Assembly: GCA_965208325.1 (NCBI GenBank) | Contig: OZ242326.1 | Location: 854,725 to 918,724 of the forward strand | DNA from: Candidatus Poribacteria bacterium | GTDB taxonomy: Bacteria > Poribacteria > WGA-4E > PCPOR2b | DNA length: 64,000 bases | Reading direction: 5' to 3' | Shown: positions 1 to 64,000 of the stretch, in pieces | How positions within the stretch are numbered: the stretch's first letter is position 1 | Layout: every line of letters begins with the position of its first letter | Translations under genes and position numbers: made by a program | The notes under the pieces: generated by a model | The model's database searches: none | Seen by the model: the letters and a program-made list of their open reading frames with translations, nothing else | Told to the model about the DNA's origin: nothing

Positions 1-1227
1 AGCAGCGGTGACAGACACCCGCCAGCGGGTTCATTATTGGAAGAGTGCACCGCCAAGGTAGTCGGTGTTGATGAGTTCGATTGCAGCAAACGGCTGGGTC
101 TGTTGCACATGGCATTTCCCTTGAAAATGATGTCCCAACCTGACGGTCATTTAACCTCTTGTGACATGCTCCACACAATGGCAGGCGCAATTATTTTTGA
201 TGTTTATGAAAATCAGGATGCCCGGCTAGTTTCCTTGAATATCCCGGAGAAGGTAATCCAAACCTTTCCGGGGCCTGCGCACGGCATGAGAGGAATTCGG
301 CAGCTTACGGGATTTCCGTCCGCCCAACCCGCTTTTGGCACAATCCTAAAACCGACCGCCGGAATTACTCCGAATGAGGTTGGCCAGCTTGTAGAAGAAG
401 TAGCGAGATGTCCTCTATTTCTCTTCGTAAAGGAAGACGAAAACCTCTACCCCAACCTAGATTATTCCCCGGCCGCCGAACGCACACGACAAGCTGTGGA
501 CGCCATTGAGCGCGCCCAGGATGAGCGTGGTGGACTAGGACTCATTTTCGCACCGCATATCAGCGGTGCGCCACATGAGATTTTGGAAACGGTACATGCC
601 GTGCTAGATGCGGGTTCCAGCGGTGTTATGTTCAGCGAGACATTTGCAGGCGGAACTGTTCGCATGGTGCGCGAAGCCACAAAAAACCTAAGTACGCCCC
701 CAATCATCTATGGCCACAACGCGGGAATTGGCGTAAAGACGCGTGCAATATGGCGCGAGATTATCGATCTGCTAGCACGGCTAGACGGAATTGATTTACG
801 CCAGACATCGCCGGTACGACCGGGAACACCATTTTTGCGACCTTACGGCGCAGAATGGGAGGCATCCGAGGAAATTCTCACCCGCCGGTTGTCTGGTATT
901 CACCCAACCGCAATCGTTCGTGCAGGTTCACTAGATCAGGGCAACATTTGTATCAATCTGGCGGACGCCGAGAAACGCGGACGCCGCGAAAACGTCATGT
1001 TTGTGTCGGGGTCCGCAATTAACTCCATCAAAAATTCAGCAGGCAAAACCGACCCAAGAATTGGCGTGGAAGCGATGCTGCAAGCTATAGAGGTTCATGA
1101 CTCGAATGAATTACGGGACGTACCAATGGAGGATCACGTCGCAGCGCTGATGGCGATTGCAGAACACAAACAGCTCAAGGCTTTACGCGAATCGCTGCGT
1201 CAACGGTATCCCGGTAAAACAGTTTAA
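1..1227 (+). CDS. RuBisCO large-subunit-like protein (form IV RLP-like), 5' truncated by window edge
   Basis: Frame 1 is open back to position 1, so the N-terminus is missing. Motifs 'GTILKPTAGITP' (RuBisCO 'CTIKPKLGLS' region, with the second Lys replaced by Thr) and 'FLFVKEDENL' (the carbamylated-Lys/metal-ligand motif 'FTKDDEN', K/D/E conserved). The K177-equivalent loss argues for an RLP rather than a carboxylase. Confidence 0.6.
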   Translation, partial: SSGDRHPPAGSLLEECTAKVVGVDEFDCSKRLGLLHMAFPLKMMSQPDGHLTSCDMLHTMAGAIIFDVYENQDARLVSLNIPEKVIQTFPGPAHGMRGIRQLTGFPSAQPAFGTILKPTAGITPNEVGQLVEEVARCPLFLFVKEDENLYPNLDYSPAAERTRQAVDAIERAQDERGGLGLIFAPHISGAPHEILETVHAVLDAGSSGVMFSETFAGGTVRMVREATKNLSTPPIIYGHNAGIGVKTRAIWREIIDLLARLDGIDLRQTSPVRPGTPFLRPYGAEWEASEEILTRRLSGIHPTAIVRAGSLDQGNICINLADAEKRGRRENVMFVSGSAINSIKNSAGKTDPRIGVEAMLQAIEVHDSNELRDVPMEDHVAALMAIAEHKQLKALRESLRQRYPGKTV

Positions 1228-1261
1228 CCTCGTCGCTGACCAATTACTTCAAATTATTATC

Positions 1262-2335
1262 ATGAGCAGAGAAACACGACGCTTGCGAATCGGCGTATTG
1301 GGGTGCGGTCCGGTCGCGCAGATTGCACACCTTGACGCCTGCCGCAAAGCCCGCAACGTAGAACTATACGCTATCTGTGATGTTGCCGAGGACTTACTAA
1401 AAAAAATGTCGGCAGTCCATGAACCGCGAGTCGTCTATCGAAATTATGATGACATGCTCGATGACCAGCAGGTAGAGGCAATCATCATTGCGGCGGCAGA
1501 CCAATTTCACGTAACTCTTTGCCGTCAGGCGGTCGATGCGGGAAAACATGTATTCATCGAAAAACCCCTCGGTGTAACTGTTGAGGAATGTGAAGATTTG
1601 CTTCGTCGGATTCAAAACACCGGGCTAACGCTTCAAGTAGGTAACAACAGGCGTTTCGATCCTGCAATAGACCACGCACACTCATTCATCAAAGAGGAAA
1701 TAGGACAAATCATCGCGCTTAAGTCGTGGTATTACGATTCGACCGACCGTTATACCATGACCGACAACTTACAGCCTATCCCTGTGACTAGCGTAAGCGT
1801 GAAACGTCCCGAAGGTAATCCAAAGGCGGACAAATACCAATATTTCATACTCGGACACGGCAGCCATTTAGTGGACACCGCGCGTTTTCTGGGCGGAGAG
1901 ATTTTGAGTGTTCATGCCCGGTTTCTTGAACGGTTTGGGAGCTACTGTTGGTTTGTGAGCGTTGACTTTACAAACGGCAGCTTAGGACACTTCGACTTAA
2001 TCATTGCCATACGCGGGGATTTTGAGGAGGGGTTTCAGGTTTTCGGCGAATATGGCAGCGTCCGGGGAAGAATTTACCTGCCGTGGTACCACAAGTCTGG
2101 CCACGTTGAATGCTTCTCGGTTAAGGATGGATTGTTTCGCCGCCCACTGGGGGCGGACGCCTACACCTACAAACTACAAATCGAAGGTTTCGCAGACACA
2201 ATCCTTAATGGGGCTCCTATGCACGGTGCAAGTGTTGAGGATGGCGTCGCTGCTATGCGGGCGATGGTTGCTATTGCCCGTTCAGCAAAAACCGGCGAAA
2301 AGGTACGGCTATCGGATGTCACGGGAGGTGTCTAA
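1262..2335 (+). CDS. Gfo/Idh/MocA family NAD(P)-dependent oxidoreductase
   Basis: ATG at 1262 sits just after the upstream stop. N-terminal Rossmann 'RIGVLGCGPVAQIAHL', 'EKPLGVTVEECEDL' consensus, about 357 aa. Confidence 0.75.
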   Translation: MSRETRRLRIGVLGCGPVAQIAHLDACRKARNVELYAICDVAEDLLKKMSAVHEPRVVYRNYDDMLDDQQVEAIIIAAADQFHVTLCRQAVDAGKHVFIEKPLGVTVEECEDLLRRIQNTGLTLQVGNNRRFDPAIDHAHSFIKEEIGQIIALKSWYYDSTDRYTMTDNLQPIPVTSVSVKRPEGNPKADKYQYFILGHGSHLVDTARFLGGEILSVHARFLERFGSYCWFVSVDFTNGSLGHFDLIIAIRGDFEEGFQVFGEYGSVRGRIYLPWYHKSGHVECFSVKDGLFRRPLGADAYTYKLQIEGFADTILNGAPMHGASVEDGVAAMRAMVAIARSAKTGEKVRLSDVTGGV

Positions 2336-2569
2336 TGCAAATCTCCGTATCGGGTTCACGTTAAACTAGCTTGAAGACATTAACAAGAATCAAACAATCA
2401 CGACAGTCGGCAAATATGATTGTTATTCGACGTCATTACATGGCCTCACCGAACGCTTGAAATGGTGAATCTGGAGAGTTGATAGCTGCCGTATTACATT
2501 GAATTCAGCGGAGACATCGGGAAATCGTCCGATAAGATTTTAACCACATATACTAATTGGTGTCCTCTA

Positions 2570-4171
2570 ATGTGCTTCCAACGACCGGCTAGAAATTGTG
2601 CGCGTATTGAAGAGCGGAGTCGCCTGAGCTTGTATCCAACACTGGGGTACGTCCTTTCGGTAATTTTGATTGGGGTGGTGCTCACTACGAATTTAGCTTT
2701 TGCGGGCACAGCCGGGACGGAGCATTTAGTGAAACGACACTTCGAGCAGGGGGTGCATTTTGTTGAAATTGGCGTATACGACCAAGCCCTCGCTGAGATT
2801 CAAAAAGTGTTAGAACTCCAGCCGAATAATAGCGAGGCGTATTGCTTTCTTGGCGACGTGTATCAATACCAGGAGATGTATAATGAGGCGGCGGACGCCT
2901 ATCAACGAGCGCTTACACTCAATGGATCAATTCAAACACGTGGGATAGCGAACTGGTGTCTGGGCATCATCTACAATAAACAAGGTAAATTCTTAGAGGC
3001 GGAGAAATACGGAAAGGAAGCCGTTTCATTGCTTCCAGACGCGGCTTGGACTCACTATAGATTGGGCAACATCTACACACAACGCGGGAAATTAGACGAA
3101 GCAACTGGCGCGTATCAAAAAGCGATTCAATTGAATCCGGAACTAGCCGAAGCATATCGTGGACTTGGGCGTACTGCGCTCATGCAAGATGATCCAGAGA
3201 CCGCAATTCAATATTACCACAGCGCAGTTCAGCGAAACCCTTATGAGGAAAGTGCATACTACAATCTCGCCAAAGCGTACCGGCGCGCAAATCAATTTGA
3301 ACAGGCAAAATCCCAGATGGAGTTATTCAGGGAGGTTAAAGCGTACCAAGATGCAGTCCAGGACTATCGAAAGAAGCTGAAGAATAACCCTTCTAACGTC
3401 AGTTTGTACGCGGAATTGGCGAAGGTTCATCTCGAAATCAATAACATTGACGCAGCCATCCAAGAGTTTAATATCGTGACATCTTTGTCCCCTGCGCTTG
3501 CACTCGGACATTACAATCTTGGGGCGCTCTACATGCAAAAAGGCGAGGTACAGCCAGCAATTGAGGCATTTCAAAAAGCAATTGAATTGGACGAAAACGA
3601 CACCGAACCGTACATTCGTCTCGGATGGATTTTTGCCAGCCAGAAAAAGTTTGATCTCGCAAAGTTCTACCTTCAAGGTGCACTTGAACGCGATTCAAGG
3701 TTGTGGGAAGCTTATCAGGGTTTGGGTGAAATTTATGCTCAAGAAGGCGCCCTGAACGACGCGATCGCGGCGTTCAAGGCGTTGACAGAAATACAACCCA
3801 AGTCCGCCGCGGGCTGGCTGCGGCTAGGTACGATACAGGTTAAAGCCAAACAGTTCGACGAAGCTGTACATGCATTCCAAACGGCTATCCAAACGGATCC
3901 CGACCTGCCCGATTCCTATAATAATCTGGCATGGCTTTACGCCGACCGGAACATGAATCTAGCCCAAGCTGTGACATTAGCAGAGAAGGCGGTTGCATTG
4001 AATCCGTCAGGTTCAAATCTTGACACACTTTCCTATGCCCACTACAAAAACAGAAATTATCCAGAGGCAGAGCATATGATTCAGCGCGCCCTTGAAATCG
4101 AACCCAACAGGGATCAATACCTCAAACTCTTGAAAGAAATCCAAAACGCACGGAAGATTAACGGTAAATGA
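2570..4171 (+). CDS. TPR-repeat protein with N-terminal transmembrane anchor
   Basis: Hydrophobic segment 'LGYVLSVILIGVVLTTNLAFA' followed by more than 10 tandem 34-aa TPR-like units (W-LG-Y-A-F-P pattern: 'AYCFLGDVYQYQEMYNEAADAYQRAL', 'AYRGLGRTALMQDD...'). Confidence 0.7.
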   Translation: MCFQRPARNCARIEERSRLSLYPTLGYVLSVILIGVVLTTNLAFAGTAGTEHLVKRHFEQGVHFVEIGVYDQALAEIQKVLELQPNNSEAYCFLGDVYQYQEMYNEAADAYQRALTLNGSIQTRGIANWCLGIIYNKQGKFLEAEKYGKEAVSLLPDAAWTHYRLGNIYTQRGKLDEATGAYQKAIQLNPELAEAYRGLGRTALMQDDPETAIQYYHSAVQRNPYEESAYYNLAKAYRRANQFEQAKSQMELFREVKAYQDAVQDYRKKLKNNPSNVSLYAELAKVHLEINNIDAAIQEFNIVTSLSPALALGHYNLGALYMQKGEVQPAIEAFQKAIELDENDTEPYIRLGWIFASQKKFDLAKFYLQGALERDSRLWEAYQGLGEIYAQEGALNDAIAAFKALTEIQPKSAAGWLRLGTIQVKAKQFDEAVHAFQTAIQTDPDLPDSYNNLAWLYADRNMNLAQAVTLAEKAVALNPSGSNLDTLSYAHYKNRNYPEAEHMIQRALEIEPNRDQYLKLLKEIQNARKINGK

Positions 4172-4212
4172 AACACCCATTATTATAACGCCGGGAGGTT
4201 GGGGATTGAACG

Positions 4213-6033
4213 TTGCAAACGCAGAAGGTTTGGGGACCGCTCCAGTCGAGTAAATTGGATTCAACAGCCAATTCTAAATGGCATTTGCCGTTCCAGGCGA
4301 TGGTTTCAATAAGTTCTGCTACATTGCTCAAGCCACCGAAACAAACCTCCAATTCACTGCATGCGTTTACCTTCATACTCGTATGTACGCTCTTTTGTCC
4401 TTCCTCTGCAAACACCCTCCAATCGAACGCTGGCTTCATCAATATAGCGGCCGACGCTGGGATTGATTTTGAACACACCGACGGCAAGAGTGAATTGCGT
4501 CTCTTCAATGAATACCTCGGTGCGGGCGGCGGTTTTTTCGACTATAACAATGACGGACATCTAGACATCTATCTCGTAAACGGCGCGCTTCAAACCGATC
4601 AGCGCAAACACATCCAATCGTCCATTCCGACAAACGCCCTGTATCGAAATAACGGAGATGGTACGTTTTCTAATGTTACAAGCTCAACTGGTGCAGGCGA
4701 CACCGGCTACGGCGTTGGCGCCGCAGTCGGCGATTATGACAACGACGGAGATTTGGATTTATATGTGACAAATTTTGGTGCCAATGCCTTCTATCGCAAT
4801 AATGGAGACGCGACCTTCGAAGAGGTGTCATTAAACGCCGGCGTTGCAAATTTACAATGGGGGACTAGCTGTGCGTTTGCCGATGTGAACAATGACGGCT
4901 ACCTCGACTTATACATTTCGAACTATGCGGATTACGCCATTGAACGGGACAAACGGTGCGTTATCAGAGGAATATGGCAATACTGCGGTCCAGGTACGTA
5001 TCCGCCTGATACAGATGTCCTTTATCATAACAACGGTGACGGCACATTCTCTGATGTGTCGAACACAAGCGGGGTTTTGAACGTGCCAGCCTATCACGGC
5101 TTAGGCGTGGTTTTCGGCGATTACGACAACGACGGTGATCAAGATGTCTATGTGGCAAATGATCAGGATGCAAATTTCTTATTTCGGAATCGCGGAGATG
5201 GGGCATTTGACGAGGTGGCGTTAGCGACAGGCGTTGGGTATAGCGACATGGGTAAGGAGGAGGCGGGGATGGGAACCGCTTTTGGCGATTACGACAATGA
5301 CGGCATGCTGGATTTGACGGTGAGCAATTTTCAAAATGAAACCAATACGTTGTATCACAACCGAAGCGGAGAATATTTTACCGATGAGACGATAACATCC
5401 GGAATTGGCGAGGTGACGTATAGCTACCTAGGGTGGGGAATTTCTTTTTTCGACTATGACAACGACGGCTACAAGGACGTATTTGTCGCAAATGGGCACG
5501 TTTTGGATAACATCGCTGAAATCGATCGTTCCACAACGTACCCCCAGCAGAATTTGCTGTTTAGGAACCTTGGGGACGGCACATTTGCCGATGTTACAAA
5601 TCAGGCGGGGTCAGGGTTGGAGCTCCGCAAGGTCAGCCGCGGCGCCGCCTTTGGAGATTACGATAACGACGGCGACATTGATATCTTGATTACAAATTGG
5701 AATCAAACAGCCGATCTGTTACGAAATGACGGAGGAAATCAGAATAACTGGGTGCAGTTCAGAGCGGTTGGCGTAAATAGCAATCGATCGGCAATTGGGG
5801 CGCGAATCAAAGTTACTTCGGGAAAATTGTCGCAATACGCCGAGGTCCAGTGCGGCGGCAGTTACCTGTCGTTCAACGACCTGCGCGTCCATTTCGGACT
5901 TGGTAAGTCAGAAAAAGTAGATTTCATTGAAATTCGATGGCCAAGCGGGAAAATTGATAGCGCAGATAATCTGCCCGTAAATCAACTGTATGTCGTAACC
6001 GAAGGGCATGGACTATCGCAATATCAAGACTGA
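4213..6033 (+). CDS. FG-GAP repeat / ASPIC-UnbV (CRTAC1-like) secreted protein
   Basis: Six or more 'FGDYDNDGxLDLYV' FG-GAP/calcium-binding repeats plus a C-terminal UnbV_ASPIC motif 'QCGGSYLSFNDLRVHFGLG'. The start codon is uncertain; the N-terminal region is hydrophobic. Confidence 0.7.
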   Translation: MQTQKVWGPLQSSKLDSTANSKWHLPFQAMVSISSATLLKPPKQTSNSLHAFTFILVCTLFCPSSANTLQSNAGFINIAADAGIDFEHTDGKSELRLFNEYLGAGGGFFDYNNDGHLDIYLVNGALQTDQRKHIQSSIPTNALYRNNGDGTFSNVTSSTGAGDTGYGVGAAVGDYDNDGDLDLYVTNFGANAFYRNNGDATFEEVSLNAGVANLQWGTSCAFADVNNDGYLDLYISNYADYAIERDKRCVIRGIWQYCGPGTYPPDTDVLYHNNGDGTFSDVSNTSGVLNVPAYHGLGVVFGDYDNDGDQDVYVANDQDANFLFRNRGDGAFDEVALATGVGYSDMGKEEAGMGTAFGDYDNDGMLDLTVSNFQNETNTLYHNRSGEYFTDETITSGIGEVTYSYLGWGISFFDYDNDGYKDVFVANGHVLDNIAEIDRSTTYPQQNLLFRNLGDGTFADVTNQAGSGLELRKVSRGAAFGDYDNDGDIDILITNWNQTADLLRNDGGNQNNWVQFRAVGVNSNRSAIGARIKVTSGKLSQYAEVQCGGSYLSFNDLRVHFGLGKSEKVDFIEIRWPSGKIDSADNLPVNQLYVVTEGHGLSQYQD

Positions 6034-6079
6034 ACTCTGTATATTTATTGTAGCCGGGAACTTCACCGTTCCGATTCGG

Positions 6080-6955
6080 TTATCGCGGCCAACGGTAAGG
6101 TTGAGCCCCCTGTGAAAACTTGAGTGCAAACTCCCACCTTTGGCACCACGTCGTGTAATCGGTCTGTAGCGAATCCGGTCGTGACTGGCTTCGCATCAAG
6201 AATGCAGGATAATAGGGGCGCCCCGTCGGTTGATAAGCGTCGTGGTAGCGTAAGTCAAAACTCCATCGCACCGTGTCTGTTTTGTTCAATAGCGAGTGGT
6301 GCATCGTGTAGTTGTGGAATAGGAGTATACCGCCAGCCCGAACCGGAAGCGGTATTGGTTCTATTTGAGGGCGTTCTTCAAGCGGTATATCCAGTCCATG
6401 GGGCGAAAAAACGTGCTTCCGAAGCCCTTGTTTATGGCTACCGGGTACCACTTCAAGACAACCATTATCCAAGGTCACATCTACGATGGGTATCCAAATT
6501 GTTAGGATAAAAAACGGGTCGGTTTCAGGCCAACAGACACCCGCGTCCTGATGCCACGGGGTCGGCCCCTTAGCGATTTTGCCGTGCGGTAGTGTAGCTC
6601 GGATGTGTTGTATGGGGTTGCACAGAATCTCCGACCCAACGAAGGATTCCGCCAGATCCAAAATTTTGGGGTTTTTTAAGAAGTTGAAGGACGCCTCGCC
6701 GCGTGCTTGCATGATGTCCAAATTGTCAGCAATCTCTGGGGCTTCTTCAGCTAAGCAAACGAGTCGGCGCGTAAATGGTTCATTTTCGTGCAGCGAGCTA
6801 ACTCGTCCTTCGGCATAATACCGCCGCGCACGTTCATCAATGATAGCGGAATACTCCTCGATGACCGGCTGCAGGTCGTCCTCATCCAGCCAATCCTCTA
6901 GCAATAGAAATCCGTTTTCATAAAAAGACGAGACTTGCGATTCCGTTAAATGCAT
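6080..6955 (-). CDS. phytanoyl-CoA dioxygenase (PhyH) family Fe(II)/2-oxoglutarate oxygenase
   Basis: 291 aa. The N-terminus 'SQVSSFYENGFLLLEDWL' is typical of the PhyH family, with His/Asp motif 'WHQDAGVCWPETDP' and C-terminal 'GILLFHNYTMHHSLLN'. Confidence 0.65.
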   Translation of the reverse strand: MHLTESQVSSFYENGFLLLEDWLDEDDLQPVIEEYSAIIDERARRYYAEGRVSSLHENEPFTRRLVCLAEEAPEIADNLDIMQARGEASFNFLKNPKILDLAESFVGSEILCNPIQHIRATLPHGKIAKGPTPWHQDAGVCWPETDPFFILTIWIPIVDVTLDNGCLEVVPGSHKQGLRKHVFSPHGLDIPLEERPQIEPIPLPVRAGGILLFHNYTMHHSLLNKTDTVRWSFDLRYHDAYQPTGRPYYPAFLMRSQSRPDSLQTDYTTWCQRWEFALKFSQGAQPYRWPR

Positions 6956-7169
6956 GATAATCGTGTCCTAACGTAACAACCTAAAGTCCGCGCGTCTTAA
7001 TCTTCAGCAGTCACCTTCAACAGATTGCGTGCGAGTTGCAGGAAACCCAAACAAGACAATCTCGACCTCGGACACCGCCGCAACGAAAGTAACCGCGCAA
7101 CGCGGTTCTTCGCTTTTGCTCGATTGAAAGAATCAATATCAGATTGCCGCTGAAATATCGGGTTCTATA

Positions 7170-7967
7170 CTAATCCCATTGAATTACACCTTGATTCCCC
7201 TTCAATGTGACGGTCGGCGTCATCAATACCTCGCCTTCCTTTATATCAGGCATCCCAATCGGATCTAAAGCATGTGCAATTCTGCGGGAGAGGTGTTTCC
7301 CCAAATCTGCCTCCATCTCACTATCGGTCTTAAATGTAACCTGCCGCCGCTGCTCTGTTTGATAGGCATACCAATACTTGATATAGCCTCTGATTGAATC
7401 ATTGAATATCAGTTGTCCGGAATTCGTATCAATCACCTTTATCCAAGCGCGCATGTACGCACTCAGCCGTGTGCGAACAAAGGTTGCGGATCCTGATATC
7501 CCTGCTTGCCTCCCTAGCCGCTGGAGCAGCGTGTTATAATCTTTTCTAGCAAAGGTCGGCTCATCCAGCTTTCCAACCACAATCAGATTTGCGTTTAACT
7601 CTCTCCCTACTTTTGCGGCTAATGCAGAATCCTCAAACATGTGACTCAGAGTTACGCCCATCTCTTCGAGCTTCGATGCAACCGGGTTTACACTCTTCGA
7701 CTGATCATAAACGAACTGTATTTCTTTGTCTGCATTCTTGAACTTCAAATCGAAGTTTTCTGCCACCCGAATCGGAACCCATCTGCCAAGTTTTTCAGCC
7801 ATCTCCGCGATAAACGGAGCAATCGCAACTCCTTGCGCCTGTTCAATAGGAGGAGGAGTGGTGATTTTTTCACCTTCGATCGCTTTAGTGCAGCCAGCAA
7901 CTATAACAAGACCCGCCAAAATCAGAAAAACTTGAAACGGAACAGAAACCATCAACGCTCTCTTCAT
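7170..7967 (-). CDS. hypothetical lipoprotein
   Basis: Signal peptide with lipobox 'LVIVAGC'. No recognisable catalytic motif. Confidence 0.5.
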   Translation of the reverse strand: MKRALMVSVPFQVFLILAGLVIVAGCTKAIEGEKITTPPPIEQAQGVAIAPFIAEMAEKLGRWVPIRVAENFDLKFKNADKEIQFVYDQSKSVNPVASKLEEMGVTLSHMFEDSALAAKVGRELNANLIVVGKLDEPTFARKDYNTLLQRLGRQAGISGSATFVRTRLSAYMRAWIKVIDTNSGQLIFNDSIRGYIKYWYAYQTEQRRQVTFKTDSEMEADLGKHLSRRIAHALDPIGMPDIKEGEVLMTPTVTLKGNQGVIQWD

Positions 7968-9088
7968 GATTCAGTTTCACTCCTTACCTTAAATGAATAA
8001 AATGCGAACTCGCTTTTTTGGAAACGCACAGATTATAGCACAGTTAGATTCCTATGTCAATCATCTCCATGAAAACTAAAAAAAAATGTAGGGCAGGTAC
8101 TGAACCCGATCCTAATCATGTGGAGTACCAGACAGAATTCTACAACAAAAGATATTTGAGCATTAGTCTCAATCCTTTCACCAATAGGGGTGACACAATT
8201 TTTGTCATCTGTACAGATTTGTTTACTACGCCTCCACGCCTGATTTGGTGCGGGTTTTCGCAACCTTCGCGCACAATTCGCCGGAATTCTGTAAATAAAA
8301 TGTTACACCTATTTCCATACTCGGTCAGAACGTTATCCCCTAGACCAAATAATTTCAAACTGCCCGGATGCCATGGTACATGCGGATTTACGAGTCCAAA
8401 CCGAGTCTAAATTGAAGCGGAATGCTGGATTTGGCATATATTTTGCGATGTAAAACCTATATTTTAAGTAATGGATTAAGCCCAATAGTAGTGTTCTGTC
8501 TAGTGATACCTAAGGGGTTACAATAGCATCATTTAGGCGAAAATGTAAACGTTCGATACTACATGGGCTTCACTAAATGAGGGTTGACTCAACGGGGGTG
8601 ACGACTTGAGCGCTAAACGCAAAACACAAAGATATTTTCGCAAGATAATTAAGCGGTACCTAAAGCGGCAAAATCCTAGGATGCAGGTAATATACCGTAA
8701 GACAACCGCAAACTACTAATCGCCGCGAGAGATTTCAAGTAAAGATTTAAAATGGCGTATGCGGATAGCTAGAGCATCTTCAGATGGTTATAAAGGCTGA
8801 CTTCAACTGTTCTAATTTGCCGCACTTCTTTCTTTCAGCAAGCATAAACTCCAAATCAACCTACAAGATAAAACGCAATGGACTCAATACTGAAATGAGT
8901 GGCGAAGATGGAGCTATAAAGGTTCGCAGTAGCGCAATATGTTGTACGTTTTTGCGCCAATTATCATACTAGGCGTCGTACAAGCAGGTTAAGAATGAAT
9001 TGACGTGCAATCGATTGCGTTAATACAAAATGAACTGCGTAACCGCATGCATGCGTCAACCGCGAAAACATGTCGCATCAATCACATT

Positions 9089-9880
9089 TTACTTACGGCT
9101 AAAGCCCATAATTCCTATGATACCGAGCAATGCTAGATTTGGGAATAGCAGCGGCGCAAGTATCGGTGCGCCGTGGAGAAAGCTCTCTCTTACGCTTTCA
9201 GCGGGCGCTGCGAGATTCGCCAGCAGGTGCAAATAGAAGCCGACAACGCCCGCCAAACCGTTCAGCGCCAAGATTAACACGCAGAGCGCAAGAAACGGTG
9301 CATTGCGCGGCTGCACGATTGCCGTCATCAAGAAACTGACAGCCATGGCGCTTGCATACACAGGAATCCACTCGCGCCAATCGAAAAATCCGTTTTGAGC
9401 ATGGTCACAGAGCGACAGAACGAAATTGCCAAGAAATCCGACACACGCCATAACCAGCACCCATCTACCCCATTCTAGTGACTCTTCGTGGACCGTATGG
9501 TGCATGATTAACAGCAAACCAATGCCGGCAAAAGAGAGCGGCGCAATGAACGGCGCAGTGTACACCAGACTCTGAATGGTGAAATCGACGAAGAACTGGC
9601 TATCAAGATGATACAGCATACCTCCCACGCCGACAAAAATGGACACCCAACCAACGCCAACGCCTGTTAGCCGGTTCACCTGTGTGCTTCCCATGAAGCG
9701 TGCAACCAACAGCAGCGGTACGGCGGCAATCGAAACAATGAACGGTATCCATTCCGCTCTGTGTGCGAAGGCATTTATAGAGTGTGCGATGTAAACGTCG
9801 ATAGCCAAAAAAGCTAGGTTAATGGCGATAAAACACTCCAATAACACTGGACACTTATCCAGCAGCCTACGGTTTTGCAT
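9089..9880 (-). CDS. polytopic membrane protein (about 8 TM, conserved His), putative partner of the octaheme cytochrome
   Basis: Multiple hydrophobic helices with His inside or next to helices ('YIAHSINAFAH', 'MLYHLD', 'MHHTVHEE', 'LCDHAQNG', 'FYLHLL'). The likely ATG at 9880 overlaps the cytochrome stop at 9867-9869 by about 14 nt (an alternate TTG at 9904 is possible), suggesting translational coupling. Confidence 0.5.
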   Translation of the reverse strand: MQNRRLLDKCPVLLECFIAINLAFLAIDVYIAHSINAFAHRAEWIPFIVSIAAVPLLLVARFMGSTQVNRLTGVGVGWVSIFVGVGGMLYHLDSQFFVDFTIQSLVYTAPFIAPLSFAGIGLLLIMHHTVHEESLEWGRWVLVMACVGFLGNFVLSLCDHAQNGFFDWREWIPVYASAMAVSFLMTAIVQPRNAPFLALCVLILALNGLAGVVGFYLHLLANLAAPAESVRESFLHGAPILAPLLFPNLALLGIIGIMGFSRK

Positions 9881-11102
9881 GGCGTTCTCGGAGTTCCGCC
9901 GCAATGTGCTTCATCTCAGTGGCCTTCAGCAGCAGCTCATAATTCCCATGCCACTGCACGAAATCTGCGCCGCCCATAAATGCGCCGTGTTTGGCGGTCC
10001 GTCCATAATAATGCCACAGGTCGAAATAGATAAATTCTATCGGCTCATCGAAAGGATCGGGCGTAAGCAAACCCTCCTGCCGAAGTTCAGTCATTAACGC
10101 TTTCGCTTCGGATATCTTCGCGTTCGTCGCTTCAACAACCCCTTCAGCTTCTTGATAAATTCTCTCCACATGCGTTTGGGCGTGACATTTCAGGCAGGTC
10201 TCTTTCATCGCGCTCTGTGCCTGATGATAGGTTGGTCGCTGCTTTGACACCGGCGAGAATAACCAGTACGATAACCGCTCTGACGTGTCGTGCGTAACCT
10301 TCAAGCCTTCCAATCCGCTAAGGTGGCAGGTCGAACATGTGGGTACAGACATATCAGCGGTGGATAGATGTTTCGGATCAGCGCCGAGATTCATCTCGCG
10401 TTTCTGTGCGTTGTAAAGTACGCCGTGTTTCGACTCATGGAAAATCTCGATTTGCGAGTGATCCGGACCCATGTGGCATTGTCCGCAGGTCTCGGGTTCC
10501 CGTGCGAGCGCGACTGATGTAGTGTGCCACGCGTGGCAATGCGTGCATGTACCGATTGATCCGTCCGAGTTCGGCTTGCCGATGTCGTGACAGCCTAAAC
10601 ATCCAACATCAATAGCGCTTTGCCCTTCTCTCTGCGCGAGTTGATTGGCAGCACGATTGACCGCCCCTTCATGGTAAGTTTCCGCAAATTCAATCTGTTC
10701 AACCGTGAAATCCTGCTTACCTCGGACGGCTGCCCAAGCCGGCGCGCCGTGGCGGCTCTTGATAAACTGCTGGTACTCAGTCGTGTGGCACTGGCTACAG
10801 TTTTTCGCCGTAAGTTCCCCGGCGATGGTGAATCCGTTATGCGGCTGCTGTGCTTGCCCTTCTAGCGCTTGGTGACAATCGAGGCAGGTCACGCCGCTAT
10901 TCGCATGACGGCTTCTTTCAAATTGATGTACGACCGCTGAGGTCTCTCTTCGATGGCATGTTGCACACTTGCCAGTCGCTCGCACAAACTCGGCTTTCGG
11001 TTGCTCCGTCTCGTGAGCCGGGCGTCTTGCATTGAAAAACACCGCGCCCACAATGAAGGCAGCGCCCACAACCACACTGATGAAAATTGCTCTGAACGTC
11101 AT
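9867..11102 (-). CDS. octaheme c-type cytochrome (HAO/Otr-like multiheme family), N-terminally membrane-anchored
   Basis: Eight CXXCH motifs (CATCH, CLDCH, CSQCH, CLGCH, CTHCH, CGQCH, CSTCH, CLKCH) in 411 aa. N-terminal TM 'AIFISVVVGAAFIVGAVFF'. Confidence 0.7.
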   Translation of the reverse strand: MTFRAIFISVVVGAAFIVGAVFFNARRPAHETEQPKAEFVRATGKCATCHRRETSAVVHQFERSRHANSGVTCLDCHQALEGQAQQPHNGFTIAGELTAKNCSQCHTTEYQQFIKSRHGAPAWAAVRGKQDFTVEQIEFAETYHEGAVNRAANQLAQREGQSAIDVGCLGCHDIGKPNSDGSIGTCTHCHAWHTTSVALAREPETCGQCHMGPDHSQIEIFHESKHGVLYNAQKREMNLGADPKHLSTADMSVPTCSTCHLSGLEGLKVTHDTSERLSYWLFSPVSKQRPTYHQAQSAMKETCLKCHAQTHVERIYQEAEGVVEATNAKISEAKALMTELRQEGLLTPDPFDEPIEFIYFDLWHYYGRTAKHGAFMGGADFVQWHGNYELLLKATEMKHIAAELRERHAKP

Positions 11103-11495
11103 TTGTGCCCTCTGATTATTTTCTGCCTACGCCCCGGATTTCCCATATGTGAATGGTACATGTACATGCTATCGAAGCCGATATTGACCAACTCAACATC
11201 GGAATCTGAAGCAAACTGCGTTTCCACCTAGTGGAGTGATAAGGTGAGATTTAGAAACGACTTCATGGTGCTGCAAGTAATTTACGCAAATTATACGACA
11301 AGAAGTCACCCAAGATCAAGTTAGCTTCCACGAGTTTTGATTGCGCAACGCATTTGATCGCATTATAATACCCTATCTGTAATTTTCACTGAACGATAAA
11401 TTCTATAAGTGCCTATCCGCCAAAAACACCGCCTACACTATACGAAAATCGCAGTTAATCCGTCAATCCCGTGAATTACCAGTAAATAGGAGATT

Positions 11496-12275
11496 ATGGT
11501 TAGCGAAGAGGTTACAGGCGGCTCGCGTGTCGCCATCGTTACAGGGGCAGCTAGTGGAATTGGACGCGCTATTGCCGAAGCGTTCGCGCTTGGCGGCATC
11601 CAAGTAATCGTAGCCGATTTTAACAGAGAACAGGGACAGGCTGTCGCTGACGCGGCGGGCGGCGACTTGGTAGTTGTGGATCTCGCTTTAAAAGATGACT
11701 GCCGCCGTTTGGTGCACGAAACACTGGCACTCCATGGCAGAATTGACATTTTGGTCAATAACGCAGGGATGCAGCATGTTGATCCTATTGAGATGTTTCC
11801 TGAGGAGATTTGGGATAGGATGCTGGCGGTGATGCTCACCGCTCCGTTTTTACTCACCAAATATGTTTGGCGAACGATGACAGCGTCCGGTTGGGGGCGC
11901 ATTGTGAATGTCGGTTCGATTCACAGCCGAGTCGCATCGCCCTTTAAGAGCGCCTACGTGACAGCCAAGCACGGTCTCATCGGTCTCACGCGCACTGCCG
12001 CACTGGAAGGCGGCGCGCACGGCATTACCGTCAACGCAATTTGCCCCGCCTATGTGGATTCCGCCCTTACGGAAGACCAAATCGCCGATCAGGCACGTAC
12101 GCGTGCACTCTCGCCCCAAGAAGTAATTGCGCAAGTTATGTTGGAACCTGCTGCAATCAAACGGCTCATTGCACCTGAAGAGGTGGCGTCGCTAGTCGCC
12201 TACTTGTGTTCGGACGCCGCTAACGCCGTCACTGGGGCGGACTGGACGATTGATTTAGGCTGGACGGCGCGCTAA
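11496..12275 (+). CDS. SDR family oxidoreductase, 3-hydroxybutyrate dehydrogenase-like
   Basis: '[16 protein letters not shown]' cofactor site, 'NNAG', catalytic 'YVTAKHG' (YxxxK), about 259 aa. Confidence 0.75.
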
Positions 12276-12332
12276 CCGAGAAAAACCGTAAACCTGATGA
12301 ATGAACACAAGCTGAAGAAGCGGATTTAGAGC

Positions 12333-13523
12333 TTGGGTGTTCATCACTATGCACCATGCACAAACGCACTTTCCGCGCGTGGAGGACGTACTTTGCCTGA
12401 GGACATTTACGATGCGATTATCATCGGCGCCGGAGGTATGGGGAGTGCAACAGCATATCACCTTGCCAGCTCTGGCGCCAAAACGCTGGTATTGGAACAA
12501 TTTTCCCGCGGACATGCACTCGGCAGTTCGCACGGAGATAGCCGGATTATTCGTCTTGCCTACGAGAAAACGATCTATGTGAAGTTGATGAAATCTGCAT
12601 ACGCAGAATGGCGTAAGCTGGAGGCGGCGTCAGGGAAGAAACTGCTGTACGACACCGGTGGTATTACAATTGCTCCTAAAGAGCACGATTATATCATTGG
12701 TTTGCGTAACAGCTTAGAGGCGGCGGGCGTTGAATCGGAATGGTGGGACAGAAGGCAGGTTTCCCAGCGTTTCCCTCAATTTGAGATTGATGACAACGTG
12801 TGCGTGCTGTGGCAAGCAGATACCGGTTTCCTCTACGCCTCCGAGTGTGTTTCAACGCATTTGCAGCTGGCTGAAAGTCACGGCGCTGAGATTCGAGAAA
12901 ACACCTGTGTCAGCAATATCGACTGGCAGCGCAGTGTTGCTCAGGTAATCGCTAATGGCGAATCCTTCAAAGGAATAAACGTGATTGTAACCGCCGGACC
13001 TTGGACAACTTCCATTCTCAGCACACTTGAACTCCCCTTGACAGTAACCCGTCAGCAGGTCGTTTATTTCCGTCCCACAGACGTAAACCTATTTCAACCG
13101 GGAAGATTCCCCGTCTTCATCGAAATATCACAAGGCGAGTTCATCTACGGGATACCAATCTTCAAATTTGGCGGCGTAAAGGCTGCCCGGCACGGGTTGG
13201 GGGAAACAGTATCACCGGACAAATGCGACCGCAACCCTAGCGCAGACTATATAGAGCATTTGCACGCTTATCTGAAGGCACGCATTCCCGATGCCGCCGG
13301 CGAGTTGCTTCACGCTCAAGTTTGCCTGTACACGGAGACTCCCGATGGCGACTTTATAATCGACACCCATCCTGACTGTCCGCAACTCATCATTGCGGCG
13401 GGGTTTTCCGGTCATGGGTTTAAGTTCTGTAGTCTTGTGGGGCGCATTCTTGCGGAATTAACTTCTTCCGGTAAAACGAACTTCGACGTTCGGCCATTCA
13501 GTGTGGCGCGATTCGCGCCGTGA
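12333..13523 (+). CDS. monomeric sarcosine oxidase / N-methyl-L-tryptophan oxidase family FAD oxidase
   Basis: 'YDAIIIGAGGMGSATAYHLA' dinucleotide fold, 'GSSHGDSRIIRLAYE', C-terminal 'GFSGHGFKFCSLVG' (the covalent-FAD Cys region of MSOX/MTOX). The start is probably a non-ATG codon. Confidence 0.65.
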   Translation: MGVHHYAPCTNALSARGGRTLPEDIYDAIIIGAGGMGSATAYHLASSGAKTLVLEQFSRGHALGSSHGDSRIIRLAYEKTIYVKLMKSAYAEWRKLEAASGKKLLYDTGGITIAPKEHDYIIGLRNSLEAAGVESEWWDRRQVSQRFPQFEIDDNVCVLWQADTGFLYASECVSTHLQLAESHGAEIRENTCVSNIDWQRSVAQVIANGESFKGINVIVTAGPWTTSILSTLELPLTVTRQQVVYFRPTDVNLFQPGRFPVFIEISQGEFIYGIPIFKFGGVKAARHGLGETVSPDKCDRNPSADYIEHLHAYLKARIPDAAGELLHAQVCLYTETPDGDFIIDTHPDCPQLIIAAGFSGHGFKFCSLVGRILAELTSSGKTNFDVRPFSVARFAP

Positions 13524-13599
13524 GGGCAAACACCAAAATAGACTCAGTGAAACTTCTCAGAGCATACGTCCGCTCCTAAATTAATCTCGTCAGAGTTGG

Positions 13600-14190
13600 G
13601 TGCCAACCACATCAGAACCCATGAACACGCAATCACATGTGATTATCAATGCCGCACTGCTGAGTCGGAAGGATAAGCCGCATCTGCAGCGCTACTTGCT
13701 TTTGGGTGCATTGATACCAGACCTGCCGATGTTTGTCTTTTTCGTTGTCGAAGCGTTCATGTTTGGACATCCTCAACAACAGATTTGGTCAGAACGCTAT
13801 TTTCTCCCGCAATGGCAAAACTTCATTGACATTTTCAACGCCGTGCCGCTCATACTGATTGTTCTCGGAATTGGTTACCGCCTCAAGTCCGAGGCGGTTA
13901 AATTCTGCTGCTTGAGCATGCTGTTACACTGCGCCGCGGATTTTTTCCTGCATCACGACGACGCCCATCGGCATTTTTTCCCATTACTACAATTCAGATT
14001 CAGCAGCCCAATCTCATACTGGGATGCAGCCCGTTACGGGCGCATTGTTTCGCTCATTGAAATCGTGATAACAATCTTGGCTTCCATCTACCTTTTTCCT
14101 CGACTAAATTCCCGCATCGCGCGAGGCGTTTTAATTGCCGTGAATTGCCTCTCCGTGCTCCTCTACATCGGCTTTGCAACACTGAATTAA
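13600..14190 (+). CDS. hypothetical integral membrane protein
   Basis: 196 aa with four or five hydrophobic helices and a His-rich segment 'LLHCAADFFLHHDDAHRHFFP'. No recognisable family. Confidence 0.4.
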   Translation: MPTTSEPMNTQSHVIINAALLSRKDKPHLQRYLLLGALIPDLPMFVFFVVEAFMFGHPQQQIWSERYFLPQWQNFIDIFNAVPLILIVLGIGYRLKSEAVKFCCLSMLLHCAADFFLHHDDAHRHFFPLLQFRFSSPISYWDAARYGRIVSLIEIVITILASIYLFPRLNSRIARGVLIAVNCLSVLLYIGFATLN

Positions 14191-14226
14191 CCGACCGCTT
14201 ATACCCTTGATGCAGTGAGCCGCTGG

Positions 14227-15108
14227 TTACACATGCAGTCGATCAATCAAGGCACGCAGGTTTCGCATGCAGTGCCGCGACGCTTCTTCTCCACCTTGGG
14301 AAAACGCGGTGCCACCCGGGCGATTAAGCTGGTCGTCGTCGATTCTCAGACTTGGGCGCCAATGCGTTTCCAAACAGAGGTGTCCACGATACCCATCATC
14401 AACAAAAGCCTGAAGTTGCCCGAGCCAATCAATCGTACCTTCACCGACAGCGACGCATTCGATTTTACCGGTCACAGGGTTTTTTAGCGCGTCCTTCAAG
14501 TGAGCATGAACCATTAGTGTTTTGAGGCGGTGATAGGCGTTAGGGTAAGGTATTTCTCCATCCTTATCCGCATGGGCTTCATTTGCTGGGTCCCAGATGG
14601 CGCGGACGTTTGGCGATTTGATTTCGCGCACAAATCGTTCCGTCAGTTTGGCAGTCGCGAGCGAAGTAGAATGTTCGTTTTCCATACCCAAGATTACCCC
14701 TTCATGCTCAGCAATCCGCACCGGTTCAAAATAGGCGGCGACAATTTCAGGCCAACGCTCCTCCGTGTTATCCGTCTTCCAGAATGCGAAGGTGCGAACC
14801 AGATTGGTGTCAAGCGCCTTCGCTAGATTGATACACCGCTTCAGTATATTCAGATGCTCCCTGCGTTCATTTTTATTGTCAATGTCACATTTCAAGAACG
14901 GCGAAGCGATTCCGGCAATCTTGAGGTTTGTCCCTTTCAAAATCCGTTTCATTTCACCGATGTCGGTCTCGGACAAATCCTGCGGCGGCTTTCCCCACAC
15001 GGTCCTAATCTCAATGGAATCGAGTTTGAACGACGTTGCAAAATCTACAACCGTTTGAAAGTCCTGTGACACCTCGTCACTGACAACACCAATTTTGAAC
15101 ATCTGCAT
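14227..15108 (-). CDS. sugar phosphate isomerase/epimerase (xylose-isomerase-like TIM barrel)
   Basis: 'KIGVVSDEVSQDFQTVVDFATSFKLDSIEIR', typical of the AP_endonuc_2 / xylose-isomerase-like fold. 293 aa. Confidence 0.6.
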   Translation of the reverse strand: MQMFKIGVVSDEVSQDFQTVVDFATSFKLDSIEIRTVWGKPPQDLSETDIGEMKRILKGTNLKIAGIASPFLKCDIDNKNERREHLNILKRCINLAKALDTNLVRTFAFWKTDNTEERWPEIVAAYFEPVRIAEHEGVILGMENEHSTSLATAKLTERFVREIKSPNVRAIWDPANEAHADKDGEIPYPNAYHRLKTLMVHAHLKDALKNPVTGKIECVAVGEGTIDWLGQLQAFVDDGYRGHLCLETHWRPSLRIDDDQLNRPGGTAFSQGGEEASRHCMRNLRALIDRLHV

Positions 15109-15124
15109 CTACTCCAAGCGTAAG

Positions 15125-16750
15125 TTAACGCCAAGGGTCGCCCGTATAACGATGGCGGAGCGACTTCTTGTCAAGTTTGCCCACACTGGTCTTCGGAATT
15201 TCATCTACGAATGAAATTTTGTCGGGCAACCAAAATTTTGGGAACTTTGAATCGAGGTGCAAAACTAGTTCTTCTTCCGTTACGGCGCCTGCGTCCGAAT
15301 CCAAAACAACAACTGCAAGCGGCCGCTCAATCCACCGTTCATCGGGTATTGCAATGACTGCGGCTTCCCTTACCTTGGGGTGATCCAAAAGTGCGTTTTC
15401 GATTTCGAGGCTTGAAATCCATTCACCGCCGCTTTTTACTAGGTCTTTCGCACGGTCGACTATCTGCATGCACCCATCGGTGCTAATCACCGCCACGTCG
15501 CCGGTACGAAACCATCCATCCGTAGTGAAGTGCTCTGGACTGGGCTTAACCTTGTAATAGCTATTGGCAACCCACGGCCCGCGGACTTGCAGTTCGCCCA
15601 TCGCAACACCGTCCCAAGGTAATAATTCGCCTGTTTCATCCACAATGCGCATCTCGACACCCGCAAGGGGGTAACCCTGCTTTGCTTTGATATCCCATTG
15701 GGCGTGTTCTAAGATTGCGCTATGATGGCTCTGCAGATTCAACAGCGTTCCAACCGGTGATGTCTCTGTCATACCCCATCCTTGCATCACATTGACATGC
15801 AACTCTGTCTCGTAGGCTTGAATAAGAGGACGGGGCATAGCGGCGCCTCCTACCGCCAATGTGCGGATATGTGATGTATCCCTTGGTTTTGTCTTTAGCT
15901 CTTCATACAAACCTGACCAGAGCGTCGGCACCCCTGCGGGTACCGTAACCTTTTGGTCCGCGATCATTTGTGCCAGATCGGAAGGTTTTAGATATTGTCC
16001 AGGCAAAACCATATCCGCTCCGGCAAATGCGCAGGCGTATGGCAACCCCCACGCCATAGCATGGTACATCGGTACAGCCGGCATGACCACGTCTTGTTCG
16101 CTTAAGGCGAATGCGTTTGCGTGGCTAATTCCCATCGTGTGCAGATACACGGATCGGTGGCTGTAAAGCACACCCTTTGGATTTCCCGTGGTGCCGCTCG
16201 TGTAACACAAGCCCATTGCCGCTTTTTCGTCCATGCCGCTCCATTCATAATCCTCGAACGCTTGCGCCATCAAATCTTCGTAAAAACTGACGTTAGGCAG
16301 TTTCGTTTGCACCCCGGAATCGACGTTGAACAAGACATAGTGCTCCACGCAGCCAATCTGATCGGCGGCCTGCTCGAATACCGGCAACACGGCCGCGTCA
16401 ATAAACACAGCCTTATCCTCCGCATGATTTACGACATAAGCGAGTAGTTCAGGAGATAGGCGGATGTTCAACGTGTGACACACTGCGGCGGTGCACGGCA
16501 CTGCGAAATACAATTCGAGGTGTTGAAAACTGTTCCATGCAAAGGTGCCCACCCGGTCGCCCGATTCGATGCCTAGAGCGCCCAACACGTTTGCCAGCCG
16601 TTTAACGCGATGATAAAGATCGGCGTATGAATACCGGTGCATAGTGCCGCCGGGAAGCTTTGTGGTAACCTGCTTGTGTGGATGCATGCGGTAAGCGTGT
16701 TCCAAAATACGGTCTATTGTGAGTTGGTAATCCATCATTAGACCTTCCAT
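15125..16750 (-). CDS. AMP-dependent acyl-CoA synthetase (fatty-acid-CoA ligase)
   Basis: AMP-binding signature '[14 protein letters not shown]', N-terminal '[15 protein letters not shown]', about 540 aa. Confidence 0.8.
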
Positions 16751-16868
16751 TGATATTGCTCCTCAAACGAGTTAACCTGGTTAGCCGTAATTCAACAATC
16801 AATCCTCGGATTCACCGTTCCGTGCACAGCGCCTTGAACGTGACACCCCGTCTTCATCGTAATGGACG

Positions 16869-19800
16869 CTAAGACAGTTCATTCAGCAGAGCCTTTGCCA
16901 GCTTGAGATCTGCAGTATCAAATCCCTCCGTGAACCAGCCGTAAACCTGACTAAGCATGGTTCGAGCTTCCTCTTGTCTACCTTGCGTCTGCCACAGGCG
17001 GCTCAAACTTACTGCTGCCCGCAACTCTAAAGATTTTGCATTCTGCCGCCGCGCGATTTCGAAAGCTCGGCGCAAACACACCTCGGCATCTGATACGGCA
17101 TCGCCTTCCAATAACAACAGTTCTCCTTTGATTCGATACAATTCGGCTTCAAATAAACGTTCGTCACTATCGGAAACTGCCGCTAACGCATCATTCAGTA
17201 CGTAATGTCCTTCCTTCGGCTTTCCCGCTTTCAAAAACGATTCTGCCAACAGGGCTTGAAAATATGGGCGCAATATTTCCGCGCCGGTTGCACGCCAGTC
17301 CGCCAGCCCCTGTTGCATTTGTGCAATTCCCGCGGTTTCCATGCCCTGCTCGGATTGCGCCCAACCCTCACCAAAGGTTCCTGCAGATGCCCAGAGCGTA
17401 AATCCTTGTTCAGTTGAAATCTTTTTCACCGCTTCCGCCTGCGCTTCGGCAGTTTCCACTTCGCGCCGGCACTGATGAACCATTCCAGCGAAATACAACG
17501 CAACCGCCATGCTGAATGGGTGGTCTATCGATTTAGCAAGGCCTAACACCTCATGAATCCTTTTCATGGCTTGGTCCGGGTAGCCAAGAACCCACAGTAC
17601 GGCACCTGAATAGGATAGACATGTGAGACGGGCGTCCGCCAAATAATGGAAGAAAGTGCGGGAACGGTGTTCCTGCGAGTCATAAAGTTTAATGCCGTGC
17701 TCTAAGTGTTCTTCAGAAGCAACTAAGTCTCCAAGATAACACAAAGTTGCCCCTAACGCCCGATATGCTTCCAAAAGCAAAGCACGGTCTTCTGTCTGCT
17801 CAGCCAGTTTGAGCAGTTGCTCTCCCAGCTCGCGCGCCGCCTGTAACTCCGCCCTTACTAAATGCGCTAACCACAGCCCGAACAGCACGGGGAATAGTTG
17901 AGGACTTTCGCCCAACTCCTGGCAGAGTTCGCGTGCGCGAGTGTAGGCGTCTACTACTTCTGAAGCTGCATATCCTCTAGTGGCTATTAACGCCGGACCA
18001 AGGGTGGTTTGCAATTTGAGTTCATGCTGGGATTTTGCGGGACTATCCGGAAGGGCATTTAACAACTCTAATCCTCTGGATACGTGACGAATTGCTTCTA
18101 CGTTGGCTGACCGTTCAATGGCTCGCTGGCCTGCCCGCTGCCAATAGACTAACGCGTCATTGTCGAGGCTTGCTTCAGCGTAATGGTGGGCTAATACGCC
18201 AGGCTGAGTTTCGGCAACCTCCGGAAATTTCTCCGCCAGAACCTGTGCAATTTGCCGATGGTACTGCCCCCTTGCACTTTTGAGCAGTGAGTGATAAGCA
18301 GCCTCTCGAATAAGGGGGTGCTTGAAAAAATAAAATCCCGATTGGTTGTGTTGCTGGTAACCGAGAAGCCCAGCGTCAACTAACCGAGATAATTCTTTGT
18401 GCAGCGTCTTATCGTCAAGCGGCGAGACCGCGCCGAGTACCTCATCGGAAAACTGGCTTCCCATAACAGCGCCTAGTTGTGCTAACTCTTTGGCTGTGCC
18501 GAGCTGATCTAACCGGGCGGTCAGCGAATCTTGCAGTGTCGTAGGAATTGCCAGCGACAAAAGCGGCTGCGTTAATTCATAACCCCCGTCGCGTTCCTGG
18601 AGGAGACCCGATTCTAAAACCATCTTGGTCAATTCTTCCACAAACAGAGGCACGCCATCCGTCTTCGAAACAATCTGTTTCATCACTTCGGACGGCAGCA
18701 ATTTGCTCTTTGTGACGTGTTCAACCATAATTGCTACCTGTTTCCGAGTTAAGCGGTTTAGCGTAATTGGTGTAACATACGGGCATGAAAGCCACGGCGG
18801 GCTAAAATCCGGGCGAAACGTCAGTAAGGTAAGCAGATTGGGAGTCGAACCTCGATCGACAATGAGGTCGAGCAGTTCTAGCGTGGATGGATCAGCCCAG
18901 TGCAGGTCCTCTACAACGAGCAAAACAGGCTGCCGATTTGCCCGTCCTAGAAAAATCTCAAGCAGGGCTTCAAGTGTTTTTTGCCGCTGTTGCTGGGGGG
19001 TAAGAAATTGAGGCGGGTACCGGCCATCATCATACGGTATAGAAAGGAAGGAAGCAAATAGAGGTAAGTTTTCTTCAACGGAGAGTTTTGAAAATGCAAG
19101 GAAATCTGTTAATTTTGACAACTTTTTCTGCGGCGAATCCCCGCGTTCAAACCCCAACACCGCGCGCTGGAACATGTCAATAATTGGGTAAAGGGCGCTG
19201 TTCTGATGGTATGGCGAACAGCGGCACTCAATTATCGGTGAATTCTCCCACCATGCATCCGATATGTCGTTTGGACGTTTCTCAGAGGATGTTCTACTTT
19301 TAACGTGCTCTTTCAGCATCTGCACCATGCGCGATTTGCCTATTCCGGGTTCGCCGTTAAGCAGCACGACCTGTCCCGCGCCTTCTACACTTTGCTCCCA
19401 ACGCTCCAGCAATAAGCCTACGACCTGCTCACGGCCTACCAGCGGCGTAAGTCCAGTAGTCGCCGCCACATCAATGCGATTGCGAGCTTCACTCGCAATA
19501 ACTTGATACACGCGAATCGGGTAGGATATCCCTTTGAGCGTTCGAGCACCCAACGCTTGACATTCGAAGAATCCCGCAATGAGTCTATAAGTTGCTGCGC
19601 TAACCAACACGGTATTCGGCTCGGCAAGTTCCTGTAAACGGCCGGCGATGTTTGGGGTTTCACCTACGATTGCCATCAATTCCAACTCGCCGCCTTTGCC
19701 CATGTCTCCCGCTACTACCAACCCTGTGTGAATTCCAATGCGAACTTCCAACCGTAGTTCATTTTCCTGTTGAAGGCGTGCATTCAAATTCTCCATTCCC

Positions 19801-20204
19801 TCAATGATCGCCAATCCCGCACGAACCGCACGCTGGGCGTTGTCCTCGTGGGCATGGGGGTAACCGAAGTAGACTAGCAGCCCGTCACCGAAATATCGGG
19901 CGATATGCCCCTCAAAGCGCCTGATGGCTTTAGCACAAACCGCTTGGTAGTCGCCGAGGACATCGCGTAACTCTTCAGGGTCGAGTCTTTCGGAGAGTGA
20001 GGTTGAGCCAGCCAGATCGCAAAACATCACTGTCAACTGGCGGCGGTCCGCTTCAGGAATTTCACGAGGGTTAGAGGCGGGTTTGGCGGACGTTTCGGCA
20101 GGCGGCGCAGGTGCCGCGCGAGAATTGAGTTTCGCGCCGCAATTCATGCAGAATTGGGCTTCTTCCGGATTGGTATGTTCACAAATACGACAACGCATTT
20201 GCAC
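16869..20204 (-). CDS. class III adenylate/guanylate cyclase fused to STAND AAA+ ATPase and TPR/sensor domain, with N-terminal zinc ribbon
   Basis: Zinc ribbon 'CRICEHTNPEEAQFCMNCGAKL', cyclase motif 'LTVMFCDLAGSTSL...RIGIHTGLVVAGDMG', P-loop 'VLLNGEPGIGKSRM', long C-terminal helical/TPR region. 1111 aa. Confidence 0.8.
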   Translation of the reverse strand: MQMRCRICEHTNPEEAQFCMNCGAKLNSRAAPAPPAETSAKPASNPREIPEADRRQLTVMFCDLAGSTSLSERLDPEELRDVLGDYQAVCAKAIRRFEGHIARYFGDGLLVYFGYPHAHEDNAQRAVRAGLAIIEGMENLNARLQQENELRLEVRIGIHTGLVVAGDMGKGGELELMAIVGETPNIAGRLQELAEPNTVLVSAATYRLIAGFFECQALGARTLKGISYPIRVYQVIASEARNRIDVAATTGLTPLVGREQVVGLLLERWEQSVEGAGQVVLLNGEPGIGKSRMVQMLKEHVKSRTSSEKRPNDISDAWWENSPIIECRCSPYHQNSALYPIIDMFQRAVLGFERGDSPQKKLSKLTDFLAFSKLSVEENLPLFASFLSIPYDDGRYPPQFLTPQQQRQKTLEALLEIFLGRANRQPVLLVVEDLHWADPSTLELLDLIVDRGSTPNLLTLLTFRPDFSPPWLSCPYVTPITLNRLTRKQVAIMVEHVTKSKLLPSEVMKQIVSKTDGVPLFVEELTKMVLESGLLQERDGGYELTQPLLSLAIPTTLQDSLTARLDQLGTAKELAQLGAVMGSQFSDEVLGAVSPLDDKTLHKELSRLVDAGLLGYQQHNQSGFYFFKHPLIREAAYHSLLKSARGQYHRQIAQVLAEKFPEVAETQPGVLAHHYAEASLDNDALVYWQRAGQRAIERSANVEAIRHVSRGLELLNALPDSPAKSQHELKLQTTLGPALIATRGYAASEVVDAYTRARELCQELGESPQLFPVLFGLWLAHLVRAELQAARELGEQLLKLAEQTEDRALLLEAYRALGATLCYLGDLVASEEHLEHGIKLYDSQEHRSRTFFHYLADARLTCLSYSGAVLWVLGYPDQAMKRIHEVLGLAKSIDHPFSMAVALYFAGMVHQCRREVETAEAQAEAVKKISTEQGFTLWASAGTFGEGWAQSEQGMETAGIAQMQQGLADWRATGAEILRPYFQALLAESFLKAGKPKEGHYVLNDALAAVSDSDERLFEAELYRIKGELLLLEGDAVSDAEVCLRRAFEIARRQNAKSLELRAAVSLSRLWQTQGRQEEARTMLSQVYGWFTEGFDTADLKLAKALLNELS

Positions 20205-20255
20205 AACTCCAAATTGGGCATGATGCTCAACTCTAATACAAAATGAATTGTGCGT

Positions 20256-21692
20256 TTACCACCACCCGAGAAACTTCCACCACATCATGCCGACGCTCAA
20301 CCAGATTGCTAAATGAAAGAGAGACACCAAGAATCCGATGCCGAACCACTTCGGCTGGGGTACATACCCAAGTCCAAAATAGATAATTAAGGGTCCGGTG
20401 GAATAATTTGTGACGCATCCGCACAAGTTAGAAAAGTAAGCCAGTATCGCAACGGTTAGCATCGCAGGCGCACCAACTCCTAACGCTACCGCGAAAAAAG
20501 CGGCAACCATTGCAGCGATATGCGCGGTCAACATGGAAAAAAAGTACATTGAATAAAAGTAAATCAATGCGAGGCTGATAATGATGGCTATACCGCTTAG
20601 GTCTTCAACCAAAAACTTCATGTTGCTTGCAAACCAATCGATGAATTCATAGGTCTTGAGACTGTTCGCCATAGTTAATAAGCCGCCCAGCCAGATTAGC
20701 GTATCCCATGCCTTGTCATTCCCCGTGATATCCTCCCAACTCTCGGTACGCGCTAAAAGCAATAGACTGACGCCTATCCAAGCCACAAGCGTCGTGCTCA
20801 TGCCGTGCAGGGCTTTTGTCGTCCACATGCCCAAGAGTATGATGAAGACCGCGCACATCACCTTTTCGCCAGATGACCACGGCCCCATCCTACGGAGTTC
20901 GTCTTGCGCCGTTTCTTGGGCGGCGTGCGTGTCCTTTAGTGTCGGTTTTGCGAGAAAATAGATTACAATTGGGAGTAAACTTAAACCTACGAGTCCCGGA
21001 ACGATCGCGCCGAGCGCCCATGTACCCCAACCGAAGTCAATTGCAAACACATCGCTTGCGGCCTTTTTGACGAGAGGATTCGCAGCCATTCCCGTCAGAA
21101 ACATTGCCGCTGCGATAAGATTGGCATGGGCGCCGACCAGTGTCAAATACTCCCCAGCACGTTTGGGTTCTCTTTCCGGGCGCGAATCGAGCGCTTCCGC
21201 TAACGAACGCATAATCGGCGCCAATACTCCGCCGCCGCGAGCCGTGTTCGAGGGCACGAACGGCCCAAGCAGCAGCTCTGCGCCGCACAAAGAATATCCT
21301 AACCCAATAATTGACTTCCCTAGCCAACTTACCAGCGTCAAAGCCAATCGCCGGCCGAAACCGGTGCGCACAACGCCGCCGGCAATCAGGAATGCGGCGA
21401 CGACTAACCAAACTGTGCTGTCCGCATATCCTGCAAGTGCTTCGGATACCGTTAGCGTCTTGGTCGCCATCAGCACGACCAGTCCAAATAAGACCATCGG
21501 CCCATTCGGAAAAGGGCGCAAAATGAAACCGACAATCACCGTGATAAACACGGCAAAGATTTTCCAACCTTTCGAGTATAGTTCACTTGGGTCTATCTCA
21601 CGCGGCGCCGGAACCACCCACCACAGTGTGAGCAGCAAGAGAACACAGCCGCCAAGTCTCAGAATTTTATGCTTTTGTAAGTTTCCTGTCAT
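20256..21692 (-). CDS. DASS/SLC13-family anion (di/tricarboxylate) transporter
   Basis: Roughly 14 TM segments with DASS hallmarks ('SNTARGGGVLAPIMRSLAEA', duplicated hairpin regions). The start is chosen at 'MTGNLQKH' to avoid overlap with the thiolase; the ORF could extend to 21731. Confidence 0.65.
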   Translation of the reverse strand: MTGNLQKHKILRLGGCVLLLLTLWWVVPAPREIDPSELYSKGWKIFAVFITVIVGFILRPFPNGPMVLFGLVVLMATKTLTVSEALAGYADSTVWLVVAAFLIAGGVVRTGFGRRLALTLVSWLGKSIIGLGYSLCGAELLLGPFVPSNTARGGGVLAPIMRSLAEALDSRPEREPKRAGEYLTLVGAHANLIAAAMFLTGMAANPLVKKAASDVFAIDFGWGTWALGAIVPGLVGLSLLPIVIYFLAKPTLKDTHAAQETAQDELRRMGPWSSGEKVMCAVFIILLGMWTTKALHGMSTTLVAWIGVSLLLLARTESWEDITGNDKAWDTLIWLGGLLTMANSLKTYEFIDWFASNMKFLVEDLSGIAIIISLALIYFYSMYFFSMLTAHIAAMVAAFFAVALGVGAPAMLTVAILAYFSNLCGCVTNYSTGPLIIYFGLGYVPQPKWFGIGFLVSLFHLAIWLSVGMMWWKFLGWW

Positions 21693-21721
21693 AGTCCAGT
21701 TCCTCAGCGAAAAAACCCGCA

Positions 21722-22897
21722 TTACATACATTCAAAAATTCCTGCCGCGCCCATTCCGCCGCCGATGCACATCGTGACCATGCCGTAGCGTGCATTCCGC
21801 CGGCGCATCTCGTTAATCAGCGTGACTGATAGCTTTGTACCAGTGCATCCAAGCGGGTGTCCCAGCGCAATGGCGTTGCCATTGACGTTGACTTTATCGA
21901 TTGGAAGATTGAGTTCGTCAATTACCGCAAGCGCCTGTACCGCAAACGCTTCGTTCAGTTCAATCAGATCGATGTCGTCGAGAGAAAGGCCCGCGAGTTT
22001 CAACGCTTTTGGAACAGCCGCAACTGGTCCAATCCCCATGATTTCTGGCGGGACACCCGCAGTGGCATAACCAACAAACCGCGCCATCGGTTCGCATCCG
22101 AGTTCCGCGGCTTTCTCCGCAGACATAAGCACGACCGCCGCCGCACCGTCGCTCATCTGGGATGAGTTTCCGGCGGTGACGCTGCCGTCCTCGCGAAATA
22201 CAGGTTTAAGTTTTGCCAATGCCAGAATGGATGTATCCCGGCGAACACCTTCGTCAACGGTGAATTCAAAGGTCCGCGTTTCTTGCACGCCGTTATCATT
22301 CGCATGCGTCTCAGTCACAGAGATAGGTAAAATTTCAGCCTTGAACTTGCCTGTATCAATCGCATCAGCCGCTTTCTGATGGCTAGACATCGCGTACGCG
22401 TCCTGAATTTCACGCGAGATACGGTATTTGCTTACTAGATTCTCGGCGGTCAAGCCCATACTGAGATAAACATCGGGATAGTGCTCAACAAGGTGTGGGT
22501 TCGGTGCCGACGTGATGTCGTAAGGAACGAAACTCATGCTTTCCGTTCCTCCAGCTACCACTACGTCAGCGAACCCGCACATAATTCGTTCCGCCCCCAT
22601 AGCAATCGTCTGCAAGCCTGAAGCACAAAAACGGTTCACGGTCATTGCAGGAACAGAAACCGGTATACCCGCACGTACGCAGGCAATTCGCGCGACATTC
22701 ACCCCCTGCGGGCCTTCGGGCATGGCACAGCCAATTATTACGTCGTCGATTTTTTCGGCATCAAGGTTCGGCACCCGATTGATAGCTTCTTTAATGACAA
22801 ATGCAGCGAGATCGTCTGGGCGCGTATCTTTTAGCGAGCCGCGGTTTGCTTTTCCAACAGCTGTCCGTACCCCCGCTGCAATAACTGCTGAATTCAT
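21722..22897 (-). CDS. fadA: acetyl-CoA C-acyltransferase (3-ketoacyl-CoA thiolase)
   Basis: '[22 protein letters not shown]', active-site Cys region '[10 protein letters not shown]', C-terminal '[13 protein letters not shown]'. 391 aa. Confidence 0.85.
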
Positions 22898-23077
22898 TCA
22901 TTCACTCCTAAACGTCGTTTTGGAAACGGAAAAGATATTTGAATCGCTCGGAAAACAACAATGTTTTAAACCTCTGAATCTTCATCTTTCCATCTGCACA
23001 TGATACTAATTTGGTTTGCTATTCATCACCAACAACCAGTTTCCCGCACTATGCAGAACTCTCGTGTTTCTTTCGTC

Positions 23078-25495
23078 TCAATTGCGAAGCGGCTTTCCAG
23101 TCTTTAGCGTAAACTCAATCCGATTCTGTGTCTTCTCCTCCCCGCACAGGCTAATAAACGCCTCTCGCTCAAGGTCGAGTATGTACGACTCGGAGACGCG
23201 CTGCGGCGACGTAAGTTCACCGCCGCACAAAACGTAGGCGAGTTTATTCAGGACAGCGGCGTCATGCTCGCTGATATAATTAGCGCTACGCATCTGATGA
23301 ATTTCCAGCTTATGTTGCGCGAGTCCGTTTCTTCCCGGCACCAACGTCTCTCGCGGCTGCGGTTGCTGGTAGCCCCTCGCGGCGATTGAACGTACCATCT
23401 CTTTTGCATCGTAGAGATGGCGCCTACTGTTTATTGAAATGAAATCTGTGTTGCGAAGATACCCTAGCTGCCTCGCGTGTTCGCCGCTCTCGGACACGCT
23501 TGAGCGTGCAATAGTCTCAAAAGCACGCTTCACATTCTGAATTGCGTCCGCGCTGCTGTCAATCGGCAGATTTTCTTGGCAACGGAGAATCATCTCCTTT
23601 GTGCCGCCCGCACCCGGGATGAGTCCGACACGCACCTCGACCAAACCCATATAAGTTTCTGCGGCGGCGCAGACCGCATCCGAATTGAGAACAACCTCAC
23701 ACCCGCCGCCGTACGTCATTCCCGATGGGGCGGATACGACGGTTTTCGGCGAACTACGCAGCGACATATTTGCCGTCTGGAAATTCAGGAGGATTTCGTC
23801 AATCGCGTCCCAATCTTTGTTCCTCGCCTTTTCAAGAACCAAGACAAGGTTTAACCCCACCGAAAAGTTGTCACTGTGGTTGCCGATGATGAGTCCGACA
23901 AAGTTCCGCTCGACCTCGTCGAGGGCGTTTAGCATCATCTCAAGCGTGGAAGTATTGATGATATTCATCTTGCTGTGGAACTCAAGGCAAGCTACACCAT
24001 CCCCAATATCAATTAGGCTGGCATCAGCATTGGATTGCACCGTCTTACCGTCTGATCGGAGGTCCGAGAGAACGATGTCCTCTGAAGGAGTTTCGGTCTC
24101 TTGGTAACTATTTGACCCGAGATCGAAATAAGCGCTCTTGGCATGCGAATCTTCCGGATTGACCGCCCTGTAAAAGGACGTGTGCCCCGAATCCAACAGA
24201 TTGGCGGCGAGCGGCGGAATTGCACCGCCTTCGGACTGCATTCGTTCAACGGATTCCGGCACGCCGATTGCGTCCCAAATCTCAAACACGCCAAGCTCCC
24301 AATTGAAACCCCATTTCATGGCTTTGTCGACGCTCGCCAAATCATCCGAGATTTCGGGGATACACGACGCAGCATAGCGCAACAAGTTACTCAGACTTTT
24401 CCACACTAACCGCCCTTCCCGGCTGTCGTTGTCCGTAAGTGCCTTGATCCGCGCACCGGCATCCCTAATTCGCTTTACTGAGTCGAGCGTACGAGATTGC
24501 ACACTTTCACGAGGTACATATTCAAGTGTATTGTAGTTCAACGTCAAGATTTCACTGCCTTTTTCACCGGGACGTTTATGATAAAATCCTCGTCCTGTTT
24601 TGTCACCAAGCCAATTCCTCTCGATCATGTGCAAAATGAACTCCGGCACACGGAAAACAGCACGCCGTTCATCGTCAGGCAACGCTGTGTTAAGATTCTT
24701 TGCCATATCCACAAGTATATCTACCCCGATAAGATCGCCCAGCCGGAAGGTGGCGCTTCGCGGCCGCCCAATCAGAGGCCCTGTAATCACATCGACCTCA
24801 TCAATGGTATAATCCTCTTCAAGCATCAGATGGATAGTGTGCATCATCGCAAAGGTGCCGATCCGGTTGGCGATGAAATTGGGCGTATCCTTGCAGCGTA
24901 CAATCCCTTTTCCGAGTATCCGCTCTCCAAAATCGGCAGCAAAATCGACCAGATTCGTTCGAGTCTCCGCTGTTGGAATAATTTCAAGCAGGTGCATGTA
25001 CCGTGGCGGGTTAAAGAAATGCGTTCCTAAAAAGCACTCCCGAAAGTTTGCAGAGCGCCCTTTGGAAAGTGCATTGATGGAGATTCCAGATGTGTTAGAA
25101 CTTACGAGCGTGCCGTGTCTGCGGTGCCGGTCGATTAATTCGTGAACCTGTTTTTTTACCTGTAAATTTTCGGTGACTGCTTCAACGATCCAGTCCGCCT
25201 CAGCCAACCGGTCGGCGTGGTCGCTAAGGTTTCCCGCCCGAATCAACCGCGCTGCTTCGCGAACATAGAACGGTGAACGGGTTTTCGCGATTTTCATCCG
25301 ATCCAGTGCAGACGCCGCGATTCGATTCCGCTCAACAGAGCGGCCGCAATTTCCATCCTTCATGCCAGCGGGTAAAACGTCCAACAAGTCACAAGGGATA
25401 CCGACGTTGGCGAAATGGGCGGCAATCTGCGAACCCATTGTACCGGCGCCCAAGACTGCAACTCGTTTTATTTTGCGATATAATTCTACTTGCAA
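23078..25495 (-). CDS. bifunctional 3-hydroxyacyl-CoA dehydrogenase / enoyl-CoA hydratase (FadN-type architecture)
   Basis: N-terminal NAD site 'VAVLGAGTMGSQIAAHFANVG' (3HCDH) and a C-terminal crotonase-fold region. 805 aa. Sits immediately upstream of the thiolase. Confidence 0.8.
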   Translation of the reverse strand: MQVELYRKIKRVAVLGAGTMGSQIAAHFANVGIPCDLLDVLPAGMKDGNCGRSVERNRIAASALDRMKIAKTRSPFYVREAARLIRAGNLSDHADRLAEADWIVEAVTENLQVKKQVHELIDRHRRHGTLVSSNTSGISINALSKGRSANFRECFLGTHFFNPPRYMHLLEIIPTAETRTNLVDFAADFGERILGKGIVRCKDTPNFIANRIGTFAMMHTIHLMLEEDYTIDEVDVITGPLIGRPRSATFRLGDLIGVDILVDMAKNLNTALPDDERRAVFRVPEFILHMIERNWLGDKTGRGFYHKRPGEKGSEILTLNYNTLEYVPRESVQSRTLDSVKRIRDAGARIKALTDNDSREGRLVWKSLSNLLRYAASCIPEISDDLASVDKAMKWGFNWELGVFEIWDAIGVPESVERMQSEGGAIPPLAANLLDSGHTSFYRAVNPEDSHAKSAYFDLGSNSYQETETPSEDIVLSDLRSDGKTVQSNADASLIDIGDGVACLEFHSKMNIINTSTLEMMLNALDEVERNFVGLIIGNHSDNFSVGLNLVLVLEKARNKDWDAIDEILLNFQTANMSLRSSPKTVVSAPSGMTYGGGCEVVLNSDAVCAAAETYMGLVEVRVGLIPGAGGTKEMILRCQENLPIDSSADAIQNVKRAFETIARSSVSESGEHARQLGYLRNTDFISINSRRHLYDAKEMVRSIAARGYQQPQPRETLVPGRNGLAQHKLEIHQMRSANYISEHDAAVLNKLAYVLCGGELTSPQRVSESYILDLEREAFISLCGEEKTQNRIEFTLKTGKPLRN

Positions 25496-25506
25496 TTTAT
25501 TCGCCT

Positions 25507-26973
25507 CTACCTTGTTTCCTCATTACTATCTCTACTGAATCGGGTGAGTGCATCGCCGATTTTATCTTGCAAGGATCGGCGTAAATTTGCAGAGCCTTTG
25601 AAATTACTCATCAAGACCGCGAAAGCCAAAATTTCGCCTTCCGCCGTCATGGTATAACCGGCAAGCGTCGAAACACCTCTCATCGTACCCGTTTTTGCCC
25701 GTAAAATGCCGCCCGCTCTCATGTCATTCATCCGCCTTTTCAACGTCCCATCAACGCCCGCAATGGGCAAAGATACAAGATATTCGGGCATCATCGCAAA
25801 ATTGTTGAACATATAAGTTAGAAGACTCGTTAAGGCCGAAGCCGTGACAAGATTGTATCGGGAAACGCCCGAACCGTCCGCTAAGGTGTACCGTGAATTG
25901 TCCAACCCAATTTCTCTCAAAAACTCGCCGATAGCGGCAATCCCTTTTTGCGCTGTACCGGGTGCGCCCTTTAACTCCGCGCCAATCGTTTTTAGGATGA
26001 GTTCCGCCGTTAAATTATCGCTAGATTTGTTCATCCCCCAGAGAATGCGAGATAGCGGCACTGATACATGATTGGCAATTTTCAACGCCCTTTCGGGAAC
26101 AACACCGTGACGTATACTCCCCCGAAACATGATGCCTTTCTGCGCAAGCTTCTCCTTCAATAGCGTCCCACAATAAAGCGCGGGATCGACGACATCCACC
26201 TGTCGATTGACGTCAGCTTGACCAATCTCCATTGATCCGCGGATGGTCAATACATTTGCCTCCACCGGCTTCCACTGTCGTTTAATGCTCAATCTTGTCG
26301 CGTCTGAAGCGGTGACGGTCGCCGCCTCATTGACAATTTTCATGTACTGCGTGGGCGGTTCAAGTTGCACGTCAACGGGATCGTCTATATTGCGGCCCGG
26401 TGACACGCGGACGCGAACGCCGTTGTGATTGATGGTCAGCGCGCTCAAATGCGAGTAATATCCGCCTAAGGGGCCGTCGTCCCACATCCACCCTTTCCCC
26501 CGCCGGATATCGTCGAAATAAGACTCATCCACAACAATATCGCCGTCTACAGATTTAACACCCATCGCGGCCAGCTTTTCAGTAAATTCTTCCAGATCGC
26601 CGCTCTCAAACCTTGGGTCGCCCCGGCCCTTGAAGTAGAGATTTCCTACAACACGCCCATCTTCGATTGCATCCGCATACAGGGTAGTGTGGAAACGATA
26701 GTTTGGACCCAGTTTGACGAGCGCCGCCGCAGCGGTAATCAATTTCATCGTCGAAGCCGGATGATGCAGTTTATCGGCAGCATTTTCATAAATTACGCTG
26801 CCGTTCGACAACGATACGACTTTAACCCCGACATTTGAAGCGGCGAGCAGCGGATCGCCCAAAATCGTTTCAATTTCACTCGCTAATACATGGGTCGGTT
26901 CAATCGGTGTTGGTGAGGAAACCGTGGCGCAACTGATGAGAACAACCAATAAACACAACAAAAACAGCGGCAT
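25507..26973 (-). CDS. D-alanyl-D-alanine carboxypeptidase/endopeptidase (PBP4, peptidase S13) lipoprotein
   Basis: S13 motifs 'PASTMKL' (SxxK), 'SSDN' (SxN) and 'KTGTM' (KTG). Signal/lipobox 'LLVVLISC'. The start is set at 'MPLFLL'; the ORF extends to 27039. Confidence 0.75.
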   Translation of the reverse strand: MPLFLLCLLVVLISCATVSSPTPIEPTHVLASEIETILGDPLLAASNVGVKVVSLSNGSVIYENAADKLHHPASTMKLITAAAALVKLGPNYRFHTTLYADAIEDGRVVGNLYFKGRGDPRFESGDLEEFTEKLAAMGVKSVDGDIVVDESYFDDIRRGKGWMWDDGPLGGYYSHLSALTINHNGVRVRVSPGRNIDDPVDVQLEPPTQYMKIVNEAATVTASDATRLSIKRQWKPVEANVLTIRGSMEIGQADVNRQVDVVDPALYCGTLLKEKLAQKGIMFRGSIRHGVVPERALKIANHVSVPLSRILWGMNKSSDNLTAELILKTIGAELKGAPGTAQKGIAAIGEFLREIGLDNSRYTLADGSGVSRYNLVTASALTSLLTYMFNNFAMMPEYLVSLPIAGVDGTLKRRMNDMRAGGILRAKTGTMRGVSTLAGYTMTAEGEILAFAVLMSNFKGSANLRRSLQDKIGDALTRFSRDSNEETR

Positions 26974-27283
26974 ATAGGTGGTGCCGGTGCCCGTTCGTTT
27001 CTTAAAGGTGACTCGCTTTATCCGGAGAATTTTAAACATGTTAACCGCCCGTAATTGAAGGTGAATTCGCCGAGGAATTTTCTCACATAAGGGTTATGAA
27101 GTCAAGCTCTTTTTCGGCGGCGGCAATCCGTTACTGTACCCATGCACGGTGATATGCTACAATAGAATGCACGTTGTATGAGGTTGTCGATACAACCCCG
27201 ATTTCGAATTGGATTCAGGCATTGATTCACAAATTGGCATAAAAGGCAATATATACATTCATTGTGCAAGGAGAACACCATAT

Positions 27284-28342
27284 ATGGCAAACCCATTAAA
27301 AGTTGGCATCATCGGCGTTGGCGGCATCGCCCGCACCCACGTACCGGGTTGGAACGCCTCGCCGCACGCCGAGTTGGTGGCTGGCTGTGATATCAGAGAC
27401 GATGTCGTCAAACACTGGGGCGAAGCAAACCAAATAAAAACACTGGCGACCAATCCGGAAGAACTCTTCAGCGATGCGGATATCGATATCATTGATGTGT
27501 GCACACCGAACATGTATCACGCGCCGCTGGCAGTTGCAGCGCTTGAATCGGGTAAACATGTCATCTGCGAAAAGCCATTGGCGCCGACGCCGCAAGACAT
27601 CTACAAAATGATCGAAGCCCGCAATCAGTCCGGAAAATTGCTCATGACGGCACAGCATTTCCGGTTTGAACCTAAATCGAAAGCCATGAAAGCCGAAATA
27701 GACAGGGGTGTGCTCGGCGACGTATACCATGCGCGCAGTTGGATGCTGCGCCGTAACGGGTTCTCACCAGGGCCGGGATTCGTCCTCAAGAAAAACAGCG
27801 GAGGGGGACCGTGCATCGACATCGGCGTTCATATTTTGGATTTAACCCTCTGGTTCATGGGCAATCCGCAGCCAGCCGCTGTGACGGGGGTAGCACGGGC
27901 TGAGCTCGCACATCGAAAGGGCGCTTTCTGCGCATGGGGCGGCGAGATTCCGGAAGCGTTCGATGTCGAAGATTTTGCGGCGGCGTTCGTGCGATTTGAG
28001 ACCGGCGCCACCCTAATCCTAGAGGTGAGTTGGCTGCTCCACCACGATATACGCGGCGAGGACATGCAGATGTGGCTTTACGGGACGGATGCCGGCGCGC
28101 ACTGGCCAAAATGCGAGTTTCTTGAGAGCAATGCTGCCACGAAGCAGCATTTCAATCGATCCTTACAACTTTTCCCGAATCTTTTGGAAGCGCATGCACA
28201 GGAGTGCGTCGAGTTTGCGCAGGCAATTGTTGACGGCGCGCCCTCACCCGTACCTGCCGAACAGTCGCTGCAGGTGATTTCCATTCTGGACGGCATCTAC
28301 AGGAGCCAAGAACAGGGCGGAGAAGTGCGAGTCAATGCGTAG
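27284..28342 (+). CDS. Gfo/Idh/MocA family oxidoreductase
   Basis: 'LKVGIIGVGGIARTHVPGW' Rossmann and 'EKPLAPTPQDIYKM'. The start is taken at 'MANPLKV'. Confidence 0.75.
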   Translation: MANPLKVGIIGVGGIARTHVPGWNASPHAELVAGCDIRDDVVKHWGEANQIKTLATNPEELFSDADIDIIDVCTPNMYHAPLAVAALESGKHVICEKPLAPTPQDIYKMIEARNQSGKLLMTAQHFRFEPKSKAMKAEIDRGVLGDVYHARSWMLRRNGFSPGPGFVLKKNSGGGPCIDIGVHILDLTLWFMGNPQPAAVTGVARAELAHRKGAFCAWGGEIPEAFDVEDFAAAFVRFETGATLILEVSWLLHHDIRGEDMQMWLYGTDAGAHWPKCEFLESNAATKQHFNRSLQLFPNLLEAHAQECVEFAQAIVDGAPSPVPAEQSLQVISILDGIYRSQEQGGEVRVNA

Positions 28343-28445
28343 TCTAGCAGGCACACTCAGTATGCCGTAGCATTATCCCGACCCGTCCATCAGCTTTCAA
28401 TGCAATATACGCAAACAACGGCACACGGAGTGTGCTTACTACTAT
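28341..28445. repeat. palindromic element, copy 1 (imperfect arms 'GCAGGCACACTCAGTATGCCGTA' / 'ACGGCACACGGAGTGTGCTTACTAC')
   Basis: Seen directly in the sequence. Same arm sequence as the 33001..33100 element. Sits right after the stop of the Gfo/Idh/MocA gene at 28342. Confidence 0.7.
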
Positions 28446-28559
28446 AGTCACTGCAACTAAAAATTACACATTACCTTTTCAATCCGATCAAAAAGAGGTG
28501 TAACCCCCCCTAACCCCCCTTTTCAGCTTACTATTGCCCACAAGTCCAGAAATTTGCAC

Positions 28560-28750
28560 GGTGCCACCTGTGGGAGGGAGATCCTTCTCCCGATTGTCGA
28601 GAATCAAGCGACCGAATAGGGAGCGCGATAGTTTTAAGTGTCTCTCCTACAGTGAGGACACTTTAGTCGGTTCATTGACAATAATCATTCCCCTCCTTAC
28701 TAAGGAGGATCAACTGACCGAATAAGGAAGGCGATAGGTTTTATAGTTCT
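28560..28750. repeat. modular intergenic repeat locus (two copies of 'TCAAsyGACCGAATArGGAGsGCGATAGkTTT' plus hairpins)
   Basis: Copies at 28604-28635 and 28710-28742. Hairpins 'GGGAGGGAGATCCTTCTCCC' and the perfect palindrome 'CCTCCTTACTAAGGAGG' at 28692-28708. A 'CACCTGTGGGAG' module and a 'CTCTCCTACAGTGAGGACA' module. Confidence 0.75.
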
Positions 28751-28878
28751 TCCTAGTTCTTATAGGTTGGGTTGAACGCTGTTTCTAGCACCCTCATTAA
28801 GATGTGGGTAATAGTAAGTCCTTTTCAGGGGGTATCTGAATGTGTGTAAATATGAATGTAAATGGCTATATTATGCGC

Positions 28879-30069
28879 TCAAACGACCTCATCCCTGCAC
28901 AACTCCGTTATCGCATCGTCATCTAAGCCTAGTATTTCCTTGAGAACTTCAGCCGTGTGCTGGCCCAGCGTGGGCGGCGGCAGACGCATCTCGGCAGGGG
29001 TCATCGACAGTTTGAACGGAGTTCCAGCGAGTTTCACGCTGCCCGCAGAGGGGTGGGGCATCTCGACAGTCATTTCCCGTGCGGCTGCCTGCGGATCGGC
29101 GAACACGGTGTCAAGTGTATTGACTGGTCCTGCGGGTACGTCAGCATCGGCGCAGAGTTGCAGCCATTCGGCAACAGTCCTCCGGCGGAACAAGTTCTCC
29201 AACATGGGTATCAATACGTCCCGGTGTGCGACGCGCTGCGGGTTGGACGCAAAACGCACATCCTTACCCAACGCACTCACACCCGCCGCTTCACAGAATC
29301 GCAGCCATTGTCCGTCGTTGCCGATGGCTAAGACTAAAAAATCGTCCGCCGCTTGAAACGCCTGATACGGAACGATGCTGGCGTGTGCGTTCCCCCACCG
29401 CAGCGGCACCTCGCCCGAACACAGATAATTGCTGCCGACGTTTGCCAACAGCGCAATCTGCGAATCGAACAAGGAAATATCAAGATGCTGTCCCTCACCG
29501 CTGCGTTCACGAGCGTACAGTGCGGCAAGTATCGCATTGCATGCGAACAGCGCAGCCGCAACATCAACAATGGCAACGCCTACCTTCATGGGCGCCCCGC
29601 CGCGCTCGCCGGTGATGGACATAAACCCGCCGCGTCCTTGAATCAGAGAATCGTATCCCGCTAACTCACGGTCAGGACCGGTGTGCCCAAAACCGCTAAT
29701 GGAGCAGTAAATTAATCGAGGATTAATATCCTTGAGTTCGGTGTACCCTAAACCGAGTTGGTCGGCGCCTCCGATTCGAAAGTTCTCGACCAACACATCG
29801 CTGTTGCGCGCTAAATCCTGCGCAATGGCGGCGCCTCGCCTGTCCTTGAGGTCGAGGGTGATGCTTTTCTTGTTGCGGTTGCAGCATAGGTAATATGCCG
29901 ACTCGCCCCCGACAAACGGCGGGCCCCATTGCCGTGTTTCGTCGCCGGCATCCGGACGCTCGACTTTGATTACCTCCGCGCCCAGATCGCCCAACATCAT
30001 GGCACAATAGGGACCGGCTAAATGCCGCGACAATTCCAGCACGCGCACGCCATCGAGCGCACCTGCCAT
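28879..30069 (-). CDS. CaiB/BaiF family (class III) CoA-transferase
   Basis: 'LDGVRVLELSRHLAGPYCAMMLGDLGAEVIKVERP', diagnostic of family III CoA-transferases. 396 aa. Its start overlaps the upstream stop as ATGA (30067-30071). Confidence 0.8.
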   Translation of the reverse strand: MAGALDGVRVLELSRHLAGPYCAMMLGDLGAEVIKVERPDAGDETRQWGPPFVGGESAYYLCCNRNKKSITLDLKDRRGAAIAQDLARNSDVLVENFRIGGADQLGLGYTELKDINPRLIYCSISGFGHTGPDRELAGYDSLIQGRGGFMSITGERGGAPMKVGVAIVDVAAALFACNAILAALYARERSGEGQHLDISLFDSQIALLANVGSNYLCSGEVPLRWGNAHASIVPYQAFQAADDFLVLAIGNDGQWLRFCEAAGVSALGKDVRFASNPQRVAHRDVLIPMLENLFRRRTVAEWLQLCADADVPAGPVNTLDTVFADPQAAAREMTVEMPHPSAGSVKLAGTPFKLSMTPAEMRLPPPTLGQHTAEVLKEILGLDDDAITELCRDEVV

Positions 30070-31283
30070 TACGTATCCTCCGCAAACGGATACGGCGGCA
30101 GTATTTGCGTTAAACGCTTGTCAGTTCGGTATCCGAGCGCATATTCTGCCTGCATCAATTGGTGAATTTCCTGCGTTCCCTCGTAGATTAACGCCCCACG
30201 GGAGTTTCGCAAGTAGCGTTCGACCGGGTACTCGTCGCTATAACCGTTGGCGCCATGGACTTGCACGGCGTCATCCGCAGCTCTGAAGGCGTTCTGACAA
30301 TTCACCCACTTCGCCAGGCTCGCCTCGCGTGTACAGCGCGCCCCTCGATTCATCATCCAGCCAATCTGATAGTATAGCAGCCGCCCGGTGTCCCTCCCCG
30401 CGACCATGCGGGCAATTTTTTGCTGAACGAGTTGGTGTTTTCCAATCGGACGCCCAAACGTCTCGCGCGCCTTAACGTAGGATGTACTCGCCTCAAGGCA
30501 CGCCTCTATCAAACCGACCGCCCCGGCGGCAACTGTGTAGCGACCGCTGTCCAATGCACTCATGGCGATCTTGAATCCTTCGCCCTCTTCACCGACACGA
30601 TTCGCTGCCGGTACGTGCACCTCTCGCAGTACGATCCCACCGGTAGCGCCGATGCGTCCCCCCAGTTTGTGTTTGATGCTAGAGGTGCTGACACCCTCGA
30701 AGCTGCGTTCCACGATAAATGCCGAAATGCCGCGGTACTTGGTGCTAGGGTCGGTGTAGGCAAAAACCAAATATTGGTCGGCGATGTCGGCGAAACCGAT
30801 CCACGTTTTCTCGCCGTCGAGAATATAACTGCCGCCCTCCCGCCGGGCGGTGGTGCGAATATTCGAGACATCGCTTCCCGCATGCGGTTCAGTCAGCGCA
30901 AACACCCCCAACTTCTCGCCGCGCGCCTGCGGCGCAAGATAATCGGCCTTTTGCGCGCCGCTTCCCCACCGAAACAACGTCAACGAGTTGAGGCCTAGAT
31001 GCACGGAAACCAACACGCGAAAAGCGCTGTCCGCACGCTCCAACTCTTCACAGACGATGCCGAGGCTTAGATAGTCGCGCCCCAATCCGCCGTGGCATCG
31101 GGGAATGCAAACGCCGAACAGCCCCTCTGCCGCCATCTTCGGCAAAATTTCCCGCGGAAATTTCTGTGCGCGGTCCCATTCGCGGACATACGGCAAAATC
31201 TCGCGTGCACAAAACTCGCGCGCCGCATTGCGGATGGCGTCGTGCTCCGATGTCAATGTGAAGTCCAAAATTTGAATCTCCAT
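30069..31283 (-). CDS. acyl-CoA dehydrogenase
   Basis: ACAD fold motifs ('GLFGVCIPRCHGG', 'FALTEPHAGSD', C-terminal 'YEGTQEIHQLMQAEYALG'). 404 aa. Translationally coupled to the CoA-transferase. Confidence 0.8.
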   Translation of the reverse strand: MEIQILDFTLTSEHDAIRNAAREFCAREILPYVREWDRAQKFPREILPKMAAEGLFGVCIPRCHGGLGRDYLSLGIVCEELERADSAFRVLVSVHLGLNSLTLFRWGSGAQKADYLAPQARGEKLGVFALTEPHAGSDVSNIRTTARREGGSYILDGEKTWIGFADIADQYLVFAYTDPSTKYRGISAFIVERSFEGVSTSSIKHKLGGRIGATGGIVLREVHVPAANRVGEEGEGFKIAMSALDSGRYTVAAGAVGLIEACLEASTSYVKARETFGRPIGKHQLVQQKIARMVAGRDTGRLLYYQIGWMMNRGARCTREASLAKWVNCQNAFRAADDAVQVHGANGYSDEYPVERYLRNSRGALIYEGTQEIHQLMQAEYALGYRTDKRLTQILPPYPFAEDT

Positions 31284-31694
31284 GCTTGGGAAGGGGTTGT
31301 CGGTATTGATTACAGTATATCAAATTCGAATTTTCTGATAAACAGAAAAAACAGACAATCCCTCTTGACAAAATCTGCAATTTTCGTATAATGAGAAACG
31401 GTCGTGTAGATTGTAGACACTTGCTAACGCCATGTTCTAGCCATTCAGCGGAGAAGAATGCGATTCGTTAAACCGAGTTTTTTCTTCAAAACTCGGTTTC
31501 TGTAATTTGATATCAATCGGTTTGGATTTCCAAGCCCTCATTGATAGAACCTGCCTATCCGCGGTAACAATACAATGTGTGAACCATCTCATTGACAAAT
31601 ACTAATTTTCGTAATTATTGCATAATCGAATTAATTTGAGCCAGAGATGTTTGATGTTCATGATTACCATTCACGGAAAGTTGCCGTAGCCGTA

Positions 31695-31850
31695 GGGGAT
31701 CAACCGAGTGAATAGCGAGGGATCAACCGACCGAATAGGGAGGGCGATAGTCTTACCTCAACACACCTCCTGTGGGAGCGTCCTCCCGGACGCGATAATC
31801 CCCGAATATTGAGGAAAGGATGCCTCTCCCACCGAGGACATTACGGCGAA
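31695..31850. repeat. modular intergenic repeat locus, second site (same family as 28560-28750)
   Basis: Full copy 'TCAACCGACCGAATAGGGAGGGCGATAGTCTT' at 31723-31754 preceded by a partial tandem copy at 31700-31720. 'CACCTCCTGTGGGAGCGTCCTCCCGGACGC' and 'CCTCTCCCACCGAGGACA' modules occur in a different order from site 1. Confidence 0.75.
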
Positions 31851-31979
31851 TATCAAAAATGTGCCGCCCTAAAAAACTAGCACCAAAGGTTTTGAAGACA
31901 TTTACAGGAATGTGGGAAGGCTGCCATTGAAATTCTTTAATCGCATGTACCCGCACATAGAGAAAAAGAGGATTAAACA

Positions 31980-32879
31980 ATGCGAGTTTTTGTTACGGGC
32001 GGCACCGGATATATCGGCAGCGCCGTTGTATCGGAACTTGTCAAGGGGTCTCACCAGGTAACCGGACTCGCCAGATCGGCGGACAAGGAGACCGAACTGG
32101 CGGATCTTGGAGTCGCACCGGTGCGAGGCGATTTGAGAGACGTTTACGGCTTCAGGGACCTCGCGGCGGAACACGACGCCATCATTCATATCGGCTTTGA
32201 ACGCAGCCCGGAAGGCTACGCCGCCGACCGCGCAGTCATGGAAGCGCTCCTCGCCGCCGCAAACGCCGCGTCCGGCGCCCGCCATGTAATCTATACCTCC
32301 GGTCTGTGGGTACTCGGCACCGTCAGCCAAGACCCCGTGGATGAAGATGCTACGACAGAACAGCCGGTTCCACTCGTCGCCTGGCGCCCGCCGCACGAAA
32401 GGCTGGTGTTGGACGCCGATTCGGAATCGGTGACTACATCAATTATCCGCCCGGGAATGGTTTATGGCGGAGACGGCGGAATCTTAGAGTCGTACTTCAT
32501 TTCGGCGGATAAGGGCGAGCCGGTTGTTCATGTTGGCGAGGGGGTTAACCGCTTCTGCTTTGTGCACCGCGAGGACCTGGCGGAGCTATACCGGCTCGTC
32601 GTAGAGAAACGGGCAGCCGGCATCTTCCACGGGATTGATGATGCATTTATCACAATTTCCGATGCGGCGCGCGCCGTTAGCCAAGCCGCAGGCAAAGGCA
32701 GCCCGGTACATAGCCAGCCGCTCGAAGACGCGCGGGATGAGATGGGATTGTTCGCCGATGCGCTCTGCACCGATCAGGCGGTGGTTGCGCGCCGTTCCCG
32801 TGAACTTGGTTGGCAGCCGCGTCATCCCCCGTTTCCCGAAAGCGCCCGCGCAGCCTATCGTGAGTGGAAAGAAAGTTAA
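31980..32879 (+). CDS. NAD-dependent epimerase/dehydratase family (atypical SDR / NmrA-like) protein
   Basis: 'MRVFVTGGTGYIGSAVVSEL' Rossmann. 299 aa. Confidence 0.65.
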   Translation: MRVFVTGGTGYIGSAVVSELVKGSHQVTGLARSADKETELADLGVAPVRGDLRDVYGFRDLAAEHDAIIHIGFERSPEGYAADRAVMEALLAAANAASGARHVIYTSGLWVLGTVSQDPVDEDATTEQPVPLVAWRPPHERLVLDADSESVTTSIIRPGMVYGGDGGILESYFISADKGEPVVHVGEGVNRFCFVHREDLAELYRLVVEKRAAGIFHGIDDAFITISDAARAVSQAAGKGSPVHSQPLEDARDEMGLFADALCTDQAVVARRSRELGWQPRHPPFPESARAAYREWKES

Positions 32880-33000
32880 ACTATTTGGGAGTTACGCACT
32901 TCAATAGTGAACAACGATCGATGTTCATTACGAAATGGAGAAAATACTGGGGCATTACCCTTGAAATTGTCGCGCCCTGTGGCGATGAATCTCCTGTAAA

Positions 33001-33100
33001 GTAGTAGGCACACTCCGTGTGCCGTAAGTTACAAATGCTGCTTAACGGCCGGATGGCGGCATCGGGACGAGGTTTACGGCACACGGAGTGTGCCTACTAC
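33001..33100. repeat. palindromic element, copy 2: perfect 27-bp inverted repeat 'GTAGTAGGCACACTCCGTGTGCCGTAA' separated by 46 bp
   Basis: 33001-33027 is the exact reverse complement of 33074-33100. Located 120 bp downstream of the epimerase gene. Confidence 0.85.
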
Positions 33101-33390
33101 GATGCCTTGCGCGTTCAACTGCTTACGTCCTATCCAATTTGAATTTTTGGCATGCGCGAATTCCTTGGGCTAAGGCGTATCAACATTTTGATGTTGCGAA
33201 TGGGTCAATTGACCGTGTGATTTGCCAAAAACCCAAACTGTGTGAGAAGTCCCACCTAGTGGGCAACCGCGAGCGTTGCTCCAATGTAGTGGCAGGTCTT
33301 GTGCCTGACCAAAAACCTCGAAATCGAGATGCGTTAAACTAGTGTCAACAGAATCTAATACAGCCCAATAAAATACAAAAGGAGCAATCT

Positions 33391-34284
33391 ATGAGATTTG
33401 TATCTTTCGCAACCGACGGCGGCTCACATTATGGTATTTTAAAAGATGACCGCGTCCTCGACTTAACAGTGGCGGGCGGCGCAGACCTTCCCAGCGACAT
33501 GCTCGGTTTAATTGACCTTGGGGCTTCCGGAATTGCACGTGCGCAGCAAGTGGCGGACCAGTCACCGGACTCGGCGTGGCAGCCGCTCGATTCATCCAAA
33601 TTGCTCGCGCCTATCCCGGTCCCCCGCCGCAACGTGTTCTGCATAGGCATGAACTACGCCGCCCACGCAGCCGAAGGCGCTTTGGCGAGGGGCGTAGAGC
33701 CTTCACTTCCCACAGTACCGGTTTTCTTCACAAAAACCACGACCGCGGTCACGGGACCATATTCGGATGTCCCGTTCGATGCCGCCGTATCCGATCAGAT
33801 TGACTGGGAAGTCGAATTGGCGGTCATCATCGGCGGGCGCGGGAAGAACATCTCGCCGGAATCGGCGATGGACTACGTCTTCGGGTATACCGTCGTCAAC
33901 GACCTCTCGGCTCGAGATTTACAATTCAGCCATAACCAGTTCTTTAAGGGCAAGAGCCTGGACGGCGCGTGTCCGATGGGACCGTGCATTGTGACCGCGG
34001 ACGAGATTTCAGACCCCCATGCACTCGACGTGCGCTGCACTGTCAACGGCGTCCTCAAGCAGGAGTCCAACACATCCGATCTCATCTTCGACATCCCGGC
34101 GACCATTGACTGGCTTTCGCGCGGGTTGACGATTCAACCGGGCGATGTCATCTCCACCGGCACCCCCAGCGGCGTCGGCTTCGCACGAACACCGCCGGAA
34201 TTCCTGTTCCCCGGCGATGTCGTCGAATGCGAAGTCGAGGAAATCGGAATTATAAAAAATCGGATGATTGATGTTGGTGGATGA
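33391..34284 (+). CDS. fumarylacetoacetate hydrolase (FAH) family protein (2-keto-4-pentenoate hydratase-like)
   Basis: 'FCIGMNYAAHAAE', 'DWEVELAVIIG', 'GYTVVNDLSARDLQ', metal-ligand pattern of the FAH family. 297 aa. Confidence 0.7.
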   Translation: MRFVSFATDGGSHYGILKDDRVLDLTVAGGADLPSDMLGLIDLGASGIARAQQVADQSPDSAWQPLDSSKLLAPIPVPRRNVFCIGMNYAAHAAEGALARGVEPSLPTVPVFFTKTTTAVTGPYSDVPFDAAVSDQIDWEVELAVIIGGRGKNISPESAMDYVFGYTVVNDLSARDLQFSHNQFFKGKSLDGACPMGPCIVTADEISDPHALDVRCTVNGVLKQESNTSDLIFDIPATIDWLSRGLTIQPGDVISTGTPSGVGFARTPPEFLFPGDVVECEVEEIGIIKNRMIDVGG

Positions 34285-34351
34285 ACATCTCCTCTCCCGA
34301 CTACTACATAATCAACATTAAATCTTTCATCACGCTAAGCGAATTCAGGTA

Positions 34352-37237
34352 TTGGCAATGAGGAAATCGGTCACACCCGTCCCCAATCCCCAGCAACAGA
34401 AGGCGATTCGGACAACAGAAGGGCCGCTGCTCATTATTGCTGGTCCTGGATCTGGAAAGACCTTTACGCTTGTTGAGCGTATCAATCTCTTAATTTCGCA
34501 AAAGGGAATTCCGCCGGAATCGCTCTTCGTCGCAACTTTTACTGAAAAAGCCGCGGCCGAACTGATCAGTCGAATCTCACTAAAATTGGATTCCGCCAAA
34601 ATCACCGCCAATCTGAACGAGATGTACATTGGCACCTTCCACTCCATCTGTCTTCGATTTCTTGAGGAACACCGTAGATTTACCCGCCTGGCGCGCAACT
34701 TCACCTTATTAGATCAATTCGATCAGCAGTATTTTCTTTATCAGCGCTTGTCTGACTATCAGGCGATTGAGGGAAGTGAGCATATTTTGGATAATCCAAG
34801 AGCTACATGGTGGGGTAAGGCGGAAAATCTTATGAAATGGGTGAACAAGGTGAGCGAGGAGGCGCTTGCCCCGGAAGATTTGCTTGATGCCGACGAGCCT
34901 GAAGTTCAAGCGCTTGGACGCTGTTATCAACAGTATCAGGCACATCTCGAAGCCGAAAACTGCCTTGATTTTTCCACGATTCAAGTTGAGGCGTTGCGTC
35001 TGCTCGACCAATACCCGGAGGTACTTGACGAGATTCGCACTAAGATTCAGTATTTGATGATCGATGAGTTTCAGGACACCAACACCGTTCAAGAAATCAT
35101 CCTGTTCAAACTTGCCGAACCGAACTACAATCTCTGCGTTGTAGGTGACGATGACCAAGGACTTTACCGATTTCGGGGCGCGACGATACGTAACATTCTC
35201 CAATTCCCGCAGCGGTTCCCGCCGGGAGATTGCCAGCAAGTCAAACTCACGACCAACTACCGATCGCACCCGGATGTCATCGGTTTTTACAACGATTGGA
35301 TGGATAGCCTTGATTGGTCCGAGGACGGCAAAACTTTCCGCTATGAGAAAACAATTGTTGAAAACTCGGAACGAGAATTCACGGAGGTGCCGGCCGTGCT
35401 GAAGGTCTCAGGTGAATTAGACTCTGAGAACTGGCACGAGGAAGTCCTTGCGTTCCTTCGCCACCTAAAAGGCAACGGTTCATTGACGGATTGGAATCAG
35501 GTCGCATTCCTTTTTCGATCGGTGCGGAATGAGAAAGTCGTTGCACTCGCAGGCGCGTTGGAGGAAAACGGAATTCCCGTCTATTCCCCGCGATCTAATC
35601 TGTTCTTCGACCGGGCAGAAATTCGCCTCATGATCGGCGCGTTAATTTTCCTCTTCCCCCAATTTGAAAATGTTCGGAAGTGGAATAAAGACGCTTCGCT
35701 TGATATCTGGAACTATTACGATGACGACTGTTTTCGGGATTTTGCTGACGAACTCCGCAAGCCAGACAATAAGTCTATGTTGGCGTGGTGCAGAAGGCGA
35801 GCAAAAGCGCATCTCCACCTGATAGAGTCGACAGACTATGCCTTCTCTGGGCTGTTCTACGAATTGTTGCAGTTTCCACTATTCAGTCAATACCTTGGCG
35901 AAGCTACGCAAGGCGGAGCAATAGACACCCGTCCTGCCCGAAACTTGGCAATTTTATCCCAACTCCTCAGCAAGTATGAGTATCTGCATCACATCAACGT
36001 CTTAACGCCTGATTATCTGAACACGAATCTACGCAGGTTGTTCAATCGTTATTTTCGATTCCTTAAAGAGGGTGGGATTGAAGAATTCGAGGATGCGTCT
36101 GATTATGCGCCAACAGGCTGCGTCTCCTTCATGACGATTCATCAGTCTAAAGGGTTGGAATTTCCGGTTGTATTAGTAGGCTCAATGGAAGCCAGACCTT
36201 ACAAGCAACACACGGACCTTGATGCTGTGCTCCAGCGGAATTACTATAGAAAGCCGCCGTTTGAACCATTGGAGAATACCAAAAGCTATGACTTCTGGCG
36301 ACTTTTTTACACGGCATTTTCCCGAGCACAAAATCTACTAATTCTCACCTGTCAGGAACGAAAGGGGCGGTGGCCTGCTCCATCTGGATATCTCAGCGAT
36401 TCCTACGCTCAAACCTGCGCATGGCGGGACCCCGCATTTCAATCACAAAACCTCACACTTGAAACAATCAGGGAAGTATCTCTAAAGCATGAGTATTCAT
36501 TCACGTCCCATATCACCCTATATGAGAACTGCGCGCGGCAATACAAATTCTACCGCGACCTCCAGTTTGCCCCAATTCGGCGGAACCCAATCCTCTTCGG
36601 GGTCGTGGTACATCAGACTATTGAGGACATCCACAAAGCCGTTCTACGAGGCGAAGAAAACAGTGTCACTGATGAACAAATTTCGCGCTGGTTCAACGCC
36701 AACTATACTCACCTGTCTCGTCAAGAACGCCTTTATTTAAGCGCGGGCGGCCAAAATGCCGCCTTGGAACACGTCCTGAGATATGCTCACCGTGAGCGCA
36801 GAACATGGGATCGCCTTCGCGAAACAGAGGTCAAGGTTTCCGTTGTGAAGGACACCTACTTTTTAACCGGACATGTGGACTTAATCCGCGGCGAAGACGA
36901 GTCAATGGAAATTGTGGATTTTAAGTCGGAACGTAAACCTGACCTATTTGGCGAACGCGAGACGTTAGACCGCTACCGGCGTCAACTCGAAGTCTATGCC
37001 CACATTGTAGAAGGACGCACCGGGCACAAGATTAGTAGAATGCACCTCTACTACACAGGAGAGGACAATAGTAATCCTTATGTCAGTTTTGACAAGAATC
37101 CGCGCTCAATTAATCGCACGATGGCAGCCTTTGACGATGTCGTTGAGCGTATCGAAGCAAAAAATTTCGAGATATCGGGACGTCCGGAGAAACTGTGCAA
37201 GAATTGTGACATGAAGGCATATTGTGATGCGATATAG
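34352..37237 (+). CDS. UvrD/PcrA-like SF1 helicase fused to C-terminal Cas4/AddB-like PD-(D/E)xK nuclease with Fe-S Cys cluster
   Basis: Helicase motifs 'QQQKAIRTTEGPLLIIAGPGSGKTF' (Q/I), 'VGDDDQGLYRFRGA', 'TTNYRS', 'TIHQSKGLEFPVVLV'. C-terminal nuclease with 'YENCARQYKF', 'VDLIRGEDESMEIVDFKSER', 'QLEVYAHIV' and terminal 'CKNCDMKAYCD' (four Cys). Confidence 0.7.
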   Translation: MAMRKSVTPVPNPQQQKAIRTTEGPLLIIAGPGSGKTFTLVERINLLISQKGIPPESLFVATFTEKAAAELISRISLKLDSAKITANLNEMYIGTFHSICLRFLEEHRRFTRLARNFTLLDQFDQQYFLYQRLSDYQAIEGSEHILDNPRATWWGKAENLMKWVNKVSEEALAPEDLLDADEPEVQALGRCYQQYQAHLEAENCLDFSTIQVEALRLLDQYPEVLDEIRTKIQYLMIDEFQDTNTVQEIILFKLAEPNYNLCVVGDDDQGLYRFRGATIRNILQFPQRFPPGDCQQVKLTTNYRSHPDVIGFYNDWMDSLDWSEDGKTFRYEKTIVENSEREFTEVPAVLKVSGELDSENWHEEVLAFLRHLKGNGSLTDWNQVAFLFRSVRNEKVVALAGALEENGIPVYSPRSNLFFDRAEIRLMIGALIFLFPQFENVRKWNKDASLDIWNYYDDDCFRDFADELRKPDNKSMLAWCRRRAKAHLHLIESTDYAFSGLFYELLQFPLFSQYLGEATQGGAIDTRPARNLAILSQLLSKYEYLHHINVLTPDYLNTNLRRLFNRYFRFLKEGGIEEFEDASDYAPTGCVSFMTIHQSKGLEFPVVLVGSMEARPYKQHTDLDAVLQRNYYRKPPFEPLENTKSYDFWRLFYTAFSRAQNLLILTCQERKGRWPAPSGYLSDSYAQTCAWRDPAFQSQNLTLETIREVSLKHEYSFTSHITLYENCARQYKFYRDLQFAPIRRNPILFGVVVHQTIEDIHKAVLRGEENSVTDEQISRWFNANYTHLSRQERLYLSAGGQNAALEHVLRYAHRERRTWDRLRETEVKVSVVKDTYFLTGHVDLIRGEDESMEIVDFKSERKPDLFGERETLDRYRRQLEVYAHIVEGRTGHKISRMHLYYTGEDNSNPYVSFDKNPRSINRTMAAFDDVVERIEAKNFEISGRPEKLCKNCDMKAYCDAI

Positions 37238-37277
37238 CAAGAGATTCAAATCGACGCAAGACGCAAGGAGAAGATTC

Positions 37278-39194
37278 ATGGAAACACAATCCCATCTCAA
37301 AATTTTAGAACCTATTAATTCTGTTGAATCATACGAATTTGAGCCTATTCAGGGTTACCCCATGCTCAACTGGAAAGGTAAACGCCCTTTCCGATCCACA
37401 CAATACTATCCAGCCCAACTTAAAGAGACGTATGGTGAGGAAGTAGAGGGTTGGCAAAACAAAATATACTGGGGCGATAACTTGCAGGTAATGAGCCATT
37501 TACTTAAAACCTTTCGGGGCAGGATAAACTTGATTTACATTGATCCCCCGTTTGATTCAAAGGCAGACTACAAGAAGCAAATAGAACTTAAGGGAAAGAA
37601 AGTTGAGAACGATAAAAGTGCATTTGAAGAGAAACAATACACTGACATTTGGACGAATGATGAGTATTTACAATTCATGTATGAGCGATTAATCTTGATG
37701 AAAGAATTGTTGGCAGATGATGGGACGATATATGTTCATTCTGACTGGCGAATGAATAGTTACCTTCAATTGGTTTTAAATGAGGTGTTTGGGAAGAGTA
37801 ATTTTCTTAACTTGATAACATGGCGACGGCAAATAGTCCGCGGGATGAAAAAATACGCACGATTCATGCCATTCAGTTCGGATTACATTTATCTCTATGC
37901 AAAAGACAAAAGCAAAGCGATTTGGAACAAAATCGAAAAAGTTAATGCTATCTCATTGAAAAAGGCCGAACAAAAATATAAGAAAGATGATAAAGGATTC
38001 TTCCGAACTTCCGACCGCGGGACATACTCGGACGAGAGCATCATTCAACTCTATAAGGAAGGACGAATTCATGTCACGCACGGTGGAAAATTCCAGATAA
38101 AGGAGGGCAAGGTGTCGGTATCAGCCGGCAAAATTGGCATCAAATATTACCGCGAAACAGTTGGTGATAAAGTCCTTGAAAAAACGGTTTTTGATAATCT
38201 ATGGGATGATATATCTGGATTGGGTATTACTCCCCACGAATATCTTGATTACCCAACCCAAAAACCCGAAGCACTGCTCGAACGTATAATCAAAGCCTCG
38301 TCCAATCCCACCGACATCGTCTTGGACTGCTTCATGGGCAGCGGCACGACGCAAGCGGTCGCTATGAAACTTGGCCGTCGCTTCATTGGGGCAGACATCA
38401 ACCTCGGTGCCGTGGAAACTGCGACAAAGCGTCTCCTGATTGTTGCAGCATCGCTAAAGGAAAAAACGGCACAAAGGCGAATTGAAGAAACCCTAATCCA
38501 CTTTTCGGGATTTGAAGTGTATAACGTCAACCACTATGATGTATTCCGAAATCCCGTTGAGGCGAAAGACCTGTTGATAGAGGCATTAGAGATACAACCT
38601 CTGCCAAACGGCGGTATTTTCGATGGCGAAAAGGACGGGCGCATGGTGAAAATCATGCCAATCAATCGAATTTCAACCCGAGCAGACCTCAACGAACTAA
38701 TCGCGGGATTTAACTACCAAACATTTGAAAGGCGTCAGGAAGAAAATCCAGATGCTCCGGTCGAAAAGCTATTACTGGTCTGCATGGGCCACGAACCTGG
38801 CCTCGCCGCAGCACTGCAAAACGAAGTACCTCACAAACTTGACATAGAAATAATGGATGTTTTGCGCGATAAATCCCGACTAGAGTTCAAGCGTGAATCC
38901 GAAGCGAAGATTGTTCGTAACAACGGATACCTAATCATAGAGCAATTCTACCCGATGAACCTTCTTCAAAAGTTGAGCCTGATAGAGGAAAACGTCGCTG
39001 ATTGGCGCGAACTGGTGGAATCTGTAAAGGTTGACTTCAACTACGACGGCGGGGTGATGAACCCATTAGTGGTCGATCTGGCGAAAGAACATCAACTAGT
39101 TGAGGGCACTTACCCCATTCCAGAAGACGCGGGCACAATCCGAGTTAAAATCACCGATTTGCTGTCAGAATCTTTGGAAAAGACAGTGGAATAG
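37278..39194 (+). CDS. mod: Type III restriction-modification DNA methyltransferase (Mod), beta-class N6-adenine/N4-cytosine MTase
   Basis: 'IYWGDNLQVMSHLL...INLIYIDPPF' (motif IV DPPF) N-terminal, AdoMet motif I 'DCFMGSGTTQAVAMKLGRRFIGADIN' C-terminal (beta order). Shine-Dalgarno 'AAGGAG' 9 nt upstream of the ATG at 37278. The ORF's nominal start at 37224 overlaps the helicase gene. Confidence 0.75.
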   Translation: METQSHLKILEPINSVESYEFEPIQGYPMLNWKGKRPFRSTQYYPAQLKETYGEEVEGWQNKIYWGDNLQVMSHLLKTFRGRINLIYIDPPFDSKADYKKQIELKGKKVENDKSAFEEKQYTDIWTNDEYLQFMYERLILMKELLADDGTIYVHSDWRMNSYLQLVLNEVFGKSNFLNLITWRRQIVRGMKKYARFMPFSSDYIYLYAKDKSKAIWNKIEKVNAISLKKAEQKYKKDDKGFFRTSDRGTYSDESIIQLYKEGRIHVTHGGKFQIKEGKVSVSAGKIGIKYYRETVGDKVLEKTVFDNLWDDISGLGITPHEYLDYPTQKPEALLERIIKASSNPTDIVLDCFMGSGTTQAVAMKLGRRFIGADINLGAVETATKRLLIVAASLKEKTAQRRIEETLIHFSGFEVYNVNHYDVFRNPVEAKDLLIEALEIQPLPNGGIFDGEKDGRMVKIMPINRISTRADLNELIAGFNYQTFERRQEENPDAPVEKLLLVCMGHEPGLAAALQNEVPHKLDIEIMDVLRDKSRLEFKRESEAKIVRNNGYLIIEQFYPMNLLQKLSLIEENVADWRELVESVKVDFNYDGGVMNPLVVDLAKEHQLVEGTYPIPEDAGTIRVKITDLLSESLEKTVE

Positions 39195-39212
39195 CGACTT
39201 ATAGGGGAAAAA

Positions 39213-41816
39213 ATGGCACGAATTGCGCGAACACAGATTAATCTCGATTTCGCCTTCTTCACCTACCTACGCATCTTTTATACTGAGAACCGCGGGCGAA
39301 TTCGCAATCACTTTCGAGATCTATCTAAAAAATTCCTAGATTTCAACACCCCTGAATCAGGGGCGTTTTTGCGCGAACCGCAGTTTGAGGCGTTAGAGAT
39401 GTACATTTTCCTTAAGGAATATCTAGGTAACCGACACGTTCACGAGATTTTCACTGACTGGTACACAAAACAAAACGGGTTTGAAGGGCGGTCAACTCTT
39501 GGTATCGAACAGCTTGAACTGCTTGGAGAACTCAATACGACGCAATACGAGGCTGTATTCCGCTATATTAGAAAATCTGGAAATCGAAATTATGCGAATT
39601 ATATTTTTGCGCTTCCAATGGGTACGGGCAAGACGATTCTCATGGCAACCTGTATCTTCTACGAGTTTCTGCTCGCCAATAAATTTCCGAAAGATCCAAA
39701 ATATTGTCGTAATGCCCTTGTCTTCGCACCCGATCGAACGGTGTTACAGTCTCTCAAAGAGATTCAGACCTTCGACATGACAAAAGTTATACCGCATGAA
39801 TACTTCAATTTCCTTTCACGCCACATCCAATTCCACTTCCTTGAAGAAGCCGGAACTACACTCTCTACAATGGACCGCTCGCAATTCAACATTATCATCT
39901 CCAATGCGCAGAAGATAATACTCAAAAAGCAACACACTGAGAAAAGTGCCAGTGAACGCTTGTTTAAGAGCGGAGCACCGACTTACAAACCGGGAAGCGT
40001 CTACGACCAATTTTCAGGTCTCTACAATTTTGACACGCCCGAAGATGAGAACGAATTAACAACCAATCAGCGATTTCAGAAACTGACAAGGCTTGAACAA
40101 CTCGCAATCTTTGTCGACGAGGCACATCATGCGTTCGGCAGTAAACTGGCAAGGGACATGGGGCTTCAGAAGTCAAAGACCAGTCTGCGGCTTACCATTG
40201 ATGAACTTGCGGCAAGTTTGGAGCGTGCGGGAACGCGCGTCTGCGCCTGCTACAATTTCACGGGTACACCATACGTCGGGCAACAGGTCTTACCCGAAGT
40301 AGTTTACGGGTACGGGTTAAAAGAAGCAATTGACAAAGGATTCTTGAAAAAAGTTAGGCTTCATACCTACACCAATCCTAAAGACTCGGAGTTTGTGCGA
40401 CTGACGATTAAGGATTTCTGGGACAATCATCGTGGATTACGACATGAAGGGATGTTGCCGAAACTCGCACTATTTTCATCCACAATCGACGAGTTAAAGA
40501 ACGATCTTCGCCCCGCTGTTGAATCGGCGTTAAGCGAGTTTGGTGTGCCGCTCTCTAGCATCCTTGTTAATGTGGGAGATTCAAAGCTGACATCCAACGA
40601 TGAACTCCGCGAGTTTATTAACCTTGACACCCAATCATCCGAAAAACAGTTTATCTTGTTAGTCAATAAAGGAAAAGAAGGATGGAACTGCCGATCGCTG
40701 TTTGGCGTGGCACTTTACCGGAGACCGAAATCCAAAATTTTTGTTCTACAAGCCAGTATGCGATGCTTACGGCAGATTGGCGAAGACCAGCAAACTGGAC
40801 ACATTTATCTTTCCGCAGAGAATGCTCAGATTCTTGATGACGAGTTGCAGCAAAACTTCCGCGTGTCCGTCAATGAAATTCATAACTTCGGTGTTGAAAA
40901 ATTAAATTATAAGGTACGAGTTAACAAACCGCCCGTGAACGTGACGCTCAAACGCATCAGAAAGTTGCACCAGCTGGTAGAAAAGCAATCCCAGAACGGG
41001 CTGTGTTTGGAGCTCGATCAGATAGACACAGAAAAGTATCGCTTAATACACGAAGAAAGTGAAGGGCTGGCGGCTCCTCACCCGATTCTAACGGAGGACC
41101 TATCCGAATACAAGTTAAAGCGAGATTTCAGTCAGTTGACGCTGTGTGCGGAAATTTCTCGCTACCTAAATCGATCTCCGCTGAAAATTGAGGAAATGCT
41201 GACGAATACAGAAGAAGGGATGCAAAGGATTCTGTCGAATGTCAATGAGTTTAATGAACTACTTTACGACTGGATAATTCCACGAATTTTTAAGGCATTA
41301 TATGATTTGCAGGAATTTGAAAATCACGAATCAGAAGAAATTGAATTGGTTAAGGAGCCCGAGGAGGGGTACTACACTGTTCGGGCGACGCCTAACCTTG
41401 TTTTTACAGATAACAACACTGAAGTAATACAGCACCGGCGAAAGAGTTTTCACTTGGACACCTACGCTTTTGACTCCAACCCTGAAAAGGCTTTATTTTG
41501 GTCACTGCTGCGGGCTGGAAAAGTTAAAAAAGTGTATTTCACAGGAATGCTGACGCATGGGCAATCAGATTTTTACATCCAATACATTGACCCAGAATCG
41601 CATGCAGTCAGGCGATATTATCCCGATTTCCTCATGCGGAAGGATGACGACTCATGGGTCATCGTCGAAGTAAAGGGTGACAATATGGTTGACGACCAGA
41701 TAGTTCAGGCAAAAGCTGCGGCTACCTATCAGCGAGCAAATGCAAGTCGCATGACATACAAAATCATTAAGGGCAGCGATGCTCAGGCGGGAAGATATAG
41801 TTCATTGTTGGAATAG
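39213..41816 (+). CDS. res: Type III restriction enzyme Res subunit (SF2 DEAH helicase plus C-terminal PD-(D/E)xK endonuclease)
   Basis: Walker A 'FALPMGTGKTILMA', DEAH 'IFVDEAHHAF', C-terminal nuclease 'YYPDFLMRKDDDSWVIVEVKGD'. 867 aa, immediately downstream of Mod. Confidence 0.7.
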   Translation: MARIARTQINLDFAFFTYLRIFYTENRGRIRNHFRDLSKKFLDFNTPESGAFLREPQFEALEMYIFLKEYLGNRHVHEIFTDWYTKQNGFEGRSTLGIEQLELLGELNTTQYEAVFRYIRKSGNRNYANYIFALPMGTGKTILMATCIFYEFLLANKFPKDPKYCRNALVFAPDRTVLQSLKEIQTFDMTKVIPHEYFNFLSRHIQFHFLEEAGTTLSTMDRSQFNIIISNAQKIILKKQHTEKSASERLFKSGAPTYKPGSVYDQFSGLYNFDTPEDENELTTNQRFQKLTRLEQLAIFVDEAHHAFGSKLARDMGLQKSKTSLRLTIDELAASLERAGTRVCACYNFTGTPYVGQQVLPEVVYGYGLKEAIDKGFLKKVRLHTYTNPKDSEFVRLTIKDFWDNHRGLRHEGMLPKLALFSSTIDELKNDLRPAVESALSEFGVPLSSILVNVGDSKLTSNDELREFINLDTQSSEKQFILLVNKGKEGWNCRSLFGVALYRRPKSKIFVLQASMRCLRQIGEDQQTGHIYLSAENAQILDDELQQNFRVSVNEIHNFGVEKLNYKVRVNKPPVNVTLKRIRKLHQLVEKQSQNGLCLELDQIDTEKYRLIHEESEGLAAPHPILTEDLSEYKLKRDFSQLTLCAEISRYLNRSPLKIEEMLTNTEEGMQRILSNVNEFNELLYDWIIPRIFKALYDLQEFENHESEEIELVKEPEEGYYTVRATPNLVFTDNNTEVIQHRRKSFHLDTYAFDSNPEKALFWSLLRAGKVKKVYFTGMLTHGQSDFYIQYIDPESHAVRRYYPDFLMRKDDDSWVIVEVKGDNMVDDQIVQAKAAATYQRANASRMTYKIIKGSDAQAGRYSSLLE

Positions 41817-41855
41817 GGCATAATCGCAAACATTAAGAGTTCGGGGTCGTTCTTT

Positions 41856-42698
41856 TTGGCAATGAGAAAGATCAAAACAGGACTACGCTGGCTCTGTGGG
41901 AAGGTCGGCAAACTTAGTTTTGAACACATACCCCCGGAAAAAGCATTCAACGACCAGAAAGTTTTCCATGACTGCGTTATCAACATCCTTGAAAACCAAA
42001 AGCTTAAAACATCTCAACGAGGTGTTGGGGACCATACGCTGTGTATTACCTGCAACAATAATACAGGTACAATGTATGGGTCTGCTTTTGTAGAATTTTG
42101 CAAACGTGCTGCTGACGTGCTGTCTCAGGCGTACGGTTATCCTACGCTGCATTACGAGTATAGTACCTACCCCTTGCGGGTCATTAAACAAATCGTAACG
42201 ATGTTCTTTTCGACCAATAGCCCAGAATGGCGGAAATCATGTCCTGATTTGGAGAAATTCGTATTGGATAAGCAGGATAGATACCTGCCTGAAAGATACG
42301 GCATCTTCCTCTATTACAATATTGAAGGTACGCTGCTGAAGCACACAGGCATACAACGTGTGCTTAAATTCGACCCCGACTGGATTGCTTCACCCAACCT
42401 GTCAGAATTCAGTGAAATCGTGCACCCTCCTTTCGGGTATTTGATGACAACAGACTCGGACAAACCAGATGATAGGCTGTTTGACATTTCTTGGTTCAGC
42501 AATTTCACCTTTGATGACTATCGGCGAGTGTATCTAAAAATTCCCGTGTTACCCATTTACACAATGTATGCGGGGCAATATCCGAGTCGAAAAGAAATAG
42601 ACGAAATTCGACGCAAAAATCCGGCACGAGGTCTCCAAGATTACCTTGAAGACATCGTGAGTCAGTCTGTCAACAGGAAAGGCGAACAATCCAAATAG
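41856..42698 (+). CDS. hypothetical protein with N-terminal HNH-like motif
   Basis: 'LCGKVGKLSFEHIPPEKAFND...HTLCITCNNNTG' resembles the HNH beta-beta-alpha-Me core (E-H, N, CxxC). The remaining roughly 200 aa are unassigned. Confidence 0.35.
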   Translation: MAMRKIKTGLRWLCGKVGKLSFEHIPPEKAFNDQKVFHDCVINILENQKLKTSQRGVGDHTLCITCNNNTGTMYGSAFVEFCKRAADVLSQAYGYPTLHYEYSTYPLRVIKQIVTMFFSTNSPEWRKSCPDLEKFVLDKQDRYLPERYGIFLYYNIEGTLLKHTGIQRVLKFDPDWIASPNLSEFSEIVHPPFGYLMTTDSDKPDDRLFDISWFSNFTFDDYRRVYLKIPVLPIYTMYAGQYPSRKEIDEIRRKNPARGLQDYLEDIVSQSVNRKGEQSK

Positions 42699-43049
42699 CA
42701 TTTTCTAAGCATTAATTACGAATTGCTAAGTAGAAAATATATGTATCAATTGGAGGTAATCTGTAAAATCCGTCAAATCTTGTAAACTATTGTAAACTTG
42801 AATGATGCGACAAATGCGCGAGAAAATCGCTACATACGCTTAAGCGATTGCGACCGGCGTTTGAAGCTGCGGCTGAAGGATACAGTAACCAACTTAAATT
42901 AAATAGTAAATGGATACGGTGACTCTCAACACCCGGCAACGCCATTCGATCGCTCGTTAATCCATTCATTTGGTTGTAGTTAAAGTCACTATTCCCACGC
43001 GTTCCCTTCATCTTAACGCCCGCTTTAATTTAGCAAGGGAGAATACGAT

Positions 43050-43496
43050 ATGACAAAGCGAATTTGGGTACTTCTTGGAGTTGGAATTATCGCTATTGTC
43101 TTCATATTAATTGCTGTATTTGCAGTTCGATCTTGCGGACAGCCCCCGGCCGAGACTCCGGTCCCCGACGATGATGCAACATCAGCCGCTCCTAAGCCCA
43201 CACGCGCGATAAAACCTGCGCCCGCGTATGTATCCGTTTCAATCAACGCCGTTCCGTGGGCAGAGGTTTTCATAAGGACTCCTGGAAGCGCTCGATTCGT
43301 AAAACCGGGGACTAAATACTTTAATATCAAGCCTCCTTCCAATGGAAAGGATGCCCACGTCACTCCGATTCGCGGAAAATTGAAAGTGCCGGCCGGCACA
43401 GCGATAAAGTTGGTGTATGATGGACGAGAGAAAATTTTCCCTTACGAGTCTTGGAAGACAAGGCGTTCAATCTCACACGATTTTCTGGGGCAATAA
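43050..43496 (+). CDS. hypothetical membrane-anchored protein
   Basis: N-terminal TM 'IWVLLGVGIIAIVFILIAVFAV', then a Pro/Ala-rich linker. 148 aa. Confidence 0.45.
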   Translation: MTKRIWVLLGVGIIAIVFILIAVFAVRSCGQPPAETPVPDDDATSAAPKPTRAIKPAPAYVSVSINAVPWAEVFIRTPGSARFVKPGTKYFNIKPPSNGKDAHVTPIRGKLKVPAGTAIKLVYDGREKIFPYESWKTRRSISHDFLGQ

Positions 43497-43542
43497 CCTA
43501 TCATTAAATAGAGTCGCTGGTAGATTTTTGGTGATACTTAAA

Positions 43543-45897
43543 ATGAGATTTTTCGTCATTTTTACGAAATTAATCCTTTTGACGGTCTGGAATTCGTCAG
43601 TCGCCATGGCCCTTACATCGGAAGAGATTGCCAAGAAAGCGTTGGACGCTACTGTACTTCTTGTCATGGTCGATGTCAATGGCAAGGTCGAATCACAAGG
43701 CAGCGGGTTTTTTGTACAATCAAATCGCATTGTGACCAATTTCCACGTTATTGATGGTTTCACTAGAGGCGACGCAAAACCTGTTGGTCGACAGACGGTG
43801 TACCCGATTGAGCATGTCTCGGCGGTGGACAGGAAGCACAATTTGGCAATTTTACAGGTGTCGGCACCCGGAATTGAACCACTTTCCATAGGGAACAGTG
43901 CGTCAGTTGCGGTTGAAGATCAGATTTATGTCGTGGGCAATCCATTAGGCGTCCTTGAGGGCACATTCTCTGAAGGGATTATCAGTGCGATCCGAGAAGT
44001 GGATTCGGTAAAGCTGTTTGAGGTTACTGCACCCATCTCTGAGGGTAACAGCGGCGGTCCAGTGCTAAACGCCCAAGGCGAAGTAATTGGAGTTTCACAC
44101 GGAGCGGTCCCTGCAGGGCGGAATCTAAATTTTGCGATCCCGTCAATCCACATTCAAGTGCTCGCCAACAAATTGGGCAAAGAACTGCTAGAAAAGGGTA
44201 TTCTGCAATATGAAGCTACCCAATTCAATGAGGCAATAAAATCATTGCGATTAGCCCTAACCGAGCTTAGCGATTCGAAACTGCGAGCCGTTGCCCACCT
44301 TTACCTTGGATGCTCAAAACGAGGATATGGAGAATCTGATTACCCCGTTAGCGCGGCGTTTGTAGAGGCGCTTCGACACAATCCTGAACAGATGTTGCCG
44401 CCTAGAATAGGAGAGGACCACCCGGTTTTTAAACCGATGCTCGAAAAAGTACGGTCTGAGTCAACTGGGAAATTGACGGTTAACTGCTCACTCCCCGAAA
44501 CTGAAATCTGGATTGACGGGGAGGTAATTGACAGGAAAATGATTGGCAGCGGCAATGCCGCCGTCCGACTATTTGTGGGCGGCTACACCGCGGAGGGGGT
44601 TTTTGAAGACGTGTACCGAAAGGCCTCATTCTCTATTGTACCTGATGGGCATGAGATTCTTTATCTAGATATGCCGCCCGTATTAAGGCATGAACCCCCA
44701 TCTAGAGTTTCCGTCGGTGAGGTTATCTCTCTTTCTTTGGATATAATTAGCCGCGATAAGGCGAAGCAGGTTCAGATCCACTACACCATCTTCGACAGAA
44801 ACGGGGAAGAATTGGTCCGGGGGATGCAGGACATGCTTTTGTGGAAGGAACAGCCCATACCGTCTACGTGGATTCACCGCTCGGATTTGCCATCGCAAAC
44901 CACCGTAGGAAGAATTTCATATTTCATCATGGCGGATGAAGGAAGGTCTCCTACTAGTCAGTTTCATGAAATCGCAATTGTTGACGAGAATCTCCCAATA
45001 ATTGACCTGCTAGAGCCCCCTGAAACTGCCGAATTCAGGGTCAACCAATCCATTTCGGTTAGAGCAAAAGTAACTGATAACACCGCTATTGATGAGGTTC
45101 GTATTCATTATGCTTTCTCGAGTTCAGGCAATTCAAGACCTTCCGAGACAATTCCGTCTGAACCACTGGTGAAGGAAACCTCTGGCGACGTATATGCCGG
45201 GTTAATCCCGCCGCAAAAGAGCGGTCCCGGCTACATCTGGTATTATCTGACCGCAATTGATGAAGAAAATAACCAGCGCCGCTCCGATTTCAGACGAATA
45301 AGTATAGTAAAAATTCCCGATGAGCGGCCCATGATGCCGGCGATAATTAAACGAAGCGCCCCGGTACGCCTCCCACATCAGAGTGTATGGGCAAGCCTCG
45401 GGTTGTGGAACGATATTCTCAAATTACATCGACCTGATGCTTTTTCGTGGGAAAGAGGAAATGTAATCAGTCTCGGTTACTTGAGTGAAGGCAGGGGCTA
45501 TCCGACACTTGGCGTAAAACTGGATTATTCGTATCAGATTCGCGAAAACATAAATGCGACAATAGAATTGGGGCCTGCAATTAGAAACGCTGCAATCACA
45601 GTAGCATTACTGGGCGGTGTTGCACGGTACAAAAAAATTTACGATGAATCGAATCCAATTACACCTTTTCTCGGTGCGAGTTTAAGGCTTTACCCAATGG
45701 ATACCGTCACAATTGACATCGCAAGTTCGATTAATCTTAGGTCGTTTGACACCACTTCCATACAATTCCAGCACTACGAAATGGGCCTGCGGATTTACCT
45801 AACGCCAACTCTGAACCTCAAGTTAAGTTACGGAAATTGGTACATAAGAGAGCACGGAAACAAAAGCGTTCAGATTGGACTGGGGATTAAATTCTGA
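43543..45897 (+). CDS. trypsin-like (S1) serine protease with large C-terminal region ending in a putative outer-membrane beta-barrel
   Basis: Signal peptide 'MRFFVIFTKLILLTVWNSSVAMA'. Protease motifs 'GSGFFVQSNRIVTNFHVIDG' (His), 'NLAILQVS' (Asp region), 'GNSGGPVLN' (Ser). C-terminal amphipathic beta strands ending '...QIGLGIKF' (terminal Phe). The ORF's upstream in-frame start at 43417 is rejected for lacking a signal peptide. Confidence 0.65.
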   Translation: MRFFVIFTKLILLTVWNSSVAMALTSEEIAKKALDATVLLVMVDVNGKVESQGSGFFVQSNRIVTNFHVIDGFTRGDAKPVGRQTVYPIEHVSAVDRKHNLAILQVSAPGIEPLSIGNSASVAVEDQIYVVGNPLGVLEGTFSEGIISAIREVDSVKLFEVTAPISEGNSGGPVLNAQGEVIGVSHGAVPAGRNLNFAIPSIHIQVLANKLGKELLEKGILQYEATQFNEAIKSLRLALTELSDSKLRAVAHLYLGCSKRGYGESDYPVSAAFVEALRHNPEQMLPPRIGEDHPVFKPMLEKVRSESTGKLTVNCSLPETEIWIDGEVIDRKMIGSGNAAVRLFVGGYTAEGVFEDVYRKASFSIVPDGHEILYLDMPPVLRHEPPSRVSVGEVISLSLDIISRDKAKQVQIHYTIFDRNGEELVRGMQDMLLWKEQPIPSTWIHRSDLPSQTTVGRISYFIMADEGRSPTSQFHEIAIVDENLPIIDLLEPPETAEFRVNQSISVRAKVTDNTAIDEVRIHYAFSSSGNSRPSETIPSEPLVKETSGDVYAGLIPPQKSGPGYIWYYLTAIDEENNQRRSDFRRISIVKIPDERPMMPAIIKRSAPVRLPHQSVWASLGLWNDILKLHRPDAFSWERGNVISLGYLSEGRGYPTLGVKLDYSYQIRENINATIELGPAIRNAAITVALLGGVARYKKIYDESNPITPFLGASLRLYPMDTVTIDIASSINLRSFDTTSIQFQHYEMGLRIYLTPTLNLKLSYGNWYIREHGNKSVQIGLGIKF

Positions 45898-46062
45898 GCG
45901 TTCATACCTTTATTGTGACTACACTTATTATCCCCCAAATATCAATCTAAACACGTGCACGACGACACCGATATTTTTCCAACTTTACATCATCGCATTT
46001 CTCGCCCTTAACGGCGGATGCAAAGACGCAAGATGTGTCTTGGGTTGGCAACTCTTTGAATA

Positions 46063-46551
46063 TTGGAGATTCATGTGCTTCAATCAACGTTCAACCAACG
46101 CCTAGCGTCGTGCATTATTGTTGCATTGTTGATTTTTTTGAACATAGGTTGCGCTACAATTACGCGGGGTAGTAAACAAGAGATATCAATATCTAGTGAA
46201 CCACCGGGAGCATCTGTAACCATCGATAATCAGCTTTATGGGGTAACCCCTACGGCGGTGCAACTTGCTCGTTCCAAACCCCATTCGGTGTTCCTTCAAC
46301 TTGAAGGTTACGAACCCGTTTTAATACAGATTCAGTCACAACCCGATGCTGCTGTCGCGGGAAACTGTCTGATGTGTTGTTGTTTGGGTGTACCTGGCAT
46401 TGTAGCCTTTGCAGTAGACATAATAACGGGTTCCGGTCGAACGTTAACGCCTGAAACAATTCACGTAGTTTTAATCCCCTTTGATGTTATTCTACCACCA
46501 GAAGTTGGGCAAAAATGGTATGTACGTCGTGCCTCTAGCGGCGAAAGATAG
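46063..46551 (+). CDS. PEGA-domain lipoprotein
   Basis: Lipobox 'FLNIGC'. PEGA motif 'ISSEPPGASVTIDNQLYGVTP'. Cys-rich hydrophobic C-terminus. Confidence 0.55.
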   Translation: MEIHVLQSTFNQRLASCIIVALLIFLNIGCATITRGSKQEISISSEPPGASVTIDNQLYGVTPTAVQLARSKPHSVFLQLEGYEPVLIQIQSQPDAAVAGNCLMCCCLGVPGIVAFAVDIITGSGRTLTPETIHVVLIPFDVILPPEVGQKWYVRRASSGER

Positions 46552-46831
46552 ATGGGAGTATAAGCACCAGTGTCCAATAGAGTATAGCGTTACGACGAAA
46601 ATTACGGTTCCGACATGTCCAACTACATAATCGGCTATTCAAATAAAAAACCTGACGAGCGGCAATTAAATTTTTAGATCGATTTCAAATGCCTACTCCA
46701 GTGAGGAATTTCTAAACTTTACGTCTGAATTGCCTCGCGAATTCTTTCAACATCAGCTTCAAACAAGAAGACTGAGACCCTGACATTCGAACTAAGTCAT
46801 TGGCGAGCCTAGTTAGGTATTGGACTGTATT

Positions 46832-47443
46832 CTAATAAAACACTACACCAATTGCAAAACTGTCAATTGCCCCGGTAAACGAAAAAGCATACGTACCCGA
46901 AATTATCAAAGATGGAGAAACCGTTAGTTCTAACCCCATCGCCGCATTTACGTGGCCTTCATCGATTTCCAACTCATCATTCAGAAACTCCCAGTTGTAA
47001 TTGTATCCCACACCGAAAAAAGGCGCAAATTCCATTGGGCTTGATTCGGATTTCAGTCGTTTTAATAGACCGGCATAGCCGCCTAAGCCAAGTCCATAGA
47101 TGTGTAGGTCACTGGCAAGGTTTTGATATGAGCCCCCTCCCCCAATCGTGACAAACGAATCGAATCCCGTAGTGCCAAACGGAGCGATGTGCATAAAGTC
47201 TAGTGAGGCTGCGGGAGAGGGCGGAACATCTAATTCATCGAAAAACCGAATCGCACCGGTAAACGATGCTTTTGCGTTTGCGTCAATGCCATATTCGAGA
47301 TTGGCCCAAATGGCACGATTCATTTCAGTAAAGGCTAATCCAAGTCCAAATGTGCTTTGTGTGGGCGCCAACCGTTTAAAGCTTGCAAAAGCGCTTGTGG
47401 CACACACATAAAAGCAAATTGCAATAATGAAGATTTTTTTCAT
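46832..47443 (-). CDS. small outer-membrane beta-barrel protein (OmpA-like / porin family 3 type)
   Basis: Signal peptide 'MKKIFIIAICFYVCATSAFA', alternating hydrophobic beta pattern, Gly/aromatic-rich, C-terminal '...GVVFY'. The start is taken at the internal ATG 47443. Confidence 0.5.
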   Translation of the reverse strand: MKKIFIIAICFYVCATSAFASFKRLAPTQSTFGLGLAFTEMNRAIWANLEYGIDANAKASFTGAIRFFDELDVPPSPAASLDFMHIAPFGTTGFDSFVTIGGGGSYQNLASDLHIYGLGLGGYAGLLKRLKSESSPMEFAPFFGVGYNYNWEFLNDELEIDEGHVNAAMGLELTVSPSLIISGTYAFSFTGAIDSFAIGVVFY

Positions 47444-47595
47444 GGTAACTGGGTTCTCCATAAAACCAAGTGAGTTGCTAGATTTTTCTAGAACTTCATG
47501 ATGTAATTTTGTTGTCCGCAGTTGTAATGATTGCGGAATGTCAGATAGCGGCACGTATCAGGCCATCCCATGTAATGCGGATTTGGGAAAAAGGG

Positions 47596-47925
47596 TTATT
47601 CACCGTATACCGTTATAGTATAGGTGGCCACAATTCCTAGAACACTCTGTGAGTGTTGCTCAACATGGTGGATCTTGGTGATACCACCATTCCTAGCCGC
47701 CGTTTGGATACTTGCATCCCCTATTGCGACCCATCCAAGAATGGATTGTGCGAATGCCGTTCCTGATTTGAGCGGTTTGACATTGTTATCTATACTTGAA
47801 GGAATTGGTGCCTTTACATCGGAGTATAGAAAACCCGTAACGGGTTGTTTAGCCTGTGCAGCACATCCTGTCAGATACATAACCAGCAATAACGGGATTG
47901 TAACAGTAACAACAAATTTTGACAT
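47596..47925 (-). CDS. TRL-like small lipoprotein
   Basis: Lipobox 'MYLTGC'. 109 aa. 'GFLYSDVKAP...GDASIQTAARNGGITKIHHVE' resembles the TRL-domain family. Confidence 0.4.
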   Translation of the reverse strand: MSKFVVTVTIPLLLVMYLTGCAAQAKQPVTGFLYSDVKAPIPSSIDNNVKPLKSGTAFAQSILGWVAIGDASIQTAARNGGITKIHHVEQHSQSVLGIVATYTITVYGE

Positions 47926-48550
47926 GGTAAACTCCTTTTAATTGAGCAAAATAAAATCATCACCTATAATCATAGCCGGCATCGCTGTCCTTTATCACTT
48001 AATGCCGAACTTGTAGCGGCTTTGACCCCGCCCCCAATCTCAGAAGACGGCTTTCGCGATGCCTAGCAATCGGAATCACTAAACCCATTTGGAATTTAGC
48101 AGCAAATAACAGACAGAAATCGATGAACGCGTATCGTTTGGCAAGGAAATGATTTGCGCCGTACATCGGCATTTCAATCTTAGATTGACGCTCTTGTTAT
48201 TCTTCATTAAGTAATGATTTATGATACCACAAGAAACCTTTCTCGGCAACGCCAAAAATCTGCGAACGCCGGTTGACGGATACTCCTGTCCTAGTATAAA
48301 ATCTTAAATTTTCACAAATTGTATTTTACCGCCACCACGCATTATATCCGATACTGTCAGTAACGCTTTTTTTAATGAGAAAACTCATAGTTGAGAATCT
48401 ACCGCCGGATGCCACATAGAAACTGAAAATCATGTAAACTTCTTTAAACTTTGTAAACTTGATCGAGAGAAAATTTCATCAAAATTTACGTCGCTACAAC
48501 TTGACATACTTCGAGGTTTTGTCGACATCTCTTTATAAGGTTGTGGCATT

Positions 48551-48916
48551 ATGTTAAGAATGATGCCGATAACCTTACCTGATAACCAATGGGAAAAAAT
48601 ATATGAGTTTCTTCTGGGTTGTTCCAACATCTTTGTCCGCAACGAAGCCGAAACCCGACGATTCGTCGAAGCTGTCCTGTGGGTGGCTCGCAGCGGTGCG
48701 CAATGGAGATTATTGCCTACTGCTTATGGCAAGTGGAACTCCATTTACAAGCGGTTTAGTAACTGGTGCGACATAGGAATCTTCGAACATATGCACCGCC
48801 ACTTTGCCTCCGACCCAGATATGGCGTCGCTTATTATTGACTCGACCATTTGCCGGGCTCACCCATGCGCACCTGGCGCCTCAAAAAAAACGGGGGTGCC
48901 GAAAACCAAGCGTTAG
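48551..48916 (+). CDS. IS5-family transposase OrfA
   Basis: 'MLRMMPITLPDNQWEKIYEFL...AQWRLLPTAYGKWNSIYKRFSNWCDIGIFE', a conserved IS5/IS427 OrfA. Confidence 0.75.
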   Translation: MLRMMPITLPDNQWEKIYEFLLGCSNIFVRNEAETRRFVEAVLWVARSGAQWRLLPTAYGKWNSIYKRFSNWCDIGIFEHMHRHFASDPDMASLIIDSTICRAHPCAPGASKKTGVPKTKR

Positions 48917-49230
48917 GACGTTCTCGCGGCGGCTTCAGCACCAAGATTCACATCACAGTTGACGCACTAGGTAATCCGCTTAGACTCCAGCTAACCCCCG
49001 GTCAGAGACACGACATAGCTGAAGCCGAATCGTTGATAGTTGGATATAACAGCCAGCATGTAATTGGAGACAAAGGATATGACTCAGTTGAATTTATCAC
49101 CGTTATTGAAGCCAATGGTGCCATTCCGGTGATACCACCACGACGTAATCGTGGTGCTCAAAGAACATTCGACCCCCATTTATACAAAGAGAGACATCTA
49201 GTCGAATGTTTCATCAAAAAAAAATACTAA
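48850..49230 (+). CDS. IS5-family transposase OrfB (DDE domain), expressed by frameshift from OrfA
   Basis: 'GFSTKIHITVDALGNPLRLQLTPGQRHD...VIGDKGYDS', a DDE transposase motif. Confidence 0.7.
   Translation: MPGSPMRTWRLKKNGGAENQALGRSRGGFSTKIHITVDALGNPLRLQLTPGQRHDIAEAESLIVGYNSQHVIGDKGYDSVEFITVIEANGAIPVIPPRRNRGAQRTFDPHLYKERHLVECFIKKKY
48883..48890 (+). promoter_or_regulatory. A8 slippery run - candidate programmed -1 frameshift site in IS5 transposase
   Basis: 'TCAAAAAAAACGGGGG' lies inside the OrfA/OrfB overlap. Confidence 0.5.
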
Positions 49231-49614
49231 TCCACGCCACATCACCAACAGCGATTCACCATCCGTGGCAACGCCGCATGATTATGTGCCCACGTAATCA
49301 TAGCCCATCGTTTAATCATACAAATCACAGTTCAGACAGTCTTCTCAATAACGCAACACTACACCCGCCGCGGCAACAATATGTAGGTTTCATTTTGTTT
49401 TTCGAGATTCCCACCGAGCGCCAAAGAATGCCCTGAATCAGAATCCAAAACAACACTGTCCCAAAATTTCCCCTTCATACCCACCTGCAACGGCACAAAC
49501 CCTTGCCCCGTCCGCATCCAAGCGATGGATTTTTCAACCCTTTCCGCCAAAAACCCCGATAACCTCGCACTCCGCCTTGACAATCGCTAAATCTCAAAGT
49601 ATACTACAATTATT

Positions 49615-50148
49615 ATGCCAACTACAAATGTCCAATTCGGCGAATCGGACATTGACTTCACCATTGAGCGTTTTGCTTATTATGGTGAGGGAAAAGCTAA
49701 TGCGAAGCGCGTAATTCGTGATGTATGTGATTATTTTGGGATTGAAGACAATGCTAGCAATCATAAATTATTATCCAATAAAATTCGTACCTTTAATCCC
49801 AACCGAAAAGACTGCGCAGAGCATTATCGGAGTCGCTATCTCATGAAACGAAATCAGGTTCTTACACACAGACACGAACCCAACGGCATTTTTTCACAAC
49901 AGCTACATGCACTTTTACTCGTTGCATTCAAAGTTCTGTCTGAAGAGATGACGCCGCCCCTCGCACTCAAGCTCATTGAAGCCGAAATCCGATTCGCAAT
50001 TGAAAACAAACACATAAATGTTCAGGAAAGAATTGAACGACAATGTTTAGCCGCCGACACGGGAGATAGTTCATTTCTAAATGGAAAGACGGAGCCGGAT
50101 TTACGGAAACCACAGTCGGTTTCTGAAAATCCATCGCGCATACCATAG
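49615..50148 (+). CDS. hypothetical protein; could be a frameshifted N-terminal part of the downstream terminase
   Basis: 177 aa with no recognisable motif. Overlaps the terminase ORF by 68 nt. Confidence 0.3.
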   Translation: MPTTNVQFGESDIDFTIERFAYYGEGKANAKRVIRDVCDYFGIEDNASNHKLLSNKIRTFNPNRKDCAEHYRSRYLMKRNQVLTHRHEPNGIFSQQLHALLLVAFKVLSEEMTPPLALKLIEAEIRFAIENKHINVQERIERQCLAADTGDSSFLNGKTEPDLRKPQSVSENPSRIP

Positions 50149-51895
50149 TGTAAGCGTGCCGTCCGCCATTAAAAGAACTGGAGAGGAACAGGACATCTAT
50201 CTCCGCGGCTTCCATGATGTCCTCTTCTTTGCCAAGCATCACTTTCCCAATGTGTTTACGGTGGAGTGCGGTCCCCATGCTTCTCCTATTCTGAATTGCA
50301 TTCCTTCAGGTGAGCGCGGACAGCGCGTCAATATTATTGCGCCTAGAGGTTGCGGCAAAAGCACCTACATCGCCGTAATCTATGTGCTGCACTGCGTTTA
50401 CTACAAAGACGAATACGAACGGCGCGGCTTAATGCCCGATAGCTTCATCGTTATCCTGTGCGGTACCAAAGACCTCGCTGTGGCGCGGCTGCACGACATC
50501 CGAGACAAAATCGAGGACGATCCCAACTTCCGCCATCTCAAAGGAAACGGTAAGTGGAGCGCGGACCAGCTCGATACGGCAAACGGAGCATGCCTAATTC
50601 CCGTCGGGCGGCACGGAAGAATCCGCGGTGAACTCAAGGATCTCGCAAGACCGACGCTAATTATCCTCGACGATGTTGAAGACTGCGAGGAAGTCCAAAA
50701 CCCCCGTATCCGAGATAAAAACTGGAAATGGTTCAACGAAGATGTCATGGCTGCTGGTAGAATTGACGGCAAGACTAACTTCATCCACGTCGACACCGTA
50801 AAGCACGAGGAAGCCATCTCCAAGCGTCTGCAACTTCTGCCCGACTGGTACAACCAATTCTACCGTTCTATTGAACATCCCCGAGACCTACGCCACCCCA
50901 CCGCCGAACCGTTTTGGGAAGAGTGGCAGAAAATCTATACGGACTTGACGCTCGAAAAAGACGAGCGTGACCGCCTTGCGCATGCATTTCTTGAGGAACA
51001 CAAGAATGAAATGCTGGACGGCATCCAAGAACTCTGGCCCCAAATGCTCTCGTACACCTACATCCGGCGGCTCATCTGCAACGATGGCTATATCCCCGTC
51101 ATGCGTGAGCGGCAAAACTCGACACGCGACCCTTCTAAAGAAATTTTCAACATGGAAAAAGCCGTTCGCTTCAAAATCACGCCCGACGGACTCTTGCGTA
51201 GCGACGGGCGGCTAGTCCTATGGAGCGACATCGCTGGCGGTACAGTTTTCCTCGACTGGGCTGGCGGAAAGGACGCTTACGATTCCTGCTACGCCGCCGC
51301 TGTGTTTGTCGTGTGGGAACCGCTGCCTCAAGCGACTATGAGGCGTAAGGGAGAACCGGTTGCCGCCCTCTCTAACACCCACGCCTACGTCCTGAACGTC
51401 TGGATGGACAAAGTCCCCGTCACGACCCAACTCGAGGAGACTTTTAAACTCATAAAGCGCAGTGTCAGCGCTGTACCGAACATTCGATTCGATTCCATCC
51501 TGCTCGCAGTCGAGGAAATTCCGAAAGACACCGGTAACGCGTTACACACCATGATATCGCGGGCTTTTAAGGGTGCGCGGGAAAAATACGGCATGACCTC
51601 GTTAGTCCGCCTTAAATTCCACAAACGAAGTGTCCGGAAGTTGGACCGCATCGCCGCGTTGGAACCGCCAATCGCCAACGGTTGGCTCGTCTTCAATGAG
51701 ACGCTGCCAGAAGTGTTTATGCGCCAGATGCGGCAATTCCCGACCGGGGATTTCTGCGACGGTCCCGACGCCCTGCAAGGCGGGACTGAGTTGCCCATCA
51801 CGCGCTTCCCCGCCCATAAACTGCCGCACGGAATGCCGATGCCGTTCGACGACGATCCGGACGCGCCAATGCACGTTATAAGGAGTTATCTATGA
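50081..51895 (+). CDS. phage terminase large subunit (TerL) - ATPase plus RNaseH-like nuclease
   Basis: Walker A 'NIIAPRGCGKSTY', Walker B 'TLIILDDVEDCEE', C-terminal acidic nuclease region 'VFLDWAGGKDAYDSCYAAAVFVV'. The start codon is uncertain. Confidence 0.65.
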   Translation: MERRSRIYGNHSRFLKIHRAYHSVSVPSAIKRTGEEQDIYLRGFHDVLFFAKHHFPNVFTVECGPHASPILNCIPSGERGQRVNIIAPRGCGKSTYIAVIYVLHCVYYKDEYERRGLMPDSFIVILCGTKDLAVARLHDIRDKIEDDPNFRHLKGNGKWSADQLDTANGACLIPVGRHGRIRGELKDLARPTLIILDDVEDCEEVQNPRIRDKNWKWFNEDVMAAGRIDGKTNFIHVDTVKHEEAISKRLQLLPDWYNQFYRSIEHPRDLRHPTAEPFWEEWQKIYTDLTLEKDERDRLAHAFLEEHKNEMLDGIQELWPQMLSYTYIRRLICNDGYIPVMRERQNSTRDPSKEIFNMEKAVRFKITPDGLLRSDGRLVLWSDIAGGTVFLDWAGGKDAYDSCYAAAVFVVWEPLPQATMRRKGEPVAALSNTHAYVLNVWMDKVPVTTQLEETFKLIKRSVSAVPNIRFDSILLAVEEIPKDTGNALHTMISRAFKGAREKYGMTSLVRLKFHKRSVRKLDRIAALEPPIANGWLVFNETLPEVFMRQMRQFPTGDFCDGPDALQGGTELPITRFPAHKLPHGMPMPFDDDPDAPMHVIRSYL

Positions 51896-52132
51896 TGGCT
51901 GAATTAACCAACATGTTAGGGCCTTCAAAAATGAGCATTCTCAACTTATTTTTTCTGGCGCACAACAATGCTCAACGCCCCAAACCCGCTCCCTGTCTAG
52001 CTTTCCACGCGTTTTGCTTATTTCACTATGTCCCAAATACTCAAAAAATAAGCAAATCCAATATCCCAAATTTACCTCGCCTCAACTTAACCAAAGTCAC
52101 GCTTATTTCCCTGAACATGTGCCAAATTTCAT

Positions 52133-52636
52133 TTGGAGAGAGGCCGAGATATGACTAAAATTGTTAGCACGCTTCTCGCGTTTGGGGCTATAGCCGCTGT
52201 CATGCTTGTTTTCATTGTTACTCTTTTGCACAGCGACTCCTTCAATATACGTACGTCATCTGAGCCCGAGAGTGTTGAACTTGATGCGGCAAATCAGTCG
52301 CCAAATAATCTGGGATTGTCTTCCGAAGTGGACTTTTTGTTTGGGAGACCTAGATGGTTGCCGGGTGGGGTGATTCAAATTATCCCAACTGTCGGCGTGG
52401 ATTTTGGGTTCATCCGACCAATCGCATCCGGGTATGCTGTCGGAAGGTCATTCATGGTCGGTACGAGCACCACGCTATCCGATGAAGAGTTAGGTTTCAG
52501 CACAAAACATCGCGTCTCCTTTGAAACGGGAATCCGCGTTTACCTATCCCCTTCGCAGTATGTGTCGATCACTTGCGGCAAACAGTACGACGAAGATAGC
52601 GTTACGACAAACTTTAAAACTGCGTTGCGGCTTTAA
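52133..52636 (+). CDS. hypothetical membrane-anchored protein
   Basis: N-terminal TM 'IVSTLLAFGAIAAVMLVFIVTLL'. 167 aa. Confidence 0.4.
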   Translation: MERGRDMTKIVSTLLAFGAIAAVMLVFIVTLLHSDSFNIRTSSEPESVELDAANQSPNNLGLSSEVDFLFGRPRWLPGGVIQIIPTVGVDFGFIRPIASGYAVGRSFMVGTSTTLSDEELGFSTKHRVSFETGIRVYLSPSQYVSITCGKQYDEDSVTTNFKTALRL

Positions 52637-52681
52637 TGTTGGCGCGCGCCGGTTATATGACAACGGTGCAATGATGATGGG

Positions 52682-53896
52682 TTGTTGGAAAGCAATCAAA
52701 TAATTGTGCGATGCTCCCGCGCAAATATAACCAAGTTCTATGTCAGCTCAGCGCTCGGCGGTTTTACGCTATTTCACGGCGTGTTGGGTTTTTACATGCG
52801 GCAGATTGGGTTTTCGTACACCCAAATCTTCTTTTTAGCCGCCCTATACGAAATCTTGGTTTTTCTCTTGGAAATTCCGACTGGCGTATTTGCCGACCGT
52901 TTCGGGCTTAAAAAGTGCGCAGTCCTAGGGCACTTCATATCCGCCGCAAGTTGTTTTCCGATTGCACTGTTCCCCACATCTTACAGCGTGTTCCTTCTCT
53001 GGAGCGTGTTGTCAGCGATATGCACGACACTGAATTCCGGATCGGTAGAGGCGCTGCAATTCGAGTCGTTGCGAGATATATCGCGCGAAGCAGAATACAC
53101 AAAGTTGCGCGGCAGATTAGCCGCAATCGGAGGCTTGTCAATGCCGGTTGGGGCTCTTATCGGCGGCGTTCTTTGCGAGAACATCGGGTTTGGTAACGTC
53201 GTCGCGCTCGGCGGGCTGACCGGACTATTTATTACCGCAGTTTATGTCAGTATGAGCGAACCGAGCGAGGTTCAACTAGCGCGCGAAAGTTTGACAGATC
53301 AAAGCATATTTAAGTGGATAGCCGAAAACTTTCGATTTATTAAAAAGGATAAGGAATTAACCGGAGTCATTATCGCCGGAGCGGTGGTCTATGCAGCGTA
53401 TCTTCTGATTAATAACTATTCGCAGCCGTGTTTGGAAGAGGCAGGAATACAGTCGTATCGAATTGTTGGCTTGGTTAGCGGCTCCTTTATGCTCGCGTTC
53501 GCCGCAGTCTCATGGTGGGCGGGATATTTGACGCAACGCATCGGAGCGAAAGGCACATTCGTGTGGTTGTCCGGCGTGCCGATTTTGAGTTTAATAGGCT
53601 TGGGAAGACTTAACGGCATCACATTATTGGCACCGCTCTATCTCTCCAGGTTGGGCGAGGGTGTCGCCGAGCCTGTCATCTCGAACCGGTTGCTTCAGAA
53701 AAGCCCAGCGGGAAGAACCGCAACGCTCCTTTCCACGCATAGCCTTCTTACATCGCTGGTATTTTCTATATGGAGCATGGCGAGCGGGTTTGGTCTGGAC
53801 AATGTAGGTCGATTCTTCACATTTTCTGCGGGTGCCGCCTTCGCGGTTATAATATTGCTGTGGAGCGGGCGGTGGGTAGTGAGAACTGACGATTAG
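52682..53896 (+). CDS. MFS transporter
   Basis: About 12 TM. MFS motif A-like 'GVFADRFGLKKC'. 404 aa. Confidence 0.7.
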   Translation: MLESNQIIVRCSRANITKFYVSSALGGFTLFHGVLGFYMRQIGFSYTQIFFLAALYEILVFLLEIPTGVFADRFGLKKCAVLGHFISAASCFPIALFPTSYSVFLLWSVLSAICTTLNSGSVEALQFESLRDISREAEYTKLRGRLAAIGGLSMPVGALIGGVLCENIGFGNVVALGGLTGLFITAVYVSMSEPSEVQLARESLTDQSIFKWIAENFRFIKKDKELTGVIIAGAVVYAAYLLINNYSQPCLEEAGIQSYRIVGLVSGSFMLAFAAVSWWAGYLTQRIGAKGTFVWLSGVPILSLIGLGRLNGITLLAPLYLSRLGEGVAEPVISNRLLQKSPAGRTATLLSTHSLLTSLVFSIWSMASGFGLDNVGRFFTFSAGAAFAVIILLWSGRWVVRTDD

Positions 53897-53945
53897 AACT
53901 CGTCAAACTAAGCGGGTTATTGAGATTGACTTAGGGAATATTTTT

Positions 53946-55778
53946 TTGCTGCGTTTTGCGAAAACACACAACGGCGTTGCCGTAAGATTTTTATCACAGC
54001 ATGGACCATCATTCAATTTCAGTCCGAACAATGGTAGGAAACCGCTGCTTCCAATTTTTCTCACAATTCAATTGACCGGTTTGATTGCTGCCGTTTTCGC
54101 GGCGGAGATATACGGGGGGCAAAAGGAGGAATCTATGATGCGAAGTGAACAACTAGTGGGTACCCCCAACACCCTGGATTTGGTAGAGCGGGCGCGGTAT
54201 GCGATTAACGCGATGACGCAAAGCACCAATCCGGAAGCGGAGTACGCGGTCTACTTCACCGGGGTGCTTCACCGCAATCCGCCGACGCTATTGAGGGAAA
54301 TCCCGCTGTACGGAAAATTCATGGAAGGGTTGGCTTTAATGCGCATCATGACGAGCGGCGAATTCGATACACGCGCATCTACGCAACCCGATGATTTTAA
54401 CCGGCATGTGGACCGCGTCTGGCGGGAAGCCTTTCTGCGCAAGCTAAAGAAACAGGAACTTACATTAGTTGGCGCCGAAGGCGGACGGCAGCTCGCTTGG
54501 TTGGCGATCCAATATCAACAGACCCAAGACTCAATGTGGAAAGAACTCGGCGAAACGGTGATTCAGCGGGCGCTAAAAACGACGGTCCATCAAAACGGCT
54601 ACTGCTATTTCCCGACTGACGCGGAAGGCACAATGCCGACGAGTTGGGAGGCGACCTACCAAGGGTGGACGCTCCAGGGCGTAACCCAATTTTATATGGC
54701 GACCGGCTCTGAAGCGGCGCTGGAACTGGCGGGCAAACTCGCCCGCTACTTGAAAGATCACTCCGGCATGTTTGATGCCGACGGACGCTTTCTCGCACGC
54801 CACGACGTTGATGTTCCGCTCGACCCGCCGGCTACACTTGGACCTGCGCTGCATTTCCACCACAATGGCAACACGATGGAAGCGCTCTCGGAGTATGCGT
54901 GGGCAAGCGGCGAATCGGAATTTGGAGAATTCGCCAAGAAATGCTACGAATACGCCCGTTCACTCCCCGACTCATCGCCGCTTATCGGCTTTTTCCAAGA
55001 GTACATCGACGATTGGCCCGATAACCGCGGTGTCATAGACTGCGAAACCTGCTGTGTCGTTGACATGATGTTGACTGCGCTCTGGATGACGAAGGCGGGC
55101 GTGGAGGATTATTGGGACGATATCGACCGATATTTGCGAAACCAGTTCGCCGAGATGCAGATGACCTCCGGAGATTGGTTAACCCGGATGACAGAAGCAC
55201 TGCCGTATCGGCCGCCGGGCGAGGGCGAAATTGCCATGGGGTCGCCGGACCGCTGGGTCGGCACCTTCGCCGGTTGGGCGACTGCCAATGACTTCTTCGC
55301 CATCGGCGCAGGTCCCGGCATCATGCACTGCTGCACCGGCAACGGGTCACGGGCGCTTTACTACCTTTGGGAGAATATGCTTGAGTTCAGCGGCGGAGAG
55401 TTACGGCTCAATCTACTGCTCAACCGGAATTCTCCGTGGGTCGAGGTCAGCAGCCGCATCCCGTATGAAGGCAAGGTTGAGTTGAAGGTCAAGGCGGGGT
55501 GTGAAAATATTTCGGTTCGCGCGCCCGAATGGGTGGAAGGCTCAAACGGCGCAATGTCGTGCCGCGTTAACGGCGCCTCCCGAAACTTCAGTTGGAAGGG
55601 CCGCTGTGTACACATCGGCAAAGCCGCACCCGGTGATAAAGTTGAAATTACATTTCCCATATCGAATCGGACGGTGGAAGAAACGGTAGGCGGTGTGCCG
55701 TACACGCTTGTAATCCGGGGCAATAACGTGATTTCCATCTCTCCGCCGGGGAAGCATTACCCTTTTTATAACCGATAA
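53946..55778 (+). CDS. DUF1680 / GH127-like six-hairpin glycoside hydrolase family protein, membrane-anchored (paralog 1)
   Basis: N-terminal anchor 'LLPIFLTIQLTGLIAAVFAA'. 'DCETCCVVD' (E-x-C, 55041-55055) and 'HCCTGNG' (55327-55345) match the Glu/Cys/Cys-Cys zinc/catalytic arrangement described for GH127 beta-L-arabinofuranosidase. C-terminal beta-sandwich. Confidence 0.45.
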   Translation: MLRFAKTHNGVAVRFLSQHGPSFNFSPNNGRKPLLPIFLTIQLTGLIAAVFAAEIYGGQKEESMMRSEQLVGTPNTLDLVERARYAINAMTQSTNPEAEYAVYFTGVLHRNPPTLLREIPLYGKFMEGLALMRIMTSGEFDTRASTQPDDFNRHVDRVWREAFLRKLKKQELTLVGAEGGRQLAWLAIQYQQTQDSMWKELGETVIQRALKTTVHQNGYCYFPTDAEGTMPTSWEATYQGWTLQGVTQFYMATGSEAALELAGKLARYLKDHSGMFDADGRFLARHDVDVPLDPPATLGPALHFHHNGNTMEALSEYAWASGESEFGEFAKKCYEYARSLPDSSPLIGFFQEYIDDWPDNRGVIDCETCCVVDMMLTALWMTKAGVEDYWDDIDRYLRNQFAEMQMTSGDWLTRMTEALPYRPPGEGEIAMGSPDRWVGTFAGWATANDFFAIGAGPGIMHCCTGNGSRALYYLWENMLEFSGGELRLNLLLNRNSPWVEVSSRIPYEGKVELKVKAGCENISVRAPEWVEGSNGAMSCRVNGASRNFSWKGRCVHIGKAAPGDKVEITFPISNRTVEETVGGVPYTLVIRGNNVISISPPGKHYPFYNR

Positions 55779-55829
55779 TGGATTTGCGCCTGTCTTAAGC
55801 TAACTAATCTGAACAAATGCGCCCTCAAT

Positions 55830-57731
55830 TTGATTCGTGGTAGTTTGATATGCGCCGCACAATTCAACCTACCTACTAATGTCAATGACGATGATATGAC
55901 ATATCCCAACGATTCACTAATCGGTCTTATAGAAAAAGACCCATCAACAATGAGACGGCTATGCATTTTCAATCCCTCGAAACGTTGGAAACTGAGACTC
56001 CCATTATTTCGCGCGATTCTGCCGATCGGGTTAATTGCCGCCGTTTTCGTTTCGGGGGGCTACGGAAAGCTCAAGGAGGAACCAACGATGCAAAATGAAC
56101 AATTAGCAGAGGCACCCAACACGCTGGATTTGGTAGAGCGGGCTGGGTATGCGATTAACGCGATGACGCGAAGCACCAATCCGGAAGCGGAGTACGCGGT
56201 CTACTTCACCGGCGTGCTCCACCGCAACCCGCCGACCCTATCAGGGCAAATTCCACTGTACGGAAAATTCATGGAAGGGACGGCGTTGATGCGCATTATG
56301 ACGAGCGGCGAATTCAACACACGCCCATCTTCCCAACCCAAGGATTTCAATCGACACGTGGACCGCGTCTGGCAAGATGCGTTTGTGCGGTTACTGACTG
56401 AAAGTAAGCCGGTGCTTACGGGACCCGAAGGCGGACGGCAACTCGCATGGTTAGCCATTCAGTATCGGCGGACGAATAACGAAATGTGGAAAGAACTCGG
56501 TGAATCGGCGATTCAGCGCGCGCTTGATGCGGCAGTCCATCAAGATGGCTACTGTTATTTCCCGCACGGCGCAGAAGGGACGATGCCGACGGGCTGGGGG
56601 GCGACCTACCAAGGGTGGACGCTTCAAGGGCTCAGCCAGTTTCATATTGCGACCGGTTCGGACGTTGCACTGGAACTGGCGGGCAAACTTGCCCGCTATT
56701 TGAAGGATTACGCTGGCGTTTTTGATGCGGACGGCCGGTTTCTATCGCGCCACGGCGATTCCATTCCGCACAGCCCGCCAGCCACACTGGGACCTGCACT
56801 GCATTTCCACCACAACGGCAATGCGATGGAAGGGCTGATGGAGTACGCGTTGGCGAGCGGCGATGCGGAATATGCTGAATTCGCGAAAAAATGCTATGAA
56901 TACGCCCGTTCGCTCCCCGACTCATCGCCGCTTATCGGCTTTTTTCAGGAGTACATTGACGATTGGCCCGATAACCGCGGCGTCATTGACTGCGAAACCT
57001 GCTGTGTTGTTGACATGATGCTGACGGCGCTCTGGATGACGAAGGCGGGTGTTGGCGATTATTGGGACGACATTGACCGGTACATGCGGAACCAGTTCGC
57101 CGAGATGCAGATGACCACCGGAGATTGGCTGGAAAAAATGAATGAAGGGCTATCATATCAACCGCCGGGCGATGATGAGATTGCGATGGGTTCACCTCAG
57201 CGTTGGATCGGCACCTTCGCCGGTTGGGCGACTGCCAATGACTTCTTCGCCATCGGTGCAGGTCCAGGTATTATGCACTGCTGCACCGGCAACGGGTCAC
57301 GGGCGCTTTACTATCTCTGGGAAAATACGCTAGAATACAACGACGGAGAGTTACGGCTCAATCTGCTTCTTAACCGGCAATCTCCATGGGTGCAAGTCAG
57401 CAGCCATATCCCGTATGAAGGCAAGGTTGAGTTGAAGGTCAAGGCAGGGTGTGAAAATATTGCCGTTCGCGCGCCCGAATGGGTGGAAGGGTCGAGCGGC
57501 GTACTGTCGTGCCGCGTCAACGGCGCCGTCCGCAAAATTAGTTGGACGGACCGCTATGTGCACATCGGTGAAGCGGCGCCTGGCGACACAGTTGAACTCG
57601 CATTTCCGATATCTGAACGGACGGTCGAGGAAACAGTTGGCGGTGTTCCTTATACGCTTGTAATCAGGGGAAATAACGTGGTTTCCATCTCACCGCAGGG
57701 AAAGAATTATCCGTTTTACCACCGTAATTAA
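55830..57731 (+). CDS. DUF1680 / GH127-like protein, tandem paralog 2
   Basis: About 75% amino-acid identity to paralog 1 with identical 'DCETCCVVD' and 'HCCTGNG' motifs. Long stretches of near-identical DNA. Confidence 0.45.
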   Translation: MIRGSLICAAQFNLPTNVNDDDMTYPNDSLIGLIEKDPSTMRRLCIFNPSKRWKLRLPLFRAILPIGLIAAVFVSGGYGKLKEEPTMQNEQLAEAPNTLDLVERAGYAINAMTRSTNPEAEYAVYFTGVLHRNPPTLSGQIPLYGKFMEGTALMRIMTSGEFNTRPSSQPKDFNRHVDRVWQDAFVRLLTESKPVLTGPEGGRQLAWLAIQYRRTNNEMWKELGESAIQRALDAAVHQDGYCYFPHGAEGTMPTGWGATYQGWTLQGLSQFHIATGSDVALELAGKLARYLKDYAGVFDADGRFLSRHGDSIPHSPPATLGPALHFHHNGNAMEGLMEYALASGDAEYAEFAKKCYEYARSLPDSSPLIGFFQEYIDDWPDNRGVIDCETCCVVDMMLTALWMTKAGVGDYWDDIDRYMRNQFAEMQMTTGDWLEKMNEGLSYQPPGDDEIAMGSPQRWIGTFAGWATANDFFAIGAGPGIMHCCTGNGSRALYYLWENTLEYNDGELRLNLLLNRQSPWVQVSSHIPYEGKVELKVKAGCENIAVRAPEWVEGSSGVLSCRVNGAVRKISWTDRYVHIGEAAPGDTVELAFPISERTVEETVGGVPYTLVIRGNNVVSISPQGKNYPFYHRN

Positions 57732-57784
57732 ATCGGTCCTGAGAACCCCCTGCACTCACCCAAATAACTAAAAAAAACGTTCAA

Positions 57785-58090
57785 TTAGCACTTGACCTGG
57801 ATTTCGCCATCCTCAACGAGAACGTCATAAGATTTCACTTGTAACCGCACATCGGTGCGGCACACGCCGGTTTCGACATCGTATGCGTAACCGTGAACCG
57901 GACAGATTGCCAAGCCGTTTTTAATGCGTCCTCTGCCGAGTGACCCCAGGGCGTGGGCGCATGTATTATCAAGCGCGTAAAAATTCTCGCCATCGTTGAA
58001 AACCGCAATACGTTTTCCGTTTATGGTGAAGGCTTTCCCCCGCCCGACGGGAATATCCGACGTTTTTGCCACGGGCGCATAAGATGACAT
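57785..58090 (-). CDS. Rieske [2Fe-2S] domain protein (NirD-like small subunit)
   Basis: 'CAHALGSL...CPVHGYAYD' (CxH...CxxH). 101 aa. Confidence 0.7.
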   Translation of the reverse strand: MSSYAPVAKTSDIPVGRGKAFTINGKRIAVFNDGENFYALDNTCAHALGSLGRGRIKNGLAICPVHGYAYDVETGVCRTDVRLQVKSYDVLVEDGEIQVKC

Positions 58091-58476
58091 CGCGTTTCTC
58101 CTCTTGAGTTAAACTTTCTTCAGTATAAAAAACGACACAGACTAGGGCGTGTTGACATTTGGCATCCCGTAGGTTGAATTGAACGGTTAAACGGCAGTCC
58201 CTATCAAGTACAATGGAATCTTTTGTAACACAATCTGTTAGATTGTGATCCGAGCCCGCAAACTAACAGTTTGTGCTACTTATATCAGATTATCCAATGG
58301 TGACAACGTTTGCGGAATCAGTAGCCTCAAAATGTCAACAGAACCTAGGGCGTGTTGACAAATTAGTCATGACAGCACAGCTTAGTAGGAACGACAATTA
58401 AACGCATTGGCAAGTCCATTGTTTGCTGTTCCCATTTTACATTGATTCACGGCGGATTGTAAAGCGGCACGTCTGT

Positions 58477-60582
58477 TCACGCATTCTGAGCATCATCATC
58501 TTCCATCTTCTTTACCAACCGGTCAATCCTTTGAAACTGCCACGTCCAGCGGACATTGTAGAGAAATTGCCTGAGGTCAAATCGATTGTCATCAGGCGAA
58601 TAGGATTCGGCATGATATGAAGGCGTCAACGTTGTCATCTTATGGCGGTTGAGTGAATAGTGGTAGAAAAAATACCTGACCTTTGCAGCCACTTCCTGGC
58701 GCGAAAGATGATGCCACTCATGAACCAATTTCTCAAACATGTTTACTGGCCCGCACCGATCTATTTTGCGGAGCCTTCCGAACCGGCTAAGTTCCTGGTA
58801 GGTCAACCCCATATCCGCTTCGTCTTCCTGCGTATACGACTCGGTGATGGGTTCTAGCTCCGCTGTCGGCGGCGCGTCCAAAACATCGTTAAGAATCGTA
58901 TACCCCAGATTTTCCGCCGCCCACCGCAAAAACCGGCGGAGATCCTCCTTGCTTATTCCCCCAATCGGATTTATGTCAGCGCTGCTGCAGTCGTATTTTG
59001 TTACGTAGCCGCGCAGGCTCTCATCCACATTCGCCGTTCCCAGCACCAGCAATACCCCGCGTTTGCCGCGCACCCACGGCAACAGTTGCGCCAATAGGTA
59101 GGAAAATACCATGCGAAGGCGTGCTTGGATGTTCTGCAGAGCGGTGTTTTCCGATGCCGTGCCGCCGTCCACCTTGAACCGCGGAGTTTTCTGGGTCAGC
59201 TTTATAAAGAGGGAGAGCATTGCAGCGACGACGGAATCAATATTGACATTCAGGTGGTACGCCCCAATCTGATCCGCCAACTCTTTTGCACGCGTGCGTG
59301 TCACCTTTGAGCTGTTCACAGTCGCCAGATAGCATGTGTGGAGAATTCGGTTGGCGAATTCACGCGCATCGGTCGGCAGATAGCCGCCCGCCTCGTCTTC
59401 TCCGGCGATGCGGCGAGCGTCTCGGATGACCGCACGATTCCCCGCCTTTGCTTCTTTGGCTACCATTTGGCACATCGATCCGACCAAGGTAGCAACCGTG
59501 GAACTATCCGCTCCCCCCGAGATTGGCAGGAAATACCCCGCTGCACCGGAGCGCCTCAGATAATCCCATAGCCAGCATGCCGGGCCGTAAGCAATTTCGC
59601 CTTCCGGTGTGTGATAGCGAATCTCTATCGGCGGGGACGGCGCAAGTCCATAATCCTCGGCGGTAAGGTCGAAATCCACAGCAACTCTGGGAACCAATTC
59701 CGATTGGCTCGCCTGCACGCCGCGGCTAGTTTTCGCCCCGCGATACGAGCGGACATCTTCCAAATCGAGCGTGGCGGTTAACACTTCGATGTCGTTTAGC
59801 GAAAACTGTGTTCCTTGCGCCACAATCTCGCCGTTAACGGCTATCATGGCACAGCCGTCGAAGTAAAGACGTCCCCCATCGCAGCCTTGCTGGTTTGCAT
59901 AGAGGTAGATCCCGCCGGCTTTTGACGTGGCGTTGCGGATGAGATTTACGCGCTGGTCGAGTTTACGAAGTTCGTGATGCGATCCCGATGCGTTGGTGAT
60001 AATCTCAACCCCGTTCAAGCTGAGGTAGATATGCGGGCTATTCGGTGCAAAAAGCCCCTCACAAGTTTCCGCCGCAAGCACAGTGTCGCGCGTCGCGACG
60101 GCGGCATCGCCGAACGGGACGGTATCCTGACCCGTGATTTCCCGAATCATGCGCGGCAGATAGAAGTCTTCTAGCGTCTTGGAATGCTGCCACGCTGCGA
60201 ACCACCGCATTTCACGGTAATTTCCGTCCGCCGCGAGAATCGGCTTCGGTATAATCAGGACAATTTTTCGATCCAGCACGAGAATGCGGCAGTTGTACCG
60301 CACATTTTTGTGCATCACCGGCATCCCGATATCGCAAAGCATGCTTGTTGTCAAATCCCCACTGAGTATCTCGGCGAGGCATTCCCACGAATGAAGAAAA
60401 GTATCCTGCTCCAAAAAATGATCTTCGCATCCGTAACCGGAAATCTCTAATTCGGGACCGACGCGATACCGTGCTCCCTTTTCTTTTGCAATCTGAGTCG
60501 AGGCAACAATTCGCTCAAGATTTCCTTCGAAGTCCATCGCCCATTGATTGAGATTGCAGGTTGCGAGGGTTACTAATTTCAT
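58477..60582 (-). CDS. nadE: glutamine-dependent NAD(+) synthetase (CN-hydrolase plus NAD synthetase domains)
   Basis: N-terminal nitrilase domain ('[24 protein letters not shown]', catalytic Cys 'GCDGG' region), PP-loop '[16 protein letters not shown]'. 701 aa. Confidence 0.85.
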
Positions 60583-61182
60583 AGTTTTTCCGTTTCGTGC
60601 CAGAGTTACAGGTCCGGTCAGAAGCCAAATGCCCTACCGCCGAGATTCCTTGTTCACTCGTACCTTTATTGCATCGTGCAAGATACGGGGGTCTGGTGTT
60701 TTATGCGAGGTTGGCGGCGTAAAACGCCACACATTTTATCATAACATCGGTTTGCATGCGAAAGATAACGGTTCGCCGCAGCGTTACTGAGGTGCTGGAA
60801 GACCGGCAAAACAGCGGCCCGCACCGTGAATTTTGGAGACAAAATTTCACAGTTTTCACAGTAAACTGAAAAAACGGGAAAACGAAATATGCCCACAAAC
60901 ATAGGTGAGGCGCGGGTTCAGCCGACTGTTAAGAATATGTTACTGTGAAATTTTCATAGTTTTAGTGGTTAGGTGGTTGAACGTCCAAAAGCTCGTATTA
61001 GGGCAATTCTTTGCCCGTTATTACACATAAAATCTGGCAGACCGAGAAAGTGAATAGCCTGCCGGACGCTCAATTGATTGCGCGACTACGAACCTCTACC
61101 ATGGTGCGCTCAAACCGTCAACCGTTTTCCACCAGCATTCCGCGAGTAGGACGACGGAGGATTGTAGTATAAGTTGGTTTGA

Positions 61183-61686
61183 TTACTTTACGGATTCATT
61201 GAAAATTGGATCCGTTGTTCGGAATCTGAGGTTGTCTTTTGCTTTGATTTCATCGATTAAGTTTCTAACGTCTGGTTGCGTCAAAATTCCACATTCCCAA
61301 AGCGCCCGTAAGGTCTCGGCTAGGTTGACGCAGTCTATTTTGATTCTCAGACAGTGATGTTTGACTCGCCGTTCGTTGCTAACAAAGACGGCGCCTAATC
61401 GTTTGCAAATTGCCATTGTCTCGCGTTCCCCCAAACCGAGTGTCCAAGGCAAAGTTTCCATGAACTGTTGGTCTGCATCTGTCGGTTGATACGTCACGAT
61501 TCGTCCTTGCGCGTGTAATGCCATGACATTTTCTACAAAATTGAACCCCTTAACGGCGCCCGTTTGTAGTTCGCGCTCCACGGCGGAAGAAATGTTGAGT
61601 AAATCCGCATTGAAGACGGTGAACAACAGCGGCAAACGGTGAACTTTAGCAAAAATCGAAAGCACATCCGTGTCAATGAAAACCAC
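61183..61686 (-). CDS. PIN-like (DUF3368-type) toxin
   Basis: 'MVFIDTDVLSIFAKV' PIN acidic start, and a downstream Asp ('QPTDADQQF'). Stop/start coupled with the upstream UPF0175 gene. Confidence 0.55.
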   Translation of the reverse strand: MVFIDTDVLSIFAKVHRLPLLFTVFNADLLNISSAVERELQTGAVKGFNFVENVMALHAQGRIVTYQPTDADQQFMETLPWTLGLGERETMAICKRLGAVFVSNERRVKHHCLRIKIDCVNLAETLRALWECGILTQPDVRNLIDEIKAKDNLRFRTTDPIFNESVK

Positions 61687-61688
61687 GG

Positions 61689-62039
61689 TTAAGCCCCTTC
61701 GGAATTGTCGTTTGGCTTGTGAACTTGCTTGACGACCGAAACTCCCGCCTGCAATGCGTCCACCGATTCGATTTCAATTGTCTTTGGGATACCCTTCGCG
61801 CTCAAAGCCACGTCAAACTCAAAACGGTGGATTCCAGCCAATTCCGCTGCCCTCGCAAGCGTCACTTCACCGTGTTGATAAAGCAAAATTGCGGCATCAA
61901 GACGAGATTCTTTTTTCGTAGTGACTAATTTTTCAAGTGCATCGGTCATCAACGCATGCGAATCGGCATAAAGTCCCACATCAATCAGGGCGTTCACCTC
62001 TTCTTCAAGGGTAGGTGAGTGAATTTCAATCTGGAGCAT
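61689..62039 (-). CDS. UPF0175-family antitoxin-like protein
   Basis: 'AILLYQHGEVTLARAAELAGIHRFEF', the UPF0175 HTH signature. 116 aa. Lies 2 nt upstream of the PIN gene. Confidence 0.55.
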   Translation of the reverse strand: MLQIEIHSPTLEEEVNALIDVGLYADSHALMTDALEKLVTTKKESRLDAAILLYQHGEVTLARAAELAGIHRFEFDVALSAKGIPKTIEIESVDALQAGVSVVKQVHKPNDNSEGA

Positions 62040-62322
62040 GGCTTTCTTTCCTTTCGATATCGAAGTTAATTACGAAAAGTCAACCTCATCGGCGTCGAGC
62101 TTGCGGAGAAAAAGATCTTGAGATTGGTGGAGGATTCGAATTTTCAAAATCATTTTCCCAATGCGAAAAGATTGGTTCGATAAATTTAGGTACGCAAGGA
62201 TTATGGACAGGGTTATACCGGTACCGCAGCGGGCGAACCATCCACTCCCATGGCGTCAACTGCTTCATCTAGCGAAATGGTTAGGTTTGCATAATGAGGC
62301 ATAATCTGAATCTCATTCACGT

Positions 62323-63276
62323 TTAATTTTGCAATTCATGCAGCAAATCTACCCAACTCAGGCGTTCTCGTGCGGGGTCTACCAGCGGTTTAAGCCGTTC
62401 GCACCACCCCTTGACGGTATTGTAAAACGCCGGGTCTGTCTCAATTCGCTCTAGGAGTTTCGCCAATGCGTACGTATCGCCTACCGGAAAGTAGCCCGGA
62501 TAATCCTCGCCGAGTAGACCGATTGATCCGGATATTTGCGACGAAATGACGGGCACCGAACAGGCGATCGCCTCGCCAACCACATTCGCGCCGCCCTCCA
62601 TCTGTGAAGTCAACACGAGCGCACGGCAGCGGGCTAACCGGCGAAGTGCCTTCCACCGAGGAATTTCCCCTAACCAACGATAGCGCGGATTGGATGCTTC
62701 CTCTGCTCTTGCGGTTATTTCCGTATCTTCGCTTAAGGCGCCGCCGATATGCACCACCTGGACTCGCGAGTGGGCGCGCAGGGAGCGGGAAGCTATCGCC
62801 GTCCGGAATGGGTCCTTCACGGGACGCAAATGTCCAATCACGCACACCTCAAAGACATCCTTTTTCGGAGAAAAGGCGCGTGGCGGTTTCTTTACGGATT
62901 GGTAAATGACGCTTGCCTTGCCTCGCAAGTGTACCGGAAGTTCATCAATTCCCATCGCTTGCAGCACGATGAACCTCGACGCTATCTCCAGCGATTCTTG
63001 AGCGTACGAATCGATATGGATATCGCTGTACAGATCTGTTCCGGTCAACGCCAGGATAAGTGGTAGGTCGGGGTATTTTCCCCGAAAGCGTTTAATGGAA
63101 ACATAACTGCGGCGTGCGTGAAGCGCGACCATCAAATCGCACCGCTCGCCGCCATACGTTTGCTGAACCAGGACACGGTGACCAAGTTCGCGCAATATGC
63201 GAGCCCAGCGCAGCGCTGTTACACGGTTTCCTTTGCGGGAGCGCGGCGGCGCCGGGGTAATCATACAAATTTTCAT
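62323..63276 (-). CDS. small GT-B-fold glycosyltransferase (SenB-like?)
   Basis: 'MKICMITPAPPRSRKGNRVTALRWARILRELGHRV' N-terminal GT-B Rossmann, C-terminal 'EGGANVVGEAIACSVPVISSQISG' (EX7E-like nucleotide-sugar region). 317 aa. Confidence 0.5.
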   Translation of the reverse strand: MKICMITPAPPRSRKGNRVTALRWARILRELGHRVLVQQTYGGERCDLMVALHARRSYVSIKRFRGKYPDLPLILALTGTDLYSDIHIDSYAQESLEIASRFIVLQAMGIDELPVHLRGKASVIYQSVKKPPRAFSPKKDVFEVCVIGHLRPVKDPFRTAIASRSLRAHSRVQVVHIGGALSEDTEITARAEEASNPRYRWLGEIPRWKALRRLARCRALVLTSQMEGGANVVGEAIACSVPVISSQISGSIGLLGEDYPGYFPVGDTYALAKLLERIETDPAFYNTVKGWCERLKPLVDPARERLSWVDLLHELQN

Positions 63277-63361
63277 GGTGTTCTCTTCAAGAGTTCAAAG
63301 TGAAAACGGCTGAAATTTCTTTTTTATATGCGCGTATCATGGCGTTAACGGTGTCTGCGCA

Positions 63362-64000
63362 TCAGTCGCACGCACAGGTGCGAAATCCAGCCAGCACATC
63401 CCGCCGATCCGGCGTGTAGAAATTGCGCCAGGTGTTGCGCAGCATCCGGGAACGCGTTGTCCAGCACCCGCCGCGCAGCACTTTTCGAGATCCAAACCAG
63501 GGGGCGGAATACTCCTTGTACAGGTCAACCTCAAAACCCGGATAAGGGTGAAAACTGCTGCTCGTCCATTCCCATACATTGCCAATCATTTGGCGGCAGC
63601 CGAAGCCGCTGTCCCCCTCCGGTAATGCGTTTACACTGACGCAACCCATCTGATTCCAATCCAAGTTAGCCCGCTCGGGCGTATGCGGTTCGCTGCCCCA
63701 AGGGAAGCGCCGCTTCGCCGACGAAAGCCCCTCACCGCCAAGGCGCGGTTCTGCGGCGGCGGCAACCTCCCACTCAACCTCTGTTGGGAGCCGGCGCTTC
63801 GCCCAACGGCAGTACGCTTCAACCTCATACCAGTTGACATGGATTACGGGAAGGCGGGGTTCGAGCGGCACCCATTCGCCAAAATGCCGCCGCAACCATT
63901 CGCCATCCGTGTCGCAACGCCAGTAGACGGGATGTTGCGCCGCCTCCGAGTTACGCCAATCCCATCCGTCCGAACTCCAGAGGTCTCTTCGGCGGTAACC
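63362..64000 (-). CDS. EgtB/FGE-sulfatase-family sulfoxide synthase, C-terminal part (gene continues beyond window end)
   Basis: 'VIHVNWYEVEAYCRWAKRRLPTEVEWE', 'GNVWEWTSS', 'RVLRGGCWTTRSRMLRNTWRNFYTPDRRDVLAGFRTCACD', the EgtB/OvoA/FGE C-terminal signature. The frame is open to the window edge. Confidence 0.65.
   Translation of the reverse strand, partial: GYRRRDLWSSDGWDWRNSEAAQHPVYWRCDTDGEWLRRHFGEWVPLEPRLPVIHVNWYEVEAYCRWAKRRLPTEVEWEVAAAAEPRLGGEGLSSAKRRFPWGSEPHTPERANLDWNQMGCVSVNALPEGDSGFGCRQMIGNVWEWTSSSFHPYPGFEVDLYKEYSAPWFGSRKVLRGGCWTTRSRMLRNTWRNFYTPDRRDVLAGFRTCACD

Follow-up and report, generated by a model that had tools for sequence, protein, structure and literature searches.

A translationally coupled gene pair encoding a membrane-anchored, cross-link-less octahaem cytochrome c and an eight-helix membrane protein: a candidate quinol-linked nitrite reductase in Poribacteria

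Two overlapping genes in the analysed window (the whole 64-kb stretch of Poribacteria DNA) encode a membrane-anchored octahaem cytochrome c, devoid of the cross-linking tyrosine of HAO, and an uncharacterised polytopic membrane protein. On balance, the two products probably constitute a self-contained, two-subunit, membrane-bound quinol:nitrite (N-oxide) reductase operating in a reverse-HURM-like manner. The cytochrome falls within a large and highly conserved Tyr-less subgroup, which is almost always paired with this one membrane protein and with no other gene. The pair thus defines a minimal two-gene unit, open to expression and assay, in which the membrane protein can be tested as a candidate for the quinol-oxidising partner still missing for Tyr-less Hao proteins outside the Campylobacterota, and it may represent a route, not described before, by which such enzymes are connected to the quinone pool. 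The coordinates of all features are collected in Table 1.

Table 1. Position of the two genes and of their main features within the window.
Feature	Positions	Strand	Basis
Gene for membrane-anchored, cross-link-less HAO-family (epsilon-Hao-like) octahaem cytochrome c, 411 aa	9867..11102	(-)	ORF; PF13447; homologues
Gene for uncharacterised 8-TM membrane protein (two 4-helix repeats), 263 aa	9089..9880	(-)	AlphaFold2; hhalign repeat; adjacency
Overlap of cytochrome stop and membrane-protein start, 14 nt (translational coupling)	9867..9880	(-)	sequence
Upstream intergenic region, likely operon promoter region	11103..11495	(-)	three sigma-70-like promoter matches, consensus only
Cytochrome, N-terminal transmembrane signal anchor, residues 3-25	11028..11096	(-)	AlphaFold2 helix; ~20 hydrophobic residues; conservation
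Haem 1 CATCH, residues 46-50	10953..10967	(-)	aligns with NeHAO CVECH
Haem 2 CLDCH, residues 73-77	10872..10886	(-)	aligns with NeHAO CIDCH
Haem 3 CSQCH, residues 102-106	10785..10799	(-)	aligns with NeHAO CGTCH
Haem 4 CLGCH, residues 168-172, catalytic-haem position in HAO	10587..10601	(-)	aligns with NeHAO CTMCH (P460 haem motif)
Haem 5 CTHCH, residues 186-190	10533..10547	(-)	aligns with NeHAO CDNCH
Haem 6 CGQCH, residues 206-210	10473..10487	(-)	aligns with NeHAO CATCH
Haem 7 CSTCH, residues 256-260	10323..10337	(-)	aligns with NeHAO CAACH
Haem 8 CLKCH, residues 303-307	10182..10196	(-)	aligns with NeHAO CTQCH
Asp214-His215, counterpart of HAO distal Asp-His pair	10458..10463	(-)	aligned with NeHAO VDH; invariant in 38 homologues
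Met376-x7-Trp384, epsilon-Hao signature, Trp replacing HAO cross-linking Tyr	9951..9977	(-)	MGGADFVQW
Membrane protein, Asp28...His33, periplasmic end of TM1, invariant	9782..9799	(-)	alignment
Membrane protein, His91, periplasmic end of TM3, invariant; invariant G84 and G87 before it	9608..9610	(-)	alignment
Membrane protein, Asp159-His160 of DHAQNGFF motif, periplasmic end of TM5, invariant	9401..9406	(-)	alignment
Membrane protein, His218 near periplasmic end of TM7, invariant; G214 invariant and G211 nearly so before it	9227..9229	(-)	alignment

The stop codon of the cytochrome gene (9867-9869) lies inside the membrane-protein gene, whose ATG at 9880 delimits a 14-nt overlap (ATGCAAAACCGTAG), in agreement with the translational coupling proposed in the first-pass annotation. 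The membrane-protein frame was originally listed from a TTG at 9904; the start is placed at the ATG, which gives a protein of 263 residues, because homologues align from that methionine. At the other loci with a reliably placed start, the genes overlap mostly by 4-20 nt (up to 29 nt) or are separated by gaps of 0-3 nt. An Rfam scan of the window returned no RNA elements.

The sequence of the cytochrome assigns it to the HAO family of octahaem cytochromes c. PF13447 matches it with an E value of 2e-25, and its family profile retrieves from the PDB IhOCC (4qo5, 1e-45), NeHAO (6e-26) and Kustc0458 (1e-23). The protein contains exactly eight CXXCH motifs, all collinear with those of NeHAO in the sequence alignment. 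The homologue search yielded 3462 proteins, the best 120 of which are 65-97% identical to the query. The octahaem count anticipated in the first-pass annotation is thereby borne out; from the range of families it had offered (HAO, epsilon-Hao or Otr), the HAO assignment stands, and an Otr-like identity is discarded, as the PDB profile search gave no match to Otr. ONR (3sxq) produced only a marginal, partial match to the same profile, restricted to residues 60-107 (E 3.5e-4). The AlphaFold2 monomer model, built on a 38-sequence alignment, is poor (pLDDT 58, pTM 0.35).

The residues surrounding the presumed active site are informative about the direction of catalysis. By alignment, haem 4 is assigned as the catalytic haem, and its distal side would be furnished by the Asp214-His215 pair, which stands after the haem 6 motif exactly as in NeHAO. 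The cross-linking residue of NeHAO, Tyr467, is located in the segment GGWTYTEGW, and this 22-residue loop is missing from the alignment of the cytochrome family. According to the epsilon-Hao convention, in which a tryptophan occupies the position of the cross-linking tyrosine and a methionine lies eight residues upstream (PMC8940962), the counterpart of the tyrosine is Trp384; both Trp384 and Met376 are invariant among the 38 homologues over which residue conservation was judged. The check for the cross-link tyrosine that the first-pass annotation had proposed therefore turns out negative, so that a hydroxylamine-oxidising function is not expected. The absence of the tyrosine, together with the presence of the Met-x7-Trp signature, points to a cytochrome of the reductive epsilon-Hao type, of the nitrite-reducing kind, and among HAOs devoid of the cross-link, those assayed act as reductases and show negligible oxidase activity (PMC8042395). 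From these family signatures, we infer that the substrate is a nitrogen oxide.

The N-terminus of the cytochrome is predicted by AlphaFold2 to form a hydrophobic helix (residues 3-25, pLDDT 91-94), as the earlier annotation had assumed. Phe7, Arg27 and Pro28 in this region are invariant among the 38 homologues, Gly13 and Leu16 are nearly so, and the N-terminus contains no AxA cleavage motif. Taking into account this conservation, a retained signal anchor fits better than a cleaved signal peptide. Haem 1, the closest to the anchor, is presumed to be the electron entry port.

The second protein was modelled with good confidence (mean pLDDT 87, pTM 0.86) as eight transmembrane helices, and it consists of two four-helix bundles related by internal duplication, as indicated by the repeat detected with hhalign (probability 97.9%, E 6e-13). 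The positive-inside rule places both termini in the cytoplasm. The homologue search for it gave 2313 proteins. Four of its nine histidines (His33, His91, His160 and His218) are invariant in the alignment, and so are two aspartates and two glutamates, the whole polar set being retained down to 25% identity; a third search, with a profile of the distant members, yielded only 11 proteins. These invariant residues and the most conserved loops are predicted to be periplasmic and to face the cytochrome. In each repeat, the histidine pair sits on the first and third helices, with small residues on the other two, and on TM3 invariant glycines lie one and two turns below the histidine. This pattern resembles the bis-His bundles that bind haem b; NarI, FdnI/HydC and the bc1 cytochrome b likewise have four invariant histidines on the first and third helices of four-helix bundles, with conserved glycines and small residues nearby. 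Counting against a redox role, all four histidines lie on one side of the membrane, at the periplasmic level, unlike in classical dihaem cytochromes b, which have one haem site near each face. The alignment contains no invariant Arg or Lys that could serve the haem propionates, and a metal site could be built just as well from the His/Asp/Glu set. The histidine-rich, eight-helix architecture described in the first-pass annotation is thus confirmed, with the conserved histidines found at helix ends; a lack of conserved histidines, which would have spoken against its proposal, is not observed, because four of them are invariant among the homologues.

The identity of this membrane protein was searched for among known quinone-reactive and haem-handling proteins. 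No match was obtained in Pfam or NCBIfam, no related solved structure was found by fold search or by sequence, and the family profile matched no PDB sequence even at E 10. A NapC/NrfH/cM552 identity is rejected, since those cytochromes have a single transmembrane helix and four haems, whereas the present protein has eight helices and no CXXCH motif. NrfD/PsrC is likewise discarded, with neither a PF03916 match nor an NrfD fold match. Membrane dihaem cytochromes b (PF01292, PF00033, NarI-like) gave no HMM, PDB-sequence or fold match, and the histidines here are all periplasmic. A dedicated haem lyase of the CcsBA/NrfI kind is also dismissed: the haem motifs of the cytochrome are all canonical CXXCH and therefore need no such enzyme, and the membrane protein shows neither a WWD motif nor homology to it. 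For the putative haem b-binding or quinol dehydrogenase role suggested by the first-pass annotation, no homology or fold match to known proteins of those kinds was obtained.

The association of the two genes is remarkably strict. They are adjacent in 71 of the 72 assessable metagenome loci (alignment-based scan), in 6/6 genome loci, and in all three assessable loci seeded with the cytochrome, and the pairing persists for distant members at 25-35% identity; the scan of the genome collection, run with a single-sequence query, contributed only 5 loci. The divergence of the cytochrome correlates with that of the membrane protein (r = 0.74). With 3462 homologues for the cytochrome and 2313 for the membrane protein, and a pairing preserved across phyla, the gene pair is no chance feature. 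Neither neighbour clustering nor a Pfam scan of 132 neighbours revealed a third conserved gene. The absence of a NapC/NrfH-type partner noted at first reading is upheld, as no such cytochrome or other respiratory gene occurs among the scanned ORFs of at least 180 aa in the window, and no NapC/NrfH gene is conserved beside the pair in 38 long loci. In the searchable literature, no description of a membrane-anchored HAO with such a partner was found, in line with the earlier remark that the arrangement is not a textbook one. In most loci the neighbouring genes are unrelated to nitrogen metabolism. At one locus (L065), the cytochrome gene is preceded at a distance of 8 nt by hcp, with a Crp/Fnr regulator nearby, and at another (L093) ytfE/RIC is directly upstream; this linkage agrees with the reverse-HURM scheme of Hao plus Hcp (PMC2628731). 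P0447, a remote relative of the membrane protein that retains the four histidines, shares its operon with a GMC flavoprotein dehydrogenase and the small subunit of that enzyme, the latter without a Tat signal.

Collectively, these features lead us to infer a physical complex of the two proteins, as well as its quinol-oxidising activity, cofactor content, substrate and product. The epsilon-Hao-type octahaem cytochrome would be the catalytic subunit, tethered to the membrane through an N-terminal helix of its own, and the unrelated polytopic protein would take over the role of the NapC/NrfH/cM552 tetrahaem quinol dehydrogenase. Quinol would be oxidised at the His/Asp/Glu cluster of the partner, on the periplasmic surface of the membrane. 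Electrons would then pass to haem 1 and along the haem chain to haem 4, either directly or through a cofactor bound to the histidine pairs, which might be a b haem in each bundle or else a non-haem metal. Reduction of nitrite (or of NO or hydroxylamine) to hydroxylamine, NO or ammonium would take place at haem 4, in the periplasm.

It is possible, although doubtful, that the eight-helix protein is the first member of a new class of quinol dehydrogenases of respiration or of quinone-reactive membrane anchors, unrelated to NrfH/NapC, NrfD or cytochrome b and carrying one cofactor per bundle. In that case, the His-His(-Glu/Asp) set of each bundle would hold a b haem or a non-haem iron at the periplasmic surface, the latter recalling the quinone-iron acceptor complex of type II reaction centres. 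If such a class exists, the P0447-like relatives found beside a flavoprotein dehydrogenase would make it a general-purpose module. Confirmation of the quinol-oxidising role proposed in the preceding paragraph would in itself mean, for bioenergetics, a new type of quinol dehydrogenase, and genomes now labelled with a "multiheme cytochrome" and a "hypothetical protein" could be better annotated for nitrite ammonification or detoxification.

Comparison with known systems helps to delimit what is distinctive about the pair. The cytochrome shares with the epsilon-Hao of Campylobacterota the absence of the cross-linking tyrosine, the tryptophan in its place, the methionine eight residues before it and the distal Asp-His pair, but it carries its own membrane anchor, whereas epsilon-Hao is soluble and served by NapC/NrfH/cM552. 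The reverse-HURM pathway of Nautilia profundicola combines Hao with a cM552-like NapC/NrfH cytochrome and Hcp/Har (PMC2628731); the presumed direction from quinol to nitrite and the occasional linkage to hcp are the same here, while the proposed partner is an eight-helix protein without CXXCH motifs, encoded in a conserved and mostly overlapping two-gene unit. With Nitrosomonas HAO and the anammox HOX and HDH, the cytochrome has in common eight haems in the same order, the distal His ligands, the Asp-His pair and the C-terminal helices. It differs from them in lacking the cross-linking tyrosine, in being ~130 residues shorter and in its membrane anchor, as well as in having a different partner and the opposite expected direction with respect to the HURM with c554 and cM552. 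IhOCC (Igni_0955 of Ignicoccus hospitalis), the best solved relative, shares the C-terminal helical region and likewise lacks the Tyr467 loop of NeHAO; it is, however, a protein of 521 aa with insertions, has Asp-Val in place of the distal Asp-His pair, and has no known 8-TM partner. Kuenenia Kustc0458/0457 (HAOr, a nitrite-to-NO reductase) is also a cross-link-less reductive HAO with a dedicated partner encoded alongside, but there the partner is a dihaem cytochrome c that is soluble, as is the whole complex, in contrast to the polytopic membrane protein found here. The proposed logic, namely quinol oxidation at the periplasmic face, transfer through c haems and a five-coordinate catalytic haem, would be that of the NrfHA, NrfABCD and CymA systems, although the membrane subunit of ~260 aa differs from NrfH/NapC in having no haem c and from NrfD/PsrC in giving no Pfam or fold match.

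Other readings of the gene pair were also weighed. The cytochrome might oxidise quinol unaided, through its anchor and haem 1 as NrfH or CymA do, leaving the 8-TM protein as a scaffold, a trimer stabiliser or an assembly/maturation factor. This possibility originates from a weak NrfH-like match over the anchor and haems 1-2 (TIGR03153, residues 11-78, E 0.0028), and it agrees with the conserved anchor residues, with the lack of any recognisable redox motif or functionally characterised homologue for the partner, and with the precedent of HaoB, an unexplained gene beside HaoA. It is nevertheless considered unlikely: the NrfH match scores 17.7 bits where the cut-off is 134, invariance of four His, two Asp and two Glu among homologues as distant as 25% identity is seldom seen in a passive scaffold, and a maturation role is hard to reconcile with canonical CXXCH motifs throughout and a partner without a WWD-type haem-handling motif. 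Rather improbable is a quinol-linked reductase whose substrate, instead of a nitrogen oxide, would be for example sulfite, tetrathionate, polysulfide, a metal or an extracellular acceptor, as has been suggested for HAO homologues outside clade III. HAO-family members beyond nitrifiers, anammox bacteria and Campylobacterota have no known function, and sulfur substrates have been proposed (PMC9213671). The source of IhOCC, the closest relative with a solved structure, is a sulfur-reducing archaeon, and nitrogen-cycle genes are absent from most neighbourhoods. The conserved Asp-His pair and epsilon-Hao Met/Trp signature argue instead for nitrogen oxides, the only functionally suggestive neighbours, hcp and ytfE, are both linked to NO or hydroxylamine, and no similarity to Otr or MccA is observed.

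A reversal of the electron flow is very improbable. The octahaem subunit would then oxidise a periplasmic donor (hydroxylamine, hydrazine or another reduced nitrogen or sulfur compound) and the membrane protein would reduce quinone, as a minimal analogue of the HAO-c554-cM552 HURM. The HAO-family fold with its Asp-His pair is indeed used by oxidative HAOs too, and a quinone-reducing anchor would make sense beside the flavoprotein dehydrogenase of the P0447 locus; that analogy is weak because the small subunit there has no Tat signal. Against oxidation stand the missing tyrosine loop, the Trp signature, the negligible oxidase activity of assayed cross-link-less HAOs (PMC8042395) and the absence of amo or related genes nearby. 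The least probable of the readings considered assigns to the membrane protein the function of a channel or facilitator for nitrite, hydroxylamine, ammonium or NO, for example delivering hydroxylamine to cytoplasmic Hcp. The reverse-HURM scheme does require hydroxylamine to enter the cytoplasm, hcp adjoins the pair in L065, and repeats arising by internal duplication are found in many small transporters. The invariant polar residues are, however, confined to the periplasmic surface, and conservation gives no sign of a polar path across the membrane or on its cytoplasmic side; the two tight four-helix bundles match no transporter, and hydroxylamine and NO pass membranes unaided. The quinol-linked N-oxide reductase outlined above is consequently retained as the preferred description of the pair.

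In metagenomes of a hypersaline mat, hao genes without the tyrosine rank among the most abundant "nitrogen-cycle" genes reported, and they have been noted in Phycisphaerae genomes (PMC8940962, PMC11266412). Poriferisphaera corsica, too, reportedly carries a gene for a hao-like octahaem. The subgroup defined by the present gene pair amounts to thousands of sequence clusters, from Poribacteria, Planctomycetota, Marinimicrobia, KSB1 and many other metagenome contigs, and its hosts include aerobic heterotrophs.

The first-pass annotation had described an octahaem cytochrome with an N-terminal anchor, translationally coupled to a downstream protein with eight transmembrane helices (8-TM). This observation of the pair is correct, since eight haem motifs, the anchor, the gene overlap and eight modelled helices were found. 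The CXXCH motifs of the cytochrome begin at residues 46, 73, 102, 168, 186, 206, 256 and 303, and a hydrophobic N-terminal helix is modelled by AlphaFold2 at residues 3-25 (pLDDT 91-94). The N-terminus is more likely to be a retained signal anchor than a cleaved signal peptide, because F7, G13, L16, R27 and P28, located in or just past this helix, are invariant or nearly so among 38 homologues, and because no AxA cleavage motif is present there. The original ORF listing began the membrane protein at TTG 9904, upstream of the start placed by the homologue alignments; from the latter, the gene shares 14 nt with the end of the cytochrome gene (ATGCAAAACCGTAG).

Features of the window and of the metagenome loci (positions within the window or the named locus)
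Feature	Position	Strand	Remarks
Cytochrome gene	9867-11102	minus	411 aa; exactly eight CXXCH motifs
Membrane-protein gene	ATG at 9880, to 9089	minus	263 aa; homologues align from ATG
RuBisCO large-chain-like protein	37-1227		PF00016, E 7e-13; catalytic domain matched only partly
Lipoprotein-like gene	7170-7967		265 aa
Stretch downstream of membrane-protein gene	7968-9088		1.1 kb; no ORF of at least 120 aa, no Rfam match
Perfect sigma-70 consensus match	8060-8032	minus	TTGACA-17-TATAAT with upstream TG
Cyclase signalling protein	16869-20204		1111 aa; adenylate/guanylate cyclase - AAA ATPase - TPR
Lower-GC stretch	34352-47554		GC 0.44-0.47 vs about 0.51 elsewhere in window
L044, locus with transposase-like fragment	1-880		
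L065, locus with hcp	3010-6801		
L093, locus with ytfE/RIC	2712-6069		
L087, gene of P0447	5001-5999		

The suggested HAO-family membership is confirmed by the PF13447 match of the cytochrome (E 2e-25). Furthermore, a profile of the cytochrome family, compared with PDB sequences, matches the solved structures of IhOCC, the octahaem protein of Ignicoccus (4qo5, E 1e-45), Nitrosomonas HAO (NeHAO, E 6e-26), Kuenenia HAOr (Kustc0458, E 1e-23), kustc1061 (E 2e-19) and HDH (E 7e-19), with only a marginal, partial match to ONR. Otr is not matched by this profile among the solved structures, which speaks against the Otr-like identity also envisaged at first. The eight haem motifs are collinear with those of NeHAO in the alignment, and H66, H88, H193, H226 and H271, all invariant, align with HAO histidines, as expected if the distal haem ligands are conserved. 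The invariant D214-H215 is the equivalent of the distal Asp-His pair in the HAO active site, whereas IhOCC has Asp-Val at this position.

The cross-link residue of NeHAO, Tyr467, was located in GGWTYTEGW before the C-terminal alignment was made. In this alignment the entire 22-residue loop that bears it is missing from the cytochrome family, as it is from IhOCC; the cross-link Tyr raised in the first-pass annotation is thus absent. According to a survey that quotes Haase et al. (PMC8940962), the epsilon-Hao signature consists of a Trp replacing the Tyr and a Met eight residues earlier, and the window cytochrome carries M376-x7-W384, both residues being invariant in the family. Assayed HAOs without the cross-link act as reductases, epsilon-Hao on nitrite and hydroxylamine, and Kuenenia HAOr on nitrite, which it converts to NO (PMC8042395). 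Judged from its sequence, the cytochrome is a compact, membrane-anchored, epsilon-Hao-like reductive HAO, because the cross-link Tyr is absent, the Met/Trp signature is present and the assayed cross-link-less enzymes reduce.

The membrane protein is confidently modelled with eight membrane helices (AlphaFold2, pLDDT 87, pTM 0.86). By sequence comparison it belongs to no assigned family: none of 36 members matches a Pfam family and no NCBIfam model matches the window protein. The membrane-family profile finds nothing among PDB sequences even at E 10, and Foldseek gives no structural match for the model (E 0.4 or worse). The family comprises 2313 clusters at 90% identity and 604 representatives at 50% identity, whose source annotation, wherever named, is always 'hypothetical protein'. 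Since the N- and C-terminal halves align (hhalign, 97.9% probability, E 6e-13) with H33 superposed on H160 and H91 on H218, the protein is a four-helix unit duplicated in tandem. The topology is supported as N-in/C-in by the numbers of Lys and Arg (8.4 in putative cytoplasmic segments vs 3.3 elsewhere), which places all strongly conserved motifs (AHSxNxF...EWxP, HLxSxFF...YTAPFxAPL, DHAQNGFF..EWxP and H...GAPxFAPLLF) on the periplasmic side. D28, H33, H91, D159-H160, E170-W171, G214 and H218, together with the AP..AP and P...P motifs, are invariant even in members only 25-35% identical, bearing out the expected conservation of helix-associated histidines; E43, the repeat-1 counterpart of E170, is invariant among closer members.

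Each four-helix repeat carries His on its first and third helices, an arrangement like that of the ligands in membrane b cytochromes. In TM3 and TM7 an invariant Gly lies one turn below the His and a second, invariant or nearly so, about two turns below; small residues (S50 and A53; the APxxAP motif) occupy the flanking helices, and an acidic residue is found on the second helix of each repeat. One bis-His b haem per four-helix bundle would fit this pattern, as would, equally well, a 2-His-1-carboxylate metal site or a cofactor-free quinol and proton site.

The cytochrome gene lies directly upstream of the membrane-protein gene in four Poribacteria, one Phycisphaeraceae and one Gemmataceae genome, with unrelated flanks. 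A protein 89% identical to the membrane protein of the window is encoded on chromosome OZ242351.1, where the neighbouring genes are also the same. A metagenome survey with the membrane-protein profile yielded 80 loci, 72 of them assessable (at least 400 nt upstream), and a same-strand cytochrome is directly upstream in 71 of these, complete with eight motifs in 50, cut by the contig end in 19 and assigned by manual inspection in 2. At the sole exception, L044, a transposase-like C-terminal fragment directly precedes the membrane gene, which suggests insertion-sequence disruption or a chimeric contig. Where the membrane-gene start is reliably placed, the genes overlap, mostly by 4-20 nt (up to 29 nt), or lie 0-3 nt apart. 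The partner is present at 3/3 assessable cytochrome-seeded loci, and loci of distant membrane-family members also carry the cytochrome. When all flanking ORFs of 38 long loci were clustered, no third conserved gene emerged, and no Pfam family occurs more than twice among 132 neighbours. Across 54 loci the pairwise identities of the two proteins correlate (r = 0.74), the cytochrome being more conserved (mean identity 60% vs 49%). The pair is an autonomous, co-inherited two-gene module. In P0213, a 405-aa database protein, the C-terminal third of the cytochrome is joined in frame to the membrane protein; this probably reflects a frameshift or assembly error, not a natural fusion, and shows the same adjacency.

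In the window, the neighbours of the pair are unrelated (SDR, FAD oxidase, PhyH dioxygenase, FG-GAP/ASPIC protein), and the ORFs scanned across the 64 kb include no other respiratory or nitrogen-cycle genes. At L065 the cytochrome gene is preceded on its own strand, after a gap of 8 nt, by hcp (Prismane, E 3e-168), while a cupin gene and, nearby, a Crp/Fnr-type regulator lie downstream of the pair. At L093 the genes immediately before the pair, again on the same strand, are those of a TetR regulator and of ytfE/RIC (ScdA_N plus hemerythrin). Stress from NO and hydroxylamine is linked to both hcp and ytfE. The arrangement at L065 matches the Hao-Hcp pairing of the reverse-HURM scheme (HURM, the HAO-c554-cM552 route) proposed for Nautilia, where the quinol oxidase is a NapC/NrfH/cM552 cytochrome (PMC2628731). 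In P0447, a distant membrane-family relative (E 8e-15), all four His are retained, as are the motifs HxQNGF and GPPxFAPLLF. No cytochrome is encoded at its locus; its gene overlaps that of a TPP enzyme on one side and a Gluconate_2-dh3/GMC flavoprotein pair on the other. This hints that the membrane family may serve more generally as an electron-transfer anchor, but it is a single locus, and the Gluconate_2-dh3 small subunit there lacks a Tat signal.

Overall, we lean slightly towards a membrane-bound quinol:N-oxide reductase of two subunits. The 8-TM subunit would oxidise quinol at its periplasmic face, and electrons would enter the cytochrome, in complex with it, at haem 1, next after the anchor helix in sequence, and travel on to haem 4, the catalytic one, for the reduction of nitrite, NO or hydroxylamine. 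The analysis shows the family membership, the signatures, the topology, the invariant residues and the gene linkage, while complex formation, quinol oxidation, cofactor and substrate are inferred. Alternatively, the cytochrome may oxidise quinol itself via its anchor, the partner serving as scaffold or assembly factor; a weak NrfH-like match (E 0.003), far below the cut-off, is the sole point in its favour. The module may also run in the oxidative direction, but the cross-link Tyr is missing. A channel function of the membrane protein is likewise conceivable, although the partner has no conserved polar path across the membrane. Finally, the substrate may not be a nitrogen compound, although nitrogen oxides are favoured by the Asp-His pair, the Met/Trp signature and the linkage to hcp and ytfE.

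The nearest known kind of system to the proposed quinol:N-oxide reductase is that of the quinol-linked multihaem N-oxide reductases. The cytochrome type is already known from genome and metagenome surveys, in which hao-like genes of this type from hypersaline mats and from Phycisphaerae were recorded as putative nitrite reductases (PMC8940962, PMC11266412), and biochemical characterisations exist for epsilon-Hao relatives that share its signature. In GenBank, one homologue (69% identity to the window protein) bears the label 'nitrate reductase [Phycisphaera sp.]'. The searchable literature yielded no account of the two-gene unit or of an obligate partner in the membrane; that the partner represents a new class of quinone-reactive membrane subunit is less likely than not, but a realistic prospect.

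Elsewhere in the window, the stretch downstream of the module contains no clear terminator, and its sigma-70 match precedes the lipoprotein-like gene. The RuBisCO-like gene, adjoined by a GFO/IDH/MocA oxidoreductase gene, probably encodes a form IV RuBisCO-like protein and not a carboxylase. Products of the lower-GC stretch are a UvrD-helicase/PD-(D/E)XK nuclease, an N6/N4 DNA methylase, a ResIII helicase and a trypsin-like peptidase. The stretch resembles a type III restriction-modification or defence islet and may have been acquired horizontally. The cyclase gene is adjoined by a Na+/sulfate-type symporter gene (DASS family).

Follow-up and report, generated by a model that had tools for sequence, protein, structure and literature searches.

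Two short inverted-repeat elements, here called loci A and B (Table 1), lay within the window, that is, the whole 64-kb stretch of DNA that was analysed. Locus A stood between convergent genes and began 2 nt past the stop codon (28340-28342) of one of them, which encodes a GFO/IDH/MocA oxidoreductase. Locus B was found downstream of an epimerase gene that ended 122 nt before it, and a co-directional FAA-hydrolase gene started 291 nt after it, a gene context broadly like that described in the initial annotation. The two arms of locus B, each of 27 nt, were 100% complementary and stood 46 nt apart, and the number of 27-mer matches expected by chance was 0.00 in shuffles of the 64-kb window. The left unit of B agreed with the family consensus built from 173 copies. 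The flanks of locus B were TAAA and GATG, without a target-site duplication.

The initial annotation had reported a single 27-mer arm shared by both loci, which was exact at locus B (27/27) but only approximate at locus A, where the left arm matched at 22 of 27 positions (5 mismatches, counted manually) and the right arm at 24 of 27 (3 mismatches). The span given for B (33001-33100) was likewise exact, while that given for A (28341-28445) was corrected to 28344-28442. The spacers, described as unrelated and of about 46 bp, were 46 nt in B and 45 nt in A, and showed no evident similarity by eye. In the left unit of A the tag was mutated to CTAG, the loop was TCA, and the stem contained one mismatch; the relative L141 carries TGTAGCAGGCACACTCCGAGTGCCGTAG where this unit stands. 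The L141 ortholog of the whole element had better-kept arms, next to an acyl-CoA dehydrogenase gene that was 96% identical. The perfect copy B may be young or kept homogeneous and copy A decaying, as judged by analogy.

Table 1. Coordinates of the two probable REPINs and their parts in the window
Feature	Start	End	Strand	Description
REPIN A	28344	28442	.	decayed heterodimeric doublet; 45-nt spacer
Left REP unit of A	28344	28370	+	CTAGCAGGCACACTCAGTATGCCGTAG; GTAGCAG subtype; hairpin 28350-28366
Right REP unit of A	28416	28442	-	GTAGTA subtype; hairpin 28420-28436
REPIN B	33001	33100	.	intact tail-to-tail doublet of two REP units, GTAG tags outward
Left REP unit of B	33001	33027	+	GTAG 33001-33004, TA, hairpin GGCACAC-TCC-GTGTGCC 33007-33023, tail GTAA
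Spacer of REPIN B	33028	33073	.	46 nt; without conservation in the REP family
Right REP unit of B	33074	33100	-	reverse; hairpin 33078-33094; CTAC (minus-strand GTAG) 33097-33100

Element B was able to fold as a single long hairpin, with a predicted free energy of -68.6 kcal/mol as RNA (z = -9.7) and -40.2 kcal/mol as DNA (z = -8.9), and element A reached only -31.7 kcal/mol as RNA (z = -2.4). As the initial annotation had stated, neither element was followed by a T-tract: no T-run occurred past the outer end of A or B on either strand, which is not the form of an intrinsic terminator. The terminator scan matched a single place in the two elements, at 28435-28421 on the minus strand, where the inner hairpin of A is followed by a 5-T tail inside the spacer. 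Rfam gave 0 matches at the gathering score in the whole window. Every arm was itself a hairpin (GGCACAC-TCC-GTGTGCC) with GTAG before it, which had been overlooked previously.

Repeat unit, distribution and turnover

The unit of this repetitive extragenic palindrome (REP) was defined as three A/T-rich nucleotides followed by GTAG-(C/T)A-GGCACAC-TCC-GTGTGCC-GT, with the 5' guide tetranucleotide GTAG placed 2 nt ahead of a GC-rich stem of 7 bp (5 G/C) that closes a 3-nt loop. The tag was at this position in three of the four units of the window, the fourth being CTAG. Among the listed loci (at least 118), 166 copies with a perfect stem were tagged, 162 of them with GTAG and 4 with GTGG; the tag and the A-rich trinucleotide ahead of it were both conserved although they lie outside the 18-nt core that was searched. 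Stem pairing was kept in 96.3% of cells, changes on both sides occurred in 4 of the 7 stem pairs, and the observed covariation score was reached by none of 500 shuffles. With its usual flanks (TAA-A-GTAG...GCCGTAA) the unit has a stop codon in each of the three forward frames, and host genes often end on a stop codon that it provides, among them the gene of its own REP-associated tyrosine transposase (RAYT). Across phyla the 25-nt unit hardly varied, which sets it apart from the lineage-specific REPs usually reported and counts against the REPIN reading.

The 18-nt core was present at no fewer than 118 loci, in at least 173 copies and at least about 80 species-level genomes. The carriers, among the matches listed, were mainly Planctomycetota (at least 4 orders or classes) and Poribacteria, together with one Verrucomicrobiales MAG and others, and the element is thus not specific to this lineage as had been supposed. 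A cultivated carrier is Pirellula staleyi. The core was also found at 15 loci in viral-labelled contigs. Several genomes were represented by 3-4 separate loci in a listing of at least 118, one 44-kb contig held 14 copies, and the source DNA contained two doublets within the 64-kb window. Among the matches listed, paired units were arranged tail to tail in 64 cases, as at both loci of the window, in direct orientation in 29 and head to head in 3; single units, tandem arrays and clusters also occurred. Over the 64 tail-to-tail doublets, the distance from hairpin to hairpin varied from 3 to 121 nt, the spacer sequences were unrelated, and no target-site duplication was detected (3-nt direct flank matches, 1 versus 1.5 expected). 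A CRISPR reading of the direct arrays was rejected, as their period was merely 36-48 nt and no cas-like family recurred beside the copies.

Most classifiable clusters (99 of 109) lay outside ORFs, with 61 in co-directional, 21 in convergent and 17 in divergent regions; the 10 inside ORFs were counted with a codon-usage gene model, a cruder model having over-called 40. Of the 61 co-directional regions, 46 had the element nearer to the upstream stop codon (p = 9e-5), at a median of 29 nt. The gene families recurring as neighbours of the copies were only common Planctomycete families, and no DDE transposase recurred among them. In the plasmid collection, the REP gave one 17-nt chance match, and no close RAYT homolog was found.

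Contrary to a 27-mer confined to two loci, close relatives carried copies at further sites. L140 lacked both loci; in L139 locus A was restructured and locus B replaced; L141 had locus A; and a cluster of three REPs in L141 was missing from the window at 31284-31979. REP content thus differed at three sites within 5 kb among relatives whose neighbouring acyl-CoA dehydrogenase genes were 95-96% identical, which indicates recent turnover. These differences may represent insertion, or else deletion or conversion; no clean empty site could be defined for A or B, the flanks of L139 and L140 being too diverged.

A candidate partner transposase

An association with an IS200/IS605-type RAYT, suggested in the initial annotation, was found on three independent metagenome contigs (L143/L144, L148 and L149), where a RAYT gene was bracketed by the same GTAG-hairpin REP; on two of the three, the stop codon of the gene was the TAG of GTAG. 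The L143/L144 protein was 247 aa long with the motifs MPNHVH, WQEESFDH and YIAENP. It matched NCBIfam REP_Tyr_transpos with E = 3.9e-16, and its best PDB match was 4ER8, TnpA-REP; RAYTs of this type score under the NCBIfam and Pfam cut-offs. Its gene had two REPs 10 nt upstream, one REP within it, and a REPIN whose GTAG gives the stop codon, and no further REP stood elsewhere on the contig. In L148 the RAYT gene lay between two exact-stem REPINs and was a pseudogene: it contained a frameshift, and HVD stood in place of HUH. In L149 a REP cluster was located at the RAYT C-terminus. RAYT homologs with 50-56% identity were accompanied by REPs that were built alike but differed in their stems.

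No RAYT was detected in the 64-kb window by Pfam on 28 ORFs, by an HUH...NP regular expression, by tblastn with the E. coli RayT and six literature seeds, or by three profile HMMs. Likewise, tblastn and the three profile HMMs gave none in the REP-carrying loci, comprising at least 118 genome loci and 15 viral loci (about 1.1 Mb), and the viral contigs contained no RAYT relative. The link between REP and RAYT therefore rests on the three metagenome contigs. One tblastn match in the window (27858-28058, minus strand, E = 2e-4) was attributed to chance, as it fell in an arginine-rich antisense ORF within the oxidoreductase gene and had no HUH motif.

The RB11751-type RAYT of Planctomycetes was also considered as the partner. 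It belongs to the same phylum, its REP has the same GTAGC head, and its REPINs tightly bracket the gene, but the hairpin of that REP is different (for example CCGAAGTC-GCCA-GACTTCGG) and varies between lineages, and the RAYT is of another clade. A metagenome scan for the RB11751-type geometry, in which the REP of the window would lie 195-255 nt ahead of an MPDH-x-H motif, gave no case, and this candidate was rejected. Homologs of Oter_2468 (26 matches, the two named ones being from Opitutus terrae and Rariglobus hedericola) were uninformative on the partner.

Origin of the doublets

Loci A and B are best explained, with a probability of roughly 0.85, as REPINs, inverted tail-to-tail REP doublets of a non-autonomous family most likely spread in trans by a RAYT. 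The REP reading, already among those offered in the initial annotation, was upheld by the GTAG-tagged hairpin unit, the dispersed multi-copy family and the lack of target-site duplication. The REP/REPIN is a known kind of element, for which no described family with this sequence was found, and the window taken by itself shows nothing unusual, just two copies of a repeat that is selfish or domesticated. In the proposed mechanism the RAYT, which as an HUH/Y1 enzyme is a relative of the TnpA of IS200/IS605, would recognise GTAG and the folded hairpin on single-stranded DNA, would cut and rejoin the REP without making target-site duplications, and would in this way spread and maintain the family in trans. 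The single-strand cleavage and rejoining chemistry is drawn from E. coli TnpA-REP and IS608, and on the same analogy no RAYT would be needed nearby because the enzyme would act in trans. It is improbable, though of some weight, that the window copies are relics that were once spread by a RAYT, are now immobile in this genome, and persist by drift or host use. The lack of a RAYT in the window, the decay of locus A and the pseudogene in L148 are consistent with relics, but the 27/27 perfect arms of locus B and the three sites within 5 kb that differ between close relatives point to recent turnover.

Since the elements lie just past stop codons and fold strongly, they probably have a role at mRNA 3' ends, as stabilisers, attenuators or translation-coupled regulators, as for the REPs of E. 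coli. Immobile transcription terminators or 3'-end stabilising hairpins, which would owe their shared sequence to a conserved RNA-binding or termination factor, could account for the very stable folding, the near-invariance across phyla and the position close to upstream stop codons (46 of 61, median 29 nt). Such an origin is nevertheless very unlikely, since there is no U-tract and the symmetric doublets read alike on both strands, 17 of the 109 classifiable clusters are in divergent promoter regions and some are inside ORFs, and copies form tandem arrays and clusters. Presence also varies among relatives with 95-96% identical acyl-CoA dehydrogenase genes, the same sequence brackets RAYT genes, and no Rfam family matches; termination may be a secondary use. 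The operator-like palindrome for a dimeric DNA-binding protein that the initial annotation had envisaged, whether in a regulon or as a nucleoid-organising site, would have the 7-3-7 inverted repeat expected of a dimeric site, and the REPs of E. coli bind gyrase and IHF. This reading is hardly tenable against copies placed past genes and their stop codons, not in promoters, stem changes that are compensatory and not conservative per half-site, a conserved asymmetric GTAG tag, and variable spacing between the units of a doublet. The same annotation had also offered MITEs; in this reading the elements would derive by deletion from a DDE-type insertion sequence, and the 27-bp arms would be its terminal inverted repeats. 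The size of about 100 bp, the inverted arms about a non-coding spacer and the multiple copies are those of a MITE, but target-site duplications were lacking, no DDE transposase recurred beside the copies, and unrelated spacers of 3 to 121 nt are unexpected for copies of one MITE. As single units and direct arrays are common and each arm is a self-folding GTAG-tagged hairpin, this is the least credible of the explanations.

Comparison with known systems

As REPINs, both loci resemble elements described before. GTAG-tagged REPs and their dimers have been described in bacteria that include the PVC members Rhodopirellula baltica and Opitutus terrae (Di Nocera et al. 2013, PMC3733652), and short-hairpin REPs in Stenotrophomonas (Nunvar et al. 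2010, PMC2817692). The family shares with these a 5' GT(A/G)G head that stands 0-2 nt ahead of a GC-rich stem of 6-9 bp closing a loop of 2-5 nt, tail-to-tail dimers whose spacers vary (20-100 nt), compensatory stem changes, and a location mostly past coding regions, between co-directional or convergent genes, with occasional intragenic copies. The described families are mostly species- or genus-specific, whereas GGCACAC-TCC-GTGTGCC occurs in at least about 80 species of several phyla; this sequence was absent from the searchable text and supplements of both papers, and the literature search otherwise gave nothing relevant. As in the REPIN-RAYT systems of Pseudomonas and Enterobacteria (Bertels and Rainey 2011) and the E. 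coli REPtron (TnpA-REP, 4ER8), the repeated unit is an inverted REP doublet, a single HUH/Y1 transposase gene lies between the same REPs, target-site duplications are absent, and the L143-type RAYT has HUH, WQ and Y-x-x-x-NP motifs. The candidate enzyme differs from those in its greater length (about 215-247 aa), its N-terminal NLPHW...YFITFRT region, MPNHVH in place of MPDH or LPEH, and one copy with an in-frame REP.

Few non-coding repeats of bacteria are as abundant as REPs and REPINs, and mechanistic and evolutionary work on them has been done nearly entirely in Gammaproteobacteria; the present family may add a well-defined REP-RAYT pair from Planctomycetota and from Poribacteria, a phylum of sponge symbionts. 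We tentatively suggest that one REP type and its own RAYT clade either persisted nearly unchanged or moved horizontally over at least 2-3 phyla (Planctomycetota, Poribacteria and possibly Verrucomicrobiota), unlike the sister RAYTs whose REP stems changed, and that the unit is perhaps shaped to dock onto gene ends. If this is true, either outcome challenges the view of REPIN-RAYT systems as lineage-specific, vertically inherited residents, and the unusually broad distribution could be used to test vertical inheritance against spread between phyla. In practical terms, the GTAG-hairpin REP is a marker of gene 3' ends and a cause of breaks in the assemblies of these lineages, which are known only from MAGs. 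Annotators also render the REP as spurious peptides, such as TAHGVCLL and GTRSVPAT.

Structure and gene context of locus A and locus B

Locus A and locus B are REPINs, inverted tail-to-tail doublets of a repetitive extragenic palindrome (REP) belonging to a GTAG-tagged family. At locus B, the two arms of the 27-nt inverted repeat GTAGTAGGCACACTCCGTGTGCCGTAA were perfect and were separated by 46 nt, and no match to this 27-mer was expected in the window by chance. Each arm contained the hairpin GGCACAC-TCC-GTGTGCC with GTAG and two bases 5' of it, which is the format of a REP; this self-folding hairpin had been overlooked in the initial annotation. The RNA of locus B folded into a single long hairpin (-68.6 kcal/mol, z = -9.7) and the DNA fold reached -40.2 kcal/mol (z = -8.9), while the fold of locus A was weak (z = -2.4). 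The 27-bp arm originally assigned to both loci was exact at locus B but degenerate at locus A, where the right arm differed at 3 positions and the left arm at 5 (manual count). Judged from comparison with the orthologous contig, the left arm is a unit of the GTAGCAG subtype with a mutated tag and no indel. The spacers of the two loci showed no evident similarity and no T-tract was present 3' of either locus, as first described. The perfect arms suggest that locus B is a recent copy or under ongoing homogenisation; locus A, we infer, is a decaying copy.

Locus A was faced by a convergent CoA-transferase gene, and a co-directional FAA-hydrolase gene lay 291 nt downstream of locus B. No Y1-transposase gene was found within the 64-kb window, nor was any Rfam match. 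Within the oxidoreductase gene, an antisense ORF of 84 aa had a weak tblastn match (35% over 68 aa) to the E. coli RayT N-terminus, which was judged a chance match because the ORF was arginine-rich and lacked the HUH motif.

Coordinates of the REP loci and of the features discussed with them
Feature	Sequence	Positions	Remark
Locus A, left arm	window	28344-28370	CTAGCAGGCACACTCAGTATGCCGTAG
Locus A, right arm	window	28416-28442	
Locus B	window	33001-33100	
GFO/IDH/MocA oxidoreductase gene	window	27209-28342	stop codon 2 nt before locus A start
Antisense ORF	window	27855-28109	minus strand
NAD-dependent epimerase gene	window	31980-32879	locus B begins 122 nt downstream
Divergent region	window	31284-31979	
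Stop codon next to REP unit	window	28340-28350	example
Stop-codon overlap	L143	1218-1222	example
ACCGAATAGGGAGGGCGATAG-core repeats	window	28599-28649, 28705-28755, 31696-31760	
16-nt inverted repeats	window	28527-28542 / 28803-28818	
Stretch of ~430 nt	window	28445-28878	
Low-GC block	window	34352-43400	
Unrelated hairpin	L139	8136-8160	orthologous to locus B right arm
In-frame REP in RAYT gene	L143	669-745	= L144 4087-4163
RAYT between doublets	L148	3001-3800	
RB11751-type RAYT with REPINs	L120	2800-3720	
RB11751-type RAYT with REPINs	L122	2910-3650	
Spurious REP peptides	L020	3523-3807	
Spurious REP peptides	L048	1312-1656	
Spurious REP peptides	P0296	C-terminus	

Distribution, unit structure and position of the family

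Searched exactly in one genome per species, the 18-nt core GCACACTCCGTGTGCCGT occurred in at least 173 copies at no fewer than 118 loci. The carriers, by our own tally of taxa as labelled, were at least about 80 species-level genomes of several phyla: at least about 30 Pirellulales, 12 Planctomycetales, 7 Gemmatales, 13 unclassified Planctomycetota, 2 Kuenenia, 1 Tepidisphaeraceae, 12 Candidatus Poribacteria, 1 Verrucomicrobiales and 2 with doubtful labels (each a minimum). The element is thus not specific to this lineage, contrary to what had been proposed. The kind of element is well known, with GTAG-tagged REPs, their dimers and REPtrons reported from many phyla, the PVC group included; the sequence of this particular REP was not mentioned in the searchable text of the literature, the figures of REP papers not being readable. 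The sharing of the same 25-nt unit by about 80 species across phyla is unusual, while sister RAYT (REP-associated tyrosine transposase) lineages have different stems.

Among the matches listed, conservation extended to bases beyond the searched core, giving the consensus (A/T-rich x3)-GTAG-(C/T)A-GGCACAC-TCC-GTGTGCC-GT with two subtypes, GTAGCAG...GTCCGC and GTAGTAG...GTAAC. Three A-rich bases 5' of GTAG belonged to the unit on both sides. Of the pairs formed by neighbouring units among these matches, 64 were tail-to-tail, with GTAG facing out like those of the window, 29 were direct and 3 head-to-head; within doublets the two hairpins were 3-121 nt apart (mode 13), and no target-site duplication was present in their flanks. 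Compensatory stem variants were GGCACAT/ATGTGCC, GGCACGC/GCGTGCC, GGCATAC/GTATGCC, GGCTCAC/GTGAGCC, GGCACTC/GAGTGCC and GGCACAG/CTGTGCC. Across 35 distinct units, pairing was kept in 96.3% of cells, both sides had changed in 4 of the 7 stem pairs, and none of 500 shuffles reached the covariation score.

Clusters were placed with a codon-usage gene model, so the counts are approximate: among the matches listed, 61 lay in co-directional, 21 in convergent and 17 in divergent regions and 10 inside ORFs, half of these last within 33 nt of a stop codon. Of the 61 clusters in co-directional regions, 46 lay closer to the stop codon upstream (p = 9e-5), and the median distance was 29 nt. The stop codon of many upstream genes was the TAG of GTAG, two RAYT genes included, or the TAA of TAAAGTAG; that the unit often provides this codon is also unusual. 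When the usual flanks are included, TAA-A-GTAG-TA-hairpin-GTAA, each of the three forward frames of the unit has a stop codon. A secondary role of the REPINs at mRNA 3' ends is plausible, because they lie just 3' of stop codons and fold strongly.

These data bear on three other readings, each of which failed at least one direct test. A terminator is contradicted by the missing U-tract and by the mobility of the elements. The REP/MITE type of the initial annotation held for its REP part, given the GTAG-tagged hairpin arms, but DDE-type MITEs are contradicted by the missing target-site duplication and the unrelated spacers. Operator sites, or the protein-binding palindromes first suggested, are disfavoured by the position of the elements and the compensatory stem changes. 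As a weaker variant of the REPIN reading, the window copies may be relics in a genome without an active RAYT.

Viral-labelled contigs also carried the family, with 14 copies on one 44-kb contig (IMGVR_UViG_3300031576_000108, L124-L138), about 1 REP per 3 kb, a density far above that of the window. This contig, in which no RAYT was found, may be host DNA or a prophage region. Both in called ORFs and in public protein sets, translated REP arrays appear as the recurrent spurious peptides TAHGVCLL, GTRSVPAT and SRHTPCA, and thereby give rise to false 'hypothetical proteins' in these phyla.

Candidate transposases

The supplement of Di Nocera et al. 2013 (PMC3733652) was the source of the known PVC RAYT sequences. 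The RB11751-type RAYT is a conserved Planctomycete family (863 matches, about 60% identity across orders) without a precomputed Pfam match, and its genes were flanked on both sides by a different REP, e.g. GTAG-CCGAAGTC-GCCA-GACTTCGG. The RB11751-type REPINs share the GTAGC head, but their hairpin is a different one that varies between lineages and has GCCA or GCAA as its loop.

When metagenomes were scanned for the window REP 195-255 nt before an MPDH-x-H motif, no match was obtained. A second scan, in which the motif was relaxed to P-[DENK]-H-x-H at a distance of 176-236 nt, gave two contigs, L142, a chance match, and L143 (= locus L144). The latter encoded a 247-aa Y1 transposase with the motifs MPNHVH, WQEESFDH and YIAENP, which matched NCBIfam REP_Tyr_transpos (E = 3.9e-16, below the curated cut-off) and Pfam Y1_Tnp (E = 3.6e-4, below cut-off). 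Its best solved relative was E. coli TnpA-REP (PDB 4ER8), and it was 33% identical to a Pseudomonas RAYT across the catalytic core. Five units of the family surrounded the gene: two head-to-head units upstream, ending 10 nt before the ATG, a tail-to-tail doublet 3' of the gene, whose GTAG gave the stop codon, and an exact GGCACAC-TCC-GTGTGCC unit in frame inside the gene itself. The remaining 3.7 kb of L144 held none. Through the in-frame REP, ~30 extra residues (...SRHTPCAAAAAK...) separate the N-terminal region from the catalytic core; this insert was missing from homologs, most of which matched in two stretches.

A full-library search with the L143 protein gave 7225 representatives at E <= 1e-3, of which 415 reached E <= 1e-30; their typical length was 215-235 aa. 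Two relatives, on contigs L148 and L149, contained REP-encoded peptides. The L148 gene lay between two exact-stem doublets, with its stop codon inside GTAG, and was a pseudogene: it was frameshifted, its HUH motif had become HVD, and the upstream REP had overwritten its start codon. On L149 a REP cluster lay directly at the RAYT C-terminus. The suggested association with a RAYT was therefore found on metagenome contigs (L143/L144, L148, L149) but not within the window. Three more homologs (50-56% identity) were flanked by REPs of the same design, GT(A/G)G, 1-2 nt, a 7-bp stem and a TCC or CTCCG loop, with differing stems (CCCTCGC, CCCGCGG, CCGCGAC), which is the pattern of REP-RAYT co-evolution that Nunvar et al. 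2010 (PMC2817692) described. The cognate enzyme of the family is most likely an L143-type RAYT acting in trans. By analogy with E. coli TnpA-REP and IS608, it would recognise the folded hairpin and the GTAG guide on single-stranded DNA, and cleavage and rejoining without duplication would then follow.

REP content of close relatives

The window resembles Poribacteria: the acyl-CoA dehydrogenase encoded in it shared 96% identity with a protein of a sponge-metagenome contig and about 76% with proteins of Poribacteria chromosomes. This enzyme led to three syntenic contigs, on which its identity to the window protein was 96% (L141), 95% (L139) and 85% (L140). At the locus A site, L141 had the same doublet in milder decay, L139 had a much shorter intergenic region that was filled by a compact REP cluster, and L140 had no REP. 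At the locus B site, compared among the window, L139 and L140, the perfect doublet of the window corresponded to one reverse unit in L139, with the TACTAC end kept and another hairpin, and to no REP in L140. The divergent region held three direct REP units in L141 and about 560 nt of other sequence in the window and L139. REP content thus turns over within a few percent protein divergence. No exact empty site was definable among these contigs. The L139 hairpin is perfect and unrelated behind the same tag (GTAGTA-GCGCAAT-TT-ATTGCGC), and could represent another REP family that uses this site, or resemble the unit by chance.

A second small repeat family with the core ACCGAATAGGGAGGGCGATAG had 3 copies in the window against none expected by chance, two of them within a ~290-nt segment bounded by 16-nt inverted repeats. 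The surrounding ~430-nt stretch was complete in L141 and missing from L139 and L140, and may for this reason be a separate MITE-like insertion. Beside locus B, the low-GC block (GC 0.44-0.46 versus 0.50-0.57 in its surroundings) encoded a UvrD-type helicase fused to a PD-(D/E)XK nuclease, an N6/N4 DNA methylase and a ResIII helicase with a TnsA-like endonuclease end. It looks like an inserted ~9-kb restriction or defence island, since in L139 a trypsin-like peptidase gene directly follows the FAA-hydrolase gene without this block between them.

Follow-up and report, generated by a model that had tools for sequence, protein, structure and literature searches.

Local copies of a probable REP/BIME-like mosaic repeat family flank a CaiB-ACAD operon in Candidatus Poribacteria

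The window analyzed here, a 64-kb stretch (64,000 nucleotides) of a Candidatus Poribacteria contig, carries a two-gene CaiB-ACAD operon (28879–31283) with an epimerase gene (31980–32879) beyond its ACAD end, and both intergenic regions beside the operon hold copies of a short repeat. A 28-mer, TCAASYGACCGAATARGGAGSGCGATAG, is found at 28604–28631, 28710–28737, and 31723–31750, always on the + strand and with at most one mismatch, where 100 shuffles gave an expectation of 0. Repeat finding in the window returned the same repeat families; the 14-mer core alone, with three mismatches allowed, was not significant, while the longer pattern was. As a covariance model of 123 distinct units, run with filters off, recovered only the known copies in the 64 kb (51.4, 48.8, and 43.7 bits, with one tail-less unit marginal), the earlier statement that the rest of the window lacks the repeat is correct.

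The two copies on the CaiB side are unit 1 (28603–28631, +), which reads ATCAA-GC-GA-CC-GAATA-GG-GA-GC followed by GCGATAG, scores 48.8 bits and has all four of its variable pairs Watson–Crick, and unit 2 (28709–28737, +), ATCAA-CT-GA-CC-GAATA-AG-GA-AG with the same GCGATAG, whose single C·A mispair marks it as a slightly decayed copy (43.7 bits). In the epimerase leader, unit 3 (31699–31720, +; ATCAA-CC-GA-GT-GAATA-GC-GA-GG, with one T·G pair) is preceded by GTAGGGG and joins unit 4 (31722–31750, +; ATCAA-CC-GA-CC-GAATA-GG-GA-GG, then GCGATAG) head to tail with a period of 23 nt, unit 4 giving the top score of the window at 51.4 bits. The first-pass annotation had counted three full copies and one partial copy; the three full copies stand, but the supposed partial one, unit 3, is a complete 22-nt hairpin unit that lacks the GCGATAG tail because unit 4 follows it directly.

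Two REP-like hairpins with GTGG heads, both on the + strand, accompany the units. The left hairpin (28568–28652) has arms CTGTGGGAGGGAGA (28568–28581) and TCTCTCCTACAG (28641–28652), which pair in the minimum-free-energy RNA fold, and encloses unit 1 in its loop; the right hairpin (31770–31835), with arms GTGGGAGCGTCCTCC (31772–31786) and GGATGCCTCTCCCAC (31818–31832), lies 3′ of units 3 and 4. The shared hairpin modules that had been noticed earlier are real: CTGTGGGAG is present at 28568 and at 31770, and CTCTCCyACmG(TG)AGGACA at 28642 has a second copy at 31823, which an ungapped search misses because of its 2-nt deletion, the CTCTCCCACCGAGGACA that follows the right hairpin arms being this second module minus 2 nt. 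Their shuffled order was likewise borne out, since on the left unit 1 sits inside the GTGGGAG...CTCCTAC hairpin and on the right the units come before the hairpin. In addition, ATAGGTTGGGTTGAACG (28762–28778, +) is a degenerate copy of GTAGGTTGGGT, a REP head found beside poribacterial RAYT genes, and the window holds REPs with GT[AG]G heads, including REP doublets at 28345–28441 and 33003–33099.

Units 1 and 2 lie within a 292-bp MITE (28527–28818, +). Its 16-nt terminal inverted repeats, CTTACTATTGCCCACA (28527–28542) and TGTGGGTAATAGTAAG (28803–28818), match at 15 of 16 positions, and it is flanked by a 9-bp target-site duplication, CCTTTTCAG, at 28518–28526 and 28820–28828, the right copy being separated from the MITE end by one extra T (28819). 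The target was the loop of a CCCCC...GGGGG hairpin, and the element is inserted into a ~117-nt repeated element. The same inverted ends recur at two further loci, L087 and L035, giving three independent copies with inverted ends and target duplications, and the duplications differ by copy (CCTTTTCAG in the window, CTGATAAGG in L087, CTTTATAAG/CTTTATAAAG in L035). The L087 copy is 77% identical to that of the window and has unrelated flanks. The element is non-coding; in blastn searches, the matches ended at its boundaries, and the copies lay at non-homologous sites. Homologous copies hold zero, one, or two units, and those of L087 and L004 have GGTTAGGGGAGG in place of the unit 2 block; window positions 28442–28708 are also repeated in L004 and 28443–28507 in L087. 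No full-length insertion sequence sharing the MITE ends was seen among the fetched loci. Like MITEs such as Correia/NEMIS, 28527–28818 has terminal inverted repeats, a 9-bp duplication and no coding capacity, and is multicopy at unrelated sites in several genomes; unlike them, its interior is mosaic, made up of REP-like hairpins and of units that vary in number. The left cluster came as cargo of this MITE.

The orthologue comparison proposed with the first-pass annotation shows that the CaiB-ACAD pair itself is present in relatives. In three of these (L127, L128, and L130; CaiB identity 84–93%), the order of FAA hydrolase, epimerase, ACAD, CaiB, GFO/IDH/MocA oxidoreductase, and S13 peptidase genes is kept, and the intergenic regions, of 49–255 nt, hold no unit. 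No units were found in the orthologous regions of L127, L128, L129, and L130, where the promoter hexamers (TTGACA-N16-TATAAT) are conserved. At the orthologous site of L127, the 93%-identical relative, the block 28445–28872, which comprises the MITE and the ~117-nt element, is missing as a clean alignment gap. On the other side, the epimerase leader has extra sequence relative to L130 (31632–31902, +; boundaries approximate) that holds units 3 and 4 and the GTGGGAG hairpin. Both window clusters are therefore recent gains, and mobile repeats have recently lengthened both CaiB-ACAD intergenic regions.

The basic module is 22–23 nt long and has the form (G)ATCAA-x1x2-GA-y1y2-GRATA-y2′y1′-GA-x2′x1′; the invariant parts of the unit are ATCAA, the internal tandem GA/GA, the GRATA loop and the GCGATAG tail. 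On one strand only, it forms a hairpin of two 2-bp helices separated by tandem G·A/A·G and capped by a GRATA pentaloop, with the flanking ATC...GAT, which does not vary, perhaps forming a third helix. In 843 kb of fetched loci we collected 309 exact units in 122 variants, the loci having been chosen for one strict unit variant, which biases copy-number and variant frequencies. Each of the four variable pairs is Watson–Crick or G·T in 91–97% of the exact units. Among 123 distinct variants, 87.8% of the cells are paired as against 60.5% in shuffled sets (none of 500 shuffles that high), the covariation score is 0.858 as against 0.34, with slid controls at most 0.2, and 167 cells are altered on both sides of the stem. 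On the ATCAA strand, G·T pairs outnumber A·C by ~5:1 (109 vs. 21), and this excess indicates that the hairpin is formed by one strand. The unit hairpin is thus kept by compensatory changes, on a single strand only. Folded as RNA, a single unit reaches −8.9 kcal/mol (z −2.5) with the ATC/GAT outer helix added; the DNA-model fold is weak (−2.2, z 0.1), which counts against propagation as folded DNA, although DNA parameters handle tandem G·A poorly.

Absence of the core from other places would have spoken against an interspersed repeat, but many dispersed copies were found beyond this locus. More than 106 unit-bearing genomic stretches were recovered, all from Candidatus Poribacteria and from at least 13 assemblies, and units were absent from 11 non-poribacterial RAYT loci and from viral contigs. 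Of 303 unit clusters, 271 did not fall within an ORF of 100 aa or more. The ATCAA unit is accordingly dispersed, intergenic, and Poribacteria-specific, and the earlier description of a modular short interspersed bacterial repeat was confirmed, with modules combined in varying order: the partners of the units include GCGATAG/AGATCCC tails, GTAGGTTGGGT, GTAGGGTG[GC]G, and GTGGGAG hairpins. Units are single or stand head to tail in arrays that keep to one strand, repeat every 23 nt, and usually end with GCGATAG, and adjacent units of one array differ in sequence; inverted pairs are seen in some loci only, such as L002. Exact junctions recur, with 33 full units abutting the next unit and 40 half-units cut at GRATA|G...ATCAA. 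Judged from crude ORF calls, units in co-directional intergenic regions show a weak orientation bias (93 sense vs. 56 antisense, 62% vs. 38%); divergent and convergent regions hold units as well, at roughly the share expected from how common such regions are.

In described families, REPs carry a GT(A/G)G head and a stem that shows compensatory changes and G·T pairs; they cluster, build mosaic BIMEs, and border RAYT genes in inverted orientation (PMC3733652; PMC2817692), the RAYT genes being often flanked by BIMEs (Nunvar 2010, PMC2817692) and the folded single-stranded REP DNA being processed by TnpAREP (Corneloup 2021, PMC8266576). In Poribacteria, genes for RAYT (REP-associated tyrosine transposase, a Y1 HUH transposase) were recognized with phmmer, using E. 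coli RayT as the reference (2e-42 and 2e-35), and by the Pfam Y1_Tnp domain, and every locus examined has flanking GTAGGT[TC]GGGT or GTAGGGTG[GC]GC REPs. Among nine distinct RAYT loci, three have units in their flanks: L032 and L104 with unit-bearing flanks in inverted orientation, and L134/L135 with units on one side, in the downstream flank. The other six (L120, L122, L123, L125, L132, and L133) are flanked only by GTAGGT[TC]GGGT or GTAGGGTGGGC REPs, and the unit is therefore probably not a cognate RAYT substrate in the usual sense. A GT[AG]G lies at most 25 nt upstream of 43% of unit clusters, as against 12.5% of random 25-mers, and in such cases it belongs to an enclosing REP, the loops of REP hairpins with such a head often enclosing units. 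Directly 5′ of the unit's own stem no GT[AG]G head is present, the invariant 5′ part being (G)ATCAA.

Taken as a whole, the repeats in the window are probably local copies of a Poribacteria-wide, selfish, REP/BIME-like mosaic intergenic family, recently inserted and partly MITE-borne, and on our best reading this family with its ATCAA unit is new. We infer that the units would most likely spread as single-stranded DNA through a RAYT-type HUH enzyme, with or inside GTAG REPs, and that recombination among dispersed copies would add to their propagation. If only copies whose top strand folds propagate, this would explain why the unit stays intact. The units would then not be maintained by any function in the mRNAs of neighboring genes, and any effects on the CaiB-ACAD operon or the epimerase leader would presumably be incidental.

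REP/REPIN elements and their RAYT (TnpAREP) enzymes (Bertels and Rainey 2011, besides the works cited above) are among the closest known systems. The units resemble such elements in being short (22–29 nt), high-copy, clustered extragenic hairpins with stems kept by compensatory changes and with G·T tolerated, in their inverted placement beside the RAYT genes of L032 and L104, and in sharing genomes with canonical GT[AG]G REPs and REP doublets. They differ in lacking a GT[AG]G head, in helices of only 2 + 2 bp, in their head-to-tail arrays, which are rare among described REP families (PMC3733652), and in often sitting in a GTAG REP loop instead of constituting the REP, with most RAYT loci devoid of units. 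E. coli BIMEs are likewise intergenic mosaics, in which palindromic units are joined with several other short conserved motifs whose order and number vary, but BIMEs alternate REP orientation with regular spacing, whereas the units here are tandem, in one orientation, and nested. The BOX element of Streptococcus pneumoniae (boxA-boxB(n)-boxC, with units of ~45–60 nt) is similar in its head, variable tandem internal units, and tail, its dispersed intergenic location, and its predicted folding, yet its sequence is unrelated and it shows neither such a covariation pattern nor a RAYT link. The subterminal hairpins of IS200/IS605 elements, recognized by Y1 HUH enzymes that cleave after fixed tetranucleotides, are also strand-specific, irregular single-stranded DNA hairpins; here, by contrast, the element contains no transposase gene and no left-end/right-end pair, and the unit is much smaller. 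In the literature that could be searched, this is the first description of REP/RAYT-type repeats in Candidatus Poribacteria, and it introduces an unusual accessory module, a tiny hairpin with invariant non-Watson–Crick features and much compensatory variation that is nested in other repeats. Such repeats hamper assembly and binning of sponge-symbiont genomes and serve as lineage markers, and the units could be a tractable substrate set for studying RAYT-type enzyme/repeat diversification outside Proteobacteria.

Alternatively, the unit may be a structured RNA element of 5′ or 3′ untranslated regions, a protein-binding or a stabilizing/terminating hairpin that spread or was retained through that function and whose tandem G·A and GNR(N)A-like pentaloop form a recognition surface, a reading that we consider unlikely. 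In its support, G·U is tolerated and A·C is not, the RNA fold is favorable with its outer helix, 62% of units in co-directional regions are sense, and units 3 and 4 are sense in the epimerase leader, 3′ of the conserved promoter. The GRAUA loop, which we take to fit the GNR(N)A pentaloop type known from lambda boxB, adds a lead only. Moreover, RNA action has been argued for many REPs (Di Nocera 2013, PMC3733652). However, the 38% of units that are antisense to both neighbors keep equal pairing integrity and G·T excess (93% paired, G·T vs. A·C 19 vs. 1, compared with 95% and 27 vs. 4 in sense units), 3′ ends are not preferred over divergent promoter regions, close relatives have no units at the orthologous sites, and half-units unable to fold are common. 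In addition, no Rfam 15 family matched at gathering score in the window and five unit-rich loci, microRNA hits at E >1 being at chance level. The modest sense bias may leave room for some RNA-level role.

A further possibility, speculative and doubtful, is that the unit is a minimal structured module with its own recognition protein, multiplying itself as a 23-nt element, inserting into REP and MITE hairpin loops and building non-identical arrays. Its protein would be either a nuclease that cuts single strands at specific sites or an RNA-binding protein reading the tandem G·A and GNR(N)A-like loop. If this were true, no smaller self-contained repeat unit, mobile or functional, would have been described in bacteria, and the module would be a Poribacteria-specific marker. 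Quite improbably in our estimate, the unit could be an independent tiny mobile module whose fixed cutting and joining points, 5′ of GATCAA and 3′ of ATA/ATAG, are set by a site-specific nuclease for single strands, distinct from the GTAG-REP system, with insertion favoring hairpin loops and sites beside resident units. This would fit the precise recurrent junctions, the 23-nt head-to-tail joins and 40 half-units ending at GRATA before GATCAA, the arrays ending in GCGATAG, the presence of units within a MITE and within the loops of three or more unrelated REP classes, and the sequence differences between neighbors within one array. Nevertheless, no candidate enzyme emerged, and no single unit was seen to be cleanly inserted where an intact empty site exists; the MITE comparisons reveal replaced blocks instead of simple insertions, and recombination or slippage among dispersed repeats could give the same junctions.

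The first-pass annotation had also raised shared operator sites and scars of a mobilized cassette, and since syntenic orthologous loci lack the units, the units are neither. Copies in both intergenic regions beside the operon, one of them with a divergent promoter region, and recalling sites for a transcription factor controlling the operon and its neighbors, are hardly to be credited as operators given hundreds of copies at unrelated loci, orthologous regions that are empty although their promoter is conserved, left copies that are MITE-borne and flanked by two convergent stop codons, and an arrangement solely of direct repeats on one strand with single-strand covariation. Att-like or terminal-repeat scars, suggested by same-orientation direct repeats on both sides of the gene pair, are equally implausible and were rejected, as the six-gene synteny persists in relatives without repeats, the left copies arrived with a MITE having its own target duplication, and the repeats begin at unequal distances, ~140 nt past the CaiB stop and ~415 nt past the ACAD start. 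For annotation, this leaves neither a regulatory nor a cassette interpretation for the CaiB-ACAD flanks. In L129, both intergenic regions hold another repeat, tandem arrays of GTAG-headed REPs, and it seems that the operon is bracketed because its two intergenic regions are permissive.

Searching the window for the 28-mer TCAASYGACCGAATARGGAGSGCGATAG, with at most one mismatch, returned matches at 28604, 28710 and 31723 on the + strand, where none was expected by chance, confirming the three full copies that the first-pass annotation had placed on either side of the two-gene CaiB-ACAD operon (28879-31283). The fourth copy (31699-31720) is present but is not partial, as had been described; it is a whole 22-nt ATCAA unit that lacks the GCGATAG tail because unit 4 directly adjoins it. 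Repeat-finding over the window recovered the same families, and a covariance model trained on 123 distinct units, applied to the entire 64 kb with filters off, found these copies only, in agreement with the claim that the motif occurs nowhere else in the window. The accessory modules also stand in shuffled order, as proposed: on the left, CTGTGGGAGGGAGA and TCTCTCCTACAG form the arms of a hairpin that encloses unit 1, while on the right the GTGGGAGCG...CTCTCCCAC hairpin is placed after units 3 and 4. The second module reported as shared is present on both sides, although the sharing holds only with a 2-nt deletion. Among the fold z-scores of whole clusters, only that of the left hairpin on the + strand stood out (z -2.4), GATC was mildly under-represented in the window (0.54), and a tRNA scan of the window found nothing. 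A weak RayT-like phmmer match at 27858-28151 on the minus strand (E 8e-4) was judged spurious, lying antisense within the GFO/IDH/MocA gene.

Beyond the window, a scan with ATCAANNGACCGAATARGGARNGCGATAG in one genome per species identified at least 106 stretches carrying this sequence; among the matches listed, all belonged to Candidatus Poribacteria, in 13 assemblies and with many per chromosome, and none of the 106 loci listed overlapped the window. With the variable positions left free, 843 kb of fetched loci yielded 309 units in 122 sequence variants, and allowing one mismatch raised this to 438 units in 303 clusters of 1-5 units each, nearly all outside long ORFs. This dispersal bears out the reading of the family as a modular short interspersed repeat. 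A search of viral contigs for the unit gave none, Rfam held no family matching it at either gathering or permissive thresholds, and our literature search found no paper on REP-type repeats (repetitive extragenic palindromes) in Poribacteria.

Alignment of the variants revealed the layout ATCAA-x1x2-GA-y1y2-GRATA-y2'y1'-GA-x2'x1', whose eight variable positions match up as four base pairs. Any given pair is Watson-Crick or G·T in 91-97% of units, and three or four different pair types are seen at each. Among the 123 distinct variants, 87.8% of cells were paired compared with 60.5% after shuffling (none of 500 shuffles was as high), both sides had changed in 167 cells, and the covariation score was 0.858 against 0.34, falling to 0.2 or less when the partner was slid by 1-3 columns. 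The invariant GA dinucleotides oppose each other as tandem G·A/A·G, and the GRATA loop presumably matches a pentaloop of the GNR(N)A type, which we regard as a lead only. An RNA energy model gave -8.9 kcal/mol (z -2.5) and added pairing between the invariant ATC and the GAT in the GCGATAG tail, whereas a DNA energy model, which copes poorly with tandem G·A, found the unit to be little stable. On the ATCAA strand, G·T pairs outnumbered A·C fivefold (109 vs 21), from which it follows that selection acts on the hairpin of that strand alone; the unit is a strand-specific hairpin under compensatory selection. Several known classes were considered and dropped: CsrA-type GGA hairpins, as GGA varies among the variants; K-turns, as the 3-nt bulge is absent; CRISPR, as spacers are absent; and coding repeats, as the 23-nt period is not divisible by 3.

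The most frequent words in the fetched loci were GCGATAGAGATCCC-type tails, GTAGGTTGGGT...ACCCAAC, GTAGGGTG[GC]GC..., GTAGGAGCGATCTCC and GTGGGAG, and, the tails apart, each of these is a palindrome with a GT[AG]G head, the form by which REPs are defined (PMC3733652; PMC2817692). Poribacterial REP types include the GTAGGTTGGGT REP and the GTAGGGTGGGC REP. A GT[AG]G was present in the 25 nt preceding 43% of unit clusters, compared with 12.5% of random 25-mers, and units were commonly placed between both arms of a GT[AG]G-headed REP. The same genomes encode REP-associated tyrosine transposases (RAYTs) in two clades, 47% identical to each other, represented at loci L032 (2576-3118, minus strand) and L104 (4178-4750); their identity was supported by phmmer against E. 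coli RayT (2e-42 and 2e-35) and by Pfam Y1_Tnp, and many homologues bear the name REP-associated tyrosine transposase. At L032 and L104, units lie upstream of the RAYT gene in antisense orientation and one unit lies downstream of it in sense orientation; at L134 and L135, only the downstream REP has units nested in it; and six other poribacterial RAYT loci are flanked by GTAG REPs without units. Since the RAYT flanks carry mostly GTAG REPs and few carry units, the GTAG REPs are the cognate RAYT repeats, with the ATCAA unit as an accessory module within and around them. A metagenome scan with the L032 RAYT recovered only relatives of about 50% identity in soil-type samples, with no units beside those RAYT genes. 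In L032 (OZ245030.1 3184001-3192000), a ~45-nt direct repeat with a promoter-like TATGGCATAAT also stands on both sides of the RAYT gene, and another ORF with weak similarity to RayT (phmmer E 3e-5) lies some 1.6 kb from it; the locus may hold tandem RAYT copies or a decayed copy.

The units thus nest in REP loops and, as described below, in a MITE, and their junctions are recurrent and precise: in 33 cases a full unit directly adjoins its successor, and in 40 cases a half-unit breaks off at GRATA, immediately ahead of the next GATCAA. Folded single-stranded REPs are known substrates of TnpAREP, with the GTAG motif selecting cleavage sites (PMC8266576). We propose that folded single-stranded unit DNA would likewise be propagated by a RAYT-type HUH enzyme alongside the GTAG REPs, and recombination among copies may also contribute to the spread. 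An independent 23-nt mobile module would be compatible with the junction pattern, but neither a candidate enzyme among the examined loci nor a clean empty site was found for it.

Orientation bears on a further alternative, that the unit acts at the RNA level. In co-directional intergenic regions, 93 clusters were sense and 56 antisense; convergent (40) and divergent (33) regions held clusters roughly in proportion to the number of such regions. This 62% sense share, the tolerance of G·U and the good RNA fold speak for an RNA function, which is nevertheless weakened by frequent unfoldable half-units, by empty orthologous sites and by antisense copies that are equally intact. Indeed, sense units were 95% paired (G·T 27 vs A·C 4) and antisense units 93% (19 vs 1). 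Equal pairing and G·T excess in both orientations indicate that the constraint is the element's own rather than that of neighbouring genes' mRNAs, a sign that selection acts as the element is propagated. On seven complete chromosomes, the strand of the units was also set against their chromosome position and the local GC skew as a test for replication-strand bias; in 8-kb pieces the skew was incoherent.

CaiB homologues at 93%, 88% and 84% identity share the gene order of the window (FAA hydrolase, epimerase, ACAD, CaiB, GFO/IDH/MocA oxidoreductase, S13 peptidase). The window, with ATCAA units, the MITE and REP-like hairpins, has intergenic regions of 536 nt (left) and 696 nt (right). Units are absent from all three relatives, in which these regions measure 145 and 244 nt (L127, 93%), 1177 and 1032 nt (L129, 88%; more than 25 tandem GTAGTAGGCACAC...GTGTGCC REPs per side) and 49 and 255 nt (L130, 84%). 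On the left, a 428-nt block (28445-28872) is cleanly missing from L127 and contains the 292-bp MITE (28527-28818), which carries units 1 and 2, has 16-nt inverted ends of terminal sequence TGTGGGTAATAGTAAG (15/16 complementary) and is flanked by a 9-bp duplication, CCTTTTCAG, at 28518-28526 and 28820-28828. Independent MITE copies with their own duplications and unrelated flanks were found in L087 (CTGATAAGG) and L035 (CTTTATAAG). Homologous MITEs hold two units in the window, one in L087 and L004 and none in L035; the unit has therefore been gained or lost as a block within an otherwise conserved element. The presence of the repeats here is recent and lineage-specific. Synteny kept without repeats, together with the MITE's own target duplication, refutes the earlier suggestions of shared operator sites and of scars of a mobilised cassette, and the local repeats are explained as selfish repeats.

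A CCCCC(C)...GGGGG hairpin (28494-28530 and 28820-28833) received the MITE in its loop, and MITE copies in L087, L004, L029 and L035 also have C-runs or G-runs at their flanks, which hints at hairpin loops of this kind as preferred sites. Within the MITE, TCATTGACAATAATCATTCCCCTCCTTACTAAGGAGG (28673-28712) contains a CCTCC/GGAGG hairpin directly 5' of unit 2 and resembles the promoter-like CTCATTGACAAATACTAATT at 31587. In the more distant relative L131 (CaiB 78% identity), a DDE_Tnp_1 (IS4/IS5-type) transposase gene (5129-6139) lies between the CaiB and S13 peptidase genes, in the left-intergenic position, another sign that this site tolerates insertions.

The closest known systems are REP/REPIN-RAYT and mosaic BIMEs. 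However, the unit has neither the GT[AG]G head that defines REPs nor the alternating orientation of BIMEs, and it is therefore best filed as a variant of the REP/BIME kind, set outside described families; compared with MITEs, the left element is ordinary in form. The family is built on a hairpin that is unusually small, covaries richly and has conserved non-canonical features; none had been described in this phylum, and the family may merit dedicated study.

On the right, the epimerase promoter (31365-31392, + strand) is a perfect sigma-70-type TTGACA-N16-TATAAT kept in all orthologous loci compared, and units 3 and 4 with the GTGGGAG hairpin lie inside about 250 extra nt of the epimerase leader. 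Only in the window is the promoter followed by about 110 nt that close with a 12-bp hairpin (31470-31499, AAACCGAGTTTT/AAAACTCGGTTT) and then a T-rich stretch (feature 31365-31505). This segment may be a small RNA or a further inserted module; its hairpin belongs to the dispersed repeats, with 43 occurrences of its 11-mer in the poribacterial loci. L130 has a single promoter, which a second promoter-like copy in the window (31589-31630) resembles. Two inverted, canonical GTAG-headed, REPIN-like REP doublets with spacers of about 45-50 nt, (G/C)TAG(T/C)AGGCACACTC(C/A)GT(G/A)TGCC ... GGCACACGGAGTGTGC(C/T)TACTAC, lie at 28345-28441 and 33003-33099; the former is common to the orthologous site in L127, and their REP is the one in tandem on both sides of the operon in L129, with a period of about 37 nt. 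Elsewhere, long tandem arrays occur in L019 (OZ240209.1 4968001-4976000), where a repeat of about 118 nt with one ATCAA unit after GTAGGTGCG is reiterated at least eight times, and in L103 (OZ246960.1 928001-936000), with 14 units in 8 kb. Inverted unit pairs about 20 nt apart, in the order unit, tcttaaccggcagtgaaaa, reverse-complemented unit, occur in L002 (OZ240245.1, e.g. ~1680-1760), L006 and L037; as the two arms are different variants, each would fold alone and not with its partner.

Follow-up and report, generated by a model that had tools for sequence, protein, structure and literature searches.

A further UvrD-Cas4/Type III restriction-modification locus, from Candidatus Poribacteria, and the linkage of its three genes

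Described systems closest to the locus

The survey of Hudaiberdiev et al. (2017, BMC Evol Biol 17:232; PMC5704561) found that Type III mod and res genes are the commonest neighbourhood of the UvrD-Cas4 fusion, described copies that stand alone and others in a second context, that of Dcm/Vsr, and predicted an ancillary defence role for the fusion protein. The locus analysed here lies in a 64,000-nucleotide stretch of a Candidatus Poribacteria genome ("the window"; GCA_965208325.1, OZ242326.1:854725-918724) and has the same organization, in which the gene for an SF1 UvrD-like helicase with a pfam12705 Cas4-like nuclease, here called HelNuc, is immediately 5' of Type III mod and res genes, with WYL/HTH regulators in some loci (we found WYL regulators in six surveyed loci). 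There is no structural difference between the two, and the window locus is a further member of that system, from Candidatus Poribacteria. The gene architecture has been known, computationally, since 2017, and the suggestion made in a sequence-only reading of the window, that it may be a new restriction-modification (R-M)-associated module, is not upheld. The 2017 study contains no linkage statistics, recognition-domain variability analysis or experiments, of which the first two are added here; our literature search found no experimental work on a UvrD-Cas4/Type III locus or on the family.

The Type III systems EcoP15I and EcoPI (PDB 4zcf) share with the locus a homologous beta-class Mod with a variable recognition domain, and a Res in which an SF2 DEAH ATPase is followed by a C-terminal PD-(D/E)xK nuclease. 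The Eco86II and BspHIV m4C Type III systems (Murray et al. 2021, PMC8259958) have a third, "helicase-like ATPase" gene directly 5' of mod in more than 500 genomes; it is dispensable for methylation and in-vitro cleavage, its function was not known to the authors and, compared with HelNuc by description, it differs in being SF2-like and in having no nuclease motif. Bad, a DNA2-like Fe-S helicase-nuclease of Geobacillus that its authors propose to be a novel restriction enzyme subunit (PMC7430649), likewise joins an Fe-S RecB-family nuclease to an SF1 helicase and is encoded beside a Type III-like Mod, but its motor is SF1B and its nuclease N-terminal (DNA2 order), whereas in HelNuc the motor is of the SF1A UvrD-like kind and the nuclease is C-terminal (RecB/AddA order). 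The two fusions are of independent origin. The UvrD-like SF1A motor and RecB-family nuclease of HelNuc are also those of AddAB, RecBCD and AdnAB, and its four-Cys signature matches that of AddB, whose Fe-S cluster is required for DNA-end binding; unlike these enzymes HelNuc is one polypeptide with no partner gene, is mobile and R-M-linked, and scores far under their equivalog cutoffs (see below).

Among named defence systems, Gabija resembles the locus in that PADLOC GajB models match the helicase part of HelNuc (at values as low as 2.2e-60) and in that a helicase works with a nuclease in defence; it differs in that these matches are confined to the helicase part (residues 12-315 for the best-scoring model), that the nuclease of HelNuc is a Cas4-like one within the same polypeptide, and that the locus includes a methyltransferase. 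Gabija was rejected, there being no GajA match among the PADLOC matches listed for the four proteins of the locus (the best 25 each for HelNuc and Mod; Res matched REase_III alone) and no OLD/TOPRIM-type Pfam match in the neighbouring ORFs. Hma, defined by a helicase, the m5C methylase HmaB and an ATPase (PMC8565338), was rejected because Mod is an N6_N4_Mtase and not a C5 methylase, and no Hma model is among the PADLOC matches listed. MANTIS/Gao_RL, defined by the AAA+ ATPase MtsA, the co-regulator MtsB, a methyltransferase and a helicase-nuclease (bioRxiv 10.64898/2026.09.23.753747), was rejected because no AAA+ or MtsB-like gene is present at the locus. The PADLOC v2 models do not call the cassette as any named system, and the sequence-only reading was right to place it outside the named architectures.

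The genes of the locus and the island they open

Four co-directional, tightly spaced genes had been reported between positions 34352 and 42698, and all four ORFs are indeed present there in one direction, with spacings of -14 to 40 nt. HelNuc (34352..37237, + strand) is a 100% match to database protein P0001, which is 959 aa long, and its true start is therefore probably the ATG at 34358. The single polypeptide has the N-terminal UvrD-like SF1 helicase and C-terminal pfam12705 Cas4-like four-Cys nuclease that define UvrD-Cas4, as the sequence-only reading had recognized from its motifs: Pfam matches are UvrD-helicase (PF00580, 4.8e-75), UvrD_C (3.7e-18), PDDEXK_1 (PF12705, 2.6e-22, spanning aa 719-959) and Cas_Cas4 (PF01930, 2.4e-5). 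The helicase carries the Walker A motif GPGSGKT and a DEFQD motif, and the Cas4/RecB-type PD-(D/E)xK nuclease domain (aa 719-961; 36506..37234, + strand), delimited by the PDDEXK_1 match and the conserved motifs, has the nuclease residues D843, D856-x-K858 and Q878..Y882 and the predicted Fe-S cysteines C727 and C949-x2-C952-x5-C958; helicase, nuclease and Cys motifs are 97-100% conserved in 75 orthologues. The top PADLOC matches of the nuclease segment are Cas4 models (3e-13).

The next gene encodes Mod (37224..39194, + strand), a beta-class N6/N4 amino-methyltransferase of the Type III kind that matches Pfam N6_N4_Mtase (1.5e-47), PADLOC MTase_III (2.7e-55) and the EcoP15I Mod structure 4zcf_A (5.9e-19). 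Its DPPF motif (residues 107-110) precedes FxGxG (370-374), in the beta-class order earlier read from the sequence, and both motifs are conserved in orthologues; DPPF cannot tell m6A from m4C (PMC8259958). Mod may start at GTG 37224, in which case this longest ORF overlaps HelNuc by 14 nt, or at ATG 37278, which leaves a 40-nt gap; residues 1-25 are gapped and weakly conserved in orthologues. Between the two motifs is a hypervariable target-recognition region, about aa 200-325 (37821..38198, + strand), delimited from the ortholog identity profile, where 64 orthologues are only 11-19% identical, with many gaps, while identity on either side is 60-80%. L159, the closest relative, has no nucleotide match to 37793-38249 and is colinear with the remainder at 76-80%, and the E. 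coli strains AH21 and VG888 differ from one another in the same pattern. Cassettes that are nearly identical elsewhere differ by exchange of the Mod recognition domain.

Res (39213..41816, + strand) begins 18 nt after Mod. It has an SF2 DEAH ATPase (Pfam ResIII, 3e-9; score 37.5 bits, cutoff 22.5) followed by a C-terminal Tn7_TnsA-like_N PD-(D/E)xK domain (Pfam, 3.4e-5), and the GTGKT, DEAH, TGTP and PD..ExK motifs are all 100% conserved in orthologues. Matches to known families are weaker: 2.6e-22 to the NCBIfam BPTD_3080 restriction endonuclease, under the model cutoff, only 2.6e-4 to PADLOC REase_III, an hhalign probability of 85% (E 5.8e-6) to a canonical REase_III partner, and no match in a PDB sequence search. 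The description of Mod and Res as a canonical Type III pair stands for Mod and for the motif layout of Res, but by its sequence Res appears to be a divergent Type III-like family, distant from characterised Type III Res proteins.

The cassette is the opening of a low-GC3 island of about 16 kb (34285..50080, unstranded), whose left edge falls exactly at HelNuc. GC3 is 0.36-0.53 inside it, 0.60-0.67 in the upstream metabolic genes and 0.57-0.64 in the genes beyond 50081. By Pfam analysis of the neighbours, its cargo is the cassette, a fourth gene, P4 (see below), and genes for a 148-aa predicted membrane protein, an 826-aa Trypsin_2 protein and a PEGA-domain protein, with several unannotated ORFs.

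Linkage, co-inheritance and mobility of the three genes

Of the 70 genome loci that have 5 kb or more of downstream sequence, 67 show the order HelNuc-Mod-Res (56-76% identity); these span Poribacteria, cyanobacteria, Chloroflexota, alpha-, beta- and gamma-proteobacteria and Bacillota. In the reciprocal test HelNuc is present on all 14 plasmids that carry a close full-length Res. This co-occurrence survey, which the sequence-only reading had called for, shows that the link between HelNuc and the Type III pair is non-random. Among loci, HelNuc and Mod have a median gap of -4 nt, and Mod and Res one of -8 nt, overlaps that suggest translational coupling. The matrix of pairwise identities for HelNuc correlates with that for Res at r = 0.977 (Mantel test, 0 of 999 permutations as high); for Mod the correlation is no more than about 0.4, owing to the shuffling of its recognition domain.

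The same three genes are found on mobile elements. They lie within a transposon on conjugative plasmids of Nitrosomonas eutropha C91 and, on an Enterococcus poxtA plasmid, next to IS1216 and further IS elements; in both cases the IS elements enclose a minimal cargo of these three genes. In E. coli the cassette is present in 3 of 5426 genomes, in integrase- and IS-flanked islands, and no DNA similarity to these triads was found beyond those three strains; in locus L160 it adjoins a CD-NTase/Cap15 (CBASS-type) pair. The conserved unit is the three genes HelNuc-Mod-Res, which moves between phyla, plasmids and defence islands.

A possible role for the helicase-nuclease

We lean, with modest confidence, towards the view that this is a mobile three-gene R-M cassette in which HelNuc turns Mod/Res cuts into DNA destruction. 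If Mod and Res behave like EcoP15I, a Mod dimer would methylate a short asymmetric site on one of its strands and load Res, which would slide using ATP as a switch and cut when two inverted unmethylated sites communicate. The Fe-S nuclease domain of HelNuc would then bind the resulting DNA ends, as in AddB and Cas4, and its SF1A motor would unwind them 3'-5' with degradation of the DNA, in the manner of Fe-S RecB-family nucleases. A single, repairable Type III cut would so become irreversible destruction that has no need of host RecBCD/AddAB, enzymes that phages commonly inhibit. The linkage and its reciprocity, the overlapping genes, co-inheritance, mobility and modularity, the 97-100% motif conservation and the prediction of PMC5704561 all favour this view. 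Against it, the HelNuc-Res co-divergence (r = 0.98) is also compatible with a physical three-subunit complex, solo HelNuc genes exist (L006 and an Annamia plasmid), and Eco86II cleavage in vitro with the extra ATPase omitted (PMC8259958) fits an accessory role but says nothing for end resection. The cleavage rules are assumed, since Res appears to be only distantly related to the characterised enzymes.

It is possible, but we put it forward only tentatively, that HelNuc is a functional third subunit that makes the Type III single-cutter a RecBCD-independent processive shredder, a distinct three-component R-M subtype in which the co-divergence with Res would reflect a physical complex. Rather unlikely, in our judgement, is the further step that HelNuc is the obligatory third subunit of a distinct restriction class, unwinding and degrading DNA after Mod recognition with Res as a loader or second motor and not the sole cutter. 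The co-divergence (r = 0.977), the possible translational coupling, the divergent Res with its TnsA-like nuclease and no PDB sequence relative, and the analogous proposal of the Bad authors (PMC7430649) all suit an obligatory subunit, but HelNucs of the same clade are paired with unrelated, canonical Type III Mod/Res proteins. This is so for a Poribacteria HelNuc (L005) that is 70% identical to that of the window, and more distant HelNucs of Bacillus and Priestia plasmids (41-45% identity) are paired with other canonical Type III Mod/Res families; these pairings argue that HelNuc has a generic DNA product as its substrate and does not dock on one particular Res. The solo copies also speak against an obligatory subunit, as does the fully conserved Res PD..ExK motif, because of which Res probably cuts DNA itself.

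Two other roles are improbable. HelNuc could be an independent single-gene defence or repair protein, near the R-M pair merely through the clustering of defence genes, which would explain the solo genes of L006 and the Annamia plasmid and the stand-alone copies and Dcm/Vsr context of PMC5704561; however, order, strand and overlapping junctions are constant in the 67 of 70 loci, the association is reciprocal (14/14 plasmids), the three genes are the minimal cargo between IS elements, and HelNuc and Res are inherited together. It is just as doubtful that HelNuc protects the host, either by processing or repairing self-inflicted Type III breaks (restriction alleviation) or by helping methylation to become established in a new host. 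Type III systems do leave one daughter duplex transiently unmethylated, the cassette is often transferred to naive hosts, and RecB-family helicase-nucleases normally feed recombinational repair, a role suggested by analogy in PMC5704561; but there is no evident Chi-recognition partner or RecA-loading element, and the extra ATPase of Eco86II/BspHIV, which may be of another family than HelNuc, is dispensable for methylation (PMC8259958).

The sequence-only reading had joined P4, a 280-aa protein (41856..42698, + strand), to the other three in a four-gene composite in which an HNH-like protein would act with HelNuc, Mod and Res. P4 does lie only 39 nt past Res on the same strand, and it follows Res in L159 as well, but there it is disrupted, L159 is the only relative in which it accompanies the triad, and it is absent from all 80 survey genome loci; its approximately 167 homologues stand alone in unrelated contexts. 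The HNH-like N-terminus that had been claimed for it is visible only as a family-level Zn-ribbon/HNH-like motif (CxxC..EH..N..CxxCN), whose first, Zn-ligand Cys is replaced by R11 in the window copy. P4 has no match in Pfam (including HNH at E<=0.01), PADLOC or NCBIfam, hhalign gave no match to an HNH protein, and its whole-chain AF2 model (pLDDT 86) has no PDB fold match. With P4 missing from 80/80 loci and lacking a Pfam or fold match, the four-gene composite is unsupported and very improbable: P4 is an unrelated, orphan-family neighbour gained in this lineage, outside the conserved unit. Separately from the cassette, and as tentatively as the three-component subtype above, P4 may represent a new nuclease family whose fold is absent from the PDB.

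That HelNuc is a housekeeping AddA/AdnB/RecB-type recombination helicase at a syntenic position, the outcome that the sequence-only reading had named as fatal to its idea, is almost certainly wrong: it shares their layout (SF1A helicase and C-terminal RecB-family nuclease) and has weak NCBIfam AddA and RecB matches, but these reach only 171 bits against a cutoff of 708 and 110 against 696, no partner subunit gene is adjacent, its flanks vary among relatives, its GC3 is unlike that of the flanking core genes, its distribution is patchy with 56-63% identity to copies in distant phyla and on plasmids and two copies in one genome (L001, L004), and its cassette lies on conjugative plasmids, in IS-flanked and defence islands and here in a low-GC3 island.

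The window locus adds no new kind of system, and its value is as a well-preserved further example, together with the linkage statistics. The cassette is widespread: many phyla have it, as do a few E. coli strains, and it is carried by conjugative and by resistance plasmids. It is absent from the defence-system libraries that have been tested. A role for a dedicated helicase-nuclease in Type III restriction would bear on how restriction can be irreversible when phages block RecBCD, and also on the reason for the third ATPase genes that are found with hundreds of Type III systems.

Genes and domains of the locus

All four open reading frames that a sequence-only reading had described at 34352–42698, and had taken together as a candidate composite defence island, are present in the window. 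The first (34352–37237) encodes HelNuc, a 961-aa protein whose description as a UvrD helicase with a C-terminal Cas4-like nuclease is borne out by Pfam matches to UvrD-helicase (4.8e-75), UvrD_C, PDDEXK_1 (2.6e-22) and Cas_Cas4 (2.4e-5), and by its C-terminal 272 residues, whose best PADLOC matches are Cas4 models (3e-13). The second (37224–39194) encodes the methyltransferase Mod, which matches N6_N4_Mtase (1.5e-47) and the EcoP15I Mod structure 4zcf_A (5.9e-19); DPPF lies ahead of FxGxG, the order of the beta class to which it had been assigned. The third encodes the restriction subunit Res (39213–41816), with a ResIII domain over the Pfam cutoff and a C-terminal TnsA-like PD-(D/E)xK domain, and the fourth encodes the 280-aa protein P4 (41856–42698), which gave no match in Pfam, PADLOC and NCBIfam scans. 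The window contains no tRNA gene and no Rfam family, and promoter and terminator scans of 34000–43200 found sites no more numerous than in shuffled sequence. The HelNuc (34352–34369) and P4 (41856–41873) genes share the opening TTGGCAATGAG, peptide MAMRK; the 11-mer common to the two starts is probably due to chance, and in both genes the internal ATG is more likely to be the start codon than the first one.

Motif conservation was computed across 64–75 orthologues. The helicase Walker A, DExQD and motifs IV to VI of HelNuc, its nuclease D843, DxK and QxxxY, its four Fe-S signature cysteines, the DPPF and FxGxG of Mod, and the GTGKT, DEAH, TGTP and PD..ExK of Res are all 97–100% conserved, and from these sequences all three proteins look like active enzymes. 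Mod residues about 200–325, which lie between conserved halves, are 11–19% identical with many gaps, and Mod looks sequence-specific. The HelNuc and Res proteins of E. coli AH21 and VG888-46E9 are 95% and 96.6% identical, respectively, and the central portions of their Mod proteins are not alignable. The closest relative, L159, has the same FAH-HelNuc-Mod-Res order (FAH, a metabolic gene product upstream of HelNuc, is 89% identical) and is colinear with the window at 76–80% nucleotide identity, save at window positions 37793–38249. These two pairs show natural exchange of the putative Mod recognition region.

The Mod and Res genes had been read as a canonical Type III pair. The domain plan of Res agrees with this, and the word canonical does not hold for it, since PADLOC REase_III models match it weakly and neither a single-sequence nor a profile search of the PDB with Res gave a match. 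A Res profile aligned with a canonical REase_III, which accompanies a distant HelNuc on a B. cereus plasmid, with 85% probability from motif II to motif VI. PGAP names members of the family "TnsA endonuclease N-terminal domain-containing protein" or "DEAD/DEAH box helicase family protein". On sequence grounds Res is Type III-like, a term that claims the domain plan and stops short of close homology. The TnsA-like domain was also considered for a Tn7-like role in transposition, which was rejected; the cassette has no conserved TnsB/C-type neighbours, and plasmid cassettes travel as cargo.

Linkage of HelNuc with Mod and Res

A scan of one genome per species yielded 80 loci with HelNuc relatives (56–76% identity) in Poribacteria, cyanobacteria, Chloroflexota, alpha-, beta- and gamma-proteobacteria and Bacillota. 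Neighbours were called by tblastn and ORF clustering. Of the 70 loci in which 5 kb or more follows HelNuc, 67 have Mod and Res of the same families directly 3' of it, and median gaps are -4 nt (HelNuc-Mod) and -8 nt (Mod-Res). The exceptions are L005, where HelNuc adjoins a different, canonical Type III pair (TypeIII_RM_meth Mod and ResIII Res), L015, where a Mu-like transposase interrupts the cassette, and L006, a solo HelNuc. In plasmids the association is reciprocal, HelNuc being present on each of the 14 that encode a close full-length Res. The proposed coupling of HelNuc to Type III genes is real. Pairwise identities of HelNuc and Res are correlated at r = 0.977, a value reached by 0 of 999 Mantel permutations; the corresponding correlation for Mod is only about 0.4.

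P4 had been proposed as a fourth member of the composite, and this did not survive the survey. It is absent from all 80 loci, follows Res only in L159, and its homologues stand alone in unrelated contexts (one adjoins a DDE transposase, another a C5 methylase); P4 is therefore a lineage-specific neighbour, outside the cassette architecture. Its family has about 167 members, no Pfam domain, and a CxxC..EH..N..CxxCN motif, whose first Cys is replaced by Arg in the window copy. In L159 (8479–9648) the homologue breaks off beyond residue 112, and the stretch between Res and P4 together with the P4 start (window 41826–41970) is repeated at that contig's end, which suggests insertion or partial duplication.

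Just upstream of HelNuc, 31 of the 80 loci encode a divergent ~1100-aa protein with Sacsin-like GHKL and C-terminal NOV_C (DUF3883) domains (for example L066 6343–9636, minus strand), which may be a fourth cassette partner in proteobacteria, and six encode a WYL-domain regulator. HerA-like pairs, integrases, a CHAT protease-like protein, an HNH protein and a Shedu-type nuclease fused to a GHKL ATPase are found near the cassette at other loci; its surroundings are shared with other defence-type genes. The window contains none of these neighbours. Genes are also inserted within the cassette (L071 11466–13661 and 15618–18023; L011 12911–16966), namely those for a CHAT protease-like protein in the HelNuc-Mod gap, an 801-aa HNH protein in the Mod-Res gap and a 1351-aa M14-peptidase-like protein. 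Some Poribacteria HelNuc homologues (P0045, P0088 and P0112, 1183–1251 aa; also those of L003, L005 and L006) have an N-terminal extension of roughly 220–290 aa with no Pfam match, which the window HelNuc lacks.

Genomic setting and mobility

GC3, at 0.60–0.67 across the metabolic genes that end with FAH, falls to 0.53 at HelNuc, and is 0.36–0.49 in the ORFs from Mod to about 50.1 kb. This delimits a ~16 kb low-GC3 island (34285–50080; 0.36–0.53 versus 0.57–0.67 in the flanks) that begins exactly at HelNuc; beyond P4 it encodes a predicted membrane protein of 148 aa, a Trypsin_2 protein of 826 aa and a protein with a PEGA domain, and it has several ORFs without a Pfam match, including 46832–47554 (minus strand) and 49615–50148. 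At its right edge a 604-aa ORF (50081–51895) has a weak, below-cutoff DEAD/DEAH helicase match (1.5e-4) and a GC3 of 0.64, the core-genome level. A metagenome scan for an empty site with the FAH protein found only relatives 29–67% identical whose flanks are not shared, so the island boundaries are not confirmed by it.

Elsewhere the cassette lies inside a transposon on Nitrosomonas eutropha C91 conjugative plasmids and adjoins IS1216 and further IS elements on a poxtA plasmid of Enterococcus faecium. Of 5426 complete E. coli genomes only 3 have it, in islands with integrase and IS elements at their flanks. The AH21 island sits at tRNA-Sec; E. coli AH21 (L096) and VG888-46E9 (L095), with their 7.3-kb cassettes, could be used for experiments as they are. 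In the Poribacteria relative L160, CD-NTase and Cap15-type effector genes (17557–19121) directly follow the triad, with which these CBASS-type genes form a defence island. The 14 matches in viral contigs are mostly at contig edges, so phage carriage is not shown. The possibility that HelNuc is a housekeeping AddA/AdnB ortholog at syntenic positions was rejected because it falls far short of the NCBIfam cutoffs for AddA, RecB, UvrD and PcrA, its settings are mobile, one genome carries it twice (L001 and L004), and GC3 drops at its gene.

Known systems and proposed mechanism

Hudaiberdiev et al. (2017; PMC5704561) found the UvrD-Cas4 fusion to be monophyletic, its commonest neighbourhood being Type III Mod and Res, at times with WYL/HTH regulators, and named a second context with Dcm/Vsr; they predicted an ancillary defence role. 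The triad is thus already described computationally and is not a new module, so that of the sequence-only reading as a whole the link between HelNuc and Type III genes stands, and the novelty of the architecture and the membership of the fourth gene do not. Our literature search met the term UvrD-Cas4 in that paper only, and found no experiments on the UvrD-Cas4/Type III architecture. Murray et al. (2021; PMC8259958) reported that Eco86II, BspHIV and more than 500 genomes have, 5' of mod, a third gene for a "helicase-like ATPase"; that ATPase is dispensable for methylation and in-vitro cleavage, and is characterised as SF2 without a nuclease motif. Our DNA searches of E. coli genomes, meant to place that ATPase inside or outside the UvrD-Cas4 family, matched three triad-bearing strains only, and the strains named there were not among them. 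Bad, a DNA2-like helicase-nuclease, is encoded beside a Type III-like Mod, and a place in a novel restriction enzyme has been proposed for it (PMC7430649). Gabija, Hma and MANTIS were rejected as the identity of the locus; Hma (m5C methylase) and MANTIS (AAA+ ATPase and MtsB) differ from the triad in composition.

If the triad works as EcoP15I does, Mod would act as a dimer that hemimethylates an asymmetric site and loads Res, which would cut once two unmethylated inverted sites communicate. The UvrD-type motor and Fe-S RecB-family nuclease suggest that HelNuc acts at DNA ends; AddB needs its Fe-S cluster to bind such ends. A serious rival is that HelNuc, Mod and Res form an obligate three-subunit enzyme, as the co-divergence of HelNuc with Res would suggest. 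HelNucs closely related to the window copy pair with unrelated Type III families, which favours a generic product, DNA ends, over docking on a specific Res. We therefore favour, as an inference, processive degradation of the cleaved DNA by HelNuc; restriction would then be irreversible and would need neither RecBCD nor AddAB.
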